Part shown: piece by piece, positions 1-64,000 of the stretch
How the letters are laid out: each line of letters begins with the position of its first letter
Numbering within the stretch: position 1 is the first letter of the stretch
Origin: Escherichia coli
GTDB lineage: Bacteria > Pseudomonadota > Gammaproteobacteria > Enterobacterales > Enterobacteriaceae
NCBI GenBank assembly: GCA_002099625.1
Contig: GCA_002099625.1_4857.1
Reading direction: 5' to 3' (one strand)
Length of the DNA: 64,000 nucleotides
Program-made: the position numbers and the translations under genes
Notes under the pieces: model-generated
Told to the model about the DNA's origin: nothing
Seen by the model: the letters and a program-made list of their open reading frames with translations, nothing else
The model's database searches: none

Positions 1-9
1 CCCGCTGGA

Positions 10-3000
10 ATGTCGGCGTATCCTGGGGTGAATCTGGTTGCTATTCTGATTACCGGTACAGATGCAATGATCTGCTTAGGCAGTGACTATGCGTATTATC
101 TGGTCATCTTTGACGGCACCATTGACCATGCAAAACATCATCGCGTTGTTAAAGTTTACTTGGGCGATTACCGAAATGGTAACGCGGCCGGTGTGATTAC
201 AACCACACCATGGGTTGCCGATCCATCAACAAACGATTTGATCGTTTGCAACGATCGGGTTTATCTACTCCGCACTGTCCTTACCTCCGGTGACTATTTC
301 GTGAGTATGCGTAGCATCGCACTCAACGAACTTAATCTGGGTGGTAGCAACACGTTTGTGGCGGATGTGTTAACAGGTGGGATGTTAACGTCGGGAGATA
401 ATATCTACTTGCGTCAGGGTCAGAAACGTTCTGATACAGATGTGTTGGTAGCGCCAGTAACACAAATCTACGCAGATGCATCGGCGAAGTGGAATAGTGC
501 GCGAAATTTCGTCCATGGTCCGGAATGTAATCACGCGATTGCTGTGGATGGGCTGAACTTTCGTGTTGGTTTAACGCCAACAGTCTGGTTTGCTTCTACT
601 ACAGGGCAAACTATTAACTTTAAACAATGGGTGTCAAGCTTTGTTGTTGATTGCAGTTCAATGACGGTAACGCTGGAAGGTGCCGATCGATTCCCTATCG
701 TGGCCGATCTTACCACGGTCCGTTATAACGGCGGGGCTGAGATTGGGATTCCGAGCCGGAAGTGGGGCGAAGGTCAAGCTAATAACCGAACCTTTGCAAC
801 ATCGCAAGACAAGTATATTGTTTCGCAAGGACATGCAGGCGATCGCGACCTAATGCCTTATGTCACGATTACAACGTTAGATGACGGTGTGAGTTGGTAC
901 GAGTACCTGTCGTGTGACTACAACTTCACTGCCAGAAGTTTTAGTGCGGTAATGTTAAACCAAGGTCGTGGTTCTATCTACGAGCTGGGTATGGCGTATC
1001 CGCTGACTCTGGGAGCGAATTCCAGACTTATCTGGTTGTCACAACCGCGTTCCCGTTTGGCAATTGAAGTTGAGTTTGATCCGAACACCACTTACTCAGG
1101 TAAGGCGGGGTATGGCCCAACTAACAATCGTCGTGTAGTAGATTCTATCACGTATGAGAATCTGTCGCAGATGTGCCACATTGTTACACCGGCGTCGCCT
1201 GGTACAGAGTTAAACGGCTGGTATTGCACAGGACCAGAAACATTCCCTTACCACAACGTTTCCGGCACTTTCACGATTCATGCCGATCGATTGACGCTGT
1301 CACAAGCTGAATGGGATAAGATGAAGCAGATGATCATCGACGGAGCACCGGCAGGCGCTGCGAATGGTTATGCTTCGGAATTTATCCTTGCTGCAAATAA
1401 CGCAGGAAAGGCATTGTTTTCCGTTTGGTTCATCGGCATCGGAACGGCCACACCGCTCACATTAGCACAAGTAGCATGTACACGTACTGTGAACAATGTT
1501 AACTTGTTAGATATCTACTACTTTACACTGAAACCAACAATCAGCAACGGGCAGGTAACATTCCCCGCAGCGATATTGGCACTGTTTGACTTCTATAACA
1601 ACCTCGACTATGGCTTGAACTATGCTACGTTGGGAGAGATAACGGGAGGAAAAACACGCCGGCCGGGACAACCTACCATGGTGTCGGTAGATGGTACGCA
1701 GTTCGGGTTGTATCTTCCACACACGTTAACCTTGCGCCAGATTGGCGACTTGGGTGCGCTTAACTACGCTGCTGGTCTTACGCTGTCTAATGGTACCTGG
1801 ACGCGTTCTTCTGCACCACACGGCGTTGGACGTATGGCACCGTCACACACTCCAGTCAGCCCAGCTTATCTGGCTCATCGTGATCAGGTGATGCTACACA
1901 ACTCATCTCTCGACTACGTCTATTGTGGTGGTATCGCAATGTCGTCGAGTGATTTTGTTGCACGTCCGAGTTTCGGTGGGGCGACTGAGACTGTTGTTAT
2001 CGCCGGTGTGGAAACAGCCGAAGGTTGGCTGGTATATGTGACTGAGGAAGTTAACCTGCGTTTCGGCTCGAGCACTTATAAGCTGCCTACGTGGTATATT
2101 GACCTCAGCGCAGCGTTTCCAACAAACCATCAGAACCGGACATTCTACCTGCACGCTAAGGTAGAAAATGGTACACCGAAGTACGTAATGGACGTGGTTC
2201 AACATCCAGACACTGAAACGGAACTCTACATCGGGTATGTTAAAACGGGCTCGTCGCGAGTCGTCGAGACTAACGTCGACCATGCTAAGCGATTGGGGGC
2301 GGTAAAACAGCTGTTGGAACACGCGGCGGTTGAGAATAAGCATGATGTGGAAGTGGGAAGGGATGCAGCAACGGGCAGACTGGCACCATTGCGTAAAGAA
2401 GCGATGGGTCCTTTGTCAGTCGATGCTACGAAAGGCTATCTGGATAGTCAGTTGCTTTATACCGTATCTGACGCACAGCGTCGCGGTAAAGCGATGGTGT
2501 CCAAACGTTTCGAAGGCTTGAAAACTTTGCCGGCGTTTACTCAGGCAAACAAGTCGGGGGCGTTTTGGAAACATCCTACAACAATCGCGACGGTAACGGC
2601 CGACGAGAACAGTGAAGCGACATCGTTGGGTATGGAGTGGGTAGGTATTCCAACGCCCGCTTTCGCTCCGACTTCAACAAACTTGATGGTGGTGGTGCAA
2701 AGTAAATTCGTCGTCCCAGGTACACTGGGAGTAGAAACGACCTTTAATGTCCACGTTGCCCCATGGGAGGCGGTGGATGGCTTTTTCTACAACGTCGAGG
2801 CGGAAGGTACGGATGTTAACATTGACGAAAATCCAGAAGTGTTATTGCCGTCACCACATACCGTGCACCACAAACAGCACTCTCTGCCAGCAGGCGTGCC
2901 GTGCACCTTTACATTTGTCGCGGCGGTAAGTTCTTCAGCGCTCGAAACAGCTAACCAGCATATTTGCTCTTGGCTTTTCACGGACGCTGGGGGTCTACCA

Positions 3001-3276
3001 ATCACCACCGATCTTTCGGATAGTAAGATTCAAATCTTACCACAGTCGGGAGAGACCAACGGCACACCAGTTGTTCTGAACAGTCGTAGCTACACGTTTA
3101 CGAATGTGACAGGTGCAATCCCGGTTGTTACCACGGGCGCTCAGGGTTTATTCCCACCACCGATCGTGGCGTGGGATGGCGATGATCTTACGTTAACGAT
3201 TGCGCACGATTGGGTGAACGAGAGAGGACGTCAACAGCCTGATATTATCCAGGTCAATCTTATGTTCCGTACCTAA
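10..3276 (+). CDS. large virion structural protein (putative tail-fibre/baseplate-associated); possibly 5'-partial
   Basis: 1088-aa ORF from first in-window ATG; positions 1-9 are in-frame sense codons so the gene may start upstream of the window; no enzymatic motif recognised; immediately precedes a fibre-like gene. Confidence 0.6.
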   Translation: MSAYPGVNLVAILITGTDAMICLGSDYAYYLVIFDGTIDHAKHHRVVKVYLGDYRNGNAAGVITTTPWVADPSTNDLIVCNDRVYLLRTVLTSGDYFVSMRSIALNELNLGGSNTFVADVLTGGMLTSGDNIYLRQGQKRSDTDVLVAPVTQIYADASAKWNSARNFVHGPECNHAIAVDGLNFRVGLTPTVWFASTTGQTINFKQWVSSFVVDCSSMTVTLEGADRFPIVADLTTVRYNGGAEIGIPSRKWGEGQANNRTFATSQDKYIVSQGHAGDRDLMPYVTITTLDDGVSWYEYLSCDYNFTARSFSAVMLNQGRGSIYELGMAYPLTLGANSRLIWLSQPRSRLAIEVEFDPNTTYSGKAGYGPTNNRRVVDSITYENLSQMCHIVTPASPGTELNGWYCTGPETFPYHNVSGTFTIHADRLTLSQAEWDKMKQMIIDGAPAGAANGYASEFILAANNAGKALFSVWFIGIGTATPLTLAQVACTRTVNNVNLLDIYYFTLKPTISNGQVTFPAAILALFDFYNNLDYGLNYATLGEITGGKTRRPGQPTMVSVDGTQFGLYLPHTLTLRQIGDLGALNYAAGLTLSNGTWTRSSAPHGVGRMAPSHTPVSPAYLAHRDQVMLHNSSLDYVYCGGIAMSSSDFVARPSFGGATETVVIAGVETAEGWLVYVTEEVNLRFGSSTYKLPTWYIDLSAAFPTNHQNRTFYLHAKVENGTPKYVMDVVQHPDTETELYIGYVKTGSSRVVETNVDHAKRLGAVKQLLEHAAVENKHDVEVGRDAATGRLAPLRKEAMGPLSVDATKGYLDSQLLYTVSDAQRRGKAMVSKRFEGLKTLPAFTQANKSGAFWKHPTTIATVTADENSEATSLGMEWVGIPTPAFAPTSTNLMVVVQSKFVVPGTLGVETTFNVHVAPWEAVDGFFYNVEAEGTDVNIDENPEVLLPSPHTVHHKQHSLPAGVPCTFTFVAAVSSSALETANQHICSWLFTDAGGLPITTDLSDSKIQILPQSGETNGTPVVLNSRSYTFTNVTGAIPVVTTGAQGLFPPPIVAWDGDDLTLTIAHDWVNERGRQQPDIIQVNLMFRT

Positions 3277-3323
3277 CAGATAGCGCTATGGGGCAAGGAA
3301 GCCCCAATCAAAGGAGTTTGGCA

Positions 3324-4526
3324 ATGGCCGAAATCATTTATCAGTACCCGCTTGACCTTACCGGGACATTAACGTCGAACGCCGTTACGCGGCGTATTAC
3401 GTTAGGTTCTGGTAAAGTTAACCGGGCTTTTGCATTTCCTGACGGAGCTTTCTACGCGGATACCTTCCGCTTGGCGGCTGCGAATAAACCAGGTGTCTAC
3501 CCGTACAAACGCGGCACAGACTACGAACTGATTTTTGCACATACTGCATATCAGAAAATGACCAAGAACCGCGAAGTGGTCATGGGTGTGGTGGTAACTA
3601 ACTCGGCCATTCCTACTGATATCGAAGTCTCTGCGCAAGTCGTTGGTGGTTTTCAGTCCGCGAACGTCGAAGGTATCCGACAAGCGATTGCGTCGTTGAA
3701 AATTGAAGACCGTGTGGTGGACTTCAAGGATCTTCGAAACGTACCTGATACGTTCCCATCCGCCCCGACGTATAAAGACCTTGGCGATATCTACGGTTTT
3801 GAGTATATCATTACCGTACTCGCTGGGATTAAAGATGCGATTAACTCCGGCTCTGCAGTACAGCTGGAAGAAATCAAAGGTATTCTGGACGGTCTGAAAA
3901 ACGACTTCCTCGATGCCTTAAATGCCCACGTCAACGCCGAAGGTAACGTACACAATCTCGACATTCATCAGGTTAATGGCCTGACGGAGACGGAGATTCG
4001 TGCTCTGATTCAAAGTGTACAGACTGCCATTGACGCCACTATCAAAGATATCGGCGACTTAAGAGCAGCAGACACGGCGTTGGGACAACGCATCGATGCA
4101 GTTGTGGCTTCGTTAGCCGCGTGGAACGACCAGCTTAATGTAGTTGCTCAAAATTACCAGAAAATGTCGTTAGCATTAGCTAACCTTAATTCTCTGGTGT
4201 TGCAATTACAGAAGAAGGTTAACGATCTTCAGTCTGCGCTGAATGAAACAAATCAGCGTGTCACGGATCTTGAGAATCAGGGCAAAGACTTCCAACAGCA
4301 AATTGATAACCTGCAAGGACAAATCAACAGTCTTAAAACTCAGGTTGTAAACAACACCAACGCAATTTCGCAGGCAAACCAGAATCTGGCGAACCATGCG
4401 GCTGCGGATAACCCACACCCGAATTACCTCCATAAACAGTATGGCGGTGTTGTGCAGGCTGCTGTTCACGTCAACAACAACCTCACCTCGCGCGACGATG
4501 TTCAAGCTGAAGCGGGTACTAAGTAA
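3324..4526 (+). CDS. coiled-coil tail-fibre-like protein
   Basis: ORF 3288-4526 trimmed to ATG 3324, preceded by AAGGAG at 3311-3316; C-terminal half has heptad-like coiled coil (LQKKVNDLQSALNETNQRVTDLENQGKDFQQQIDNLQGQINSLKTQ). Confidence 0.6.
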   Translation: MAEIIYQYPLDLTGTLTSNAVTRRITLGSGKVNRAFAFPDGAFYADTFRLAAANKPGVYPYKRGTDYELIFAHTAYQKMTKNREVVMGVVVTNSAIPTDIEVSAQVVGGFQSANVEGIRQAIASLKIEDRVVDFKDLRNVPDTFPSAPTYKDLGDIYGFEYIITVLAGIKDAINSGSAVQLEEIKGILDGLKNDFLDALNAHVNAEGNVHNLDIHQVNGLTETEIRALIQSVQTAIDATIKDIGDLRAADTALGQRIDAVVASLAAWNDQLNVVAQNYQKMSLALANLNSLVLQLQKKVNDLQSALNETNQRVTDLENQGKDFQQQIDNLQGQINSLKTQVVNNTNAISQANQNLANHAAADNPHPNYLHKQYGGVVQAAVHVNNNLTSRDDVQAEAGTK

Positions 4527-4533
4527 CTTGTTT

Positions 4534-4580
4534 ACGAGCCGGACTATGTTTATGGACATAGTCCGCTCGTTCTACTTTTT
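4534..4580 (+). terminator. rho-independent terminator after fibre gene
   Basis: about 14-bp imperfect inverted repeat ACGAGCCGGACTATG / CATAGTCCGCTCGT followed by TCTACTTTTT, just before the RBS of the first Cys-rich peptide gene. Confidence 0.5.
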
Positions 4581-4591
4581 AAGGAAGCGTA

Positions 4592-4984
4592 ATGGCGATA
4601 TCTATTAAAGACGTCAGAAACCGCGTCCAGATAGTCGAAGCTAACATGGCGACAGGCCCCCGTATCGACGCGCAAGTGGCCTCTAAAGCCCATAATGCGG
4701 CAGACCGATTTGGGGGTTGGACGAAAGCACAGCTAGATTGCGGCGGGACATGTTCTTGGACGTGCTCTAACGGTTGCTCGCATGGCTGTTCGAGCTGTTC
4801 AGGAAGCTGTTCTGCTTCTTGTATCGGTAGCTGTTCTTCGACGTGTGGCGGTAACTGTTCTGGTTGCTCTGGTTGTTCTGGTGGTTGCAGTAGTAGCTGT
4901 ACCGGTAACTGTTCAGGTGGTTGCGGCGGCTCTTGTTCCGCAAACTGCTCCGGGGCCTGCTCCGGCGGCTGTTCAGGTCGCTAA
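4592..4984 (+). CDS. Cys/Ser/Gly-rich repeat peptide A (putative radical-SAM substrate / precursor-like protein)
   Basis: 130 aa; AAGGAAG RBS then ATG; N-terminal about 49-aa Cys-free leader-like region, then 81-aa core with 22 Cys at period about 4 (CSxx repeats); ends CSANCSGACSGGCSGR. Confidence 0.6.
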   Translation: MAISIKDVRNRVQIVEANMATGPRIDAQVASKAHNAADRFGGWTKAQLDCGGTCSWTCSNGCSHGCSSCSGSCSASCIGSCSSTCGGNCSGCSGCSGGCSSSCTGNCSGGCGGSCSANCSGACSGGCSGR

Positions 4985-4994
4985 GGGGGATTAA

Positions 4995-5399
4995 ATGGCA
5001 ATTGGATTAAAAGAACTGAATAACCGATTAAACACGATCGATGCAAACGCTTTAAAGAACACCACGAATGTGCAAAACTACATTCGCAATAAAGCTACGA
5101 ATAACGCCGACTTGTTCGCAGGTCAAGGCCGTTCGCACTATGACTGTGGCGGCACATGCTCTTTTAGTTGCTCGAGTTGTTCTGGCGGGTGTACTGGGTC
5201 CGCTACGGGTGGTTGTGGGTCGACTTGTTCCGCAAACTGTGTATCGGGCTGTAGCAGCAGCTGTACGGGCTGTAGCTCTTCGTGCTCGGGTGGTTGTAGC
5301 GGCACGTGCACAGGCAGCTGTTCTGGGGGTTGTGGTAAATCCTGCTCCGCAAACTGCTCAGGTGCGTGCTCTGGTGGTTGTTCAGGTCCTAACTCCTAA
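4995..5399 (+). CDS. Cys/Ser/Gly-rich repeat peptide B (paralogue of A)
   Basis: 134 aa; AGGGGGA RBS then ATG; leader-like N-terminus similar to A (M-A-I-x-(I/L)-K-(D/E)-(V/L)-(R/N)-N-R); core begins HYDCGGTCSFSCS and ends CSANCSGACSGGCSG as in A. Confidence 0.6.
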   Translation: MAIGLKELNNRLNTIDANALKNTTNVQNYIRNKATNNADLFAGQGRSHYDCGGTCSFSCSSCSGGCTGSATGGCGSTCSANCVSGCSSSCTGCSSSCSGGCSGTCTGSCSGGCGKSCSANCSGACSGGCSGPNS

Positions 5400-5414
5400 C
5401 TGACGGAGGCTTAT

Positions 5415-5621
5415 GTGATCAGTCTCAAGGCTATTCGAAACCGTCTCGTTACGGCAGAAGGTTACATTACAACCGCACAGGCAAACAACTATATCGCTAA
5501 CCAGGGCACCGTGTCAACCACGAACAACCTGGCTGGTTTACCGCTTTCCCACTATAACTGTAATGGTGGGTGTAGCTGGTCCTGCAGCGGAAGCTGTAGC
5601 CGTGGAGCGGGGAATCGATAA
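5415..5621 (+). CDS. short Cys-rich peptide C (truncated-core paralogue of A/B)
   Basis: 68 aa; GGAGG at 5405-5409, GTG start (an ATG at 5413 runs straight into TGA); leader similar to A/B (MISLKAIRNRL); core only CNGGCSWSCSGSCSRGAGNR. Confidence 0.45.
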   Translation: MISLKAIRNRLVTAEGYITTAQANNYIANQGTVSTTNNLAGLPLSHYNCNGGCSWSCSGSCSRGAGNR

Positions 5622-5643
5622 CAGAAAACGTTCGGAGTATTAA

Positions 5644-6531
5644 ATGAAAAACGATTTGCATCTTGCGTATAAAACCACATTCAACCACCCGCTGCATCTA
5701 TCTTCCCCAGACTCGGTGCGTGCACACCTCGCTGACAAAGTCAGACTGATTGCACAGATTCCTGGTGAGTGGCCAAAGGTTCGTGGTCGCTTCTTGACCG
5801 ACAAGAAGAACTACACCGTAGAAAATACGTTTAAGATCCGTGATATGGTTGCAGAGGCCATCGTTATCTTTAACGGCGATGGTAACTCTCGCGGCGTGTT
5901 AGTCGACGGTAAGTATTTCTTCAGTGAAGGGATTTTGAACAACAGCGTCGATTTAGAACTGATGTTTACACCGTTTGACGAACTTGAAGCAAAACCGATG
6001 GCGCGCCGTTGGTGGAGTCCGGACTATCTGGGCTCGTTCCCTTACTACTTTGTACTGGTACCTGCCGATACGGAAACGTATTTCGACACCGAACCATACA
6101 TCGATATCGAGGGGTATAAAGAACTCGGCATCACCCGTTTAGCGGACATGATGGCGTATAGCTATAAGTTCGTGTGGGATAAAAAGCGTTCTGTCTGGTA
6201 TGCGCTGACTGACGATTTTGAAATCACCAAGCGTATTCGTAAGCCGTGGATGCAACACCTGGTTCAAACTCGATATGGGGATTACCCGGCGACAGAAGCG
6301 GATTTGAGTAAGCTGGTAAGTTTCCTCTTAACGAAGGTGGATTTAACGAAAGAAGAAGCAGAAGCTGTTTCTGAGATTCGTGGTCGTTCGGTAACGTTGG
6401 CCGATTTGAAACGTCTGAACGAAAGACACGCCGACCTGAACAAAATTTTAGCTGCCTATCACGACCCGATGTTACTGGTGCCTGGCGCTAACGTAGACGA
6501 AGATCCTTTATTCGCCATTGATTATATTTAA
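5644..6531 (+). CDS. hypothetical protein (Cys-peptide/rSAM operon member)
   Basis: 295-aa ORF with ATG start and GGAG RBS; no motif recognised; sits between peptide genes and rSAM genes. Confidence 0.55.
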   Translation: MKNDLHLAYKTTFNHPLHLSSPDSVRAHLADKVRLIAQIPGEWPKVRGRFLTDKKNYTVENTFKIRDMVAEAIVIFNGDGNSRGVLVDGKYFFSEGILNNSVDLELMFTPFDELEAKPMARRWWSPDYLGSFPYYFVLVPADTETYFDTEPYIDIEGYKELGITRLADMMAYSYKFVWDKKRSVWYALTDDFEITKRIRKPWMQHLVQTRYGDYPATEADLSKLVSFLLTKVDLTKEEAEAVSEIRGRSVTLADLKRLNERHADLNKILAAYHDPMLLVPGANVDEDPLFAIDYI

Positions 6532-6553
6532 AAATATACTGGAGCAACCTGCA

Positions 6554-7468
6554 ATGACAGATCAAGTAGAATCCAGGATCTCGTCTGAACTGTACGACAA
6601 ACCGTCAATTCTGTCGGTTGTCGCAACTTCTAAGTGTAACTTAGACTGTAGCTTCTGTGGAGGGGCTTATTACATGGATAGAGAAGATACTTCTCGTGAG
6701 TTTCAACGTGAAGAGATTCTCTCGATTTTAGAGAAGAATCCGGATATCGGTGAGATTCATTGGACGGGCGGTGAGCCGCTGTTAGCGCAGCGTAAGATTG
6801 AAGACTTCGTGAACGAGTTGAAGGAGTCTCATCCGAACCTCCGTCATCACATGTACACCAACGGTTTAAAGATGCGTAAATCACATCTGCCGTTGCTGAA
6901 ACAGTTCGACCTTATCTTTGTGTCCATTGACGGCTACAAGAAGTCGGAACGTCCGTTTATGAACTTTGTAAACGGTGGTAATCACGAAGCGCTGGAAGTG
7001 CTGTACGAGCTGGACAATTATTACACCTGGGGTGTGATGACGCGTGACCAGTTAGGCGATAAACGCTGGTACGAAGATTTCATCGAGCTGCACCGAGCAA
7101 TCTATCATTACCGTCCAGGTGGTGTGTCGTTGTTGTTTGATGCGATGATGCCGAAACCGTTATCGCCAGACCACGTCATGAACTTCATGTACGGGTATTG
7201 GAAAATACTCGACAATATCGAACGCCTTAACATGCAGAACGACTCTGAATGTGGGCTTGCGATCAGTAAAATGTTCGATACCGAGTGCAACACGTGCAGT
7301 GAAGTGCTGTGGCTTAACGCCGACGGTACGCAGGAGCAAATTCAGAACGCCCCAGAGATATTGGAAGTCGGCTGTAATCGCCTGGCGCGTTCTATCGGCG
7401 TTGATGCGTATAACTACATCAACCGTGTAATTTCTGCTAAGCGTAAACGGGCGGCGAACAATGAGTAA
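6554..7468 (+). CDS. radical SAM enzyme (putative peptide/protein-modifying maturase)
   Basis: ORF 6518-7468 trimmed to ATG 6554 (GGAG upstream; 6518 appears to be TTG); CNLDCSFC = CxxxCxxC 4Fe-4S/SAM motif; WTGGEPLL SAM-binding glycine motif; four C-terminal Cys (partial auxiliary-cluster region). Confidence 0.75.
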   Translation: MTDQVESRISSELYDKPSILSVVATSKCNLDCSFCGGAYYMDREDTSREFQREEILSILEKNPDIGEIHWTGGEPLLAQRKIEDFVNELKESHPNLRHHMYTNGLKMRKSHLPLLKQFDLIFVSIDGYKKSERPFMNFVNGGNHEALEVLYELDNYYTWGVMTRDQLGDKRWYEDFIELHRAIYHYRPGGVSLLFDAMMPKPLSPDHVMNFMYGYWKILDNIERLNMQNDSECGLAISKMFDTECNTCSEVLWLNADGTQEQIQNAPEILEVGCNRLARSIGVDAYNYINRVISAKRKRAANNE

Positions 7469-8789
7469 TAGCGAACAGCAAATCCAGTACACACCACGCA
7501 CGTATCAGGTTGTGACTAACCTGTCATGTAACCTGGACTGCGAATACTGCTACGAGCGTAAATATCCGCGTAACAACAAAGTAGCAGACGTGATTGATTT
7601 TATCCACGCTTGTTTCGAGCGTGATAAAGATATCCCGAACGTTGAAGTCATCATCGATATCATCGGTGGTGAGCCGTTCATGCAGCCTAAACTTCTTTTG
7701 GCGGCCTTTGAAACCGCAGAGAAGTTATGCGCAGAACACAATCGCCCGTATATGTTCAGTATCTCCACGAACGGTACGCTTCTGGACCGTCCGCTGAACA
7801 AAGAAATTATCGAGCGCTGGAAAGACAAACTGTCTATTGGGGTCTCCATCGATGGTTTACCTGAAGTCCATGACAAATATCGTATCTTTACCACGACGCG
7901 TGAAGGGTCGTACGAAGCTGCGGTACGCGGTTACAATTATCTGAAGAGTGTTGGCATCGCTGAACTGGGCGTAAAAGCGACGTTTACGATCGATACATTG
8001 CCGCACTATGCCGCCAGCATGAAATCGTTAATTGACATGTCCGGCGGTGGTACCATTTCTGGTAATGTAACGTACGAAGATATCCTGCCGCGCCATATGG
8101 CGTTGGATATCGCGAACCAGATGATGGACGTGATGGACTACTGGATTGAGAAGGGTCTGCACACCAACCCGCGTAACACGATTACACACATCATCCCGGA
8201 TGGCCTGAACTTTATGGCAACTTGGGACCCGGATTGGCGTGACAAACTCTTGCACGACGACTCTGTTCGTCTCGACCCAGAACGCCTGAAACCGTACTGC
8301 GGTACGTTGACGCACATGACCTGTCTCGGCTTTGATCGCAAGATTTACGGTTGTAACCGTTTCATGTCCACGGTAACTTCCCGCTCTGCTGTAGCGGAAC
8401 TGGTCGGTCGTGAGTTTGTGAGTCTGGACGGTGGTAAGCTGTTAGAAGAGATTCAAACGCAGTACACCAACTACCCAGAAACCTGTTTAGGGTGTCCGAT
8501 GAAGCACAGCTGCGGTAGCTGCGCAGCAGCATCGTACGAAAACGGTGAAGGTACACTGGAAGACCGTAAAGCGTATCACGCCGAGCGTCGTCAGTGTGGT
8601 TGGACTACTGCGAAGCTGATGGCGGCGGAATATTGGTATCAAAAAACTGGTACGACTCGCGCATCAGATTTGCACGATAAATCCATGTGCTATTGTTCAC
8701 GTTGTGTACGCCAACGTGCCGAAGCAGAAAAATTACAAAACGGAGCCCAGAATGAAGTCAATACTGATTCACAATTTTACGAAGCGTAA
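7461..8789 (+). CDS. radical SAM enzyme with SPASM-like C-terminal Cys cluster
   Basis: 442 aa; ATG overlaps the stop of the upstream rSAM gene by 8 nt (translational coupling); CNLDCEYC motif; IGGEPF motif; C-terminal PYCG..MTCLG..GCNRF..ETCLGCPMKHSCGSC seven-Cys pattern typical of SPASM auxiliary clusters. Confidence 0.8.
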   Translation: MSNSEQQIQYTPRTYQVVTNLSCNLDCEYCYERKYPRNNKVADVIDFIHACFERDKDIPNVEVIIDIIGGEPFMQPKLLLAAFETAEKLCAEHNRPYMFSISTNGTLLDRPLNKEIIERWKDKLSIGVSIDGLPEVHDKYRIFTTTREGSYEAAVRGYNYLKSVGIAELGVKATFTIDTLPHYAASMKSLIDMSGGGTISGNVTYEDILPRHMALDIANQMMDVMDYWIEKGLHTNPRNTITHIIPDGLNFMATWDPDWRDKLLHDDSVRLDPERLKPYCGTLTHMTCLGFDRKIYGCNRFMSTVTSRSAVAELVGREFVSLDGGKLLEEIQTQYTNYPETCLGCPMKHSCGSCAAASYENGEGTLEDRKAYHAERRQCGWTTAKLMAAEYWYQKTGTTRASDLHDKSMCYCSRCVRQRAEAEKLQNGAQNEVNTDSQFYEA

Positions 8790-9318
8790 ACTGCACTTGG
8801 TCGATCGCTTCCTGCGCAAAAGCAAGCTGTACAATGTGCACGCAATTGTGGCAGGGGAAGACTTCACTGATGAAATCCAAAGCCTGTTGATTAAATACGG
8901 GCTGAATGTGATGATCCCGGTCTACTGCGTTGAGAAAGGACACGAGTCTGTCGCGGAAATCGAAAAGCGCAACCCTGGCTTTGAGAAGCGACTGCTTGCA
9001 TACCCACGCCACAAAATCGAACTGCTACGTCACTCTATTGATGAAGCCAGTCCTGAAAGTTTAGTGGCATTGGGCTTGTCATTCCCGCGGATGCGTATTC
9101 GTAACTTACGCTCCAATAACCCGGTTGACGCTTATTACACAGAACGTCAAATCTTCGAAGAACACCTGCTCCCGCAGTTGGAAGAAGAAGAGCAACACAA
9201 CATTTCTCTGTTGTGGGCCGGTAACCTCGATCAGGACTTCCAGATGCTGGACTTCGGTTTGTTGTTAGAACTTGGCCTGATTGAGGAGGACGAATGTCTG
9301 TTACTGACAAAAGCTTAA
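8752..9318 (+). CDS. hypothetical protein (operon member)
   Basis: ORF 8704-9318 (apparently GTG start) trimmed to ATG 8752 with GGAG at 8742-8745; overlaps end of rSAM gene; no motif recognised. Confidence 0.45.
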   Translation: MKSILIHNFTKRKLHLVDRFLRKSKLYNVHAIVAGEDFTDEIQSLLIKYGLNVMIPVYCVEKGHESVAEIEKRNPGFEKRLLAYPRHKIELLRHSIDEASPESLVALGLSFPRMRIRNLRSNNPVDAYYTERQIFEEHLLPQLEEEEQHNISLLWAGNLDQDFQMLDFGLLLELGLIEEDECLLLTKA

Positions 9319-18061: not shown

Positions 18062-19060
18062 TTACTCCACTAACTCGATAACGAATGCGTACAAACCGAC
18101 CTTCTCAGCACTGTCAATTAACGTAACTTGGGAGAGGTTACGTTTCGACGTATTGGTTATACTTGAATCGATAGGCGCAGACCCACGAACCAGAACTAAT
18201 CCCGATTCAGGATCACGTTCCTGGCACAAGAAACCTTTGCCTTGGTAAGCGCCACCGCTCCCATAAATGGACGCTGGACTAATATTAGTCCAGTTAGGGA
18301 GCATTTGTTTGTTAGGGATGCAATCAGCGAACGGATAAACAAAGTCGTTATATTCGCAGCGACCATATTCCAAGTCATCATGGTCTGCGTTTCGTAACGA
18401 TTCATCCAACGTCATTACTGTCGGTTCGTCCCCGTCGGTTAAACCGCGCAGCAATCGCATCCGATAGGTGTCGCCTTGCCATTCAAACAACCCACTCTGG
18501 TCAACACCTGCCAGATCCCCACGTCCGTTATCAGGACCAAATCCGTCTACGCCGTATACAAGACCCGCGTTATAAATGTCATTCCACGAGTAAAGTGTAG
18601 AGTTAAATCGTCCGCCGTTGTACATCATGTAGTAAACTTTACCATGACGATAAAACTTGTTCATGATTAGCGTGCCCGTGCCCGATATCCCTGTTAATGC
18701 ACGAAAGCCTGCAGGCAACGCGTCATAGGTCATCTGTTCTTCGAACGGCAACTGCCCCAGAAACGCCAAGTCGTCAGTATCGGAATAGTTAATCTGGTCG
18801 ACGCCACCCACACCACGACGGTTTTTAATGACAATGGATTTTTGTGGACTACCTACGGTACGACCGTTAACAGTTACTGTTAAAAGATACCAGTAACGGG
18901 TGTTAAGAATAACGGTTTCGTCCGTCCATTCCGTTTCGCCATTACTTAAAGTTGCAATAGGGGCTGGTAATGCGGCTGTATTTATTTTAGCCGTGCCCCG
19001 ATAAATGTTAACAATTGAACCTGCCGGATTTTCATTTTTCCAGCGTAGTGTGAAAGCCAT
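18062..19060 (-). CDS. fibre cassette 3, gene b (330-aa family)
   Basis: 332 aa; N-terminus MAFTLRWKNENPAG...ATLSNGETEW nearly identical in pattern to 21427-22416 and 24872-25870. Confidence 0.65.
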   Translation of the reverse strand: MAFTLRWKNENPAGSIVNIYRGTAKINTAALPAPIATLSNGETEWTDETVILNTRYWYLLTVTVNGRTVGSPQKSIVIKNRRGVGGVDQINYSDTDDLAFLGQLPFEEQMTYDALPAGFRALTGISGTGTLIMNKFYRHGKVYYMMYNGGRFNSTLYSWNDIYNAGLVYGVDGFGPDNGRGDLAGVDQSGLFEWQGDTYRMRLLRGLTDGDEPTVMTLDESLRNADHDDLEYGRCEYNDFVYPFADCIPNKQMLPNWTNISPASIYGSGGAYQGKGFLCQERDPESGLVLVRGSAPIDSSITNTSKRNLSQVTLIDSAEKVGLYAFVIELVE

Positions 19061-19070
19061 CTGTTACTCC

Positions 19071-20513
19071 TTAGAAGCCGTTCAACTCACCGTTCGCGGT
19101 TGCTAAATCTGTTTTAAGTGGAGGTTTTGCCTGAGTAGGCGGTAGTGGACGCGGTGCGTCGACGTGTGGTTCAAGTACAACCATCGGCCTAACTGTACCT
19201 ACGCTGTTCGACACTGTCGATAACGGCAGCGCAGTATCGACGTTTGGTTCACCCACCACAATCGGGCTGATAGGTTCTTCCACCTGTTCCGCAGTTGTTG
19301 CTAGAGGTCTCGGCGCATCTGTTGTCGCAACCACGACTGCAAGAGGGCGAATGCTATCAGGTTGTGGTGATGGTACATTAGGAATAACCCTAACGCGCCA
19401 CACAACATCCCCTTCCACATCAGCTAAAGGTAAGACGATGTCGTCCTTATTGATTTCCTCTAAAACAGGCCACCAGTAAGTGGTATCTGTAAGGGTTACC
19501 CATTCAACTGAGCCACCGCGCATATTGCAACGTTGTACTTTAACAGGGTTACCCCCGGTTAACAGTTGTTGCGTGAAGAAGACGGTGGTTCTGGTTAACG
19601 TGGTGTCATTTGCCCAGTCGCCGCCCGTAGAACCGTCACCGAGTTGTGAAATAAGCCACAACGGTGTGGCCTTTGATAAATCAGGGCTAACCGGAACGGA
19701 GACGCGGTAATAATGCGTCTTGTTATTCTCAGTTTTCGTGACAATCAAAGCCTGGTCAACAGGTTCGATACCGTCTGGATACGGACCAGCGTCACCTGTA
19801 CCGAAAATGGCACCCGCTTGATAAAGGGCCGTCCAGGTTGCTGTTAACGTTCCGGTAGTCGGTAGATAAACAATCTTACCATCCTTGAAAAATTTCAACC
19901 ATTCGAAAGTCATTTTCGTTGGGGCAACATCAGGACGAATTAGGTTGTTTAGTTCAGCAAAGGTAAATAACTCTTGCTGAGAAACGTGGCCGAAGTATCC
20001 GTTTGTGCTGTCCCCTGCCAACAAATATTTATTGCCTGGCCCAGAATCTGGATAGTAGCCCACGGCTTCATTCAAATAATCGACCGGGATATAGCCGCGA
20101 TAGCATACGCTATTATACACGGTTAAATTAATACGTGTTGGCGTTGCCAGCGATTTGATAGGCGCGTCTACCGACTGTACACTGCTATCAGATAACCAAA
20201 CACCGTATAAATCGCGTAGAGCTGGGAGAAGATCCCGCACGGTCTTGGCCGTTTGTGGTACGTAGATGCGCGGAGCTATTTTAAATAGATCTGATAATGT
20301 TAAACGGTCGTAATAAACCGTGCACTCCCCAGAGAAACCTTTACCGGGTTTTCCTACCAACGTAATTACCGTGTTACGACCATTCTTAGTGGTCTCGGCA
20401 GGAATACCCCTCACCCCAATCGAATCAGCGCTGATTCTTCCTGCGAGTTCAGGGTTATCCCTTACGACTTGCTGGCAGAGTAATTCCAGTTCGGGTGCGC
20501 TATACAATCCCAT
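19071..20513 (-). CDS. fibre cassette 3, gene a (480-aa family; N-module, Pro-rich C-terminal repeats, C-terminal NGELNGF)
   Basis: 480 aa; N-terminus MGLYSAPELELLCQQVVRDNP...GRNTVITL...TVYYDRLTLSDLF; C-terminal repeats VDAPRPL; ends KTDLATANGELNGF. Confidence 0.65.
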   Translation of the reverse strand: MGLYSAPELELLCQQVVRDNPELAGRISADSIGVRGIPAETTKNGRNTVITLVGKPGKGFSGECTVYYDRLTLSDLFKIAPRIYVPQTAKTVRDLLPALRDLYGVWLSDSSVQSVDAPIKSLATPTRINLTVYNSVCYRGYIPVDYLNEAVGYYPDSGPGNKYLLAGDSTNGYFGHVSQQELFTFAELNNLIRPDVAPTKMTFEWLKFFKDGKIVYLPTTGTLTATWTALYQAGAIFGTGDAGPYPDGIEPVDQALIVTKTENNKTHYYRVSVPVSPDLSKATPLWLISQLGDGSTGGDWANDTTLTRTTVFFTQQLLTGGNPVKVQRCNMRGGSVEWVTLTDTTYWWPVLEEINKDDIVLPLADVEGDVVWRVRVIPNVPSPQPDSIRPLAVVVATTDAPRPLATTAEQVEEPISPIVVGEPNVDTALPLSTVSNSVGTVRPMVVLEPHVDAPRPLPPTQAKPPLKTDLATANGELNGF

Positions 20514-20524
20514 GAAGTCTCCTG

Positions 20525-21424
20525 TTAAGGCAGAACGAGTTCAAGTACCGCAATGGAGCGTATTGTAGTGGTACCGTAGTTACTCCACGACGGCGACTCA
20601 GGGTAAGGTGGACGGTTGTACCACTGACTGGACGTGTTATTCATAGCCGCAAAGAATGCAGATTGTTGGGCAGTAACCGAATCGATTGGACCGACCGGAA
20701 GGTCGTCAAAGCGCGGAAACTGCCCACTGTAGTTGTACAGGCGCGCGAAGGTGTTAAACCACTCACCGTCGAGATACAACTCAGTGTTACCGCTTCCAAC
20801 GTAAGACGTCCAGTATTTGTAGTCGAACAAATACGGCAAGCGCACCACGTATTCGTAACCGTTCTTCGCCACCGTGCGGCGTTGGTTACGTGCAGTAGCC
20901 CAGCCCGGTACATATCCATTGCCATCCTGGCCGTACATCATCCCCTGGTTATAAATGAACTGCGGGCTAGCGTTTATTATCGAGTTATCGGACATAAACA
21001 GAATACGGTTTTTGTAAATGAATTTATGCCAGGCACCAACGGCGGAACTGAACATATTCACCACGAGGCCGTTCAGTTCCGTGTTAGTGAATAACTCTGC
21101 CGGCGTTACTGTTCCAAAGTATCCAGCGTGCCAGTCGCCGTATAACAGCTTCTGGGGGCCAGGCCCGGTGTCTAAAAAGAACCCTTGGGCGGTAGGGGTG
21201 TTGAAGACACGCTCACCGTCTTTAACCGCAGCTATCCAATAACGGTAAGTGGTGTTGTTTTCCACAGCGTTGTCTTCGTACGATGTAGCGTCACCCGGAA
21301 GGGTTGCCAGAGGCGTTCCCGGTGCATTAACATCAATGGTGGCGTTGCCAGGCGTCTTGCGATAGATTTCGATGTTATCGAGCGCCTGTGGCTTCCGTTG
21401 TGCAAAGTTTAATGTAATAGGCAT
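20525..21424 (-). CDS. fibre cassette 2, gene c (300-aa family)
   Basis: ORF 20525-21460 (apparently TTG start) trimmed to ATG 21424 preceded by GAGGA; start abuts the stop of the upstream gene. Confidence 0.65.
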   Translation of the reverse strand: MPITLNFAQRKPQALDNIEIYRKTPGNATIDVNAPGTPLATLPGDATSYEDNAVENNTTYRYWIAAVKDGERVFNTPTAQGFFLDTGPGPQKLLYGDWHAGYFGTVTPAELFTNTELNGLVVNMFSSAVGAWHKFIYKNRILFMSDNSIINASPQFIYNQGMMYGQDGNGYVPGWATARNQRRTVAKNGYEYVVRLPYLFDYKYWTSYVGSGNTELYLDGEWFNTFARLYNYSGQFPRFDDLPVGPIDSVTAQQSAFFAAMNNTSSQWYNRPPYPESPSWSNYGTTTIRSIAVLELVLP

Positions 21425-21426
21425 GA

Positions 21427-22416
21427 TTAATCCTCGATAAGCTCGATTACTGGAATCCAAATACCGCCCACGGTCGCACCAGGGACATGTTGTATACGCT
21501 GGAGGTTATCCACGGTATCAGTGGAATCCGCCGCCGCCCATCCGCGCGTCAGCCCCAACTTACTGTCTGGGTCAAACTCCTGACAATGCGCCCCACGGCC
21601 TGCCACCAGCGATCCGTTTCCGAATATGCTGGAGTTCGACCACTTTATCAGGGACATCACTTTTTTCTTTTCTGGGAACCAGCTACTTATCCCATAGATG
21701 AGTCGGTTGTATTCGCTATCGGCAGTATACGGTGACGCGTCATGGAGTTTACCGTTCCACTGTGCGTCGAGTGTCATGACCGGGCTTTCACTGTCGAGCG
21801 TTAACCCGCGCAGCAGGCGCATCCGATAGCGGTCACCCAACCACGTAAACTCCCCAGCCTGGTCAACGTCAGGTAAATCACCATGACCGCCTTCCGGACC
21901 AGGTCCCGCCACACCGTACAGCAAACCCGCGTTATAAATCGCATCACGGCTATACAGCGTGTTGCCGTTCACACGAAGACCACTAAACAGATACAGAATT
22001 TTACCGTCTAGCTGGAACTTCATCAAGCCCGGCTTAACAGTTGGGTCGTATCCAGAAAGGGCCACAAACCCTGGCGGATAATCACCCGCGCTAGGTAATT
22101 CACCGTACGCCACGTACCCGTAATACGCAAAGCGGTCATCACCGTACAGTGGAGCCACGATGCCGATACCGCGACGGTTCTGAATCAGAATTGATTTCTG
22201 CGGACTGAACAGTGTCCGACTTCCCACTGTCACGGTGGTCATGTAGTAATACGTTGTCCCCAGTATCGCTGTTCGGTCAGTATACTCAGTTTCCCCGTTA
22301 GTGAACGTTGCCAGGGGTTCAGGTAATGCCGTACGCACCAGAGGTTTGGTGTCGCGGTACAGCTTCACGGTCGAAGCCCCAGGGTTATTGTTCGTCCAAC
22401 GAATTGTAAAAGCCAT
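21427..22416 (-). CDS. fibre cassette 2, gene b (330-aa family)
   Basis: 329 aa; MAFTIRWTNNNPGAS...ATFTNGETEY. Confidence 0.65.
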   Translation of the reverse strand: MAFTIRWTNNNPGASTVKLYRDTKPLVRTALPEPLATFTNGETEYTDRTAILGTTYYYMTTVTVGSRTLFSPQKSILIQNRRGIGIVAPLYGDDRFAYYGYVAYGELPSAGDYPPGFVALSGYDPTVKPGLMKFQLDGKILYLFSGLRVNGNTLYSRDAIYNAGLLYGVAGPGPEGGHGDLPDVDQAGEFTWLGDRYRMRLLRGLTLDSESPVMTLDAQWNGKLHDASPYTADSEYNRLIYGISSWFPEKKKVMSLIKWSNSSIFGNGSLVAGRGAHCQEFDPDSKLGLTRGWAAADSTDTVDNLQRIQHVPGATVGGIWIPVIELIED

Positions 22417-22428
22417 TGTCGTTACCTC

Positions 22429-23925
22429 TTATTGGAATCCATCCAACTCACCGTTAGTATCGCCCAGAGTAATTTTTGAAGGTTGGGCGATTTGGTCAGT
22501 CGTGAGAATAATCGGTCTAATCTTAACGCTAGCCATACCTGTTACCGCGACGGAATATGCACGTTCATCATTGTCCGTCGTGGCAAGCAGAGGACGTGGT
22601 GAGTCTGATGACGCTTCCCGCACCCAGGCAGGGGTGGCAGTTTCGGTGTTGTCGGTGTTGAAAACTAACGGACGTGGATTCGCTGCGGCGGAGGTTTCCG
22701 TAATAGGCACCACACGAAGCGATTCATTTTGGTCGATGTCCGTCAGAGTAACCACGGACGGTGCCCATGTTAGTTCTGCACCTTCGTCAATCAACGGCAC
22801 AGGTTCATTGGCAATATCAAACATCTCCAGGATTGGCCAAAAGCCAGAAGAGGTGTAGATGTAGGTGTTTGAACGATAGCTCCCACTGATAGACTGGTAA
22901 TACGCTTGGTCGGCACCGAACTGGTGTCGTAACCACACGTAATCCAGGAAGTTAGCATCAGTCGTGCTAAGAGTTCCCCATTCCCCATATACGTTCACCG
23001 ACCCCAATTTGCTGGTCAGTGACAGGATAGAGGTGATTGACGGCGGTTTACTCCAATCAGGCGCGGCGGCGTTCTCGGTGTAATACGGGATAGACATTCT
23101 GAAATAATGCGTTCCTTCATCATCCCGTTTTACCATGTATTTCAACTGTTCAACATCGACAGGTGTGTAAGTCGACTTCGGGCGAGGTCCTGCGTCTCCG
23201 GAATCAAATATTGCACCCTTGTTGTACAGGTCTGCCCAGGTAACGTTGCAAATCGCACGGGTCGGAACAAACACTACCGCCCCATTCAGAAAGAATTTGA
23301 GCCACTTGATAGCGTAGCGGTTAGGCCAGTTGGTGCCGTTATAAAGGGCATACACCATTTCATCAGATGTGAATAACTCTTCCGCGCTTACCAGCCCAAA
23401 GAATCCGTATAACTCATTACCAGCCATTAATCCTTTTGGCCCAGGACCCGACTTCGGATACATCGCAATCGGTTCGTAAACATAGGTCATCTTGCATGAC
23501 CCGGTATAGCACAAGGAGTTAGCGTGCGCCGTCAGAGTTACAGTTTCCGGCGTAGCGTATTTCATTAATGCAACGTTTGGACTGGTGATATCACTCGCGG
23601 TTAAGTTCAACCCATTCAATTCATTGAACGCCGGTAACGCTTCCGCATGGGTTTGTGCGCTACGTGGAATACTCACCATATTCGGGCCAGACTTAAATAG
23701 ACTGGCCAGATTCAACCGGTCGTAATATACCGTTATTTCCCCAGCAAATCCTTTACCGGGTTTTCCTACCAACGTAATCTGTGTGTTTCGTCCGTTAACG
23801 TTTCTCGCAACAGGAACACCCCTGACCCCAACGGAGTCAGCGGTGATTTTTCCTGCTAAACTGGGATTGTCACGCACAATTTGTTGGCAGAGCAGTTCCA
23901 TTGAAGGTTCTGTATACAACCCCAT
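22429..23925 (-). CDS. fibre cassette 2, gene a (480-aa family)
   Basis: 498 aa; N-module MGLYTEPSMELLCQQIVRDNP...; C-terminus ITLGDTNGELDGFQ. Confidence 0.65.
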   Translation of the reverse strand: MGLYTEPSMELLCQQIVRDNPSLAGKITADSVGVRGVPVARNVNGRNTQITLVGKPGKGFAGEITVYYDRLNLASLFKSGPNMVSIPRSAQTHAEALPAFNELNGLNLTASDITSPNVALMKYATPETVTLTAHANSLCYTGSCKMTYVYEPIAMYPKSGPGPKGLMAGNELYGFFGLVSAEELFTSDEMVYALYNGTNWPNRYAIKWLKFFLNGAVVFVPTRAICNVTWADLYNKGAIFDSGDAGPRPKSTYTPVDVEQLKYMVKRDDEGTHYFRMSIPYYTENAAAPDWSKPPSITSILSLTSKLGSVNVYGEWGTLSTTDANFLDYVWLRHQFGADQAYYQSISGSYRSNTYIYTSSGFWPILEMFDIANEPVPLIDEGAELTWAPSVVTLTDIDQNESLRVVPITETSAAANPRPLVFNTDNTETATPAWVREASSDSPRPLLATTDNDERAYSVAVTGMASVKIRPIILTTDQIAQPSKITLGDTNGELDGFQ

Positions 23926-23938
23926 GGCTTTTACTCCG

Positions 23939-24862
23939 TTACGGTAAGACTAATTCGAAAGCAAAGAAAATTGTTACAGCAACACCCACTCCTGATGAGT
24001 TGGTAATCCCCGCCGGGGCATAACCGTACGCATAAGCGAAAAGGTTGCTGTTCCATAAAGGAGCTAGCACGGCTGCACCTGTTTCGTTAGGCTGGGCAGT
24101 TGAACCTTGCGGCGGTATTGAATCGATGGCACCAAGACCAATAGGCGGGAACTGTGCACCGACAGGATACAAACGGCCCATTGTGTTTCGCCATTCGCCG
24201 TTGTTGTAATCCTGTCCTGAGAGAGCCGCGTCGTACGGGACTGCGTAAGGTAATCGGATACGGTACGTACGACCATCCTTCGTGACCTTACAATCTTGTT
24301 TAGTCGCCGTGGCTCCCTGCGGGACTATGATCCCGTTATCATCGGTCCCGTACATCATCCCGTACTGATACGCCATCTGTACCGAGTTGGTTTTCGAATG
24401 CATCGTCGCTGGGAAGAAGACAATTCTCCCACGGAAAATAAACTTGTGCCATTCCTGAGGGTCGTAGGTAAACATGTTTCCCTGCTGCGCAGTTAACATG
24501 AGTTTTAACTCGGCAGTATTAAAGAACTCTGTATTCGGTACTGTACCGAAATAACCTGAAGCCCAGTCACCTCGCAAAATAGTTTGCGGTCCCGGTCCAG
24601 TGTCTGGATAGAACCCTTGCGTAATCGGATTGCCGATAAGTCGTTCACTGTCTTTTACAGCAGCTACCCAATAACGATAAGTTGTATTCTTCGTCAGAGT
24701 ATCAATATCGTCTACGAACTCTACCGCGTTGCCTGATAAAGTTGCGTGGGGCGTGCCTGGATTGTAAACGTCGATTGTTGCGTTCCAACCTTCCTTGCGG
24801 TAGATTTCAATCGCGGTAAGACCTTTGCTGGCTTGGGACGGCCAGCTTAACCGTATAGTCAT
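23939..24862 (-). CDS. fibre cassette 1, gene c (300-aa family)
   Basis: 307 aa; ATG start; family motifs as above. Confidence 0.65.
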   Translation of the reverse strand: MTIRLSWPSQASKGLTAIEIYRKEGWNATIDVYNPGTPHATLSGNAVEFVDDIDTLTKNTTYRYWVAAVKDSERLIGNPITQGFYPDTGPGPQTILRGDWASGYFGTVPNTEFFNTAELKLMLTAQQGNMFTYDPQEWHKFIFRGRIVFFPATMHSKTNSVQMAYQYGMMYGTDDNGIIVPQGATATKQDCKVTKDGRTYRIRLPYAVPYDAALSGQDYNNGEWRNTMGRLYPVGAQFPPIGLGAIDSIPPQGSTAQPNETGAAVLAPLWNSNLFAYAYGYAPAGITNSSGVGVAVTIFFAFELVLP

Positions 24863-24871
24863 GACTGCCCC

Positions 24872-25870
24872 TTACTCGACCAGTTCAAAGATAGGGTAGT
24901 AACGCCCTTTCGTGGTGGGTGATAAATAGTTTATACGCTGAATCGCTGATACGGGTGTTCCACCGGCATTGTTAAAGATACCACGATGGAGCACACGGTC
25001 TTCCGCGGTGTCGTGTTCCATACAGAGAACTCCGGCACCGAAATACGTTGCCGAGGTTCCCAAATTAGCCTGTCCCAGATAAGTATAACCGATTGTTGCC
25101 CAGTTAGCCCAACGTTGTTTCTTCGGCACCTCGTTAACCATCGTGTAAAGTAAATCGTTATACTCGCACGGGTTGGTTAGAGAAGCGATTTCATCGTGGG
25201 TTTTCCCATTGTAGTCAGCCACGAAAGGATACGCAGGAGACTCGCTAGACGTCGTCAGGCCGCGAGGAAGACGCATAATGTACGTATCCCCTTTGTGGAC
25301 TATCTTAGCGTCTTGTGGAGTGGCCGGTAGCGTTCCATGGCCGTTCTCTGGGCCAGCATCGCCTGTACCATAGACTAAACCAGCTTGATAGAGGGAAGCC
25401 CAGTCCACAGGCGTATTCGGGAACTGCGACGTATTAGATAGCATGTAATAGATCTTCCCGTTTCGGGTAAATTTATACAACGCCACACGATCGGTTAATA
25501 GATTAGGGAACATCGCCAAAAATGCAGGTGGCATTTGCGACGGAAGCCATTGTTCGTCGTAAGGAACCGCACCCATAAACCCTAAACGGTCGTTACCGTT
25601 TAGAATAGTCATTGGGCCAATCCCACGCTTTATCTCAATGGTGTATTTCTGGCTAGACGATGCCACTGTTTTACCGTTGGCGGTTACCGTCAGAAGGTAA
25701 TAATAGGTTGCGCCTGGTGCGGCGGTGGTATCACGCCATTCTGTCTCGCCATTTGAGAGCGTTGCAATCGGTTCAGGCAAAGCGCTCGGTGTGATATCTT
25801 TAACGTCACGGTAGATTTTTACTACCGTAGAGATTACGTTTGGATTTTTCCAACGCAAAGTAAAAGACAT
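24872..25870 (-). CDS. fibre cassette 1, gene b (330-aa family)
   Basis: 332 aa; MSFTLRWKNPNV...ATLSNGETEW. Confidence 0.65.
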   Translation of the reverse strand: MSFTLRWKNPNVISTVVKIYRDVKDITPSALPEPIATLSNGETEWRDTTAAPGATYYYLLTVTANGKTVASSSQKYTIEIKRGIGPMTILNGNDRLGFMGAVPYDEQWLPSQMPPAFLAMFPNLLTDRVALYKFTRNGKIYYMLSNTSQFPNTPVDWASLYQAGLVYGTGDAGPENGHGTLPATPQDAKIVHKGDTYIMRLPRGLTTSSESPAYPFVADYNGKTHDEIASLTNPCEYNDLLYTMVNEVPKKQRWANWATIGYTYLGQANLGTSATYFGAGVLCMEHDTAEDRVLHRGIFNNAGGTPVSAIQRINYLSPTTKGRYYPIFELVE

Positions 25871-25881
25871 GGATGATACCT

Positions 25882-27294
25882 CTACTTAAAGCCGTTCAGT
25901 TCACCGTTAAGAGACGTTAACGATGTCTTGTCGGGTGGCGTATACATTTCAGCGGTAGCCGCAATGGGTTGGAAGTCGACTGTCTTCGGCAGCATTAAAG
26001 CAGGCGGATGCAGTGCGAAACTGTTTTCTGAAGTAACAACTACCGGTTCGAAATCGGTAGTATCTGGATTACCGAGCACCAACGGCTTGAGACTAAACGT
26101 GTTTTCTGCGGACACGCTGCACGGTTGGAGACTGTAATCTACCGCACCATGGATATCTTCTAAACCCAAGGTAACTGTGGACTTATCCACCAACTCTAGC
26201 ACCGGGAACCAGTAGTAGTTGCCTGCGCTCGATGATTTTCCTAAGTTTGTCCAACTGGCTCCAGACAACGTCGCCATGCGATGATTGGCGACGTTGGTGT
26301 TCAGTGTATCTTTCAATAAACAGAACAGCGTCCAGTAACTGTTAATCGGTTTGTCCCACGTTCCATTATACAGAAAGTTGAACATCTCAAACTCACTACC
26401 TGCTAACTCAGCGGCAGTTGGGGTGCCGCTGACGTATGGGTCTTTCCCGGCACTAGGTAGACGAACACGGAAGTAAAACCTTTTGTTGTCTGCGCCTGTA
26501 AAGCTAATGATGCGTCCCTGGTTAACGGGCGTCGCCGCAGGGTATTTACCATTATCGTCTGTTCCGTAAACGAGTCCGTTTGTATATAACGTATTCCAGG
26601 AGATGGAGCTAGCGACAGGACTAATCGGGAGGTAAATAACCCTACCCTGGTAAAAGAACTTGTACCAACCTTCGGCACCAGAATGTACCGGTGGTAACGC
26701 ACCGGCCGATATAGTGGCATTAAGAAGTTGAGAGTGTGTAAACAACTCTGCAATTGTGGTTGTTCCGAAATAACCCGCGATAGTGTTACCTTGCAGCAAC
26801 GTTTTAGGGCCAGGTCCAGAATCGGGGTAAATTGCACCACTCGGGACGGTATAACGTATCGTTAAGCTGCCTGTAAACGCAGGGCAATTACCTGAGATAT
26901 TTAATTTCAACGTCTGCGGCGAAGCGCTCGGTTTAGGTAAACTTGCGTCAGGTGACTGCAAATCAGAAGCAACTAATGTAAGCCCCAATGCGTCGTTTAT
27001 TGCAGGTAGCGCGTCTCGTACCGTTAAGACTGTATCTTTGATAGCCACAGTCGGCACAAAATTAAATAAAGTGGCCAGGTTAATCCGGTCGTAGTACACG
27101 GTAACATTACCTTGTACACCTGTCCCTGGATACCCGGTGAAAACAGCTTTGGTGTTACGTTGGTTTAACGTAACTGAAGTTGGGCCGCTGGTTAAAGCAG
27201 CGATAGCCGGCGTCAGCTTAACAACTAAATCAGGATTATCCCGATTGACTTGGTCGTATACAAGCAGTGCCGACTCCTTCGAGTAAAATAGCAT
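25882..27294 (-). CDS. fibre cassette 1, gene a (480-aa family)
   Basis: 470 aa; N-module MLFYSKESALLVYDQVNRDNP...; C-terminus DKTSLTSLNGELNGFK. Confidence 0.65.
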   Translation of the reverse strand: MLFYSKESALLVYDQVNRDNPDLVVKLTPAIAALTSGPTSVTLNQRNTKAVFTGYPGTGVQGNVTVYYDRINLATLFNFVPTVAIKDTVLTVRDALPAINDALGLTLVASDLQSPDASLPKPSASPQTLKLNISGNCPAFTGSLTIRYTVPSGAIYPDSGPGPKTLLQGNTIAGYFGTTTIAELFTHSQLLNATISAGALPPVHSGAEGWYKFFYQGRVIYLPISPVASSISWNTLYTNGLVYGTDDNGKYPAATPVNQGRIISFTGADNKRFYFRVRLPSAGKDPYVSGTPTAAELAGSEFEMFNFLYNGTWDKPINSYWTLFCLLKDTLNTNVANHRMATLSGASWTNLGKSSSAGNYYWFPVLELVDKSTVTLGLEDIHGAVDYSLQPCSVSAENTFSLKPLVLGNPDTTDFEPVVVTSENSFALHPPALMLPKTVDFQPIAATAEMYTPPDKTSLTSLNGELNGFK

Positions 27295-27341
27295 AGGGAC
27301 TCCGCATCGCCAAAAGATGGGGCTCCGAAGAGCCCCTACAC

Positions 27342-28169
27342 TTAGCTGTTATAGTGGTAGTACGCCACGCCTTTCACGCCTTCCTCATCGATACCCGTTT
27401 GGATAACCACGCGGTCGTACGATTTGTTAGCGAACTGTGCGGTGGAAGTCGGCACATCCTGAACGGTGTTACTGTTCAGTGGCCCCGCGTAGTTCGGAAT
27501 ACCCAGGTCATCCAACACCTTACGCAAACCAGCCCACTGCGGTAGGCCAGAAGCATCTACTGTCAGTAGGTTTTTATACGCGGTAAAGTCAATACCGTAC
27601 GTCAACAAATCAATACACTTCTTACCGAGAGACGGTGAAATAGGCTCTTGAATCGCATTCAAGACATCTGATTTCACCGAAGTGTCTAGTACCGGTAAAC
27701 CACGGTTATAACGCAACGTCGCAGAACCGATATAAGCCGGAGATGTCGATAGCGCTGCAATGGTCTGTGTATTGGTGTAATTTGGGGTATTGGCACCCGC
27801 CAGTGAGTAGTTTTGGATATCGATTGCGGAGAAGTTTACTCCGTAGGTATCCAAGAGCACCGAAAAGGCTGAGTGGAGGTTGGGAGCGTCAAACGTGACG
27901 AACTGCGCCTGGACGGAAGGACCCCACGGCAATAACCGCGCTAAGTTCACACGGTCGTAGTAAACGGTGATTGCGTCTCGAAATCCGGAACCCTGAATAC
28001 CGCGCAAGCGTGCCGACGTATTGCGGTTGTTGGAAGCTGCATTAACGGGAACCTGTGTCACTTTCTCCACGTAGCAGTTTGCCGGCGACGCTTTAATAGG
28101 TAGGTTTGGGTTATCCCGGTTAATGAGGTCAAAGACCAACTCGTTTGACGGCTTAGCATAGTTGATCAT
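27342..28169 (-). CDS. approx 280-aa fibre-family paralogue 1 of 7
   Basis: ORF 27342-28172 (apparently TTG) trimmed to the adjacent ATG (28169), giving MINYAKPSNELVFDLINRDNP; module signature NRNT...VYYDRVNL. Confidence 0.6.
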   Translation of the reverse strand: MINYAKPSNELVFDLINRDNPNLPIKASPANCYVEKVTQVPVNAASNNRNTSARLRGIQGSGFRDAITVYYDRVNLARLLPWGPSVQAQFVTFDAPNLHSAFSVLLDTYGVNFSAIDIQNYSLAGANTPNYTNTQTIAALSTSPAYIGSATLRYNRGLPVLDTSVKSDVLNAIQEPISPSLGKKCIDLLTYGIDFTAYKNLLTVDASGLPQWAGLRKVLDDLGIPNYAGPLNSNTVQDVPTSTAQFANKSYDRVVIQTGIDEEGVKGVAYYHYNS

Positions 28170-28172
28170 CAA

Positions 28173-29060
28173 TTATACCTCGCTTGGATCGTCCAGATCG
28201 TTGAACTGGAGATACAACGTTCCGACGATGGTGGTACAAGTAACAGGCAGTTTCAACACCAGCGCATACTTGTACTTCGCGTTTGTCGGCATTGCAACAG
28301 GGTCATTCAAACCAACGCTGACAACCTCCGCGCCCGCCAAACCGTAGGAAGCGGAGGTGGTCGCTACCCATGCAGTACCCGTGATATCTTTCAGCAGGTT
28401 AACCATATCCGTTAACGGCTGTCCGGACAGAATACCCGGCACGTATGCCAGCAACTCATCACGGTATTTGGTGAAGTTGTACGGGTAGGAATAAACCTCT
28501 GCAATGACCGCAGTAACGGTTTCGGAACCCATCTGACCGTTCGGGTATTTCAGACCGGTCAGGACGTTAGTGGTGACTGCAGAGACTAACGACTCATCGC
28601 CTTTCACGACTTTAAATGTCGCCTGTCCAACCCAACCGATAGACTCAGGATGTGCAACAACACGCACAGTTCCTTCGGTCTTATCACCGTTCCATTCGAT
28701 ATCTGCGTCCTGCAGGTCAGCTTCTTCCAGAACAAAACCGTAACGTTGGTTCAGTCCAGGAATGGCCGCATACAAGGTTTCGTTGGATGGGCCGATCGCC
28801 AACGTGTCACCAATCAGCACTAACAAGTCTTCGATTTTCATGCGGTTGTAGAAGACATTTTTCTTACCCGACCAGGTAGAGCCCGTTACCCCATCTGCCG
28901 TAATTTTAATTTGCGTGTTACGGTTAGTCAGCGTTTCCTTCTCCGTACCACGGATGTCCTTTGGCGAGGACCAGATGATGTCAGTCATCTTAACAGCAAG
29001 CGAGTTCTGTGCGTTCACTGCTGCCAACAGGACGTCTTTAGAAGGTTGATAAATAGCCAT
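28173..29060 (-). CDS. approx 280-aa fibre-family paralogue 2 of 7
   Basis: 295 aa, ATG start; MAIYQPSKDVLLAAVNAQN...NRNTQIKI...FYNRMKIEDLL. Confidence 0.6.
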   Translation of the reverse strand: MAIYQPSKDVLLAAVNAQNSLAVKMTDIIWSSPKDIRGTEKETLTNRNTQIKITADGVTGSTWSGKKNVFYNRMKIEDLLVLIGDTLAIGPSNETLYAAIPGLNQRYGFVLEEADLQDADIEWNGDKTEGTVRVVAHPESIGWVGQATFKVVKGDESLVSAVTTNVLTGLKYPNGQMGSETVTAVIAEVYSYPYNFTKYRDELLAYVPGILSGQPLTDMVNLLKDITGTAWVATTSASYGLAGAEVVSVGLNDPVAMPTNAKYKYALVLKLPVTCTTIVGTLYLQFNDLDDPSEV

Positions 29061-29070
29061 TCGCTAATTC

Positions 29071-29910
29071 CTAGTTGTTGTAGTGCAACATACACTCGCC
29101 GATTACTTTCGGGTCGTTCTGAATGCCGGTAATCAGCAATACGTTATCGTACGCTTTATTGGCGGTCGCCAACTCACTCGTTTTGTAGCGGGTAATTGTG
29201 CAGTTCGTCGGATCAAACGACGGTACCCCACGTGCGACCAATGTGGCCATCAGATTGGACGTGTAACCCAAATCAAAGTTACTTCCTACGTCCATTCGTC
29301 CGTTCTTAAACGAGGCCATAACCTGCACTTCATCAGTAAAGTCTTCCCCGTACGTCAAGAAGCCCATGTATTTCTTACCAGTGCTTGCTGCTGCAGGGTG
29401 GTTCAAAGCCGACAAGATGTCGTTTACCACGAGGTCTTCGAGACTATTCTTACCCCGGATAGACATAAAGGTGATGCTGCCAGTGTATTGGATACAGCTA
29501 GCGTTAATACGCATCGTGTTGTTTACGTTCAGATAAACGTATTGTTCTGGGATATCGTCTGCAACCAGGTTTAATCCATAACGACCGTTCAGGTTCTGCG
29601 CAAACGCAGTACGTTTCGACTCCACGTTCAACCAACCGTAGGCATTCGGTGCAGTTACCTGAGGTGTCATGTTCTTAAATAAGTCGTTCAGCGACAAGCG
29701 CTTATAACGGAACGTCTGAGGACCGATATAGCCACGACCTTGACGACCACGAATGATAATCTCAGTATTGGCACCGCTTGCTGTCGGTGTGATTGCTTTC
29801 GGCGTACCGATGATAGCATTGTCTAAACCCATCGGTAGAACAGCATCCGGGTTTTCGGCATTAATCGCATCGTACAGATATTGTCGCTGAGACAGACTAT
29901 ATAAAGCCAT
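29071..29910 (-). CDS. approx 280-aa fibre-family paralogue 3 of 7
   Basis: ORF 29071-29928 trimmed to ATG 29910 preceded by GAGGAGG; MALYSLSQRQYLYDAINAENP. Confidence 0.6.
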   Translation of the reverse strand: MALYSLSQRQYLYDAINAENPDAVLPMGLDNAIIGTPKAITPTASGANTEIIIRGRQGRGYIGPQTFRYKRLSLNDLFKNMTPQVTAPNAYGWLNVESKRTAFAQNLNGRYGLNLVADDIPEQYVYLNVNNTMRINASCIQYTGSITFMSIRGKNSLEDLVVNDILSALNHPAAASTGKKYMGFLTYGEDFTDEVQVMASFKNGRMDVGSNFDLGYTSNLMATLVARGVPSFDPTNCTITRYKTSELATANKAYDNVLLITGIQNDPKVIGECMLHYNN

Positions 29911-29924
29911 AATAGCCTCCTCGG

Positions 29925-29967
29925 CCAAAAAAGAAAGGAGTAGCCAGGAGGAGGATTTCCTCCTCCC
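29925..29967 (-). terminator. rho-independent terminator inside the paralogue array
   Basis: GGAGGAGGA / TCCTCCTCC inverted repeat followed on the minus strand by CTCCTTTCTTTTTTGG. Confidence 0.5.
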
Positions 29968-29979
29968 AGCGAGGCCTAA

Positions 29980-30891
29980 TTAGGCATTAAAGTGCAGGTA
30001 CATGACGCCCTGGAAGTTGGTGCACAGAGTGTCATCCAGCTGCAGCAGCAGAACCTGGTTGTAAGCAGTGTTTGCACCTTCAACCGGTTTCTTAGGATCG
30101 TCGCCTGAAGCGGTGCCGTCGTCAGCAGTAGAACCAACGTACAACACGTTAGCACCTTTCAGGTTATAATCCGCAGGCTCATCAGATGCAACCCACAGTT
30201 CCGGCACAACTTTATTCAGCTCAACCGGGAATGCAGAGTCGCCAGCGATAACACCTTTCGTCTGTACTTTCAGGAATGCTGCGATTGCTGTGCAGTCTAC
30301 ACCGTAAGAGTAGATGTAACCCTGACCCTTCGCTTCGCTTGCACCATCTGGGTAAACCAGGCCGTCGAGCTTGGTTTGTGTTACCACCAGATTCAGACGT
30401 TCACCAACTTGAGGCTTAGCACCGATTTTAACCGGGATGCTGCCCAGATAAGCATAGCAGTCTTCTTTGAAGGTAATGACGTGGTCAACCGGTGCTGGGT
30501 CCGGATCGTTCGGGTTAGTCAGCGGCGGGTTGGTATTTTCCGGAATAGCCGCCGGAACGATATCGTCTTCGGTCAGCTTCAATCCGTATTGGGTGTTCAG
30601 GGTCGTCAGCAGGTCGGTGGTGGTTTTCGGCAGTTTAACGTCGAGGTATGCTGTTACATTACGGAACAGCGCACTGCCTTCCAGGCGATTATAAGTCACG
30701 TCCTGAGTACCGATGTACCCGGAGTTCTTTTTCGCAGTCAGGGTCATGCTGGTATTGCGATCGGCACCTCCATCGACAATAGGGGTCGGTGTGCCGAGCG
30801 TTATTTTAGAAAGTTCCAGTTCTGCGTCTGGGTTTTTCTCATTAATAAAATCCAGAACCAGCTGATCGGACGTTTTGTTTAAAGGTTTCAT
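29980..30891 (-). CDS. approx 280-aa fibre-family paralogue 4 of 7
   Basis: 303 aa, ATG start; MKPLNKTSDQLVLDFINEKNP...RNTSMTL. Confidence 0.6.
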   Translation of the reverse strand: MKPLNKTSDQLVLDFINEKNPDAELELSKITLGTPTPIVDGGADRNTSMTLTAKKNSGYIGTQDVTYNRLEGSALFRNVTAYLDVKLPKTTTDLLTTLNTQYGLKLTEDDIVPAAIPENTNPPLTNPNDPDPAPVDHVITFKEDCYAYLGSIPVKIGAKPQVGERLNLVVTQTKLDGLVYPDGASEAKGQGYIYSYGVDCTAIAAFLKVQTKGVIAGDSAFPVELNKVVPELWVASDEPADYNLKGANVLYVGSTADDGTASGDDPKKPVEGANTAYNQVLLLQLDDTLCTNFQGVMYLHFNA

Positions 30892-30912
30892 TCTTACTTC
30901 CTTTACTCAGGA

Positions 30913-31758
30913 TTAATCAGGGTCGTTGTAGTGCAAATACAAACGCCCGCCAAAATTCAGACAGTACAACGACAGCTCCACAATCAGCACGTTGTCGACT
31001 GCTGGGTTGGTTGGTAATTCCGCTTTGTTACGCCCGTTATAGACGACGACAGCTTCACGAAGGTTAAAGTCGATTGGGTTACGGTACGTTGTCCAGTTAT
31101 CACCGGTGACCGTTTTGAGAATCTGCGCCAGACGTTCTGCGGTTATCGCAGCACCTAGTCGTTGAAATTCCTCCGCGAAATTATCAAAGCGCCAGGGATA
31201 CGAATAAACTGCACCTTGACCGACCTTGATGTTGAAATACGGATACTCGTAAGGTGTCACTGTTAAGGGTTCGAAGTTTGCAGGAAGCAACGCATCGCCT
31301 GGTAACAGCTGTACCTGTTGTTGCCCTATCCAACCTAAAGAAGTGGGCGTGGCAATCAGATCCACACGCCATGTCTTCCTGTCGATTTCGGTATTCACCA
31401 CATCTGCGGGTTTAAGGCTGAGACCGTAATACTGGTTAATTAACCCGACCACGTCATGCATCTGGTAAACAGCGTCGAGACGTGCAGGAACACGTAGAGG
31501 TTGAATCCCGTCTGGGTCGGTAAACATGTCTGCGAAGTCAACACGATCGTAATACACGGTAGTGGCACCGATAGCATTAGCGGTGGCCAAAGCCTGAATG
31601 CGCACCATCGCGTTATGACCATTGGCTTTTGCCAGGTCTTCGTCAGACGTCGGTATCGCAGGGACACCGAAAACCACATCTTCGACTTTTAAATCGAGAT
31701 TGTTTTCGACGTTAACCTCCGCGATAATAATCTTTTCAGCAGTGGCTAAAAGTGGCAT
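30913..31758 (-). CDS. approx 280-aa fibre-family paralogue 5 of 7
   Basis: 281 aa, ATG start; ends LHYNDPD like family consensus (LH(Y/F)N). Confidence 0.6.
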   Translation of the reverse strand: MPLLATAEKIIIAEVNVENNLDLKVEDVVFGVPAIPTSDEDLAKANGHNAMVRIQALATANAIGATTVYYDRVDFADMFTDPDGIQPLRVPARLDAVYQMHDVVGLINQYYGLSLKPADVVNTEIDRKTWRVDLIATPTSLGWIGQQQVQLLPGDALLPANFEPLTVTPYEYPYFNIKVGQGAVYSYPWRFDNFAEEFQRLGAAITAERLAQILKTVTGDNWTTYRNPIDFNLREAVVVYNGRNKAELPTNPAVDNVLIVELSLYCLNFGGRLYLHYNDPD

Positions 31759-31768
31759 GTCAAAATCC

Positions 31769-32611
31769 TTATATCGGGAGATAGTGAAGGATGAGATTAC
31801 CGGCGTAGTTGCTGTCCGCAGCTAGCTTGATAATCGCCACACGCTGATAATCGGGGTTGTAACTATCGTTCGGTGTGACTGAAGTTATCCCCATATATCG
31901 TGCACCTTGAAGCGCAATTTGTTCAGGTTGCGCAGTCGCCCCCGTCACATATGCAAACTTTAATGGCACCACTTCGTTAAGCAATTCAACATCCGCCGCG
32001 GTGATTGCGCGGTTGTAAGCCCAATCGGTAGTGAACTGTTTTTGCAGTTCAGTCCAATCGTAACCATACGCCACATACTCAGCCTGTGGTTTACTAGCAA
32101 CCACGAACGGCGCGATGATTGCGCTGAGGTCAACATCCGTCACCACATCCGCCAAGTTCGGGAAGAACTTCGCAAAGCGTAAACGGAAACCACCTTGCCA
32201 GGCCAAGCAACCAGGCTTAATAGTCACATCGATTAACCAGCTTTCTCCCAAATCTTTTACTGACTGGTCAACGATATCGTCGGCAACTAAAGACAAGCCG
32301 TATTTCGCATTCAGAAACGGCAACAACTCAGAGAGTTTATTTACCGGGTCGGCAACGACTACCGGTATTACGTTCCTGAACAGAATTTCCATTTCGATAC
32401 GGTCGTATTCGAGCGTAACGTTGCCTTTGTAGCCCTTGCCGTTCAACCCGTATAAGAGCACACGCGTATTCCGGTCAGCGCCAGGCGTTTGGACAGACTC
32501 AGGGAAGCCAGTTGCAACCTGCTCCCATGTGAGTGGATTGGCCGTTAATCCGTTCTGTCGGTTAATAGCATCTAACAACATCTCTTTCGAGGGCTTATCG
32601 TAAATAGACAC
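31769..32611 (-). CDS. approx 280-aa fibre-family paralogue 6 of 7
   Basis: 280 aa; apparent GTG start preceded by GGAGGG; MSIYDKPSKEMLLDAINRQN...RNTRVLL...LEYDRIEM. Confidence 0.6.
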   Translation of the reverse strand: MSIYDKPSKEMLLDAINRQNGLTANPLTWEQVATGFPESVQTPGADRNTRVLLYGLNGKGYKGNVTLEYDRIEMEILFRNVIPVVVADPVNKLSELLPFLNAKYGLSLVADDIVDQSVKDLGESWLIDVTIKPGCLAWQGGFRLRFAKFFPNLADVVTDVDLSAIIAPFVVASKPQAEYVAYGYDWTELQKQFTTDWAYNRAITAADVELLNEVVPLKFAYVTGATAQPEQIALQGARYMGITSVTPNDSYNPDYQRVAIIKLAADSNYAGNLILHYLPI

Positions 32612-32621
32612 CTATACCCTC

Positions 32622-33419
32622 CTAGTTGTTAAAGTGTAGGTTGAGGGTGCCCTGGAAGTTCGTACATTTATCGGTCAGTTGCACTGACACGACTTTCGCG
32701 AACGCCGTATTTGCTCCCGGCAAGTCTGCAGGTACGCCGTCGAATACGACAGTGGCACCACGCAGGTTATACGGGGATGGGGTATCTTCAGCTACCCAAA
32801 TCTCAGGAACACATTTGTTGAGTTCGATTGCCAACGCCGTGTCATCTACCTCGATACCGACCGCTAAGAGGCTCAGGAAACGAGAGATGTGGCTACAATC
32901 GATGTCACGCGAATAGATATACGCCTGACCCAACTGGATGTCCTGGTGATCCGGGTACAGAAGACCGCTCAACTCTGTATTGGTTACTACTTCTGCCAGA
33001 GGTGTAGCAGGTTTCAGCTCGATGACCGCTTGACTTCGCCACTCGTGGGAAGTTTCAACAGCAACGACTGTGTGCGTCTGTCCATCAATGGGGTTATCTT
33101 CGATATCCTCAGGTAAGATAGACAGATTAAAACGCTCGTTAATCGCCGCGAGTAAGTCGTGCGTGGTTTGCACGTCCTCGTCTCCAAAGGCAACATCGCC
33201 TTTAAGGTAGTCCTCTAATGGACGACGATGGTAGTCCACAATCACTTGCGTACCTTCATCACCGCGCATCTTCGAGGTAAGGACTACCTCCGAATCACGA
33301 CCGTCTACTGACACAACCTCCGGCAGTCCGATATCAACATCGTCAAAGGTAAGCGGTGGGCTTATCTTATTCTCTTCGTTGATGAGTTTTAGCAGATTCT
33401 GTTTTGAAGTAAAAGACAT
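32622..33419 (-). CDS. approx 280-aa fibre-family paralogue 7 of 7
   Basis: 265 aa, ATG start; MSFTSKQNLLKLINEEN; ends LHFNN. Confidence 0.6.
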   Translation of the reverse strand: MSFTSKQNLLKLINEENKISPPLTFDDVDIGLPEVVSVDGRDSEVVLTSKMRGDEGTQVIVDYHRRPLEDYLKGDVAFGDEDVQTTHDLLAAINERFNLSILPEDIEDNPIDGQTHTVVAVETSHEWRSQAVIELKPATPLAEVVTNTELSGLLYPDHQDIQLGQAYIYSRDIDCSHISRFLSLLAVGIEVDDTALAIELNKCVPEIWVAEDTPSPYNLRGATVVFDGVPADLPGANTAFAKVVSVQLTDKCTNFQGTLNLHFNN

Positions 33420-33519
33420 CGCGTTAACTCGAGTTAAGGGATTATTGAGGTCGTAAGATTTTTAGACCCCCTGCCAGCATATTAAAAGCGTAGTGCGTAC
33501 CAGAATCCGAACAAGAGCA

Positions 33520-33566
33520 AACAAAAAAAGAAAAGGAAACAAAAAAGAAGGGGAGCCGAAGCTCCC
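33520..33566 (-). terminator. rho-independent terminator after gene 33573-34004
   Basis: GGGAGC-CGAA-GCTCCC hairpin directly after the stop codon, followed on the minus strand by a long T-rich tract. Confidence 0.5.
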
Positions 33567-33572
33567 TTTTCT

Positions 33573-34004
33573 TCACGACTTCGACTGCTCCCATTCAGGA
33601 TAGACGAAGTTTCCATTGTGTTCTTTGTAGTGTTTGTAGAGTTCCTGGACAAGATCAGAAATCTTATCCCCGCAATCATGAAACCAACTATCCCAGCAAA
33701 AGTGCGGGAAGTCGTTCCACGAATAAGATACCTTGTCATTGAAAGCTTCCCAACTGACATACCACCAATAGCCCTTCTGCAGTTCATAGGCATCCCAGAA
33801 CTTATACCCACTAGACGTTTCGTATACCACGATAATCCATTTGACATCGTTCGTCCCTTCGTCGCAGATACCGAAAGCGTGGTCAGTGGTGTCGAACGTG
33901 TAGTCCGTCTTATAGGGTTTGTTTTTGTTGTTTATCCGAATACGTGCACCCTTCGGCATCAGAGCATGGAAAGTATCGCCGTTCAGCTTTTTGATTACGT
34001 TCAC
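33573..34004 (-). CDS. hypothetical protein (Trp/Tyr-rich)
   Basis: 143-aa ORF, apparent GTG start with GAGGA RBS. Confidence 0.5.
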   Translation of the reverse strand: MNVIKKLNGDTFHALMPKGARIRINNKNKPYKTDYTFDTTDHAFGICDEGTNDVKWIIVVYETSSGYKFWDAYELQKGYWWYVSWEAFNDKVSYSWNDFPHFCWDSWFHDCGDKISDLVQELYKHYKEHNGNFVYPEWEQSKS

Positions 34005-34025
34005 GACTTTATCCTCAATCGTCGA

Positions 34026-34244
34026 TTAACAGACCCACACAAGGCCGTTATTCTTTGGGCGGTCTTTAACACCGTAGGTTACTTCAACGTTGTCAATCAT
34101 TTTATCGCCGTCTTTCATTGTTTTCATGAAAGCTTTGGCTTCTGCTGCAGACATTTTCAGCAGCAGGTCAATCATGTCAGGCTTACGTTTGGCGGTGGTT
34201 TCAACAACAGGTTTGATTTCAGATTTGGAGAAGAGGTTGCGCAT
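34026..34244 (-). CDS. small hypothetical protein
   Basis: 72-aa ORF, ATG start, Lys-rich. Confidence 0.45.
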   Translation of the reverse strand: MRNLFSKSEIKPVVETTAKRKPDMIDLLLKMSAAEAKAFMKTMKDGDKMIDNVEVTYGVKDRPKNNGLVWVC

Positions 34245-34305
34245 GGGATATTCCTTTTTTGTAGATTGCAGGTTGATTGGCGGGACTTTGCCCGCCGGGT
34301 TATTG

Positions 34306-34752
34306 TTAGTGTACTTCTTTTTCTAAACGCAGGCGATGCGTCGCTAAGGCGATTGCACGGTTTTCGAATTCAAGACTGAATGGGCTGATTTGTGCCATGT
34401 ATTTCTTTACGATGTCGTCAGAGACAACTTGACGACGATAATCACGAATCATTTCAGCAAAGCTGCTAGTAGGAAGTTCATCGTATTCGATTTCCATACC
34501 ACGTCTATTGATGTAGTACGAAGCAACCATGTCGTTAAACATTACATCGCCGGCTTCACCTAGAGGGAACTCGTCGCGAGTAGGTTCTGTGGTCTGGAAC
34601 GTGGCTTCTTTGGCGTTGGCGATAATCTCTTCGAAGTCCTCAGTAGTGAATTCGCTAGGGTCTTGTTTGTTGGCCGCCATCACGATTAGGAAAGAAATCA
34701 TAATCGGGTTTTTGCTAGCGTATTTAGTAAGTTCGTTATTCAGAATGTACAT
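34306..34752 (-). CDS. hypothetical protein
   Basis: 148-aa ORF, ATG start preceded by AAGGAG; promoter-like box about 60 nt upstream. Confidence 0.55.
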   Translation of the reverse strand: MYILNNELTKYASKNPIMISFLIVMAANKQDPSEFTTEDFEEIIANAKEATFQTTEPTRDEFPLGEAGDVMFNDMVASYYINRRGMEIEYDELPTSSFAEMIRDYRRQVVSDDIVKKYMAQISPFSLEFENRAIALATHRLRLEKEVH

Positions 34753-34812
34753 GTTAAAACTCCTTAAGATAATGGTCGATTAGATAAGAGTTAATTGTTA
34801 ACTCTCACCTAA

Positions 34813-34829
34813 GTAATATATATCTGAAA
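34813..34829 (-). promoter_or_regulatory. conserved promoter-like box (copy 1 of 5)
   Basis: minus-strand TTTCAGATATATATTAC about 60 nt upstream of the start codon at 34752; same box recurs at four other minus-strand gene starts. Confidence 0.4.
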
Positions 34830-34850
34830 ATAATTGTAATCGGACTAGGC

Positions 34851-34886
34851 AAAAAAAGAAGAAACCCTACTCCCGAAGGAGTAGGG
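34851..34886 (-). terminator. rho-independent terminator (CUUCGG loop)
   Basis: CCCTACTCC-CGAA-GGAGTAGGG hairpin; minus-strand T-run TTTCTTCTTTTTTT. Confidence 0.55.
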
Positions 34887-34923
34887 TACTGCTTTATTCG
34901 CCACCCTTGGGATAAGCGTCATC

Positions 34924-35352
34924 CTAGTTGATGTGGAGTAGAGTGTCCTTCAACGCCTTCTGCTTTTCGTACGACTGACGACACAAGGAAGTCAGCGTCG
35001 AATACGCCGTGCCGGTACGCACCGGTAATTCGCCACCCGCTTCGGTGGGTTCTGTACGAACAAAAGACCCTTCTTCAAACGGCGGCGCTGCGTGTGGGAA
35101 GTTCTTTTTCATGTATCGCTTATACCAGCCGGCCACAACACGGATAACTTTTGGCATCTGAGATCGTCGGTCACGTACTTTCTTCCCGTGCATCTGATTC
35201 ATCTCGGAAGACATGCATAGCGAGGTGTACTGACTGAATCCGTCACTGACCCACTTACCGTCCTGGACCAGTAATTTCTTACCAACTGCTACAGCGATTC
35301 TCGGAGAGAAAATGACCGCACCATCTTTACGTTTCTTAGGCTTAAGCATCAT
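34924..35352 (-). CDS. hypothetical basic protein
   Basis: 142-aa ORF; N-terminus MMLKPKKRK resembles the N-terminus of the next gene. Confidence 0.5.
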   Translation of the reverse strand: MMLKPKKRKDGAVIFSPRIAVAVGKKLLVQDGKWVSDGFSQYTSLCMSSEMNQMHGKKVRDRRSQMPKVIRVVAGWYKRYMKKNFPHAAPPFEEGSFVRTEPTEAGGELPVRTGTAYSTLTSLCRQSYEKQKALKDTLLHIN

Positions 35353-36145
35353 TATCGTCCTTGTATAGGGAGTCGTAAGGGCTGTTAGTGTTCATGTTAA
35401 ATTCTTGTTCTACTTCAGGATGTTGTGAAAGGGAATCCAGAAAGATCGGTTGATATCCACCCTCTGTACGTTTCTTTATCATTTCAAGGAACGACTTTCC
35501 ATCAGGAACATCAGGTGTTGATACTAACACCGTGTCAGAGACTGTCGGTAAACGCGTGCAGCCTTCAGTGTTCAGCTGTAGTACCGCGTCTGGTGCGATG
35601 TGTCTGATGTTAGGAAACTTCAACGCGATCTCTTCCATCTTCGCTTTCAATGCATCACCGTTTAGCAGCGGTACAGTCGGCGTCATATAAGCGAACTCAA
35701 CATCTCGATCGGCCACATAATCGCGTAAGTGTTTTCGGGCTGCTACTGTAGCAGAAACTTGCTCTTTATTAGCGTTTATGCCGATGCCATTAAAACGTTT
35801 TAGTTTGTCTAAGAAAACGTTAATGTTTTCCTTCGGCATAGGGCGTGGGAACTTACGCAGAAAATAAAGTTGTTCGCGGCCAGGCACCCAGCTGAGCACC
35901 CAGCACGCTTTTAGTGTACGGAAGATATCACGATAGGGTTTCTTCTCTTGAAAGAAATCCCCTTTTAACTGGCAACGGTCTTCAACCATTGCCTGGAGTT
36001 GGGTGGCTACGTTGGCCATTGCCGACCAGGTGATAAGACGACTACGGTGTTTACCCACGTAGAGACGTCCACCTGTAATACGACGAGACTGTGGATGTAC
36101 TATTTTGACAAACTGTAATCTTTTCTGCTTGCGTGGTTTTAACAT
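35342..36145 (-). CDS. hypothetical protein
   Basis: 267-aa ORF; N-terminus MLKPRKQKR. Confidence 0.5.
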   Translation of the reverse strand: MLKPRKQKRLQFVKIVHPQSRRITGGRLYVGKHRSRLITWSAMANVATQLQAMVEDRCQLKGDFFQEKKPYRDIFRTLKACWVLSWVPGREQLYFLRKFPRPMPKENINVFLDKLKRFNGIGINANKEQVSATVAARKHLRDYVADRDVEFAYMTPTVPLLNGDALKAKMEEIALKFPNIRHIAPDAVLQLNTEGCTRLPTVSDTVLVSTPDVPDGKSFLEMIKKRTEGGYQPIFLDSLSQHPEVEQEFNMNTNSPYDSLYKDDNDA

Positions 36146-36190
36146 TTGAATACTCCTTAAGGTCGTATCTAATTTGAAACTGTTGTTTTT

Positions 36191-36562
36191 TTAAGGATTA
36201 ACGAACAGTCTGCCAACCTCGTAAGATGGCGGTGCCTCGGTACTTTTGCGTTCGGGGCTAATGGGGAAATCGAACACAGGTGTTTCCATAATGTCCGGCG
36301 GCATAACCCCGTCGTTCATTTCCAGAACTCGTCTGCGTACCTTGTCCCTGAACTCGGTATCCTCGCCTTGCCACAATACGGTCAGGATTTCCTCCCGTGT
36401 AAAATCCTTACGAAGCATGTATTCTAGCGCTGCATAAATGAACACTTTTTCTTCATGTAACTGTGCTTCGTATTCTTTCCTGGCAGACAACGCTTGTTTA
36501 TAAAGTTCGCGCTCCTCATGCCCAAAGAACAGACGCCGCCACCACACCATTAATTTACTCAT
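36191..36562 (-). CDS. hypothetical protein
   Basis: 123-aa ORF. Confidence 0.45.
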   Translation of the reverse strand: MSKLMVWWRRLFFGHEERELYKQALSARKEYEAQLHEEKVFIYAALEYMLRKDFTREEILTVLWQGEDTEFRDKVRRRVLEMNDGVMPPDIMETPVFDFPISPERKSTEAPPSYEVGRLFVNP

Positions 36563-36971
36563 CTTTTACCTCGTATCCATGACTACGAAAATACTCGATG
36601 GCCGCAGAACGTTTACCTACACAGGAGAGTTTTTCATAGAGTAACTCAAGGAGTGTCTTTGGTTCCCAACGCCGCTCTATGAAATAGATTAGGGCACCCA
36701 GGTTCCATCCTAACATCTTGTCACGCAGATCCGCATCTCGTCGGGCATCCCGTAGCTCATCTTCGAGTTTCCGGTTCTTAGACTGTTCCTCAGAAAGTAG
36801 TCGTGTAAGCTTACGGCGTTCTTCGAAAGATTCATCAAGATTTCTCTTCCACGCTTCTTTCGAAATTTCTAACTCAGTCTTTGATAGGCTGAGTTCCAAT
36901 TCCAGTATTTCTAATTGGCGGCGCAATTGTTTTTTCTCCTGAAACAGGCCGAACATGTTTTCTCCTTGCAA
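36555..36971 (-). CDS. hypothetical coiled-coil protein
   Basis: 138-aa ORF; charged heptad-like segment LRRQLEILELELSLSKTELEISKEAWKRNL. Confidence 0.45.
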   Translation of the reverse strand: MQGENMFGLFQEKKQLRRQLEILELELSLSKTELEISKEAWKRNLDESFEERRKLTRLLSEEQSKNRKLEDELRDARRDADLRDKMLGWNLGALIYFIERRWEPKTLLELLYEKLSCVGKRSAAIEYFRSHGYEVKDE

Positions 36972-37021
36972 TAGCCCTATCGATTCTGTTACGAACTTCT
37001 GCTAACGATAACGTTTCCCAC

Positions 37022-37342
37022 TTAAAATCCATTGCGACCTCCCTGTGCGATGTATAACGCACATTTCGCATTGAGTGCTTCGATATTAGCGATAAGTATC
37101 ATCACGCCGCCGAGTGTTCGTGGTACGCGAACTGCTTCGTACTCGCGACTTTGTGTACGGACACAATATTCATCGCCCAGGAACGCGATTTCGTAATACT
37201 CAGCACGTAACGGCACAAATGACTGTAGCAACATATCTGCGGTTTGATAGTCGTCAGTCAGTTTTCCGCCCTCGAGTAAATATTTCTGAATCTCGTGAAT
37301 GGTCAATCCCTGTAATGAAATAGACACCAGCTTCTCCTTCAT
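37022..37342 (-). CDS. hypothetical protein
   Basis: 106-aa ORF; 89-nt overlap with upstream ORF so start uncertain. Confidence 0.4.
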   Translation of the reverse strand: MKEKLVSISLQGLTIHEIQKYLLEGGKLTDDYQTADMLLQSFVPLRAEYYEIAFLGDEYCVRTQSREYEAVRVPRTLGGVMILIANIEALNAKCALYIAQGGRNGF

Positions 37343-37679
37343 GGTCGATTAATAACAGTTCAGGTGGCACGTCATAGTCGATGGGTGCGGACTCCTCCAT
37401 CACGCTATACAATCGCTGATAGAACTCTCTGGAGGTTTCCAGGTGCCCTCTTGACACGTGTCTGACATGCGGTGTATTAGGATGATAAAACTCGCCGTAG
37501 GTTATCGCTAACTCGACAAACCATAGACATAGTTCTCTTGGCCCGTACCGGTTATAAAACTTTATCACCCCAACATCAAACATCTTGTTGTAATGCGGTA
37601 AATCACGATAACGAAGTTTTAGTGTACCTACACCGATGCGTTGAAGCTCGATAGAGATAGCTACGTCTATGGTTACCAT
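37254..37679 (-). CDS. hypothetical protein
   Basis: 141-aa ORF. Confidence 0.45.
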   Translation of the reverse strand: MVTIDVAISIELQRIGVGTLKLRYRDLPHYNKMFDVGVIKFYNRYGPRELCLWFVELAITYGEFYHPNTPHVRHVSRGHLETSREFYQRLYSVMEESAPIDYDVPPELLLIDHEGEAGVYFITGIDHSRDSEIFTRGRKTD

Positions 37680-37702
37680 TCACAATCACCCTTATCCGCA
37701 GA

Positions 37703-38086
37703 TCATTTAAATCCGCTGTATTCGTCAATGGTGCCGTCTTTGATGTACACGCCCGGCGTCAGTGCGACTTTACGCGGATCTTTATCAGCACGCTCGCCGT
37801 TACACTGGACATTCCATTCGTTGGTTAAACGTTCCATTTCACGACTTGCATACAGCCGCACATTCGTAACTAACTCGCTGGCTTCGCCCAGGTGCGACGC
37901 ATGAAGCACGCTGTTTTCCAGCCCGTAAAGTTTAGCGAGTAGAATCTTGTTAAGTTCTAACGCTGCTTTTGCAACGAGCGCATACCCTTGACGTTGCCCT
38001 TCTGTGCCTGCATTCAGTAACGTCAGCTGATGGTTTTTCATGTGTTCGATTGCCAGTGCTAAGTCGGTGTTCGTTGGCATTTCCAT
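37703..38086 (-). CDS. hypothetical protein
   Basis: 127-aa ORF. Confidence 0.45.
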   Translation of the reverse strand: MEMPTNTDLALAIEHMKNHQLTLLNAGTEGQRQGYALVAKAALELNKILLAKLYGLENSVLHASHLGEASELVTNVRLYASREMERLTNEWNVQCNGERADKDPRKVALTPGVYIKDGTIDEYSGFK

Positions 38087-38406
38087 TAGTATTTATCCTC
38101 ACGTTTGCTAAACTCTTCTAACATCTCGTCGTACGCATTCCTGGTATCTTTTAATCCCTGGACGGCCGCGTCATAGACGCGACGCGCAGGAGACGTAAGA
38201 TGGTAGTGTCCAATACGTTCGATGATATCGTGGCAGCGGCTAATGTGCGTGCAAAGCCTACTCGCGTTAACACCTAGTTTCGCGAGGTCGTGTCTTAACT
38301 GCAAGTTATCGGCCTGTACACGACGGATAGCGGCAGCTAATTCTCGATTTTCTTCGTACAGTTGTTTTTGTCGCTTGTTAATCAGCGCAAGTAACCAGTT
38401 CAACAT
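38086..38406 (-). CDS. hypothetical protein
   Basis: 106-aa ORF. Confidence 0.45.
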   Translation of the reverse strand: MLNWLLALINKRQKQLYEENRELAAAIRRVQADNLQLRHDLAKLGVNASRLCTHISRCHDIIERIGHYHLTSPARRVYDAAVQGLKDTRNAYDEMLEEFSKREDKY

Positions 38407-38416
38407 CCTGTCCCCC

Positions 38417-38935
38417 TTAACGCTTCAGATAGATAACGTTATGGTTTTCGTACTTCGCGTCTACCCAGGAAAATTCCCAGTAGTGGCGAGGACGATCGGC
38501 GATTTTCATGTCCAGTTCCAGTATACCGTCTAAAGGTACCTGTCTGAGCACCTCTACGATGCTCTGCAGCTCGTTACGAGGCCGGTCGTGGATTAGCTCC
38601 AGATAACGCTCCAAACGCGCAGGCGTCGCTACAGTGCGAATATGAGTACGTTTATCATCGTCGTGCAGGTAAAGGAAGTTTGGTGTGCGTGGAACGTACC
38701 AGTGCCAGGTACCGATGTACGGGCCAGGCTGATAATCAGACAGTTGCTTGATTGCATTTAATACCGACGAACAACGGAAATACCAGATGTCCCATTCATC
38801 ACGAGGGAACAGTTCCGCGACTTTCACTTTCAGTGGGTCGATACTAATATCCCCCGCAGCCAATACTTCTGGGGCAACGCCAGATTCTAAAACGTTACGT
38901 TCCCGTTTGGTGTACAGGTTCATGATAATATTCAC
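38417..38935 (-). CDS. hypothetical protein
   Basis: 172-aa ORF. Confidence 0.5.
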   Translation of the reverse strand: MNIIMNLYTKRERNVLESGVAPEVLAAGDISIDPLKVKVAELFPRDEWDIWYFRCSSVLNAIKQLSDYQPGPYIGTWHWYVPRTPNFLYLHDDDKRTHIRTVATPARLERYLELIHDRPRNELQSIVEVLRQVPLDGILELDMKIADRPRHYWEFSWVDAKYENHNVIYLKR

Positions 38936-38962
38936 TTAATGCTCCTTAGGATTTAAACTAGC

Positions 38963-39316
38963 TTACTGTTTAGCCCAGTATTCGGCCAACGTTTGGTCAC
39001 CTTTACCGATGCGAGCATGAATGCCCATTTTACGCAACCGGTACAGTTCAAGGGACATGGTGTTTAGTTTGATAAGATTTACGTCCGTTGGACTCTTAAG
39101 GCAATCGTCTAATACATTAACGAATTTATCCAGCGCCTCTTGCGGAACTTTACCTTCTGGGTAGTCGTACAGTGTTATCACTTTAAAGGTGTAACCGTCG
39201 ATATTCGACAACTGTTTTACAGCTTCACTGATATCACGATTTATCATTGGTGTCCTATTGAGACGCATTGGTCTGGCAACACCGACTACTCTACTCATTG
39301 ACCACCCCCAAACCAC
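38963..39316 (-). CDS. hypothetical protein
   Basis: 117-aa ORF. Confidence 0.45.
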   Translation of the reverse strand: MVWGWSMSRVVGVARPMRLNRTPMINRDISEAVKQLSNIDGYTFKVITLYDYPEGKVPQEALDKFVNVLDDCLKSPTDVNLIKLNTMSLELYRLRKMGIHARIGKGDQTLAEYWAKQ

Positions 39317-39623
39317 TTACAGTGGATGCTGCGGGGACATCCAGGTTATTCATCCATAACGACAGCTTGTTCATCTTCGCTGCGGTCTCTGGGCTAGGGT
39401 TATTGCGCAATTCACTTAAAGCCATCGCATACTGGGTTGCCAGTATTTGACTGCCGTAGAAAGCACCACGGCTTACAGGCAACGCTTCGAAGCGTGCATC
39501 GAAATTGTTTGCTTGGTTAAGTTCTTTAACAGTGCTCAGAATGGCTTCCTGCATTCGAAGTTCACCGTCACCTTCAAGGTCAGTTGCCTGACGCAATACC
39601 GCTATGTGATAGACTTTGGACAT
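39291..39623 (-). CDS. hypothetical protein
   Basis: 110-aa ORF; AAGGAG RBS; promoter-like box upstream. Confidence 0.5.
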   Translation of the reverse strand: MSKVYHIAVLRQATDLEGDGELRMQEAILSTVKELNQANNFDARFEALPVSRGAFYGSQILATQYAMALSELRNNPSPETAAKMNKLSLWMNNLDVPAASTVSGLGVVNE

Positions 39624-39688
39624 TTTAATTGCTCCTTAATACATGACATAAGTTCTGATTGAAACGTAAATTTCAGAGGTTCACTGAG

Positions 39689-39705
39689 ATAACATCTATC
39701 TGAAA
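39689..39705 (-). promoter_or_regulatory. conserved promoter-like box (copy 2 of 5)
   Basis: minus-strand TTTCAGATAGATGTTAT about 65 nt upstream of the start codon at 39623. Confidence 0.4.
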
Positions 39706-39716
39706 TAAAATAAAGC

Positions 39717-39746
39717 GTACCAGCCACCCCGAAGGATAGCTGGTAT
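39717..39746 (-). terminator. imperfect terminator hairpin after the 1005-aa gene
   Basis: TACCAGC...CCGAAGG...GCTGGTA imperfect inverted repeat followed by a T-rich minus-strand tract that overlaps the promoter-like box. Confidence 0.35.
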
Positions 39747-39750
39747 ACAC

Positions 39751-42700
39751 TTAGTTAGTTTCGAGTGGATCGTCTGGAATAGTAAACGTTATATCAAGTG
39801 AAGCTGTTGTGTGGTCGGGGATTGCCAAGTCGTGATAGATATCATGCCCTGCACCATGTTCTTTATAGAGGAGATACAAGCCGATTGCACGCATCGCTTC
39901 CCCGGTATAAAACCCAAAGGCTTGACCGTTATCCGTAGTAGGGTTTGCCCACGGAGACCAGGCACCGTTAATGGCTTTTCCTGGAATGTCTGTGACGGTG
40001 AAGTTGTCACCCATCTCTTTCATCCCCATATCCATAATACGGCTCAACCCTTCCACTGTACAGCCAGCCATTGCTGCATAAGCGCTGCCTGCTATCCAGA
40101 GCGCACACATATGTGCTGTGAAATCGTTCTCTACCCACACCGGTTTATTTGGTGCCGTAGGGAATTCATTCGGCGTGTGGTTGTCAAAGCGGTCTAAGAA
40201 CCCTACGAGCCACTTAGCCCAATTTTCAACGTACACTACTAGCTCAGGTGGAACCTCTTTACCACGCACAACTAATTCGTACCAACAACGCGCAGCGGCG
40301 TTATACGCGCGCGGCTGATAACCTGCCCACGGATGTCCATCTCCCCAATGGAACGTTGTCCACGTATCTGCCGGGCCGTAAGAGTAATTATCCCAACGGT
40401 TCCAAATATACGCCGCACAACCTGGACCTAACTCACCTATCTGCTTTTGGTAGTTGGTTTGTGAATCGTGCATAAACCGAATCTGATTTAAGAGCCAGTC
40501 TTTGTAGCGATCATCGGTGTGTATGGTGTACATAAACGGATACTGATAGCCAGGATACGGCATCCCGTGCCATGCACCTAGCTGATACGTTCCTTCCGAA
40601 TAGATGTTCGAGAACGGTATCGTTCCTGGGCAATACGCGAGCGAGTCAAGACGGTAATCTTTTATCGTACAATCGCCCACTTTACCCGTAAATGCAGAAC
40701 CTCCCCGAATTACAATACGGAACGTTAATGTCCAGCCATCGTCTGCATTAAACAGTGGCGGAACATCGTTTACGCAATACCAGCTAAAGTGCGCATTCTC
40801 CACAGCCGAATCGGGCAGTATGGTTACCTGATCGATAGTTGTATAGTTTGGCGCAGCCGGTTTTGGTTCGACGTCGGTATCGTGGTCAGGTTGATAGCCC
40901 GAGAGTGTTGCGTCTTCAGGGCGAATAATAACCTGTTTCCATTCCCCGTTAGTCGCGGGCAACATCCACCACCAACGCCACTTGTCGGTATCTTCGAAAC
41001 GGAAGTTGAAATCAGCATCAGCACGATAGACAATTGACTGTGGGGGTGCAACTCCGGCATCGGTTAACCAGAAGCCGATAATGAAACCCGCATCGTCGTT
41101 CGGGAATAACGCTTCTACGATTGTGCCTGAACGACCATCGTAAATGTTGTTCTCAAACTTCTCCTGCCACGTACACCCACCGTAGTCCGAACATGCTCGC
41201 GCATCGGCAATGATGTAATCTTCGCCGTTGGCCGGATTGGTCATTCTGGCCAGATGCCCTAAATCGATGTCATGCTGTTCTACTTCCATCGATGTTGATC
41301 CCGGAAGCGTACAGCCGTACCAGTTTACTTCTTCAGTATCCGCTTTGACGGGGTTAATATCCACCATCACTTTACACGCAAGTGCATCACCGTTGTCGCA
41401 AACACCGCCATACGTCACACGTAACTTCGATTGACTGTTTATCCTGAAACGCACGGCTTGCTGTTCCATAAAGTTCTGCACAGCTTTCTCAGAACGGAAC
41501 ACAATATCACCATTTTCATCACGACTGTAAGCGACCTCAACAGTGCTGGGGTATTTATAGTCGTACGAGATACCGTCTGTAAATGGTGTTTCGGCTAGCT
41601 TAGAACGTCGGAAAAACTTGTCCTTCGCATCGATATACGTGTATTCGTGCGCTGTATAGAACACAGAGTCTAGTGCGGCTTTATAGCGCGCTTCACCTGT
41701 GATACGCCAGAGCAGATAGCAGGCATCAATAAACCACACTTCCGCATCTGCCGCGTTACCCATCTGGTTAACAGACCCTTTTAACGGGGTATGAACCGGA
41801 CGGTTGTGCCACGGCTCATTGCGGTCAAACAAATAACCGCCGTGCTCTACAGGTACCTGGGAAGCGTAGTTAATCAAATATACACCGTTAATACTGGTGT
41901 CCTTTAATTGTACGGTTCCTTTCTGGGCATCAGGTAAACCGGATTCGATGACATCGCCGTCTTGAACCTTCTCACCCGTCCACACAACAAACCAGTCAGG
42001 TTCGTACCGCGGACCTTTCGAGGTAGAACCGCCCCACATTGGTGTATATCCGGTTGGGTCGTTTAACATCCTGTTCCAGTCCACCCATGCTTTTACATCG
42101 TAAGGTTTCTCTGGATTGGTGATTAAGTAATCAGGGACTTTAGACCAGTCAATTAACCCGTTTTCCGATTCCTTAATTTTCTGTACGTCGGCATTAACCG
42201 CACCCCAGGTAGGATGGCCACGGTGCGCAGAAAAGAAATTGTTCAGATACTCACCAAAGAATGGTGCGCCTTGGGGTATCTGGCAACGCCCGTTCGTAAA
42301 CGTTACCGGTACACACTTGTAACCACCGTGGGTTGGCTCGGTCGGATGCACTGGATAGTCTGCCAGCACCGGTTCTTTACCGTTAACTAGCCAGTTACAA
42401 ATCCATCGTTGCGGTGAATCGGGAATGGCCTGACCTGCGTAATAGTAGGTAGCGTACGCTTCCCATGCATGAATCGCCGCATCTAACCACATCTGGTTTT
42501 TGGTAGCAATGTACATGTGACAGTAGCCAATAATCAGCAACGATTGACCTTCTGTGGTGGCGTCACCATTAGGTTGATACACTGCCATGGAGTCAGCAAT
42601 GAAATGCCGGTTATTAGATAGCACCCCTTCTGGGTTAATCAGATAATGGTCATTGTGGGCGTCGTTAGTTAAGCCGGTGTTTCGACGAACAAAGTCCTGA

Positions 42701-42768
42701 TGTCCGTAAGCCAGCGACAGTGCGTAGTTCAGCGCATGTCGTTTAGCAGAGATTTTAAATTTGCGCAT
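39751..42768 (-). CDS. large tail-associated protein, possibly a carbohydrate-active enzyme (depolymerase-like)
   Basis: 1005-aa ORF; very Trp/Tyr/Gly-rich with helix-rich segments reminiscent of alpha/alpha-toroid glycosidases (LLIIGYCHMYIATKNQMWLDAAIHAWEAY; AHMCALWIAGSAYAAMAG); family assignment not verifiable by eye. Confidence 0.55.
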   Translation of the reverse strand: MRKFKISAKRHALNYALSLAYGHQDFVRRNTGLTNDAHNDHYLINPEGVLSNNRHFIADSMAVYQPNGDATTEGQSLLIIGYCHMYIATKNQMWLDAAIHAWEAYATYYYAGQAIPDSPQRWICNWLVNGKEPVLADYPVHPTEPTHGGYKCVPVTFTNGRCQIPQGAPFFGEYLNNFFSAHRGHPTWGAVNADVQKIKESENGLIDWSKVPDYLITNPEKPYDVKAWVDWNRMLNDPTGYTPMWGGSTSKGPRYEPDWFVVWTGEKVQDGDVIESGLPDAQKGTVQLKDTSINGVYLINYASQVPVEHGGYLFDRNEPWHNRPVHTPLKGSVNQMGNAADAEVWFIDACYLLWRITGEARYKAALDSVFYTAHEYTYIDAKDKFFRRSKLAETPFTDGISYDYKYPSTVEVAYSRDENGDIVFRSEKAVQNFMEQQAVRFRINSQSKLRVTYGGVCDNGDALACKVMVDINPVKADTEEVNWYGCTLPGSTSMEVEQHDIDLGHLARMTNPANGEDYIIADARACSDYGGCTWQEKFENNIYDGRSGTIVEALFPNDDAGFIIGFWLTDAGVAPPQSIVYRADADFNFRFEDTDKWRWWWMLPATNGEWKQVIIRPEDATLSGYQPDHDTDVEPKPAAPNYTTIDQVTILPDSAVENAHFSWYCVNDVPPLFNADDGWTLTFRIVIRGGSAFTGKVGDCTIKDYRLDSLAYCPGTIPFSNIYSEGTYQLGAWHGMPYPGYQYPFMYTIHTDDRYKDWLLNQIRFMHDSQTNYQKQIGELGPGCAAYIWNRWDNYSYGPADTWTTFHWGDGHPWAGYQPRAYNAAARCWYELVVRGKEVPPELVVYVENWAKWLVGFLDRFDNHTPNEFPTAPNKPVWVENDFTAHMCALWIAGSAYAAMAGCTVEGLSRIMDMGMKEMGDNFTVTDIPGKAINGAWSPWANPTTDNGQAFGFYTGEAMRAIGLYLLYKEHGAGHDIYHDLAIPDHTTASLDITFTIPDDPLETN

Positions 42769-42771
42769 GGC

Positions 42772-43245
42772 CTAGTATCCTGTTCCGCAAATGGCCCCTT
42801 TCCAGGTTGTACCGCCATCCGTAGATGACAAAGACAACACATCCTCGGCGTCCAGCTTGTACGATAACGGAGGTTCTGCACCGTTAGGCCATTTAACCGA
42901 AGTCGGCCAGGTGATTTTGTTTGCACCGGTACCCTGACGTAGCGTCAGTAATAATTCATATCGCGTACCCGGAACCGGGTCGGTAATAGGTGTGATAGAA
43001 AGCGCAGTGGTGGGGTCACCTAAACGGATGATGAAGTCGTCCGCAACATTGGGATCTATTTCAACGATACCGTCAGCACCGGATAAGTTTTGGATAGGGT
43101 TTGCGTCTGCCCCACCACCGCCGATTTCACTGAGGGGAAGTTTGTACTCCTTTTCATCAACGCTGATAAGCGCTACTGCGCTCGACTTATCGCCGTTGTA
43201 AGAATCGAGTTCATGCAAACGTTTCTTTTTGACTACAGTTGCCAT
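42772..43245 (-). CDS. small structural-type hypothetical protein
   Basis: 157-aa ORF tightly packed between the two large genes. Confidence 0.5.
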   Translation of the reverse strand: MATVVKKKRLHELDSYNGDKSSAVALISVDEKEYKLPLSEIGGGGADANPIQNLSGADGIVEIDPNVADDFIIRLGDPTTALSITPITDPVPGTRYELLLTLRQGTGANKITWPTSVKWPNGAEPPLSYKLDAEDVLSLSSTDGGTTWKGAICGTGY

Positions 43246-45194
43246 TATGCATCGTCTCCGTAGGTTAACACTGCATCATCACCGATGCATAAAACAGTTT
43301 CTTCATCCAGACTTGCCACAGCTTCTTTTTCATTAAACGCCGTGAATGTAAAGGTAGCCGTCCATGCCGGCGAATCGTCACTCATCGGTGCAATCAACGG
43401 CTCGTTTGTTGGTGTAATAACCCCTGTCGAGATGTCTTCACGTGACAAGTTTAAACCGCACAACTGGTTTACAACTGTCGCTAAATCAGCATAGGTGTCG
43501 CCGGGAGCTACAGTAACTAGTATCGGTCCTTGCGGGTCGATAATTTTATTAGCGACTAGACGGTCGTAATAGACGGTAACCTTCTTGCCGTTAGGTTTAC
43601 GTGCTTTTGCAATGTACGCTTGCGTGGTACGGGCACTTTCAACACCTAAGTCGATAGGCCCCACTCCGCTTATTACAATCTCGTCAGGCGATAATGACAA
43701 TCCGTTATCGTGATTAATTAACGCCACAACGAGGCCCTTGGAGTCTAATCTAAGGTCAGGTGTAAAACGATTAGGGGGACTGTATTTTGCATTCAGTGCA
43801 GGTTTATCAACTAACCAAAAGCCGCTTGGTACGCAGGCCAAAATCACCCAGGCGGTATTTGTTGTCGACGGCCAATTAGGTAAAGTGTCGTAAGTTGGGT
43901 CATCGCACGAATCGCGATAACCGTGTTCACCCAGGAGAACATCGATATTATTAATTAGTTCAATTGCCCTAGTATCGTTCCCTAATTGTCTTTCAAATAA
44001 GGCAACACCGGCAGTTCCTTCAACCCAAACGCCGTCGACCGCAGTCGGATAACCCAATTCAACCTTATAAGGTGTGTAACCGCTGCATTCGGACGTTACT
44101 GCTCGAAACTTTTCCATGTAGCTGTGACACTGCGAAGCCAGCTCCGGTTTGAACTTAGCGATAAACAATCCACCCCAGCTTGACTGGTCTAAAGCGGCAG
44201 CGTCGTCATCGACATCGGCTCTAACGCCTTGACGCAATCGACCCTCTTCTTCTATCCAAAACTTGTCTAAAATTAGATTGCCTAACTCTATCGCCTTCGC
44301 GGCGTAGCTATCAAATCCAACCCTTCCCAATATCTCGAATAAAAACCACAAATCAACACAATGTTCCAAGGCCGAGAACGGTGCTACATAATTTTCATCG
44401 AACGTTTGCGTACCATCGGGGTTTGTAATAAAGCGGCCTTTACCCCCGAGATATAAGCCGTATCTCCTATCGTTTACATCGCTAACACGGAATCCTTCAA
44501 CCCAACTGAGCGAAAGAGTGAGCTTACTCCTAACTTGACCAACTAAGGTGCCGTTTGGATATTTCTCTAGGTAAAAAGCAAGGGCGTATAATACCCATGC
44601 CACATTGCCCATCCGATAATAGTTACGTGGAGACTTGGCAGACAAACGATTTACATAAAACTTAATACCACCGTCTGTGTCCACTAAAGCACAAAGCCCT
44701 TTAACATATTTCTCAACGGCTCCGTGATCTATAGCCATTAGTGCTAAAGCTGCCACCGCCTGATCGTACGTGTAACATCGATCTTTCATTACCTTGATAA
44801 CATCAGGTTCGGCGTCGCTGGGCATTAAGTAACTGCGTATACATAGAGGAAATTCCAGGGTTGTAATCCACTCTCCAGTTGATATATTGATTAGTCTAAA
44901 CTGTTTAGCACCGGCCCACGTACGTTTAAAAGAAAACGCCCCTGAGGCATCAAGAGGGGCTTCACCTAGCAAATACTCCCCGGTGGTGTAAGCATACATT
45001 ACCACTTTGTGGTTTGTGGGGTTGGTAACGTTGCTTTTTCCCGTCACGACCCCGATATAATCGTAGTCTACATTCTGATCTACGGACAGACTTACACTCG
45101 GGTCGTAGACCTCAGGAAGATCCAAGGTTAGCATTGTCTCTGTAGTATATTCGACCAACTCAGCAAAGTTGCGGATTATAGGTTTCGTCGTCAC
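43245..45194 (-). CDS. tail protein with putative enzymatic domain and a C-terminal copy of the shared fibre module
   Basis: ORF 43245-45290 trimmed to GTG 45194 preceded by GGAGG (the longer ORF would run through the upstream terminator); helix-rich N-terminal region; C-terminal segment NGKKVTVYYDRLVANKII matches the module signature. Confidence 0.55.
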   Translation of the reverse strand: MTTKPIIRNFAELVEYTTETMLTLDLPEVYDPSVSLSVDQNVDYDYIGVVTGKSNVTNPTNHKVVMYAYTTGEYLLGEAPLDASGAFSFKRTWAGAKQFRLINISTGEWITTLEFPLCIRSYLMPSDAEPDVIKVMKDRCYTYDQAVAALALMAIDHGAVEKYVKGLCALVDTDGGIKFYVNRLSAKSPRNYYRMGNVAWVLYALAFYLEKYPNGTLVGQVRSKLTLSLSWVEGFRVSDVNDRRYGLYLGGKGRFITNPDGTQTFDENYVAPFSALEHCVDLWFLFEILGRVGFDSYAAKAIELGNLILDKFWIEEEGRLRQGVRADVDDDAAALDQSSWGGLFIAKFKPELASQCHSYMEKFRAVTSECSGYTPYKVELGYPTAVDGVWVEGTAGVALFERQLGNDTRAIELINNIDVLLGEHGYRDSCDDPTYDTLPNWPSTTNTAWVILACVPSGFWLVDKPALNAKYSPPNRFTPDLRLDSKGLVVALINHDNGLSLSPDEIVISGVGPIDLGVESARTTQAYIAKARKPNGKKVTVYYDRLVANKIIDPQGPILVTVAPGDTYADLATVVNQLCGLNLSREDISTGVITPTNEPLIAPMSDDSPAWTATFTFTAFNEKEAVASLDEETVLCIGDDAVLTYGDDA

Positions 45195-45208
45195 AATTTC
45201 CTCCAGAA

Positions 45209-45250
45209 ACAAAAAAAAATAAGCTACCACACATATGATCGTGTGGTAGC
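45209..45250 (-). terminator. rho-independent terminator
   Basis: GCTACCACAC / GTGTGGTAGC 10-bp inverted repeat; minus-strand T-run TTATTTTTTTTTGT. Confidence 0.55.
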
Positions 45251-45264
45251 CTACTCGTACGCTG

Positions 45265-45660
45265 TTAGTGCAGTGTAGCACTGTGCACAACAGTTAACCC
45301 GCGACGTTTGATCTCATCCGCGATGGATTGCAACAGCTTATCGTAACCCACCTTTACAAATTCAGGTAAGCCACGGTCAACCATCTCCATCTCGGTGATT
45401 TCTTCACGGAAAACTTGACAACAGCCTTCTAAATAACGTTTAGCTTCTGTCACGTCATCGACATACCGCGCATAACTCAGGGCGATCGCGTAACCTTCTG
45501 CAATAAACGCATACTTCATGAAGACTTCTGGGTCGAGTTCTTCAACTGCCACGTCTAGACGTGAAGCGGTCTGACGTACAGAGTTACGTAATGATTCAGA
45601 AAACAGTGTAGTCGTAACCATATCCTGATTAGGAACGGTTTTAGGCATAATCAATTTCAC
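45265..45660 (-). CDS. hypothetical protein
   Basis: 131-aa ORF. Confidence 0.5.
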   Translation of the reverse strand: MKLIMPKTVPNQDMVTTTLFSESLRNSVRQTASRLDVAVEELDPEVFMKYAFIAEGYAIALSYARYVDDVTEAKRYLEGCCQVFREEITEMEMVDRGLPEFVKVGYDKLLQSIADEIKRRGLTVVHSATLH

Positions 45661-45671
45661 GAGGACTCTCC

Positions 45672-46055
45672 TTACGATAACTCGCCCATGTAAATTACTT
45701 CATAACCGAACCACTCACCGATTTCAATAAGGTAAGAAACTAGCAAGTGGCGATGACAGAATTTCCCCGGTGGGCAATAGCACATTAGTACGACCTCGCC
45801 CCGGCGGAGAATCTCTATCAGCTTATCAGTGTCTTCATCAAACAACCGACTAAGTTTCTGCAGGTAGCGTTTGGTATACGCAGCTTCTGCGTCGGGGCCT
45901 TTGTCAGACTTCTTGTAGTCCATCAGAAAGTCCCAGTCGGGTGCCAAATATTTCAGCCCCGACTTAACCGTTATATCCAGCTTTGGCAAATTCCGTTTTT
46001 CAGCTATCCGCCACTTCGCCAGTTGGAGCGTCCACAGCTTTACTTGCTTTGGCAT
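45672..46055 (-). CDS. hypothetical protein with Cys/His motif (possibly DUF488-like)
   Basis: ORF 45672-46106 trimmed to internal Met (MPKQVKLW) by residue arithmetic; motif VLMCYCPPGKFCHRHLL; my manual read of this stretch disagreed with the ORF-track frame by 1 nt, so coordinates follow the track. Confidence 0.4.
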   Translation of the reverse strand: MPKQVKLWTLQLAKWRIAEKRNLPKLDITVKSGLKYLAPDWDFLMDYKKSDKGPDAEAAYTKRYLQKLSRLFDEDTDKLIEILRRGEVVLMCYCPPGKFCHRHLLVSYLIEIGEWFGYEVIYMGELS

Positions 46056-47007
46056 TATTCGCTCTCTCTTTTTCTTTCTCCTGAAGCGCTTTAAAATGCG
46101 GTGCATATTCGCACCACTCTTCTGCTGTAAATGACGTGATAAACAGTCTTTCGGTATCTTCAGTTACCGTAAAGGTTGTGTGATTTCTTTTCGGGTCCTT
46201 AAAGTTAGCAAAAGTCGGTACGTCCAAACCCATAGCAGAAATAGCACCACCAAGAGCAGAGCACCATACCCGTCTGTAAGCATCGTTGATTTTAATCTCC
46301 CATCCCACAGACGGTGTAATACCAAGACTACGATAATTCTGCGACTTTGCCGACGGATGGGCATAAACGATGAGCATGTTATTCTCACGGTCTATCGCGA
46401 ATTCGTAGTTGTTGTAGTTACTGACCTGCACCAATCTACGAATGTCTTCCGGCAACTCCTGCCACATTTCCAGTTTCTCTTTATCCCACGCAGGTGTTAG
46501 AAGCGGTGGAACGCGGCCGGCATGATCTTGGAAATACATCAGTTCGCTATAAAGGTTCTTTAAGCGAGCGTACTCGTCTAATGTCCAATCTCCCAGCTCT
46601 AGACTATTCTCCAACGCATCTAACTTATTCCAGCCAACAACTGCATAGGCGTGGTGCTGTTTGCGTGTAATGTCGCACATCAGTTTAGCGAGGCCGTTAA
46701 CAACATTGCCTTGCTGAACCAGAGGCGACCAGCCGTTAGCGTAGCCGGCGCTAACGACAGGCGGAAAGTTCTCTTCCCCGAGCACCGCCCATGTAACACG
46801 ATCGGTTTGTGCGTGGTATCTGTCCATTAACCGTTCAACAATGGCCACACTACAAAGAATTTCCATGAAGTTCGCGTTACCTCCATTCCACATGGAGAAA
46901 TATGCAGGACGGACATGTCGTGCTTCATTGGCCGGTGCTTTGCACAACAGCTGATACATTATCCAGGTGGAATCCAACCCTGCTGAAAACGAAACGAGCT
47001 TCGTCAT
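46000..47007 (-). CDS. PP-loop ATP pyrophosphatase superfamily protein
   Basis: 335 aa; N-terminal VSFSAGLDST resembles the SGGxDS PP-loop of QueC / PAPS-reductase-like enzymes; specific function not assignable. Confidence 0.6.
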   Translation of the reverse strand: MTKLVSFSAGLDSTWIMYQLLCKAPANEARHVRPAYFSMWNGGNANFMEILCSVAIVERLMDRYHAQTDRVTWAVLGEENFPPVVSAGYANGWSPLVQQGNVVNGLAKLMCDITRKQHHAYAVVGWNKLDALENSLELGDWTLDEYARLKNLYSELMYFQDHAGRVPPLLTPAWDKEKLEMWQELPEDIRRLVQVSNYNNYEFAIDRENNMLIVYAHPSAKSQNYRSLGITPSVGWEIKINDAYRRVWCSALGGAISAMGLDVPTFANFKDPKRNHTTFTVTEDTERLFITSFTAEEWCEYAPHFKALQEKEKERANNAKASKAVDAPTGEVADS

Positions 47008-47015
47008 CCTTTACC

Positions 47016-47348
47016 TCACTTTTGTTTCTGTTTTTCTTCACGCATCAACTTAGCGTTCAGGTCGACCATGTAACCCGGTTTTTCCATCACCTGCACTTCT
47101 TCCCAGTTGCTTCCCACCGCCATTTTGAGGGTTCCTTGACGTACCGCGATTTCTTTTGCAGTGTCACGGCAGACCTCTAACGCTTCGTCCAAATCGTTAA
47201 AAGTTGTCTTCTGTGGTCCGTTAAAGGTTTTAGCGCATTCCAGGAATACACGTTCGTAAACATCCTGGTCGAGTAAGAGTGGTTTGTCCGCAGCGTGGGC
47301 AACCATAGGCGCAACGAGTGCGCCTAACAGAACTAAAACTTTCTTCAT
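47016..47348 (-). CDS. small secreted/periplasmic protein
   Basis: ORF 47016-47417 trimmed to internal ATG giving MKKVLVLLGALVAPMVAHA-ADKP (Sec signal peptide, AHA cleavage motif); ATGA start/stop overlap with upstream gene. Confidence 0.55.
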   Translation of the reverse strand: MKKVLVLLGALVAPMVAHAADKPLLLDQDVYERVFLECAKTFNGPQKTTFNDLDEALEVCRDTAKEIAVRQGTLKMAVGSNWEEVQVMEKPGYMVDLNAKLMREEKQKQK

Positions 47349-47830
47349 TGTTTCACCGTACGTAGAAATTGATAACGTGGGGTTTCTTCTGCCACAACAT
47401 CGAAAGATGGGATGCAAACAATCTTCCCATATCCATCGAGTTCTATACGTGGAGAAATCGTGATGGTGCCTGCACGCATCACTTCAATCGCTAACGCTTT
47501 GAGTGGGCCGTATGGTGTGAATTCACCGCGGAGTTGAAAGTAACCATCGACAACGCCATAGCAGACATTCGATACATAACCGCAAACGCGTACGAGTTCA
47601 ATACAACGTATCCGATCAATGGCGGCCTTTACTTCCCCGAACGATTGACACGGTTTAATCACAGGCGCGTCGAATTCACAGAAAACGTGTCCGCGACGTA
47701 ATGCTAACGATATCGTTTCGTCGGGACGGGCCGAGTCTTTAAATTCGTCGCACGGTATAGACAGTAGCAGTCCACTCGCGGATGCCACGGTTTGTGCGGG
47801 TATTTCCTTAACCTCGGTTTGTAGTTTCAT
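47345..47830 (-). CDS. hypothetical protein
   Basis: 161-aa ORF. Confidence 0.5.
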   Translation of the reverse strand: MKLQTEVKEIPAQTVASASGLLLSIPCDEFKDSARPDETISLALRRGHVFCEFDAPVIKPCQSFGEVKAAIDRIRCIELVRVCGYVSNVCYGVVDGYFQLRGEFTPYGPLKALAIEVMRAGTITISPRIELDGYGKIVCIPSFDVVAEETPRYQFLRTVKQ

Positions 47831-47920
47831 TTATTCACTCGATAATTAATGGGGTTAAAATCAAATCCATGTAACCTAGGGTCAATAGCGCCACTATCTC
47901 AATCGGCGTTAAATTCTCCA

Positions 47921-48130
47921 TTAATTTTCCTCTTTGAGTATCATGGCAACCGCTTTACGACACGCATCCACCGCATCAGGATAAGTGTCACTGTTCGGGT
48001 CCACACGGTCAATGCACATCCTAAACGTGCTGGTTGCGGTCTCTCGACGTTCCGCAGTACGAGTGCTGGTACTGATTGCGATATAAATACAAAACAGCAC
48101 CGCCGCGGCGATAGGCCAACGTAAGTTCAT
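47921..48130 (-). CDS. small membrane or secreted protein
   Basis: 69 aa; hydrophobic N-terminus MNLRWPIAAAVLFCIYIAIS. Confidence 0.45.
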   Translation of the reverse strand: MNLRWPIAAAVLFCIYIAISTSTRTAERRETATSTFRMCIDRVDPNSDTYPDAVDACRKAVAMILKEEN

Positions 48131-48828
48131 CAGTAATCCCCCGTTGCCCCTATCGCAGTCGCTACTTTACTGGCAACCTCGTCAACCGGAAGCACCACCT
48201 CGTCTTTCTTGCTCACAATCTCTGGCACTTCTTTGACATGTTCAACGGTCACGTCAAATTTCCGAGTATAACCAACAAGTAACTTTGCCATATCTGCACG
48301 ACTAACGAACTGTTGTTCTTCTGACAGATGCAACGACGTATCAAGTAGTCCGGAATGCATGAAGTTTTCAATGAGTTGGTCTTCTTCTGCTTTGAAGTCG
48401 TACCGCTCGTTCGGTGCAGCCACAAATGCATAACCGAAATACTTCCCCTCTTCCTGTTCAGGGCGTAACGATTTAACTAACTCCTCAGCGTGTTCACAGA
48501 AGTCCGCCAAAGTATAATCGTCAAGTGTGGCAACTGCGGTTTCTGTTACAATTTCACCGCTGTCGAGTTCGGTGAGGTGCATCACCCACAGGTGCCATGG
48601 GCGCGGTTGGTCGAACAATCCGCCGACTAACATGTCTGTGGCGATAGCACGAATACGTGGACTTGCTGTAAAGTGAAAACCGCGGCCCGCGTACGGGCCG
48701 AGACGGCGAATGGAGCTGCCAATAAAGGTGATGCGGTTCAGCGCGTTTTCAGCGATGGTGTGCGCTGTACGCTCTGTAGCAGCTTTTGGGTTATACTTTT
48801 TGTTACGGGGTTTCTTTTGCTTAGCCAT
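48130..48828 (-). CDS. hypothetical protein
   Basis: 232-aa ORF, basic N-terminus. Confidence 0.5.
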   Translation of the reverse strand: MAKQKKPRNKKYNPKAATERTAHTIAENALNRITFIGSSIRRLGPYAGRGFHFTASPRIRAIATDMLVGGLFDQPRPWHLWVMHLTELDSGEIVTETAVATLDDYTLADFCEHAEELVKSLRPEQEEGKYFGYAFVAAPNERYDFKAEEDQLIENFMHSGLLDTSLHLSEEQQFVSRADMAKLLVGYTRKFDVTVEHVKEVPEIVSKKDEVVLPVDEVASKVATAIGATGDY

Positions 48829-49298
48829 TACTTAAAAACCTTTTTACAGACAGTGTGGAATACTTTACGAATTTCGCGAAGAGTTTGTTCGGTATGCAGA
48901 TGCCGATACGTTATTTTCCATGCGTTATACGTGTTCTTCAGGGTGATCTCGCTGAGGTCGTAGACGAAATCCTCATCAGGGTACAAGAGTCTCGCCATGC
49001 ACAAATCCCACAGTGGCGGAATATCCGCTTTCATTAACTCAGCGACAAGCTCATGTGCTTTGTGTTCAAAGCCGATGCCAAGAACGAACACCACATGAAA
49101 TTCCCCCGGTGTGTTCTTTTTAGAATATGGTCCGTGTCCATGACACGACCACATTGTCGTGGCACCAGGATAACTACAAATGACCTCACACGCATCCCGT
49201 ACGCCTTTCTCAACCCAACCGTTTACGAGCGCCTTAGACGTTCGTAGTTTAAACCGACCCAGAACATCCAGGTCCACGCCACCGTATAAAACTGGCAT
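48828..49298 (-). CDS. hypothetical protein
   Basis: 156-aa ORF. Confidence 0.5.
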   Translation of the reverse strand: MPVLYGGVDLDVLGRFKLRTSKALVNGWVEKGVRDACEVICSYPGATTMWSCHGHGPYSKKNTPGEFHVVFVLGIGFEHKAHELVAELMKADIPPLWDLCMARLLYPDEDFVYDLSEITLKNTYNAWKITYRHLHTEQTLREIRKVFHTVCKKVFK

Positions 49299-49326
49299 CT
49301 TTAATTCTCCTTAAGGGTGTCTTCAT

Positions 49327-49779
49327 TTAATGGTTATGTTCTGTAAAAATTGCGAGTGCGAGCCAGTGCTCCATCACTCTTTCCATCACATCCGGGTCAG
49401 GTCGATAGTTGAGTCTAAACGTCCAGCTTGGATAACAGAGGTTCGCGTTGCCTTCTTGACGCAGCCAAGTAAAGTTTAACTGAAAACGTTTCCCGTATTC
49501 GTGCGGCTGCCATCCTTCTAATAAATGATTAATGTCTTTAAGACCCGCCTCGGTTGCCACAAATGTTAAGCTGTGGTGTCTACGTGTACGAAGCTTGTCT
49601 CCGTCTTTGCGAACTTCTCCCGTGAATGCCCAAACGGTTGCGATATTCGGCCATTCGCTAAATGCCCTAATGATTGCACGCGTTTTAACATCGACTGGTT
49701 TTTCAGCATCCAGCGCCCGGATTGTGCGCTGCTTGTACGCGGCCAATTCCGCATCATTGACGACTGAACATTGAAACAT
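49327..49779 (-). CDS. hypothetical protein
   Basis: 150-aa ORF. Confidence 0.5.
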   Translation of the reverse strand: MFQCSVVNDAELAAYKQRTIRALDAEKPVDVKTRAIIRAFSEWPNIATVWAFTGEVRKDGDKLRTRRHHSLTFVATEAGLKDINHLLEGWQPHEYGKRFQLNFTWLRQEGNANLCYPSWTFRLNYRPDPDVMERVMEHWLALAIFTEHNH

Positions 49780-49795
49780 GGTATACCCCCCAAAG

Positions 49796-49840
49796 GGTTA
49801 AAAATAAAAAGAACCCTACCTAACCGAAGTTAGGTAGGGG
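49796..49840 (-). terminator. rho-independent terminator (CUUCGG loop)
   Basis: CCCTACCTAAC-CGAA-GTTAGGTAGGG hairpin; minus-strand T-run GTTCTTTTTATTTTT. Confidence 0.55.
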
Positions 49841-49845
49841 ACTAT

Positions 49846-50151
49846 TTAAGCGACAACGCGTTTGCGTTTATCGACGACTTTCTTGGTTGCTTTCGCTACC
49901 TTCTTAGTGGCAGGGATGGTATCAACCGGGGTGTCGGCTACCAAGGCACGTTCTACGCCGTCTGCGCGGAGAACACGCAGATTCTTCGCCTGTGGTAAAC
50001 CTTTGAAAGTGATGGTCAAACCCGCGCGGAGACCTTGATACAGAAACCCTTGCAGGTTCAGTTTCTTGGTGGTTGCAGTGCTCTCACAACCTTTCTCCAC
50101 GTACAGCAGAGTCGTACCTGCACGTTTGACAATTGTGTATTGTTTAGCCAT
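49846..50151 (-). CDS. small basic protein (possible nucleic-acid binding)
   Basis: 101 aa; Lys-rich C-terminus ATKKVAKATKKVVDKRKRVVA. Confidence 0.5.
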   Translation of the reverse strand: MAKQYTIVKRAGTTLLYVEKGCESTATTKKLNLQGFLYQGLRAGLTITFKGLPQAKNLRVLRADGVERALVADTPVDTIPATKKVAKATKKVVDKRKRVVA

Positions 50152-50187
50152 CTACTTTTTCCTTTCTTTACAGTTAGGTTCAGTAAA

Positions 50188-50204
50188 ATAACATCTATCT
50201 GAAA
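50188..50204 (-). promoter_or_regulatory. conserved promoter-like box (copy 3 of 5)
   Basis: minus-strand TTTCAGATAGATGTTAT about 37 nt upstream of the start codon at 50151. Confidence 0.4.
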
Positions 50205-50213
50205 AGTCGTGCG

Positions 50214-50528
50214 TTAAACCACCATCTCTAAGCGCACATACTCCTTACGGCTAGGATGTACCTGCGCCCTAATCCGATGATGCACACGGTCGATGAGTAG
50301 CGTTTCGTTTACGCGCGGAATAAACCGAAATACGTTTAACAGTAACGTGAACTCAACACCCGTCACAATATTAGACAGTGTCATTAGTTCTTCGCCGATA
50401 CCTTTAACTTCTGCAACCACGGAACGATCGTGTACCTCACCACCTAACGGGGGTGTGAACGCCCGAATAAAACGGACGTGCAGTTCCTGGTGCGTCAGTG
50501 TGGGCTCAATGGGGTTTAGGTTCGACAT
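50214..50528 (-). CDS. hypothetical protein
   Basis: ORF 50214-50765 trimmed to internal ATG (MSNLNPIEP) with AGGA RBS; the 5' part of the long ORF overlaps out of frame with the better-supported gene 50506-50823. Confidence 0.4.
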   Translation of the reverse strand: MSNLNPIEPTLTHQELHVRFIRAFTPPLGGEVHDRSVVAEVKGIGEELMTLSNIVTGVEFTLLLNVFRFIPRVNETLLIDRVHHRIRAQVHPSRKEYVRLEMVV

Positions 50529-50823
50529 GAAGCTGTCCTGGGGCATACGCGGTACCTTTTTCATTGGTTGTGTTAGCAACGCACCACATCCACTGTTTAG
50601 TTTCTTTGTCTTGCCAAGAAAACAAGATAGAACCCTCGCGGATTTCAGACGCATCAACTTCGGGATGGAATAACATGAATTCGTTTTCATCGTTGTCCAC
50701 CACGACATACTGCCCTTCTTCCATACGGTCGAAGTTAGCGACACCAACGGTAATCGGTTCCGCATCGACAGAAAGGGTCACTTCACGTTTTGGCAGGTCA
50801 CGATGAATAGCACTTAACCACAT
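50506..50823 (-). CDS. hypothetical protein
   Basis: 105-aa ORF with AAAGAGGAA RBS and ATG. Confidence 0.5.
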   Translation of the reverse strand: MWLSAIHRDLPKREVTLSVDAEPITVGVANFDRMEEGQYVVVDNDENEFMLFHPEVDASEIREGSILFSWQDKETKQWMWCVANTTNEKGTAYAPGQLHVEPKPH

Positions 50824-50919
50824 TCTCTTAATTCCTCTTTACGTGGGTTGTTTCACATAAGTTAGTGGACTGATGTAAATAAAAAGGGACCTCCTCACCC
50901 GTGGGCAAGGAGGCGGGCC

Positions 50920-51414
50920 TTACAGTTGGTTTTCTTCACGGTCGTCTGTCAGGACGGCAGCACAGATAAAGCGTGCGAGTTTCAATTTCGCAGCTGCAGT
51001 CTCCTCTGCAGACGGATTCGGGTCAACCGGCGCAGCCAAATCGACATCTGCCAGCTCTTCCGCGTATTTCTCAGCAGCTTCATCGAAGCCTGCACGGATA
51101 CCTGCCAGAAGGTCTTGTACTTCATCACTTGGCACAGGACCATCGATAAGAATCTTCTGAGCATCTGATGGCTCTACATCGGCAAAGTTCATTTCGTTCA
51201 ACATGCCAATGCGTTCTGCGTTAGAGGTGATGAGTTGTGCCAACAGTTTTTCAAAACGGTTGATATGTTCATCGTCCAACGGTTGACCGGTCAGTAGCTC
51301 GTAGTAGCGGGCCATAAGTGTGTTCGCGTCGGCCCCTTCCTCATGACGCACGCCTAAATCAAAATCGTGCTGAGGGAGCTGACCTAATTCGATCATATCC
51401 ATAGTTAACCTCAA
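50920..51414 (-). CDS. strongly acidic hypothetical protein
   Basis: 164 aa, Asp/Glu-rich throughout. Confidence 0.5.
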   Translation of the reverse strand: MRLTMDMIELGQLPQHDFDLGVRHEEGADANTLMARYYELLTGQPLDDEHINRFEKLLAQLITSNAERIGMLNEMNFADVEPSDAQKILIDGPVPSDEVQDLLAGIRAGFDEAAEKYAEELADVDLAAPVDPNPSAEETAAAKLKLARFICAAVLTDDREENQL

Positions 51415-51442
51415 CGGTGTTTAAGGGTCATACAATGACGAA

Positions 51443-51733
51443 TTACGCCGTTACCGGAACAGGGGTGATTAACAGCTCCCCTTCCACCTCACGTAACTGA
51501 TAACCGTGCATAACGTTGTAGGATTTAATGCCGTCGCGTTGTTTGGCTTTCGCGACGAGTTTTTCCAACACGCGGCTATGTGCACGAGTCATCTCTTCTT
51601 TCGAATAAACAACTTGGAGTACGTGCTGTTCGTCAATAACGGCACGGAACTGCAGTACATCACCGTCTTCAACGTTGTAAACGACTTCTTTAGACTTCGA
51701 CACTGTACGATTAATTTGCATTATTTTCTCCAT
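51443..51733 (-). CDS. hypothetical protein
   Basis: 96-aa ORF. Confidence 0.45.
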   Translation of the reverse strand: MEKIMQINRTVSKSKEVVYNVEDGDVLQFRAVIDEQHVLQVVYSKEEMTRAHSRVLEKLVAKAKQRDGIKSYNVMHGYQLREVEGELLITPVPVTA

Positions 51734-52523
51734 TAGTAGTTTTCAGGGCACGTCCGTAGACATAACTTTCGGGTAGCCAACCGTTTTCTAATAACCACAT
51801 TGCGGCAGGCCCCCCAGTATATTGGTGGTAGGTGTAAATCAGTTCATCCCCCACCGGTATTTCAGACTGGATACAGTGCATCAACAGCCCGAACTCCTCT
51901 CGGCTTAGAGTAACCACCCCTTCTGCGGTAAACCATCCACCGATAACCCAGCGATGCCCACGGTGCGAAAGCACTGTCAACTTGTAGCTATCAGCGTTTC
52001 GCCACGACATCAGCCTCCCGCCCGTAACGAGCGTTGAGTAGATAGAGCTTGTACCGTAAAGCATTCTAACCCAATCCAAGAACGCTTTCTTACTATCGAA
52101 CAACGAACTGACATCCCCACAGAAATCCTCATCGTGGCTAGGCACCGATGAATTAATTTTGCGGTAGTTTATCGTTTCGCAACAAAAGCCCATGCGAGCA
52201 TATTCGTCCCCTTCCGAACGAGTAAAATGCATCGCGTAGTTACACCCCGCTGAGCGGAGTAAAGCATCCGCAAGCGAGGTTAACTGGGCGTCTAAAGCAC
52301 GAACCATGTTGATAACTTCTAACATGTATCCGTGGTCCAGACAGAGCACGATCGCGTCAGGCGCAACCGTGTCCCGACTGAATACTTCAAAGATTCGGTA
52401 GTAAAGACGGCGTTCATCTTGTAACGTGGAAGGATCGATATCATTTAACAACGATAACGCTTTACGGTCTTCCAACCACGTTCGGTCCAGAATCCTCTCC
52501 GTGCGTTCGATAACTCTCAGCAT
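51711..52523 (-). CDS. hypothetical protein
   Basis: 270-aa ORF. Confidence 0.5.
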   Translation of the reverse strand: MLRVIERTERILDRTWLEDRKALSLLNDIDPSTLQDERRLYYRIFEVFSRDTVAPDAIVLCLDHGYMLEVINMVRALDAQLTSLADALLRSAGCNYAMHFTRSEGDEYARMGFCCETINYRKINSSVPSHDEDFCGDVSSLFDSKKAFLDWVRMLYGTSSIYSTLVTGGRLMSWRNADSYKLTVLSHRGHRWVIGGWFTAEGVVTLSREEFGLLMHCIQSEIPVGDELIYTYHQYTGGPAAMWLLENGWLPESYVYGRALKTTNGENNAN

Positions 52524-52532
52524 ATTCTCTCC

Positions 52533-53336
52533 TTACGCAAGGGTGTAGTGATGTGTGATTACACGATACTCCAACCCTTCGATAGAAGGAAACTCGTGCT
52601 CTATCGCAACGCCCATGTTGACCTTTTTACCTTTCTGTCCCGCCAAATGCAAAATAGCGTGGTAGTGTTTTAGAAACTCTACCGAGTAAGCAACCGGGTC
52701 AAAAGTTTGGCAGCAGAATTGCTCAGTAATGATGCTCTTCGGGAATTCCTTATAAAGCATTAATGAAAACGGTTTCTGGCCGTGCAACCCCACGAACGCA
52801 GAGACAAAACCATTTGCTAATTCACCCAACATCTCACGCGTTCCTGCGTCTTTTAGCGTAGGTCGCATTAGATAGCAAACATCCTGGGTTTGTTCTAATG
52901 ACAATGTCTCCAACGGGACAACCGATGGGTCTGACGTAAAACCGTATTTCGGACTGACAGTAATCTCCACACGCTTCGTTACAGCTTCGAACCCCAGGCG
53001 CTGGTATAGTGCTGCGTGCTCAGTGTCGTGCGGAAAGCAGGTAATATCGAGCATCTGCACTTCCAGGAGTCGCGTTAAACGCTTCCACTCGTGGAACAGG
53101 GGCTCGGAGAGCACGTGAAGCTCGTAGATGTAGTAAACAATACCTGAACGACATCCACGAAAATACATTTGCGCACGACCGCTATTGCTCAACACTAACC
53201 AATGATCGTCTTCTTGGTCTGCGACGGGTCGCAAATCTTGAATCCGTTCGCGGAGTTGCCCCAAGGTGGTCAACCGACCACTAAACTCTACGGTCAGGTC
53301 GTTTTTGTCCATACCGTATAGATTAAATAGTTGCAT
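52533..53336 (-). CDS. hypothetical protein
   Basis: 267-aa ORF. Confidence 0.5.
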   Translation of the reverse strand: MQLFNLYGMDKNDLTVEFSGRLTTLGQLRERIQDLRPVADQEDDHWLVLSNSGRAQMYFRGCRSGIVYYIYELHVLSEPLFHEWKRLTRLLEVQMLDITCFPHDTEHAALYQRLGFEAVTKRVEITVSPKYGFTSDPSVVPLETLSLEQTQDVCYLMRPTLKDAGTREMLGELANGFVSAFVGLHGQKPFSLMLYKEFPKSIITEQFCCQTFDPVAYSVEFLKHYHAILHLAGQKGKKVNMGVAIEHEFPSIEGLEYRVITHHYTLA

Positions 53337-53345
53337 GTTGGTACC

Positions 53346-54164
53346 TTATAAGGTGCCGATTAGCTCCGTCACCGCTTTACGCTTATTCGCATCCGCAGAC
53401 ATATATCGACCTACTTGAACTTCGCGCCAAGTAAAGCCGTAATAAATATCGCGTGTGAGTAACGTATCTGCGTTTGACAGAACGACCTTATTGCCATCGG
53501 CAGCTTGTTGTTTTAAAAGTTTCGCTAACTCGCGGTGGTCAGCTTGTGAAAATTCTTTGCTGTGATACTGCGCGTGTTTAGCCGTATCCGAAAGTGGGAT
53601 GTAGGGCGGGTCGGCGTATATCACAGCGTTAGATGGGCACTTATTTAGGATGTCGCGGAAGTCCGCGCAGAGCAGCTCGACGTTGGTTTCCGAACAACGT
53701 TTTGCCCACGCCAGAATTTCCTCTTCAGGGAAATAGACACCGTTCGGGTGTTGACCATAGGGCACGTTAAACCCACCCGACTGATTGTATCTGCACAAAC
53801 CATTGTAACCATGACGTGTAAGATACAGGAACATCGCGGCGCGCTGGAGATTAGGTTTCCCCGTGGTTGCTTCGCTGTTAAATCCCTCGCGTCGTTCCAT
53901 GTAGAGACCGCGGTCCGTCCCATTTGCAAAGAGCGCCTTTGCTTCCAGAATCAGCGCTTCCGGACGATCGCGCGCCATGGTCAGTAACTCGATTAAGTCC
54001 GGGTTCGTGTCGCCGAGAATATAGTTCGGGTATTTAGTGTTTAAAAACACTGACCCTGCGCCCACAAAAGGTTCAACGAAATACTCAGCATCCGGAAACA
54101 CCTGTAGCAGCTCGGGCAGTACACGACTCTTACCACCCATCCATTTTAAAATTGGTTTTATCAC
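53346..54164 (-). CDS. dam: DNA adenine (GATC-type) N6-methyltransferase, Dam family
   Basis: 272 aa; LKWMGGKS, FVEPFVGAGSVFLNT (SAM-binding motif I), LYLTRHGYNGLCRYN and DPPY (motif IV) align closely with E. coli Dam; apparent GTG start. Confidence 0.85.
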   Translation of the reverse strand: MIKPILKWMGGKSRVLPELLQVFPDAEYFVEPFVGAGSVFLNTKYPNYILGDTNPDLIELLTMARDRPEALILEAKALFANGTDRGLYMERREGFNSEATTGKPNLQRAAMFLYLTRHGYNGLCRYNQSGGFNVPYGQHPNGVYFPEEEILAWAKRCSETNVELLCADFRDILNKCPSNAVIYADPPYIPLSDTAKHAQYHSKEFSQADHRELAKLLKQQAADGNKVVLSNADTLLTRDIYYGFTWREVQVGRYMSADANKRKAVTELIGTL

Positions 54165-54167
54165 CCG

Positions 54168-55169
54168 TTAACATCCTCTCATGCCAGATTGAAACATATC
54201 ACTGATAGTCAGCCTGGTTGTAGTCTCCACCGGAATGCTAGGTTCTTCTTTCAGCACTCGATCGGCGCGGTTCCCATTCACCCGTTTCCAGCTAATAAGT
54301 TCAGGATCGCGTTTCAACGTTAGTGTACGCAGTACCTGCTTGCAACGTAAGATGTTACCGTACAGGTGATTTGCTGGATTATTATCAGCAGCTGTTTCAA
54401 TATAGACTTGGTCGGAATGACGTTGTGCGAAATCGAATAGCGCGCCCATTAGCCGGCGGCCAATGCCACGTTTACGGTGCGTGGGTGCAACGGTTAAACC
54501 AGAAAGTTCAACGACGCCTGGTGTAACCAAGCGCATCTGGGCAATACCGACGATATCATGGCCGTCTCGCCAAATTGCAGTCTCCACATTAGCGTGCTGA
54601 ATTCTTGCTATTACTGTTTCTGCTAACGGACCAATGTGTGTATAGTAGCCACGCATATCGTATTCTAGCTCTTCGCAAATTGCACCGCTAATCAAATTCA
54701 GGATAACGTCTTTATCTTCCTTGGTAAGTTCTGCGTATGCATCACCAGAAATAATCTTGATTTCTGATGCGGTGATTACTTTGTCAAACAGTTTAGAATG
54801 ACATGCCCAAACGATATCTGAAAGAACAAACCCTTTTTCGACCAGTTTTTGTTCAACATCGTCAGTAGGTGCTGGGCACGACATATATTCGAATCCGGTA
54901 TGGTCGAGCACAAGGGCCAAACCAACTTTATCGAATGCCCCAGGTACAAACTCCTCAAAATAGTGACAGGTTAGCGTAGGGTCACCGTGTCGATAGGTGG
55001 CCACTAAATAACCCTCCCAGGTTTCTTTATTCTTCACCACGTAAACAGAATAAGTCTCGTCCTTTAGAAACTCTTTTAGGCGGCGTGCTCGTACAGTATC
55101 GCTACCGACGTTATTTCGGAACTCGGCAGTGCGGATGCTGGTGCGAAACAATTTAGCCACAGTTTTCAT
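54168..55169 (-). CDS. protein with C-terminal GNAT acetyltransferase domain
   Basis: ORF 54168-55292 trimmed to ATG 55169 (MKTVAKLF) with GAGGG RBS; acetyl-CoA-binding motif HRKRGIGRRLMGALFDFAQRH. Confidence 0.65.
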   Translation of the reverse strand: MKTVAKLFRTSIRTAEFRNNVGSDTVRARRLKEFLKDETYSVYVVKNKETWEGYLVATYRHGDPTLTCHYFEEFVPGAFDKVGLALVLDHTGFEYMSCPAPTDDVEQKLVEKGFVLSDIVWACHSKLFDKVITASEIKIISGDAYAELTKEDKDVILNLISGAICEELEYDMRGYYTHIGPLAETVIARIQHANVETAIWRDGHDIVGIAQMRLVTPGVVELSGLTVAPTHRKRGIGRRLMGALFDFAQRHSDQVYIETAADNNPANHLYGNILRCKQVLRTLTLKRDPELISWKRVNGNRADRVLKEEPSIPVETTTRLTISDMFQSGMRGC

Positions 55170-55217
55170 TGTAATGCCCTCAAAAGGTATTGCTGTCACA
55201 ACATGAGGATAATGCGT

Positions 55218-55255
55218 AAAAAGACAAAAAATTAAGGGGTCCGAAGACCCCTTAA
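55218..55255 (-). terminator. rho-independent terminator (CUUCGG loop)
   Basis: TTAAGGGGTC-CGAA-GACCCCTTAA hairpin; minus-strand T-run TTTTTTGTCTTTTT. Confidence 0.55.
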
Positions 55256-55258
55256 TGA

Positions 55259-55915
55259 TTACAGTTCCGGTTTGGAGACAAGCGTCGTCCAAGTTTCGGA
55301 ATGTTTGACACTGACGTGTGCTAGGCGATTCACCATGAACGCAAATTTGTCCATATGTTTCTGCACTTCGTTATCAGTCAGATTGCCAGCGATAACTTTA
55401 CCGTCTTTGGTCAGCACGATATAGCCGTGGTTGTTGTCTACCGTAGTGAACGCCACATCAATCGTAACCGGGTAAAGTTTCACCAGCGTCGGCAGAATGT
55501 GGCCAACACGATCGGCCATACCCGCAAGCTGGCCACAAAGGTCGGCTTTATCCTGCATGAACAAACGCAACATCGCTACTGCAAACACCGGATAGATGTT
55601 TTCGATTTGCGTGTCGTAACGAGACAGGCCGATAACTTCATCACCGCGGGTTAGCACCATGTTGTTCAGATGCGCTCCTTTATAGATGGTAAAGCGTACG
55701 TCGCTACCAAGGTTAACCGAAACGATTTCCTGACCAAGGTCAATCGGAAATTCACGTTCGATGTGAATCGTTTTCAGACGCTCACTGATCGGTACAATCA
55801 CATCCGGCTTCGGAATGCTAGATGTACGCGTGGATTCAGTAGTGCGCGTTTTTGTGGATTTAACCGCGCTGCTTGCCATTGAATCTTTTGCTACAGTTTT
55901 AGGGGCCTTCGCCAT
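55259..55915 (-). CDS. hypothetical protein
   Basis: 218-aa ORF; Ser/Thr/Lys-rich N-terminus. Confidence 0.5.
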   Translation of the reverse strand: MAKAPKTVAKDSMASSAVKSTKTRTTESTRTSSIPKPDVIVPISERLKTIHIEREFPIDLGQEIVSVNLGSDVRFTIYKGAHLNNMVLTRGDEVIGLSRYDTQIENIYPVFAVAMLRLFMQDKADLCGQLAGMADRVGHILPTLVKLYPVTIDVAFTTVDNNHGYIVLTKDGKVIAGNLTDNEVQKHMDKFAFMVNRLAHVSVKHSETWTTLVSKPEL

Positions 55916-55941
55916 GGTATACTCCTTAAGGTTTACACTAG

Positions 55942-56328
55942 TTAATCCCAGAAAGCTGCTTCTGGAAAGTCGTGTTCAAATGCCCGACGGTCATTCTCTA
56001 CACGGTTTAAATGTGTCGGTAAAGACACGCAGTTATTACAGATACAAAGTTCTTTATCCCCTTGACTGGGGTCAAAGTCGTACCATTTCCATTCAACGGT
56101 ATCTCGTTTCGGGAAGGTACCTTTGCAGTCGTCGCAGACCACTTCTTCAGCTGCAATTTCAGCCTGCAGTTTTTCCCAGCAGTTCTCGCACATGTAGTAC
56201 GTTTCGCGGCCCCATGGGTCGCACTCTGCCGTATAACGTGGAGCTATAGAGCCCACTTTAAGATGTTTACATCGTTCATCCTCTTCCGTCATCACGCGAC
56301 GGGTGATACCATTTACAAACCAATTCAT
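55942..56328 (-). CDS. Cys-rich zinc-ribbon-type protein
   Basis: 128 aa; several CxxC pairs (CENCWEKL, CDDCKG, CICNNC). Confidence 0.5.
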   Translation of the reverse strand: MNWFVNGITRRVMTEEDERCKHLKVGSIAPRYTAECDPWGRETYYMCENCWEKLQAEIAAEEVVCDDCKGTFPKRDTVEWKWYDFDPSQGDKELCICNNCVSLPTHLNRVENDRRAFEHDFPEAAFWD

Positions 56329-56339
56329 ACGTTTGCTCC

Positions 56340-56705
56340 CTACATCACTGCAGAAGGTTTACGTGCCATGACTTTAAGTCCCGTATCTCGTACCCGGATA
56401 GGACAATTATTCATGTAATCAATGCAGGATTCAATTTTGAAGCTGTGTCGACATTTACCGTTGATGGAACGGTAGACGATTTCGTAATTCAGGCGCAGTG
56501 TATCGGCAACCCGCATTAACGTTTCAATAGTCACGGCCTTCTCACGTTCATTTTTAATCGCAGATATTTGTGACGGCGAGCAACCTACTAATAACGCAAC
56601 GTCTTTCTGCGTAACGTCCTTCGCAGTAACACGTGTAATAATGTAAGAAAGACGAACCAAAAACGCTTTCTTTGCCAACACAACTGTTTGATGTTTAAAA
56701 CGCAT
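56340..56705 (-). CDS. helix-turn-helix DNA-binding protein (putative transcriptional regulator)
   Basis: 121 aa; TQKDVALLVGCSPSQISAIKN matches an XRE-type HTH pattern; promoter-like box upstream. Confidence 0.55.
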   Translation of the reverse strand: MRFKHQTVVLAKKAFLVRLSYIITRVTAKDVTQKDVALLVGCSPSQISAIKNEREKAVTIETLMRVADTLRLNYEIVYRSINGKCRHSFKIESCIDYMNNCPIRVRDTGLKVMARKPSAVM

Positions 56706-56762
56706 TAGAATACTCCTTTAGATTAATAGTCGATTAGAGAGTTTAGTAGTAACTCTCACCTA

Positions 56763-56779
56763 GGTAATATATATCTGAA
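56763..56779 (-). promoter_or_regulatory. conserved promoter-like box (copy 4 of 5)
   Basis: minus-strand TTTCAGATATATATTAC about 58 nt upstream of the start at 56705; the whole leader is near-identical to the leader of gene 34306-34752. Confidence 0.4.
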
Positions 56780-56824
56780 ATTTAGTGGACTGGAAGCAAA
56801 AAAGCATAAGACTGTTCTGATCTG

Positions 56825-64000: not shown

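What the first reader, a model, noticed from the sequence alone, without database searches (positions are those of the whole stretch)
39751..45194. Two large tail proteins that look enzymatic rather than fibrous
The 1005-aa and 649-aa proteins are rich in Trp/Tyr/His and contain long helix-rich segments resembling alpha/alpha-toroid glycoside hydrolases or lyases, unlike the beta-rich Ser/Thr/Gly composition of the fibre paralogues. The 649-aa protein also carries the shared fibre module at its C-terminus. They are candidate capsule or LPS depolymerases on the virion.
Basis: inference. Interest (0 to 1): 0.45.

Follow-up and report, generated by a model that had tools for sequence, protein, structure and literature searches.

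The report
Two glycosidase-like virion proteins, jumbo phage
In this SPN3US-like giant Salmonella phage, two large virion-type proteins are predicted to fold like sugar-cutting enzymes: one belongs to a widespread, already recognised tail-protein family, and the other is a new fusion of an enzyme-like module to the phage's filament-forming domain.

Summary
The window is a Seoulvirus (SPN3US-like chimallivirus, 96-97% nucleotide identity). Window 39751-45194 (minus strand) is one three-gene unit bracketed by terminator-like hairpins: a 649-aa, a 157-aa and a 1005-aa protein.

The 1005-aa protein is the orthologue of SPN3US gp124, which mass spectrometry places on the tail. It is homologous over its full length to phi92 gp141, an uncharacterised "glycosidase". 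Two GH8-like acid motifs are invariant across the family.

The 157-aa protein is a conserved adapter that always sits directly upstream of the large gene.

The 649-aa protein is the new part. An unnamed (alpha/alpha)6 module, otherwise found at the C-terminus of enterobacterial prophage tail fibres, is fused in front of the gp122 DUF7941 domain. None of the 37 matching phage records, almost all SPN3US-like jumbo phages, has this form.

Catalysis, substrate and the virion position of the 649-aa protein remain untested. The composition argument holds only for the 1005-aa protein.

The parts
43245..45194 (-). Gene for the 649-aa fusion protein: an (alpha/alpha)6 module followed by a DUF7941 N-terminal-type domain. 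GTG start at 45194.
   Evidence: ORF list. RBS GGAGG at 45200-45204, 5 nt before the GTG. PHROG and Pfam hits. AF2 model.
43779..45194 (-). N-terminal module, residues 1-472: helix 10-25, beta-sandwich 36-114 (44853-45089), (alpha/alpha)6 barrel about 130-455 (43830-44807). This 1.4 kb is absent from SPN3US and from all 37 matching phage records.
43248..43778 (-). C-terminal domain, residues 473-649. This is the SPN3US gp122 orthologue: a DUF7941 N-terminal-type globular domain (Pfam match 481-629, window 43308-43754) with a short conserved tail and no linker or C-terminal domain.
   Evidence: Pfam PF25613, E = 6.3e-16, profile positions 4-161 of 276. Near-identical DNA to SPN3US gp122 from about codon 15. 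Alignment with the window paralogues. The profile hits PDB 9xqd PHIKZ127, E = 2.4e-8.
42772..43245 (-). Gene for the 157-aa adapter (SPN3US gp123, phi92 gp140 homologue). Its start overlaps the stop of the 649-aa gene by 1 nt (TAATG).
   Evidence: phrog_9017, E = 1.6e-59. The C-terminal ~95 aa are conserved in the gene directly upstream of every 1005-aa homologue examined, while the N-termini vary (T7 tail-fibre N domain, TSP1/Gp66 N domain).
39751..42768 (-). Gene for the 1005-aa tail protein (SPN3US gp124, phi92 gp141 family). Starts 3 nt after the adapter's stop.
42409..42591 (-). 1005-aa protein, barrel segment 1 (residues ~60-120), containing the invariant E73 in the motif TTEGQS.
   Evidence: DSSP helices 72-89 and 92-109. 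E73 is invariant in 16 diverse homologues. Motif-level resemblance to E. coli BcsZ TTSEGQS.
41575..41778 (-). 1005-aa protein, barrel segment 2 (residues ~331-398), containing the invariant D341 and E343 in NAADAEVW.
   Evidence: Helices 340-357 and 360-376. Invariance. Resembles BcsZ SASDGDVW.
40564..41574 (-). 1005-aa protein, large beta-rich insertion (residues ~399-735) with a CBM-like beta-sandwich. A first beta-rich insertion spans residues ~121-330 (41779-42408).
39844..40563 (-). 1005-aa protein, barrel segment 3 (residues ~736-975), with the conserved W-[ND]-R-W-D (D793) and G-E-x-x-R (E957) motifs.
   Evidence: Six long helices between 756 and 971. Conservation.
45217..45256 (-). Terminator-like hairpin (17-pair stem plus a T run) just upstream of the unit. 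Conserved in SPN3US.
39718..39745 (-). Terminator-like hairpin (12-pair stem, TTCG loop, T-rich tail) directly after the stop of the 1005-aa gene.

Best explanation
Window 39751-45194 (minus strand) is a three-gene late unit. It encodes two independent carbohydrate-active virion appendages.

(1) The 157-aa protein is an adapter. Its variable N-terminus docks to this phage's tail or baseplate, and its conserved C-terminal ~95-aa domain holds the 1005-aa protein. The 1005-aa protein is an (alpha/alpha)6-barrel enzyme of GH8/GH48-like (clan GH-M-like) architecture. Two beta-rich, CBM-like insertions interrupt the barrel. E73 is the likely general acid, and D341/E343 lie in a GH8-like second motif. 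It most likely hydrolyses a surface or matrix glycan on the way to the outer membrane.

(2) The 649-aa protein carries a different (alpha/alpha)6 module, GH15/MmpH-like (clan GH-L-like). Candidate catalytic residues are D144 and E392. The module is fused to the N-terminus of a DUF7941 N-terminal-type domain. DUF7941 domains polymerise head to tail: the linker and C-terminal domain of one subunit bind the N-terminal domain of the next. A protein with only the N-terminal domain can be bound but cannot extend the chain. It would therefore sit as an enzyme-bearing cap on a DUF7941 filament.

Shown: the ORFs, the homologies, the predicted folds, the invariant acids, the gene order, and the virion-tail location of the SPN3US gp124 orthologue.
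Inferred: catalysis, the adapter role, the cap position and the substrate class.
For: Folds:
- AF2 models are confident in the relevant regions.
- Foldseek gives GH48 and CBM11 at probability 1.00.

Conserved acids:
- E73, D341 and E343 are invariant in 16 homologues down to 28% identity.
- The motifs TEGQS and AADAEVW each occur once in the 31,882 ORF residues of the window.
- They resemble BcsZ TTSEGQS and SASDGDVW.
- In the 649-aa module, D144, E277, D281, D330, D336 and E392 are invariant down to 25% identity.
- MmpH uses an Asp in the alphaA-alphaB loop and a Glu base (PMC9883506).

Virion location:
- SPN3US gp124 gave 79, 72 and 64 spectra in complete virions and none in tailless particles. 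gp123 gave 5 spectra in one complete-virion sample (PMC5105663 Table S4).

Adapter:
- The small gene with the conserved C-terminal domain lies directly upstream in phi92, rV5-like, Vibrio, Atoyac14 and 7-11 phages.
- Its N-terminal domains are phage-specific: PF03906 in a T7-like phage and PF18668 in an rV5-like phage.
- It is fused to the large protein in PCH45.

The module is a phage tail-tip domain:
- It lies at the C-terminus of prophage fibres with PF08400, PF12571, PF18668 or PF03406 N-termini.
- It is also fused to nozzle and baseplate-hub proteins.

DUF7941:
- Pfam hit, and a PhiKZ gp127 hit in the PDB.
- The Goslar preprint reports head-to-tail filaments and DUF7941 proteins carrying GH, CBM or LRR domains (10.64898/2026.04.21.720040).
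Against: - No activity has been measured for any member of either family that I could find.
- There is no HMM-level link to any CAZy-linked Pfam or NCBIfam model or to any PDB sequence.
- hhalign and Smith-Waterman against a real GH8 (BcsZ) are not significant: probability below 1%, and 49 of 500 and 14 of 300 shuffles reach the observed score.
- The GH8 catalytic-base position is not identifiable. Foldseek does not rank GH8 first.
- The DUF7941 part of the 649-aa model has pLDDT below 50.
- SPN3US gp122 was not seen in wild-type virions.
- Family B proteins stay with tailless heads in SPN3US, whereas PhiKZ gp127 sits on the peripheral baseplate. The place of the 649-aa protein on the particle is therefore open.
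- High conservation of the 1005-aa family across hosts argues against a serotype-specific depolymerase.
Confidence: 0.55

Rival explanations
1. Both (alpha/alpha)6 domains are non-catalytic receptor-binding (lectin-like) modules. They keep the sugar-binding pocket of an ancestral hydrolase but only bind surface glycans.
For: - No sequence-level membership in any GH family.
- The GH8-type catalytic base is not identifiable in the 1005-aa family.
- The N-module occupies exactly the position of receptor-binding tips in prophage side tail fibres.
- Conserved acids would also be kept for binding alone.
Against: - The residues that are invariant over 25-28% identity are acid pairs in positions typical of catalytic residues: the start of an inner helix, or the alphaA-alphaB loop.
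- Receptor-binding tips normally diverge fast, while these pockets are fixed.
Confidence: 0.2
2. The 1005-aa protein is mainly a structural baseplate or fibre-branching scaffold. Its barrel is an evolutionary relic, and its conservation reflects assembly contacts rather than a substrate.
For: - 40-60% identity over the whole length, beta-domains included, across myo- and podoviruses of many hosts.
- In phi92 it lies inside the baseplate gene block, directly after the hub and spike genes.
- phi92- and rV5-like phages carry several further fibres next to it.
Against: - In the T7-like Aeromonas phage Atoyac14, the protein follows a short T7-fibre-N-domain adapter and precedes the holin gene. No other fibre gene is annotated in the 8.8-kb stretch examined, so there it appears to be the distal receptor-interacting part.
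- The invariant acid motifs are hard to explain for a pure scaffold.
Confidence: 0.1
3. The 649-aa protein is not a virion component at all. It would be a soluble enzyme made late and released at lysis, or a poorly incorporated mosaic product of recombination. The DUF7941 domain would then be a leftover of the gp122 gene into which the module was recombined.
For: - SPN3US gp122 was not detected in wild-type virions and was seen only in one mutant preparation.
- The fusion is absent from all 37 matching phage records, and only one distant counterpart (P0001) exists.
Against: - The ORF is intact and has a good RBS.
- All family-invariant residues are kept.
- The same architecture is maintained in P0001 at 68% and 33% identity, which implies selection on the fusion.
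- Its stop overlaps the start of the adapter gene by 1 nt, and the adapter gene ends 3 nt before the 1005-aa gene.
Confidence: 0.15
4. The barrels carry out non-hydrolytic chemistry, either polysaccharide lyase or sugar epimerase/isomerase, as other (alpha/alpha)n toroids do.
Against: - Epimerisation of free disaccharides makes no sense for a virion appendage.
- The acid motifs fit inverting hydrolases.
Confidence: 0.05

Closest known systems
SPN3US gp124 with gp123, and phi92 gp141 with gp140 (PHROG 2871 and PHROG 9017 tail proteins)
   Same: - Orthologous: 97-99% identity to Seoulvirus gp124 and 41% over 96% of the length to phi92 gp141.
- Same small gene directly upstream.
- The SPN3US protein is tail-associated by mass spectrometry.
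- phi92 gp141 is listed as a predicted glycosidase.
-.
   Different: Nothing substantive for the 1005-aa and 157-aa pair. The family is still biochemically and structurally uncharacterised: no PDB relative was found.
Glycoside hydrolase family 8 / clan GH-M (for example E. coli BcsZ, C. perfringens CPF_2247 3ren, GH48 cellulases)
   Same: - A TEGQS motif with an invariant Glu, and A-[AS]-D-[AG]-E-x-W with an invariant Asp and Glu. They come in the same order as BcsZ SEGQS (E55) and ASDGDVW (D116/D118), and at the same spacing once the first insertion is excised at boundaries I chose from the secondary structure.
-.
   Different: - No significant sequence or profile similarity.
- The barrel is split by about 210 and about 340 residues of beta-rich insertions.
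- No identifiable Y-D-A-x-R base motif.
- The protein is a virion component with an N-terminal helix and a partner adapter.
Goslar DUF7941 'fibre cloud' proteins carrying glycoside hydrolase, CBM or LRR domains (gp86, gp92, gp161), and PhiKZ gp126/gp127
   Same: - Chimallivirus-specific DUF7941 domain combined with a carbohydrate-active domain.
- The DUF7941 N-terminal domain is homologous to PhiKZ gp127, which is modelled at the outer peripheral baseplate.
-.
   Different: - Here the enzyme-like module is N-terminal to the DUF7941 domain. In the Goslar proteins and in the window's own paralogues, DUF7941 comes first.
- The protein has the N-terminal domain only, with no linker or C-terminal domain.
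- SPN3US family B proteins copurify with tailless heads, which conflicts with a baseplate-only location.
Lambdoid and P2-like prophage side tail fibres of Enterobacteriaceae (PF08400 Stf-type, PF12571, PF18668 N-termini) with the same C-terminal module
   Same: The 470-aa beta-sandwich plus (alpha/alpha)6 module is homologous at 40-60% identity, with all invariant residues shared.
   Different: In those proteins the module is the C-terminal tip of a fibre. Here it is the N-terminal part, and the anchor is a DUF7941 domain at the C-terminus.
GH15 / MmpH / GH125-type (clan GH-L-like) inverting alpha-glycosidases
   Same: - An invariant Asp at the alphaA-alphaB junction and an invariant Glu later in the barrel, as in MmpH D47 and E262.
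-.
   Different: - 8-13% identity, and no HMM match to any GH Pfam, even for distant stand-alone relatives.
- Catalytic equivalence was not checked by superposition.
Classical phage tailspike depolymerases (trimeric right-handed beta-helix, for example P22 gp9 or phi92 EndoN)
   Same: A virion-borne, carbohydrate-directed appendage encoded next to other tail genes.
   Different: The fold is an alpha/alpha barrel, not a beta-helix. The 1005-aa family is conserved across hosts rather than serotype-specific.

Membership tests
SPN3US gp124 / phi92 gp141 tail-protein family (PHROG 2871) | Full-length sequence homology to family members | tested here: met
   phrog_2871, 1505.8 bits, E reported as 0, residues 1-993. 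520 of 540 matching phage records cover at least 80% of the query.
SPN3US gp124 / phi92 gp141 tail-protein family (PHROG 2871) | Small adapter gene with the conserved C-terminal domain directly upstream | tested here: met
   The 157-aa gene at 42772-43245. Homologues lie upstream in phi92, rV5_ev146, Vibrio D532, Atoyac14 and 7-11.
SPN3US gp124 / phi92 gp141 tail-protein family (PHROG 2871) | Component of the virion tail | not testable with these tools
   Only by transfer from the 97%-identical SPN3US gp124: present in virions, absent from tailless particles (PMC5105663 Table S4).
Glycoside hydrolase family 8 (CAZy GH8, Pfam PF01270) | (alpha/alpha)6 barrel fold | tested here: met
   [not shown]
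Glycoside hydrolase family 8 (CAZy GH8, Pfam PF01270) | Significant sequence or HMM match to the family | tested here: not met
   No Pfam hit at E <= 1 for the full protein or E <= 10 for a barrel-only construct. hhalign against BcsZ gives probability below 1%. Smith-Waterman is not above shuffles.
Glycoside hydrolase family 8 (CAZy GH8, Pfam PF01270) | Catalytic acid Glu in an S-E-G-Q-type motif, and the A-[ST]-D-[AG]-D signature (signature recalled from memory; BcsZ sequence read) | tested here: inconclusive
   TTEGQS (E73) and NA[AS]D[AG]E-x-W (D341, E343) are invariant in 16 homologues and unique in the window. The second acid is Glu, not Asp, and the equivalence rests on motif resemblance only.
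Glycoside hydrolase family 8 (CAZy GH8, Pfam PF01270) | Catalytic base (Asp in Y-D-A-x-R for the BcsZ/CelA type) | tested here: inconclusive
   No such motif is present. The candidates D793 (W-[ND]-R-W-D) and E957 are conserved but not invariant.
DUF7941 (Pfam PF25613; SPN3US paralog family B) | HMM match above the gathering threshold | tested here: met
   59.1 bits against a cut-off of 27, residues 481-629, profile positions 4-161 of 276.
DUF7941 (Pfam PF25613; SPN3US paralog family B) | Complete module: N-terminal domain, linker and C-terminal domain | tested here: not met
   Only the N-terminal-type domain is present, and the protein ends 20 residues after the match. Full-length members exist in the window, for example 28173-29060.
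DUF7941 (Pfam PF25613; SPN3US paralog family B) | Homology to the solved PhiKZ gp127 N-terminal domain | tested here: met
   A profile of the window's N-terminal domains, including the 649-aa C-terminus, hits 9xqd_0 PHIKZ127 at E = 2.4e-8.
DUF7941 (Pfam PF25613; SPN3US paralog family B) | Head-to-tail filament formation and attachment to the virion | not testable with these tools
   Known only from the Goslar gp22 negative-stain images and AlphaFold predictions.
GH15 / clan GH-L-type hydrolases (for the 649-aa N-module) | (alpha/alpha)6 barrel closest to GH15-like enzymes | tested here: met
   [not shown]
GH15 / clan GH-L-type hydrolases (for the 649-aa N-module) | Sequence or HMM membership | tested here: not met
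   No Pfam or NCBIfam hit for the module. None for 10 distant stand-alone relatives. No PDB sequence hit with the profile.
GH15 / clan GH-L-type hydrolases (for the 649-aa N-module) | Catalytic acid and base carboxylates | tested here: inconclusive
   Invariant D144, E277, D281, D330, D336 and E392 are compatible with MmpH D47 and E262. No superposition was possible.
Beta-helix tailspike depolymerases | Right-handed parallel beta-helix catalytic domain | tested here: not met
   Both models are alpha/alpha barrels with beta-sandwich accessories.

The most novel reading that the evidence does not exclude
The 649-aa protein would be the first case in which the chimallivirus DUF7941 filament system has captured a receptor-directed enzyme module from the pool used by ordinary prophage tail fibres.
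- The module is mounted in the reverse order, in front of the DUF7941 N-terminal domain, by recombination within the first ~15 codons of gp122.
- If DUF7941 chains grow from the virion outward by linker-to-N-domain contacts, this architecture marks the distal end. It would show that a cargo-less cap (gp122) can be turned into an enzyme-tipped cap in one step.
- Separately, the 1005-aa family and the N-module family (at least 834 clusters at 50% identity) would each found a new CAZy glycoside hydrolase family.
Probability: 0.3. Interest if true: 0.55.

Novelty: new variant of a known kind. Interest (0 to 1): 0.36.

Why it matters
- **Two uncharacterised enzyme families.** If active, the 1005-aa protein belongs to one of the most widespread uncharacterised phage tail enzymes: 540 phage records from jumbo myoviruses to T7-like podoviruses. 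It has no solved structure and no CAZy family. Its substrate would have to be something shared by many Gram-negative hosts.
- **A gain of function within a tight clade.** The 649-aa fusion appears within phages that are otherwise 97% identical. That makes it a natural experiment for how SPN3US-like phages change host interaction, and for the polarity and cargo capacity of DUF7941 filaments. Those filaments were proposed only in 2026, and their position on the virion (head or baseplate) is contradictory in the literature.
- **Practical use.** Both proteins are candidates for enzyme-based biofilm or surface-glycan tools, but only after activity has been shown.

Tried and rejected
- **Sequence routes to a CAZy family.** Pfam, NCBIfam and PDB phmmer/hmmsearch gave no hit, whether run on the full proteins, on family profiles or on a barrel-only construct of the 1005-aa protein.
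- **Direct test of GH8 membership.** I compared the 1005-aa family with E. coli BcsZ fetched from MG1655. hhalign (global and local) and Smith-Waterman with shuffles were not significant. The best local alignment even chose a different hairpin of the barrel. GH8 is therefore kept as a resemblance only.
- **Bridging through distant relatives of the N-module.** A full HMMER scan found 834 representatives. None of the 10 stand-alone members I tested has a Pfam domain.
- **Foldseek against the PDB for the 1005-aa model.** It gave only weak matches (TM below 0.2) and no solved homologue.
- **Searches for the long form elsewhere.** It is absent from 50,697 phage records and from IMG/VR close relatives. 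The 5.8-billion-protein collection holds one distant counterpart only.
- **'Beta-helix depolymerase' and 'polysaccharide lyase' readings.** Rejected on fold.
- **Composition as evidence.** Rejected for the 649-aa protein.
- **phi92 primary paper.** PMC3457257 is not held in the library, so the gp141 'glycosidase' label is second-hand.

Full report
**What is there.**
The window is a Seoulvirus, an SPN3US-like chimallivirus. Window 39751-45290 matches 37 phage records, almost all SPN3US-like jumbo phages, at 96-97% nucleotide identity. None of them covers more than 74% of it.

On the minus strand there are three tightly packed genes:
- 43245-45194 encodes 649 aa, from a GTG start with GGAGG 5 nt upstream.
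- 42772-43245 encodes 157 aa. Its ATG overlaps the preceding stop as TAATG.
- 39751-42768 encodes 1005 aa and starts 3 nt after the preceding stop.

Strong terminator-like hairpins lie immediately upstream (45256-45217) and downstream (39745-39718) of this block.

In SPN3US numbering the 1005-aa protein is gp124 and the 157-aa protein is gp123. The last 177 residues of the 649-aa protein correspond to gp122.

**Check of the observation.**
The ORFs and coordinates are correct.

The 'alpha/alpha toroid' reading is confirmed by structure prediction:
- 649-aa model: pLDDT above 90 over residues 1-470. It has a helix at 10-25, a beta-sandwich at 36-114 and an (alpha/alpha)6 barrel at about 130-455.
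- 1005-aa model: mean pLDDT 87.8 and pTM 0.83. Twelve barrel helices are supplied by three segments (about 60-120, 331-398 and 736-975), separated by two beta-rich insertions.

The 'shared fibre module' at the C-terminus of the 649-aa protein is real. Pfam DUF7941 matches at E = 6.3e-16. The same domain lies at the N-terminus of the paralogues between 13.4 and 33.4 kb (alignment).

The composition argument is only half right:
- W+Y+H is 12.7% in the 1005-aa protein, against 8.3% for all long ORFs. It is 7.9% in the 649-aa protein.
- The Ser/Thr/Gly difference from the paralogues is a few percentage points.

**The 1005-aa protein and its adapter.**
The 1005-aa protein belongs to a very large and well-conserved family.
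- More than 300 clusters in the protein collection match it at 44-99% identity.
- 540 phage records match it. They include phi92 gp141 (41% identity), rV5-like phages (26%), 121Q, 7-11, Rosemountvirus, Serratia jumbo phage PCH45 and T7-like podoviruses.
- It has no Pfam, NCBIfam or PDB-sequence match.

Structure comparison points to glycoside hydrolases:
- Foldseek is weak overall but gives GH48 and CBM11 at probability 1.00. It shows there is no solved homologue.

An alignment that includes the most distant phage homologues leaves five invariant acids: E73, D341, E343, D593 and D699.
- E73 lies in T-T-E-G-Q-S.
- D341 and E343 lie in N-A-[AS]-D-[AG]-E-x-W.
- Each motif occurs once in the 31,882 ORF residues of the window.
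- They look like the E. coli BcsZ motifs TTSEGQS and SASDGDVW. From my own knowledge of GH8, those carry the catalytic acid E55 and D116.

This is a motif-level resemblance only. hhalign and Smith-Waterman against BcsZ are not significant, and a GH8-type base cannot be identified. I therefore describe the protein as working like a clan GH-M-type inverting hydrolase, and I do not file it in GH8.

On location, published mass spectrometry of SPN3US found gp124 in complete virions (79, 72 and 64 spectra) and not in tailless particles. gp123 gave 5 spectra in one complete-virion sample (PMC5105663 Table S4). phi92 gp141 is listed as a predicted 'glycosidase' in a review that cites Schwarzer 2012 (PMC5380687; also PMC10844046). 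I found no biochemical characterisation.

The 157-aa protein is part of the feature.
- In phi92, an rV5-like phage, Vibrio phage D532, Aeromonas phage Atoyac14 and Salmonella phage 7-11, the gene directly upstream of the large protein ends in the same ~95-residue domain (L-x-Q-G-x-G-x-N-K-V-x-W-P ... D-x-G-x-T-W-x-G).
- The N-termini of these small proteins differ. Atoyac14 has a T7 tail-fibre N-terminal domain (PF03906), and the rV5-like phage has a TSP1/Gp66 N domain (PF18668).
- In PCH45 the two proteins are fused.
- The simplest reading is an adapter. The variable N-terminus plugs into the particular tail, and the conserved C-terminus holds the enzyme. This is inferred from gene order and domain pattern, not shown.

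**The 649-aa protein.**
The first 472 residues have no counterpart in any of the 37 matching phage records. SPN3US goes straight from the conserved terminator and RBS into a 177-aa gp122, and near-identity resumes about 15 codons into that gene.

The module is a beta-sandwich plus barrel. It is 57-60% identical to the C-terminal part of enterobacterial prophage tail fibres whose N-termini are PF08400 (Stf-type), PF12571, PF18668 or PF03406. It is 25-32% identical to Microbacterium and Thermus phage proteins.

A full HMMER scan finds 834 cluster representatives:
- Ten distant stand-alone members have no Pfam domain.
- Larger members are fused to podovirus nozzle proteins, a baseplate-hub N-domain or PhoD-like domains.

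It is therefore an unnamed, widespread phage tail-tip module.

Invariant residues across 14 sequences down to 25% identity include D144 (Y-T-Y-D-Q-A, at the alphaA-alphaB junction), E277-H278-x-x-D281, D330, D336 and W390-x-E392-G. MmpH uses an Asp in the alphaA-alphaB loop as its acid and a Glu as its base (PMC9883506). D144 and E392 are therefore reasonable candidates, but no superposition was possible.

**The DUF7941 anchor.**
The C-terminal domain matches profile positions 4-161 of 276, which is the N-terminal globular domain only. A profile that includes it hits the solved PhiKZ gp127 at E = 2.4e-8.

A 2026 preprint on phage Goslar reports the following (10.64898/2026.04.21.720040):
- DUF7941 is chimallivirus-specific.
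- Purified gp22 forms filaments.
- AlphaFold predicts head-to-tail contacts, with the linker and C-terminal domain of one subunit on the N-terminal domain of the next.
- Some members carry GH, CBM or LRR domains after an N-terminal DUF7941.
- PhiKZ gp127 sits on the outer peripheral baseplate.

By that model, a protein with the N-terminal domain alone can be bound but cannot extend the chain. The 649-aa protein would then be an enzyme-bearing terminal cap, with the cargo on the opposite side of the domain from all described cases.

Two facts keep this open:
- In SPN3US the DUF7941 paralogues ('paralog family B') stayed with tailless heads at unchanged spectral counts (PMC5694885).
- gp122 itself was not detected in wild-type virions.

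**Origin of the fusion.**
Only one protein in the 5.8-billion-protein collection shares the architecture. This is P0001 (644 aa), from a 59.8-kb contig of a distant SPN3US-like phage.
- Its module is the closest relative of ours: 68% identity, against 60% or less for the prophage fibres.
- Its DUF7941 domain is only 33% identical.
- That contig also has a separate short gp122-like gene, 45% identical to ours.
- The linker and the first DUF7941 residues resemble P0001: '...NRFTPDLRLDSKGLVVALINHDNG' against '...NKFLPDISLNSLNLVISLVNHDLK'.

The likely history is recombination between a P0001-like fused paralogue and the resident gp122, within the first codons of the DUF7941 domain. Loss of the module in the ancestor of all other sequenced Seoulviruses cannot be excluded.

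**Comparison and verdict.**
- The 1005-aa and 157-aa pair is already known as a gene family and as a virion component. Two GenBank relatives even annotate the large protein as 'glycosyl hydrolase'. What this work adds is a confident fold, the split-barrel architecture, the invariant GH8-like motifs and the adapter pattern.
- The 649-aa protein is a new variant. It is a DUF7941 protein with an N-terminally mounted module from an unnamed (alpha/alpha)6 family, and it is absent from all sequenced close relatives.
- 'Capsule or LPS depolymerase' and 'tail protein' (for the 649-aa protein) are not established.
- Interest is moderate to low. Virion glycosidases are a familiar theme and nothing here contradicts expectation. 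However, two large enzyme-like families without a CAZy home and a natural cargo swap on DUF7941 filaments are both testable.

Noticed in passing
window 13466-15643 (-), 725-aa ORF: This DUF7941 paralogue also carries a T-even GP38 adhesin domain (PF05268, E = 4.8e-18). By size it appears to be the counterpart of SPN3US gp155 (78.3 kDa), which stayed with tailless heads in mass spectrometry. That would make it an adhesin on a protein reported as head-associated.
   Followed up: partly
window 13.4-33.4 kb (DUF7941 paralogue array) and 43248-43778: The literature conflicts on where DUF7941 proteins sit. SPN3US paralog family B is retained in tailless heads at unchanged spectral counts (PMC5105663 Table S4). 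PhiKZ gp127 is modelled on the outer peripheral baseplate, and the Goslar preprint proposes baseplate-anchored filaments. Co-purifying free filaments could reconcile the two, but this is untested.
   Followed up: partly
window 42799-42831 (-), residues 139-149 of the 157-aa protein: There is an Asp-box (BNR-like) motif, S-x-D-x-G-x-T-W, at the C-terminus of the adapter. It is conserved in all adapter homologues aligned (Pfam BNR only E = 0.17).
   Followed up: partly
L002 (Salmonella phage MET_P1_082_240) 8091-9103, against window ~45265-46106: Just upstream of the gp122 position, Seoulviruses differ in gene content. MET_P1_082_240 has three small ORFs there that SPN3US and the window do not share in the same form. 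This junction looks like a recombination hot spot.
   Followed up: no
L004 (Logan SRR5831594 contig, 59.8 kb) 2809-7913: In the only other phage with the fused architecture, the fused gene follows a 1532-aa long tail fibre (Phage_fiber_2, Gp34 trimer, Peptidase_S74 chaperone) and a Gp38_N protein. That contig shows no gp124 homologue nearby.
   Followed up: no
P0240, P0279, P0245, P0257, P0263 (distant relatives of the 649-aa N-module): The same (alpha/alpha)6 module is fused to podovirus nozzle proteins (PF25675), to a baseplate-hub attachment domain (PF09931) and to PhoD-like domains. This places it at the envelope-penetrating tip of unrelated phages.
   Followed up: partly
L009 (Serratia jumbo phage PCH45) 2158-6156: The adapter and the gp124-like protein are fused into one 1332-aa protein in this chimallivirus. 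This independently supports the idea that the two act together.
   Followed up: partly
window 649-aa residues ~630-649 (43248-43307), and L004 homologues: The gp122-type subfamily shares a short C-terminal peptide after the DUF7941 N-terminal domain: '(I/V)-G/T-D/A-D-A/N-V/R-V-L-T-Y/F-G'. It could be a minimal docking strand replacing the linker and C-terminal domain.
   Followed up: no

What the first reader, a model, noticed from the sequence alone, without database searches (positions are those of the whole stretch)
45672..47007. PP-loop ATPase overlapping a small Cys/His-motif protein
The 335-aa protein starts with a PP-loop-like SFSAGLDST (SGGxDS family: QueC, PAPS reductase, tRNA thiolation/lysidine enzymes). 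In phages such enzymes often belong to DNA or tRNA hypermodification pathways. Its 3' end overlaps the start of a small protein with the motif CYCPPGKFCHRH. No other 7-deazaguanine pathway gene is evident in this window, so the substrate is open.
Basis: partly seen in the sequence, partly recalled or inferred. Interest (0 to 1): 0.35.

Follow-up and report, generated by a model that had tools for sequence, protein, structure and literature searches.

The report
Orphan QueC-like PP-loop enzyme, jumbo phage
The 335-aa protein is a real but very diverged ATP-using "PP-loop" enzyme, closest to QueC but without QueC's zinc site, found only in giant phages; the small overlapping Cys/His protein is a DUF488 domain common in giant phages, and the substrate of either is unknown.

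Summary
The window comes from a Salmonella jumbo phage close to SPN3US. ORF 46000-47007(-) is gp119. The overlapping small ORF is gp120, whose likely start is ATG 46055, giving a 56-nt overlap.

gp119 matches no Pfam or NCBIfam model on its own. A 46-member family profile places SGGxDS exactly on the PP-loops of Cap9, QueC, TilS, ArtA, LarE and argininosuccinate synthase. An AlphaFold model (pLDDT 81) retrieves only PP-loop enzymes.

The family is a QueC-like branch that has lost the Cys4 zinc motif and the YPDC and VPxRN substrate motifs. It has no conserved cysteine. It was found only in jumbo phages and in none of 185,579 GTDB species genomes.

The window has no FolE, QueD, QueE or TGT hit, so it is not a preQ0 synthase.

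The "Cys/His motif" is the strand-loop-helix loop of a DUF488-N3a domain (Pfam PF22751). That domain occurs in 290 phage records, including phiKZ gp151, and most of these lack gp119. The pairing is therefore lineage-specific.

In the EL-like clade the PP-loop gene abuts thymidylate kinase instead.

Most likely mechanism: ATP-dependent adenylation of a nucleobase- or nucleotide-like substrate followed by amine attack. The substrate is unknown.

Verdict: moderate interest; a new variant of a known kind.

The parts
46000..47007 (-). gp119 homologue (SPN3US_0119), 335 aa: diverged QueC-like PP-loop ATP pyrophosphatase without the zinc motif
   Evidence: ORF. PHROG 8825 at 1.4e-140. 99.7-100% identical to SPN3US and SPLA5c proteins. 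AF2 pLDDT 81, pTM 0.85. Foldseek hits are PP-loop enzymes only. Family profile against PDB.
46966..46992 (-). PP-loop motif S6-F-S-A-G-L-D-S-T14; family consensus (A/P)FSGGLDST
   Evidence: G10 and S13 are invariant in 46 sequences. The motif aligns on the SGGxDS of Cap9 9nto, QueC 2pg3/3bl5, TilS 1ni5, ArtA 9lei and LarE 5udq. It lies between strand 2-6 and helix 11-23 of the model.
46423..47007 (-). N-terminal Rossmann-like (HUP) nucleotide-binding domain, about residues 1-195. Conserved E49, Q98, G125-W126, D130, P172-x5-K178
   Evidence: Conservation. E49 aligns with the E of the Cap9/QueC Y/FxQ(x)5E motif. P172(x)5K178 aligns with Cap9/QueC PL(x)4K, but that second stretch is not significant on its own. 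Motif definitions are from PMC13329287.
46474..46494 (-). P172-A-W-D-K-E-K178 motif (P and K invariant)
46003..46422 (-). C-terminal region, about residues 196-335. A beta-hairpin and helix with invariant K221 and conserved Y225 and G229 replace the QueC zinc ribbon. A long terminal helix and a disordered tail follow
   Evidence: Model secondary structure. The outgroups L015pp and L029pp keep CxxCxxC at the equivalent place. The family has no conserved Cys.
45672..46055 (-). gp120 homologue (SPN3US_0120), 127 aa: DUF488-N3a domain protein
   Evidence: Pfam PF22751 at 1.4e-11, 45.2 bits (cut-off 27), and PF04343 at 3.9e-6. RefSeq names it 'DUF488 family protein' with the same start. AF2 pLDDT 95.7.
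45747..45782 (-). C92-Y-C-P-P-G-K-F-C-H-R-H103 motif, running from the end of strand beta3 through a loop into the start of helix 101-115
   Evidence: C92, C94, F99, C100, H101 and R102 are invariant in 17-20 homologues. Secondary structure.
46000..46055 (-). 56-nt out-of-frame overlap. The gp119 tail ...AVDAPTGEVADS* and the gp120 N-terminus MPKQVKLWTLQLAKWRIA are read from the same DNA, with gp120 in the +1 frame
   Evidence: Three-frame translation. The same arrangement occurs in Erwinia phage pEa_SNUABM_9 at 36% protein identity.
47345..47830 (-). Neighbour gp117: truncated paralogue of the prohead protease (S80)
   Evidence: PHROG 7478 at 1.7e-47. Described in PMC5694885.
47016..47348 (-). 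Neighbour gp118: small protein of unknown function with an N-terminal signal-peptide-like sequence
   Evidence: ORF. PHROG 10627. RefSeq CDS.

Best explanation
gp119 belongs to a phage-restricted, zinc-less offshoot of the QueC branch of PP-loop ATP pyrophosphatases.

Shown:
- The ATP-binding core is kept: the SGGxDS loop, a conserved Glu after beta2 and the P(x)5K motif.
- The Rossmann-like fold is kept.
- The QueC zinc ribbon, YPDC and VPxRN motifs are gone.
- No cysteine is conserved.

Inferred mechanism: like other PP-loop enzymes, gp119 binds Mg-ATP, adenylates a carboxyl or carbonyl oxygen of its substrate and releases PPi. A nitrogen nucleophile (ammonia or an amine) then displaces AMP. 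Sulfur transfer by the enzyme itself is unlikely because it has no cysteine.

Inferred substrate: most likely a nucleobase- or nucleotide-like small molecule. This rests on three things, all weak. All close structural relatives act on such substrates. Conserved aromatic residues (W126, W174, Y225) line the family signature. In the EL-like clade the gene is fused into an operon with thymidylate kinase.

It is not a preQ0 synthase.

gp120 is a separate DUF488-N3a domain. [quoted passage not shown] It is conserved far more widely, so it works independently of gp119.
For: PP-loop identity:
- Profile against PDB: Cap9 5.4e-5, QueC 2e-3, TilS 3e-3, ArtA, LarE and argininosuccinate synthase, all aligned on the motif.
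- Foldseek PDB top 50 are LarE, GMP synthase, ArtA and YcfA, with probability about 1.
- In BFVD, after the protein's own family, the hits are phage proteins named QueC.
- Pfam QueC touches 18 of 46 members.
- A distant member also hits the PHROG 'QueC-like' family.

Loss of QueC features:
- No invariant Cys in the family.
- The outgroups keep CxxCxxC.
- Motif definitions come from PMC13329287.

No 7-deazaguanine partners: Pfam and NCBIfam scans of 76 window ORFs.

Phage restriction:
- Only 46 representatives among 1.84 billion proteins.
- All loci with long context are jumbo-phage contigs of about 130-290 kb (mostly 230-290 kb), or fragments of them.
- No relative in GTDB genomes.

Thymidylate kinase adjacency: seven EL-like loci.

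gp120 independence: 290 records against 68, including phiKZ PHIKZ151. DUF488-N3a occurs without the PP-loop gene in L019 and L020.
Against: - No substrate, product or activity is known.
- The window protein alone passes no curated family threshold.
- TM-scores to solved PP-loop enzymes are low: 0.22-0.38 on the query and 0.54 on YcfA.
- The SPN3US clade has Ala in place of the first Gly of SGGxDS.
- Gene order is broadly conserved in these phages, so adjacency to thymidylate kinase or DUF488 is weak functional evidence. A third clade (L021-L023) has neither neighbour.
- The biochemical role of DUF488 rests only on a computational classification. I could not read that paper here.
Confidence: 0.6

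Rival explanations
1. gp119 is a true QueC (preQ0 or ADG synthase) that feeds a 7-deazaguanine DNA or tRNA modification, using host CDG or partner genes elsewhere in the genome.
For: Its closest families are QueC and Cap9. JGI names one homologue a 7-cyano-7-deazaguanine synthase.
Against: The zinc motif C(x)8CxxCxxC and the YPDC and VPxRN motifs, whose tested residues Y131 and R99 are essential in E. coli QueC (PMC13329287), are absent, and no Cys is conserved. No FolE, QueD, QueE or TGT hit in the window. None is annotated in the SPN3US regions I inspected. The two radical-SAM genes in the window look like peptide maturases, not QueE.
Confidence: 0.05
2. gp119 and gp120 form a split ThiI-like thiolation system. 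gp119 adenylates a base carbonyl and gp120 acts as a rhodanese-type persulfide carrier that delivers sulfur.
For: The genes overlap and are probably translationally coupled. gp120 has invariant cysteines on a strand-loop-helix like rhodanese or Cys-phosphatase active sites. Structural neighbours LarE and YcfA are sulfur-inserting PP-loop enzymes.
Against: The phyletic patterns do not match. DUF488-N3a is present in phiKZ and hundreds of phages without gp119. gp119 relatives in EL, Miami and L021-23 have no DUF488 within 7 kb. No cysteine desulfurase was found nearby. The DUF488 clade is classified as phosphate-handling rather than sulfur-carrying (from memory of Burroughs and Aravind 2023).
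Confidence: 0.08
3. gp119 is a protein-modifying ligase like Cap9 or QatC, or a decoy or antagonist of host deazaguanylation-based immunity (type IV CBASS, Qat).
For: The best sequence hit among solved structures is Cap9. The QueC scaffold has been repurposed repeatedly for protein conjugation. Orphan QueC-like genes recur in many jumbo phages.
Against: Cap9 and QatC keep zinc motifs and act with a TGT-like or QatB partner. No partner was seen here. There is no PADLOC hit. The similarity is limited to the ATP-binding core.
Confidence: 0.07
4. gp119 is a catalytically dead PP-loop fold kept for a structural or regulatory role.
For: It carries the variant motif S-A-G-L-D-S. It has lost all QueC substrate motifs. 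It sits beside a degenerate protease paralogue, gp117.
Against: G10, S13, Q98, P172, K178 and K221 stay invariant at 18% mean column identity across distant clades. It is not mentioned in the two SPN3US virion and head-assembly papers I searched.
Confidence: 0.1
5. The overlap is a programmed +1 frameshift site that makes a gp119-gp120 fusion protein.
For: gp120 is in the +1 frame and that frame is open for about 38 codons upstream of its ATG.
Against: gp120 has its own ATG with a purine-rich stretch upstream. No fused homologue appears among 46 family representatives. In L003 and Kwan-type phages the two genes lie 2.5-2.8 kb apart.
Confidence: 0.02

Closest known systems
QueC family (Pfam PF06508), including canonical QueC and the minimal Cap9 of type IV CBASS
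   Same: An SGGxDS PP-loop at the beta1-alpha1 junction. A conserved Glu after beta2. A P(x)5K motif. The Rossmann-like fold. It gives the best profile and structure matches.
   Different: No Cys4 zinc ribbon and no YPDC or VPxRN motifs. An extra C-terminal region of about 140 aa. No queD, queE or TGT context. The window protein scores below the Pfam threshold. The family is restricted to jumbo phages.
Other PP-loop ATP pyrophosphatases: LarE, GMP synthase ATP-PPase domain, YcfA (6-thioguanine), ArtA nitrile synthetase, TilS
   Same: The fold and the ATP-binding loop. They are the top Foldseek hits.
   Different: No catalytic or iron-sulfur cysteines (LarE and YcfA-type chemistry), no glutamine amidotransferase partner, and no tRNA-binding domains. 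TM-scores are only 0.2-0.5.
Orphan 'QueC-like' proteins of other jumbo phages (RSF1/RSL2, FLC6/8/9, PA1C/PS119XW, Noxifer; also IMG/VR L015)
   Same: Stand-alone PP-loop genes in jumbo phages with no visible queuosine pathway. They are structural neighbours.
   Different: The one such protein whose sequence was read here (L015pp, from a 233-kb IMG/VR contig) still carries the CxxCxxC zinc motif. The gp119 family has replaced it.
[quoted passage not shown]
   Same: gp120 passes the Pfam threshold. The invariant C-x-C...CHR lies on a strand-loop-helix.
   Different: No biochemical function is known for any DUF488. There is no significant match to a solved structure.

Membership tests
PP-loop ATP pyrophosphatase superfamily | SGGxDS/T motif in the loop between the first strand and first helix | tested here: met
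   S8-A-G-L-D-S13 lies between E2-6 and H11-23. The family consensus is SGGLDS with G10 and S13 invariant. It aligns on the motif of six solved PP-loop families.
PP-loop ATP pyrophosphatase superfamily | Rossmann-like alpha/beta nucleotide-binding fold | tested here: met
   Foldseek against PDB gives 35 hits at E<=1e-3, and every listed hit (the top 50) is a PP-loop enzyme, with probability 0.9-1.0. TM-scores are modest.
PP-loop ATP pyrophosphatase superfamily | ATP is split to AMP + PPi through an adenylated substrate | not testable with these tools
   This needs an enzyme assay.
Canonical QueC (preQ0 synthase) | C(x)8CxxCxxC zinc-binding motif | tested here: not met
   No conserved Cys in 46 members. 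The outgroups L015pp and L029pp keep it.
Canonical QueC (preQ0 synthase) | YxQxHxxE, VPxRN and YPDC substrate and ATP motifs (PMC13329287) | tested here: not met
   Only the Glu (E49) is kept. LVQQGN sits roughly where VPxRN would be. There is no YPDC.
Canonical QueC (preQ0 synthase) | Pfam PF06508 at the gathering score | tested here: not met
   The window protein gives no hit at E<=1. 18 of 46 relatives hit weakly, the best at 2.4e-6.
Canonical QueC (preQ0 synthase) | Linkage to queD, queE, folE, or a TGT/DpdA | tested here: not met
   No such Pfam family at 1e-4 among 76 window ORFs. The radical-SAM genes are peptide-maturase-like. The rest of the genome was checked only through sparse RefSeq names.
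TilS / ATP_bind_3 | PF01171 at threshold plus substrate-binding C-terminal domains | tested here: not met
   Only the PP-loop aligns. 13 of 46 relatives hit weakly.
PAPS reductase / DndC-like | PF01507 similarity | tested here: not met
   It is absent from the family hit list and from the structural hits.
DUF488-N3a (gp120) | PF22751 at the gathering score | tested here: met
   45.2 bits against a cut-off of 27. The precomputed PF22751 is on nearly all of the full-length homologues returned.
DUF488-N3a (gp120) | Retained active-site-type Cys...CHR loop on a strand-loop-helix | tested here: met
   C92, C94, C100, H101 and R102 are invariant. They lie between strand 87-92 and helix 101-115 in a model with pLDDT 95.7.
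DUF488-N3a (gp120) | Phosphatase or phosphotransfer activity | not testable with these tools
   No DUF488 has been characterised. There is no significant PDB match.

The most novel reading that the evidence does not exclude
Nucleus-forming jumbo phages carry orphan QueC-derived enzymes, of which gp119 is a zinc-less form. These enzymes catalyse a so far undescribed ATP-dependent ligation on a nucleotide, on DNA or on a protein. That would be either a new phage nucleotide or DNA modification, or a counter-measure to host deazaguanylation-based immunity (type IV CBASS, Qat). In the SPN3US lineage it would be coupled to a DUF488 phosphate-processing step.
Probability: 0.12. Interest if true: 0.75.

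Novelty: new variant of a known kind. Interest (0 to 1): 0.38.

Why it matters
QueC-family scaffolds have recently been shown to do much more than make preQ0. They also conjugate nucleobases to proteins in anti-phage defence.

This work defines a distinct phage-only branch that keeps the ATP-activating core and has discarded the zinc site and all substrate motifs. Its chemistry or substrate must therefore differ.

SPN3US has a working amber-mutant genetic system, so the gene can be tested directly.

The work also gives a concrete identity to the neighbouring DUF488-N3a gene, the phiKZ gp151 family. It is one of the more widely conserved unknown genes of nucleus-forming phages.

If gp119 turns out to be a routine or dispensable nucleotide-salvage enzyme, the finding is of limited reach.

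Tried and rejected
- Single-sequence searches of gp119 against Pfam, NCBIfam and PDB gave nothing usable. An 11-sequence profile gave only TilS at E=0.17. The exhaustive search was needed to build a useful profile.
- I could not read Burroughs and Aravind 2023 on the rhodanese-phosphatase superfamily. What I say about DUF488 classification beyond the Pfam name is from memory.
- I looked for a conserved functional partner of gp119. DUF488 is adjacent only in the SPN3US/Erwinia lineage. Thymidylate kinase is adjacent only in the EL-like clade. Neither is adjacent in L021-23 or Miami. No universal partner was found.
- I looked for fused PP-loop-DUF488 proteins and for frameshift signals. None was found.
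- I suspected the two radical-SAM genes in the window might be QueE. They match CXXX-repeat and PapB peptide maturases instead.
- Foldseek of the gp120 model against PDB gave no significant match. A sequence profile against PDB also gave none.
- PADLOC gave only weak hits of gp120 to candidate systems PDC-M45C and PDC-M19A, and none for gp119.
- In the SPN3US literature, gp119 and gp120 are not mentioned in the papers I could search.
- A related-loci run with the full 46-sequence alignment failed because no stretch was conserved enough.
Full report
**What is there.**
The window is from a Salmonella jumbo phage of the SPN3US group (Seoulvirus). Positions 45200-47900 are 99.4% identical to SPN3US. 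The 335-aa ORF at 46000-47007 (-) is SPN3US gp119. The overlapping small ORF is gp120.

gp119 begins MTKLVSFSAGLDSTW. gp120 carries CYCPPGKFCHRH.

The maximal small ORF starts at 46106. However, the DUF488 domain starts with the strand VKLWTLQL, and RefSeq starts the orthologue at MPKQ. The likely start is therefore ATG 46055, giving 127 aa and a 56-nt overlap.

In the overlap the gp120 N-terminus (WTLQLAKWR, with W15 and R16 nearly invariant) is read in the +1 frame over the gp119 tail (DAPTGEVADS). The same arrangement exists in Erwinia phage pEa_SNUABM_9, whose gp119 homologue is only 36% identical. The apparent conservation of the gp119 tail is best explained as a by-product of constraint on the gp120 frame.

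**Is gp119 a PP-loop enzyme?**
On its own it passes no curated model. There is no Pfam hit at E<=1, nothing in NCBIfam, and nothing significant in PDB. It belongs to PHROG 8825, function unknown.

A word-indexed search found only 17 relatives. A profile search of 1.84 billion representative proteins found 46.

The 46-sequence alignment has 18% mean column identity. It has the consensus AFSGGLDSTY, with G10, S13, Q98, G125, P172, K178 and K221 invariant. The SPN3US clade has S-A-G-L-D-S.

A profile of this alignment hits solved PP-loop proteins, each aligned exactly on its SGGxDS loop:
- Cap9: 5.4e-5
- QueC: 2e-3 and 1.2e-2
- TilS: 3e-3
- ArtA nitrile synthetase: 7e-3
- LarE: 1.5e-2
- argininosuccinate synthase: 1.9e-2

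Of the 46 members, 18 touch Pfam QueC, 13 touch ATP_bind_3, and none touch PAPS_reduct.

The AlphaFold model (pLDDT 81, pTM 0.85) puts the motif between strand 2-6 and helix 11-23. Foldseek against PDB returns only PP-loop enzymes: LarE, GMP synthase, ArtA and YcfA, with probability about 1. TM-scores are modest, up to 0.54 on the target. Against viral models the hits after its own family are phage proteins annotated as QueC.

That test is passed.

**Which branch, and is it QueC?**
The defining features of canonical QueC were taken from Libby et al. 2026 (PMC13329287). They are:
- SGGxDS;
- a C(x)8CxxCxxC zinc motif;
- YxQxHxxE, VPxRN and YPDC;
- linkage to queD and queE.

gp119 keeps the PP-loop. 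It keeps the Glu of the second motif (E49 aligns with the Cap9 and QueC Glu). It keeps P(x)5K, which aligns with PL(x)4K of Cap9 and QueC, although that second stretch is not significant on its own.

It has no conserved cysteine at all, so no zinc ribbon. It has no YPDC or VPxRN.

Two more distant phage proteins, L015pp and L029pp, match the family profile at about 1e-22 when scored on their own (3e-20 to 5e-19 in the ORF screens). They still carry CxxCxxC at the place where gp119 has a hairpin followed by sAKxxxYxxxGI. L029pp passes the Pfam QueC threshold. This supports descent from a QueC-like ancestor with loss of the metal site.

A Pfam scan of 76 window ORFs found no GTP cyclohydrolase, PTPS/QueD, QueE-type or TGT family. 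The two radical-SAM proteins at 6518-8789 resemble CXXX-repeat and PapB peptide maturases, not QueE. gp119 is therefore QueC-like in ancestry and core mechanism, but it is not a QueC.

**Distribution and context.**
Every locus with enough flanking DNA lies on a jumbo-phage contig of about 130-290 kb (mostly 230-290 kb), or a fragment of one. These are:
- SPN3US-like Salmonella phages and many Erwinia phages;
- Pseudomonas phage EL gp200 and Klebsiella phage Miami gp102, annotated as a 'rossmann fold-containing protein';
- several IMG/VR contigs.

Pattern scans of 185,579 GTDB species genomes found no relative.

The neighbours differ by clade:
- In the SPN3US/Erwinia lineage the next gene is DUF488-N3a, usually overlapping. 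In L003 and Kwan-type phages it lies 2.5-2.8 kb away.
- In the EL-like clade the next gene is thymidylate kinase, with a 4-8-nt overlap in several loci.
- In Miami and in L021-L023 neither is nearby.

In the SPN3US/Erwinia lineage and in the EL-like clade the gene lies a few kb downstream of the prohead protease or of its truncated paralogue gp117. That points to inherited synteny rather than a functional operon.

Other jumbo phages carry orphan 'QueC-like' genes, again among unknown genes. These include RSF1/RSL2, FLC6/8/9, PA1C/PS119XW and Noxifer.

**The small protein.**
gp120 passes the Pfam threshold for PF22751, 'Active DUF488-N3 subclade', and for DUF488.

Its model is very confident (pLDDT 95.7). 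It is a small alpha/beta domain in which C92-Y-C94 ends strand 3. PPGKF forms a loop. C100-H101-R102 starts the next helix. All of these residues are invariant.

This strand-loop-helix is the geometry of phosphate-binding active sites in rhodanese and Cys-phosphatase folds. That fits the published computational placement of DUF488 in the RapZ-C/DUF488/DUF4326 clade. I cite Burroughs and Aravind 2023 from memory, because the paper was not available. A related statement about DUF4326 is in PMC9503650.

No solved structure matches significantly, and no DUF488 has a demonstrated activity. I cannot exclude that three Cys and one His bind a metal.

gp120 homologues occur in 290 phage records, including phiKZ PHIKZ151 and jumbo phages of Vibrio, Serratia, Klebsiella and Xanthomonas. 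Most of these lack gp119. DUF488-N3a loci without a PP-loop gene were confirmed directly in L019 and L020. The two proteins are therefore not an obligate pair.

**Mechanism.**
Shown: the ATP-binding core and fold are conserved under strong divergence. Cysteines and QueC substrate motifs are absent. The family is restricted to phages.

Inferred:
- gp119 adenylates a carboxyl or carbonyl oxygen and releases PPi. An amine or ammonia then displaces AMP. This is the chemistry of QueC, GMP synthase, TilS, argininosuccinate synthase and Cap9.
- Sulfur insertion by gp119 itself is unlikely without a cysteine.
- A nucleobase- or nucleotide-like substrate is my best guess. The grounds are its structural relatives, the conserved aromatic and acidic residues (W126, D130, W174, Y225), and the thymidylate kinase coupling in one clade. 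This is weak evidence.
- gp120 is probably co-translated with gp119 in this lineage and may act on the same metabolite pool. Its wide independent distribution argues for a separate role.

I put 0.6 on the general statement and about 0.3 on the nucleotide-substrate part.

**Rivals.**
- True QueC: 0.05. The defining motifs and partners are missing.
- Split ThiI-like thiolation with gp120 as sulfur carrier: 0.08. The distributions do not match.
- Cap9/QatC-like protein ligase or anti-defence decoy: 0.07. No partner was seen, and the similarity is limited to the core.
- Dead enzyme: 0.1. This is contradicted by the invariant core residues.
- Frameshift fusion: 0.02.

**Novelty and score.**
The PP-loop nature is hinted at in scattered automatic annotations. 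JGI names one homologue 'QueC', and Miami gp102 is called 'rossmann fold'. However, the family is not in Pfam QueC, is not treated in the 2026 QueC family survey, and has no known function.

I rate it a new variant of a known kind. It is a zinc-less, phage-only QueC derivative.

Interest is moderate at 0.38. It is a clear, testable orphan enzyme in a genetically tractable jumbo phage, but there is no evidence yet of unusual biology.

Noticed in passing
window 4592-8789 (+): Two small Cys/Gly/Ser-rich ORFs with CXXX repeats (130 and 134 aa, for example CSGSCSASCIGSCSST) are followed by a 295-aa ORF of unknown family and two radical-SAM proteins (316 and 442 aa). The larger radical-SAM protein best matches TIGR04115, 'radical SAM peptide maturase, CXXX-repeat target family' (3e-36, below its cut-off), and PapB ranthipeptide maturase. 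This looks like a RiPP-like cassette in a jumbo phage. One window ORF also hits Pfam GP38 tail-fibre adhesin; I did not determine which ORF.
   Followed up: partly
window 47345-47830 (-) and related loci L005, L007-L014, L017, L019: gp117 is the truncated paralogue of the prohead protease described by Ali et al. 2017. In EL-like phages the PP-loop gene lies about 4 kb downstream of the full-length S80 protease. In L019 a DUF488-N3a gene does too. The gp117-gp120 block may therefore be a relic of an ancestral head-protease neighbourhood.
   Followed up: partly
window 47016-47348 (-): gp118 starts MKKVLVLLGALVAPMVAHA/ADKP, which looks like a Sec signal peptide. This judgement is by eye only. It sits oddly with the published suggestion that gp118 is the detached C-terminal part of the protease paralogue.
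   Followed up: no
phiKZ AF399011.1 155331-155675 (hit H60): The DUF488-N3a protein is 39% identical to phiKZ PHIKZ151. It is present in 290 phage records across jumbo phages of Pseudomonas, Vibrio, Serratia, Klebsiella, Xanthomonas and Erwinia, plus partial matches in ICP1. It is a widely conserved gene of unknown function in nucleus-forming phages.
   Followed up: partly
L020 1595-2044 (+): A 149-aa ORF lies about 0.5 kb downstream of a DUF488-N3a gene. Its motifs (LSN...F...F.S.E.YW) remind me of NADAR/YbiA-type ADP-ribose-processing domains. I did not check this with a profile.
   Followed up: no
L029 4788-9585 (+): A zinc-motif-bearing QueC-family protein (343 aa, passes the Pfam QueC cut-off) sits between an SNF2 helicase and a family A DNA polymerase. 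A Macro-domain protein lies just upstream, and gp32-like, RecA and 5'-3' exonuclease genes are on the other strand. There are no other queuosine genes in the 11.4 kb held for this locus (from a 14.7-kb contig).
   Followed up: partly
window about 17156-33419 (-): Fourteen ORFs in the window match Pfam DUF7941 (best 7.6e-88). Which ORFs they are was not determined; they are probably the run of about 265-330-aa ORFs here. This would be a large tandem paralogue array.
   Followed up: no
window 43245-45290 (-): A 681-aa ORF occupies the place where SPN3US has a 178-aa 'virion structural protein' next to the tail-fibre genes. The window phage therefore differs from SPN3US in this host-range region, although it is 99.4% identical across gp117-gp121.
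   Followed up: no
L003 8932-9423, L005 3641-4657, L019 7472-8044: Out-of-frame overlaps of 44-56 nt between consecutive genes recur in these phages. Examples are PP-loop/163-aa, AAA ATPase/338-aa and 190-aa/DUF488. The gp119/gp120 overlap may be one case of a general genome habit, or of gene-start miscalls.
   Followed up: partly
window 53346-55292 (-) and 56870-57577 (-): A Dam-type N6-adenine DNA methyltransferase (1.3e-53), a GNAT acetyltransferase and a thymidylate kinase lie 6-10 kb upstream of gp119 on the same strand. The methyltransferase and acetyltransferase are also upstream of the homologue in L003.
   Followed up: partly
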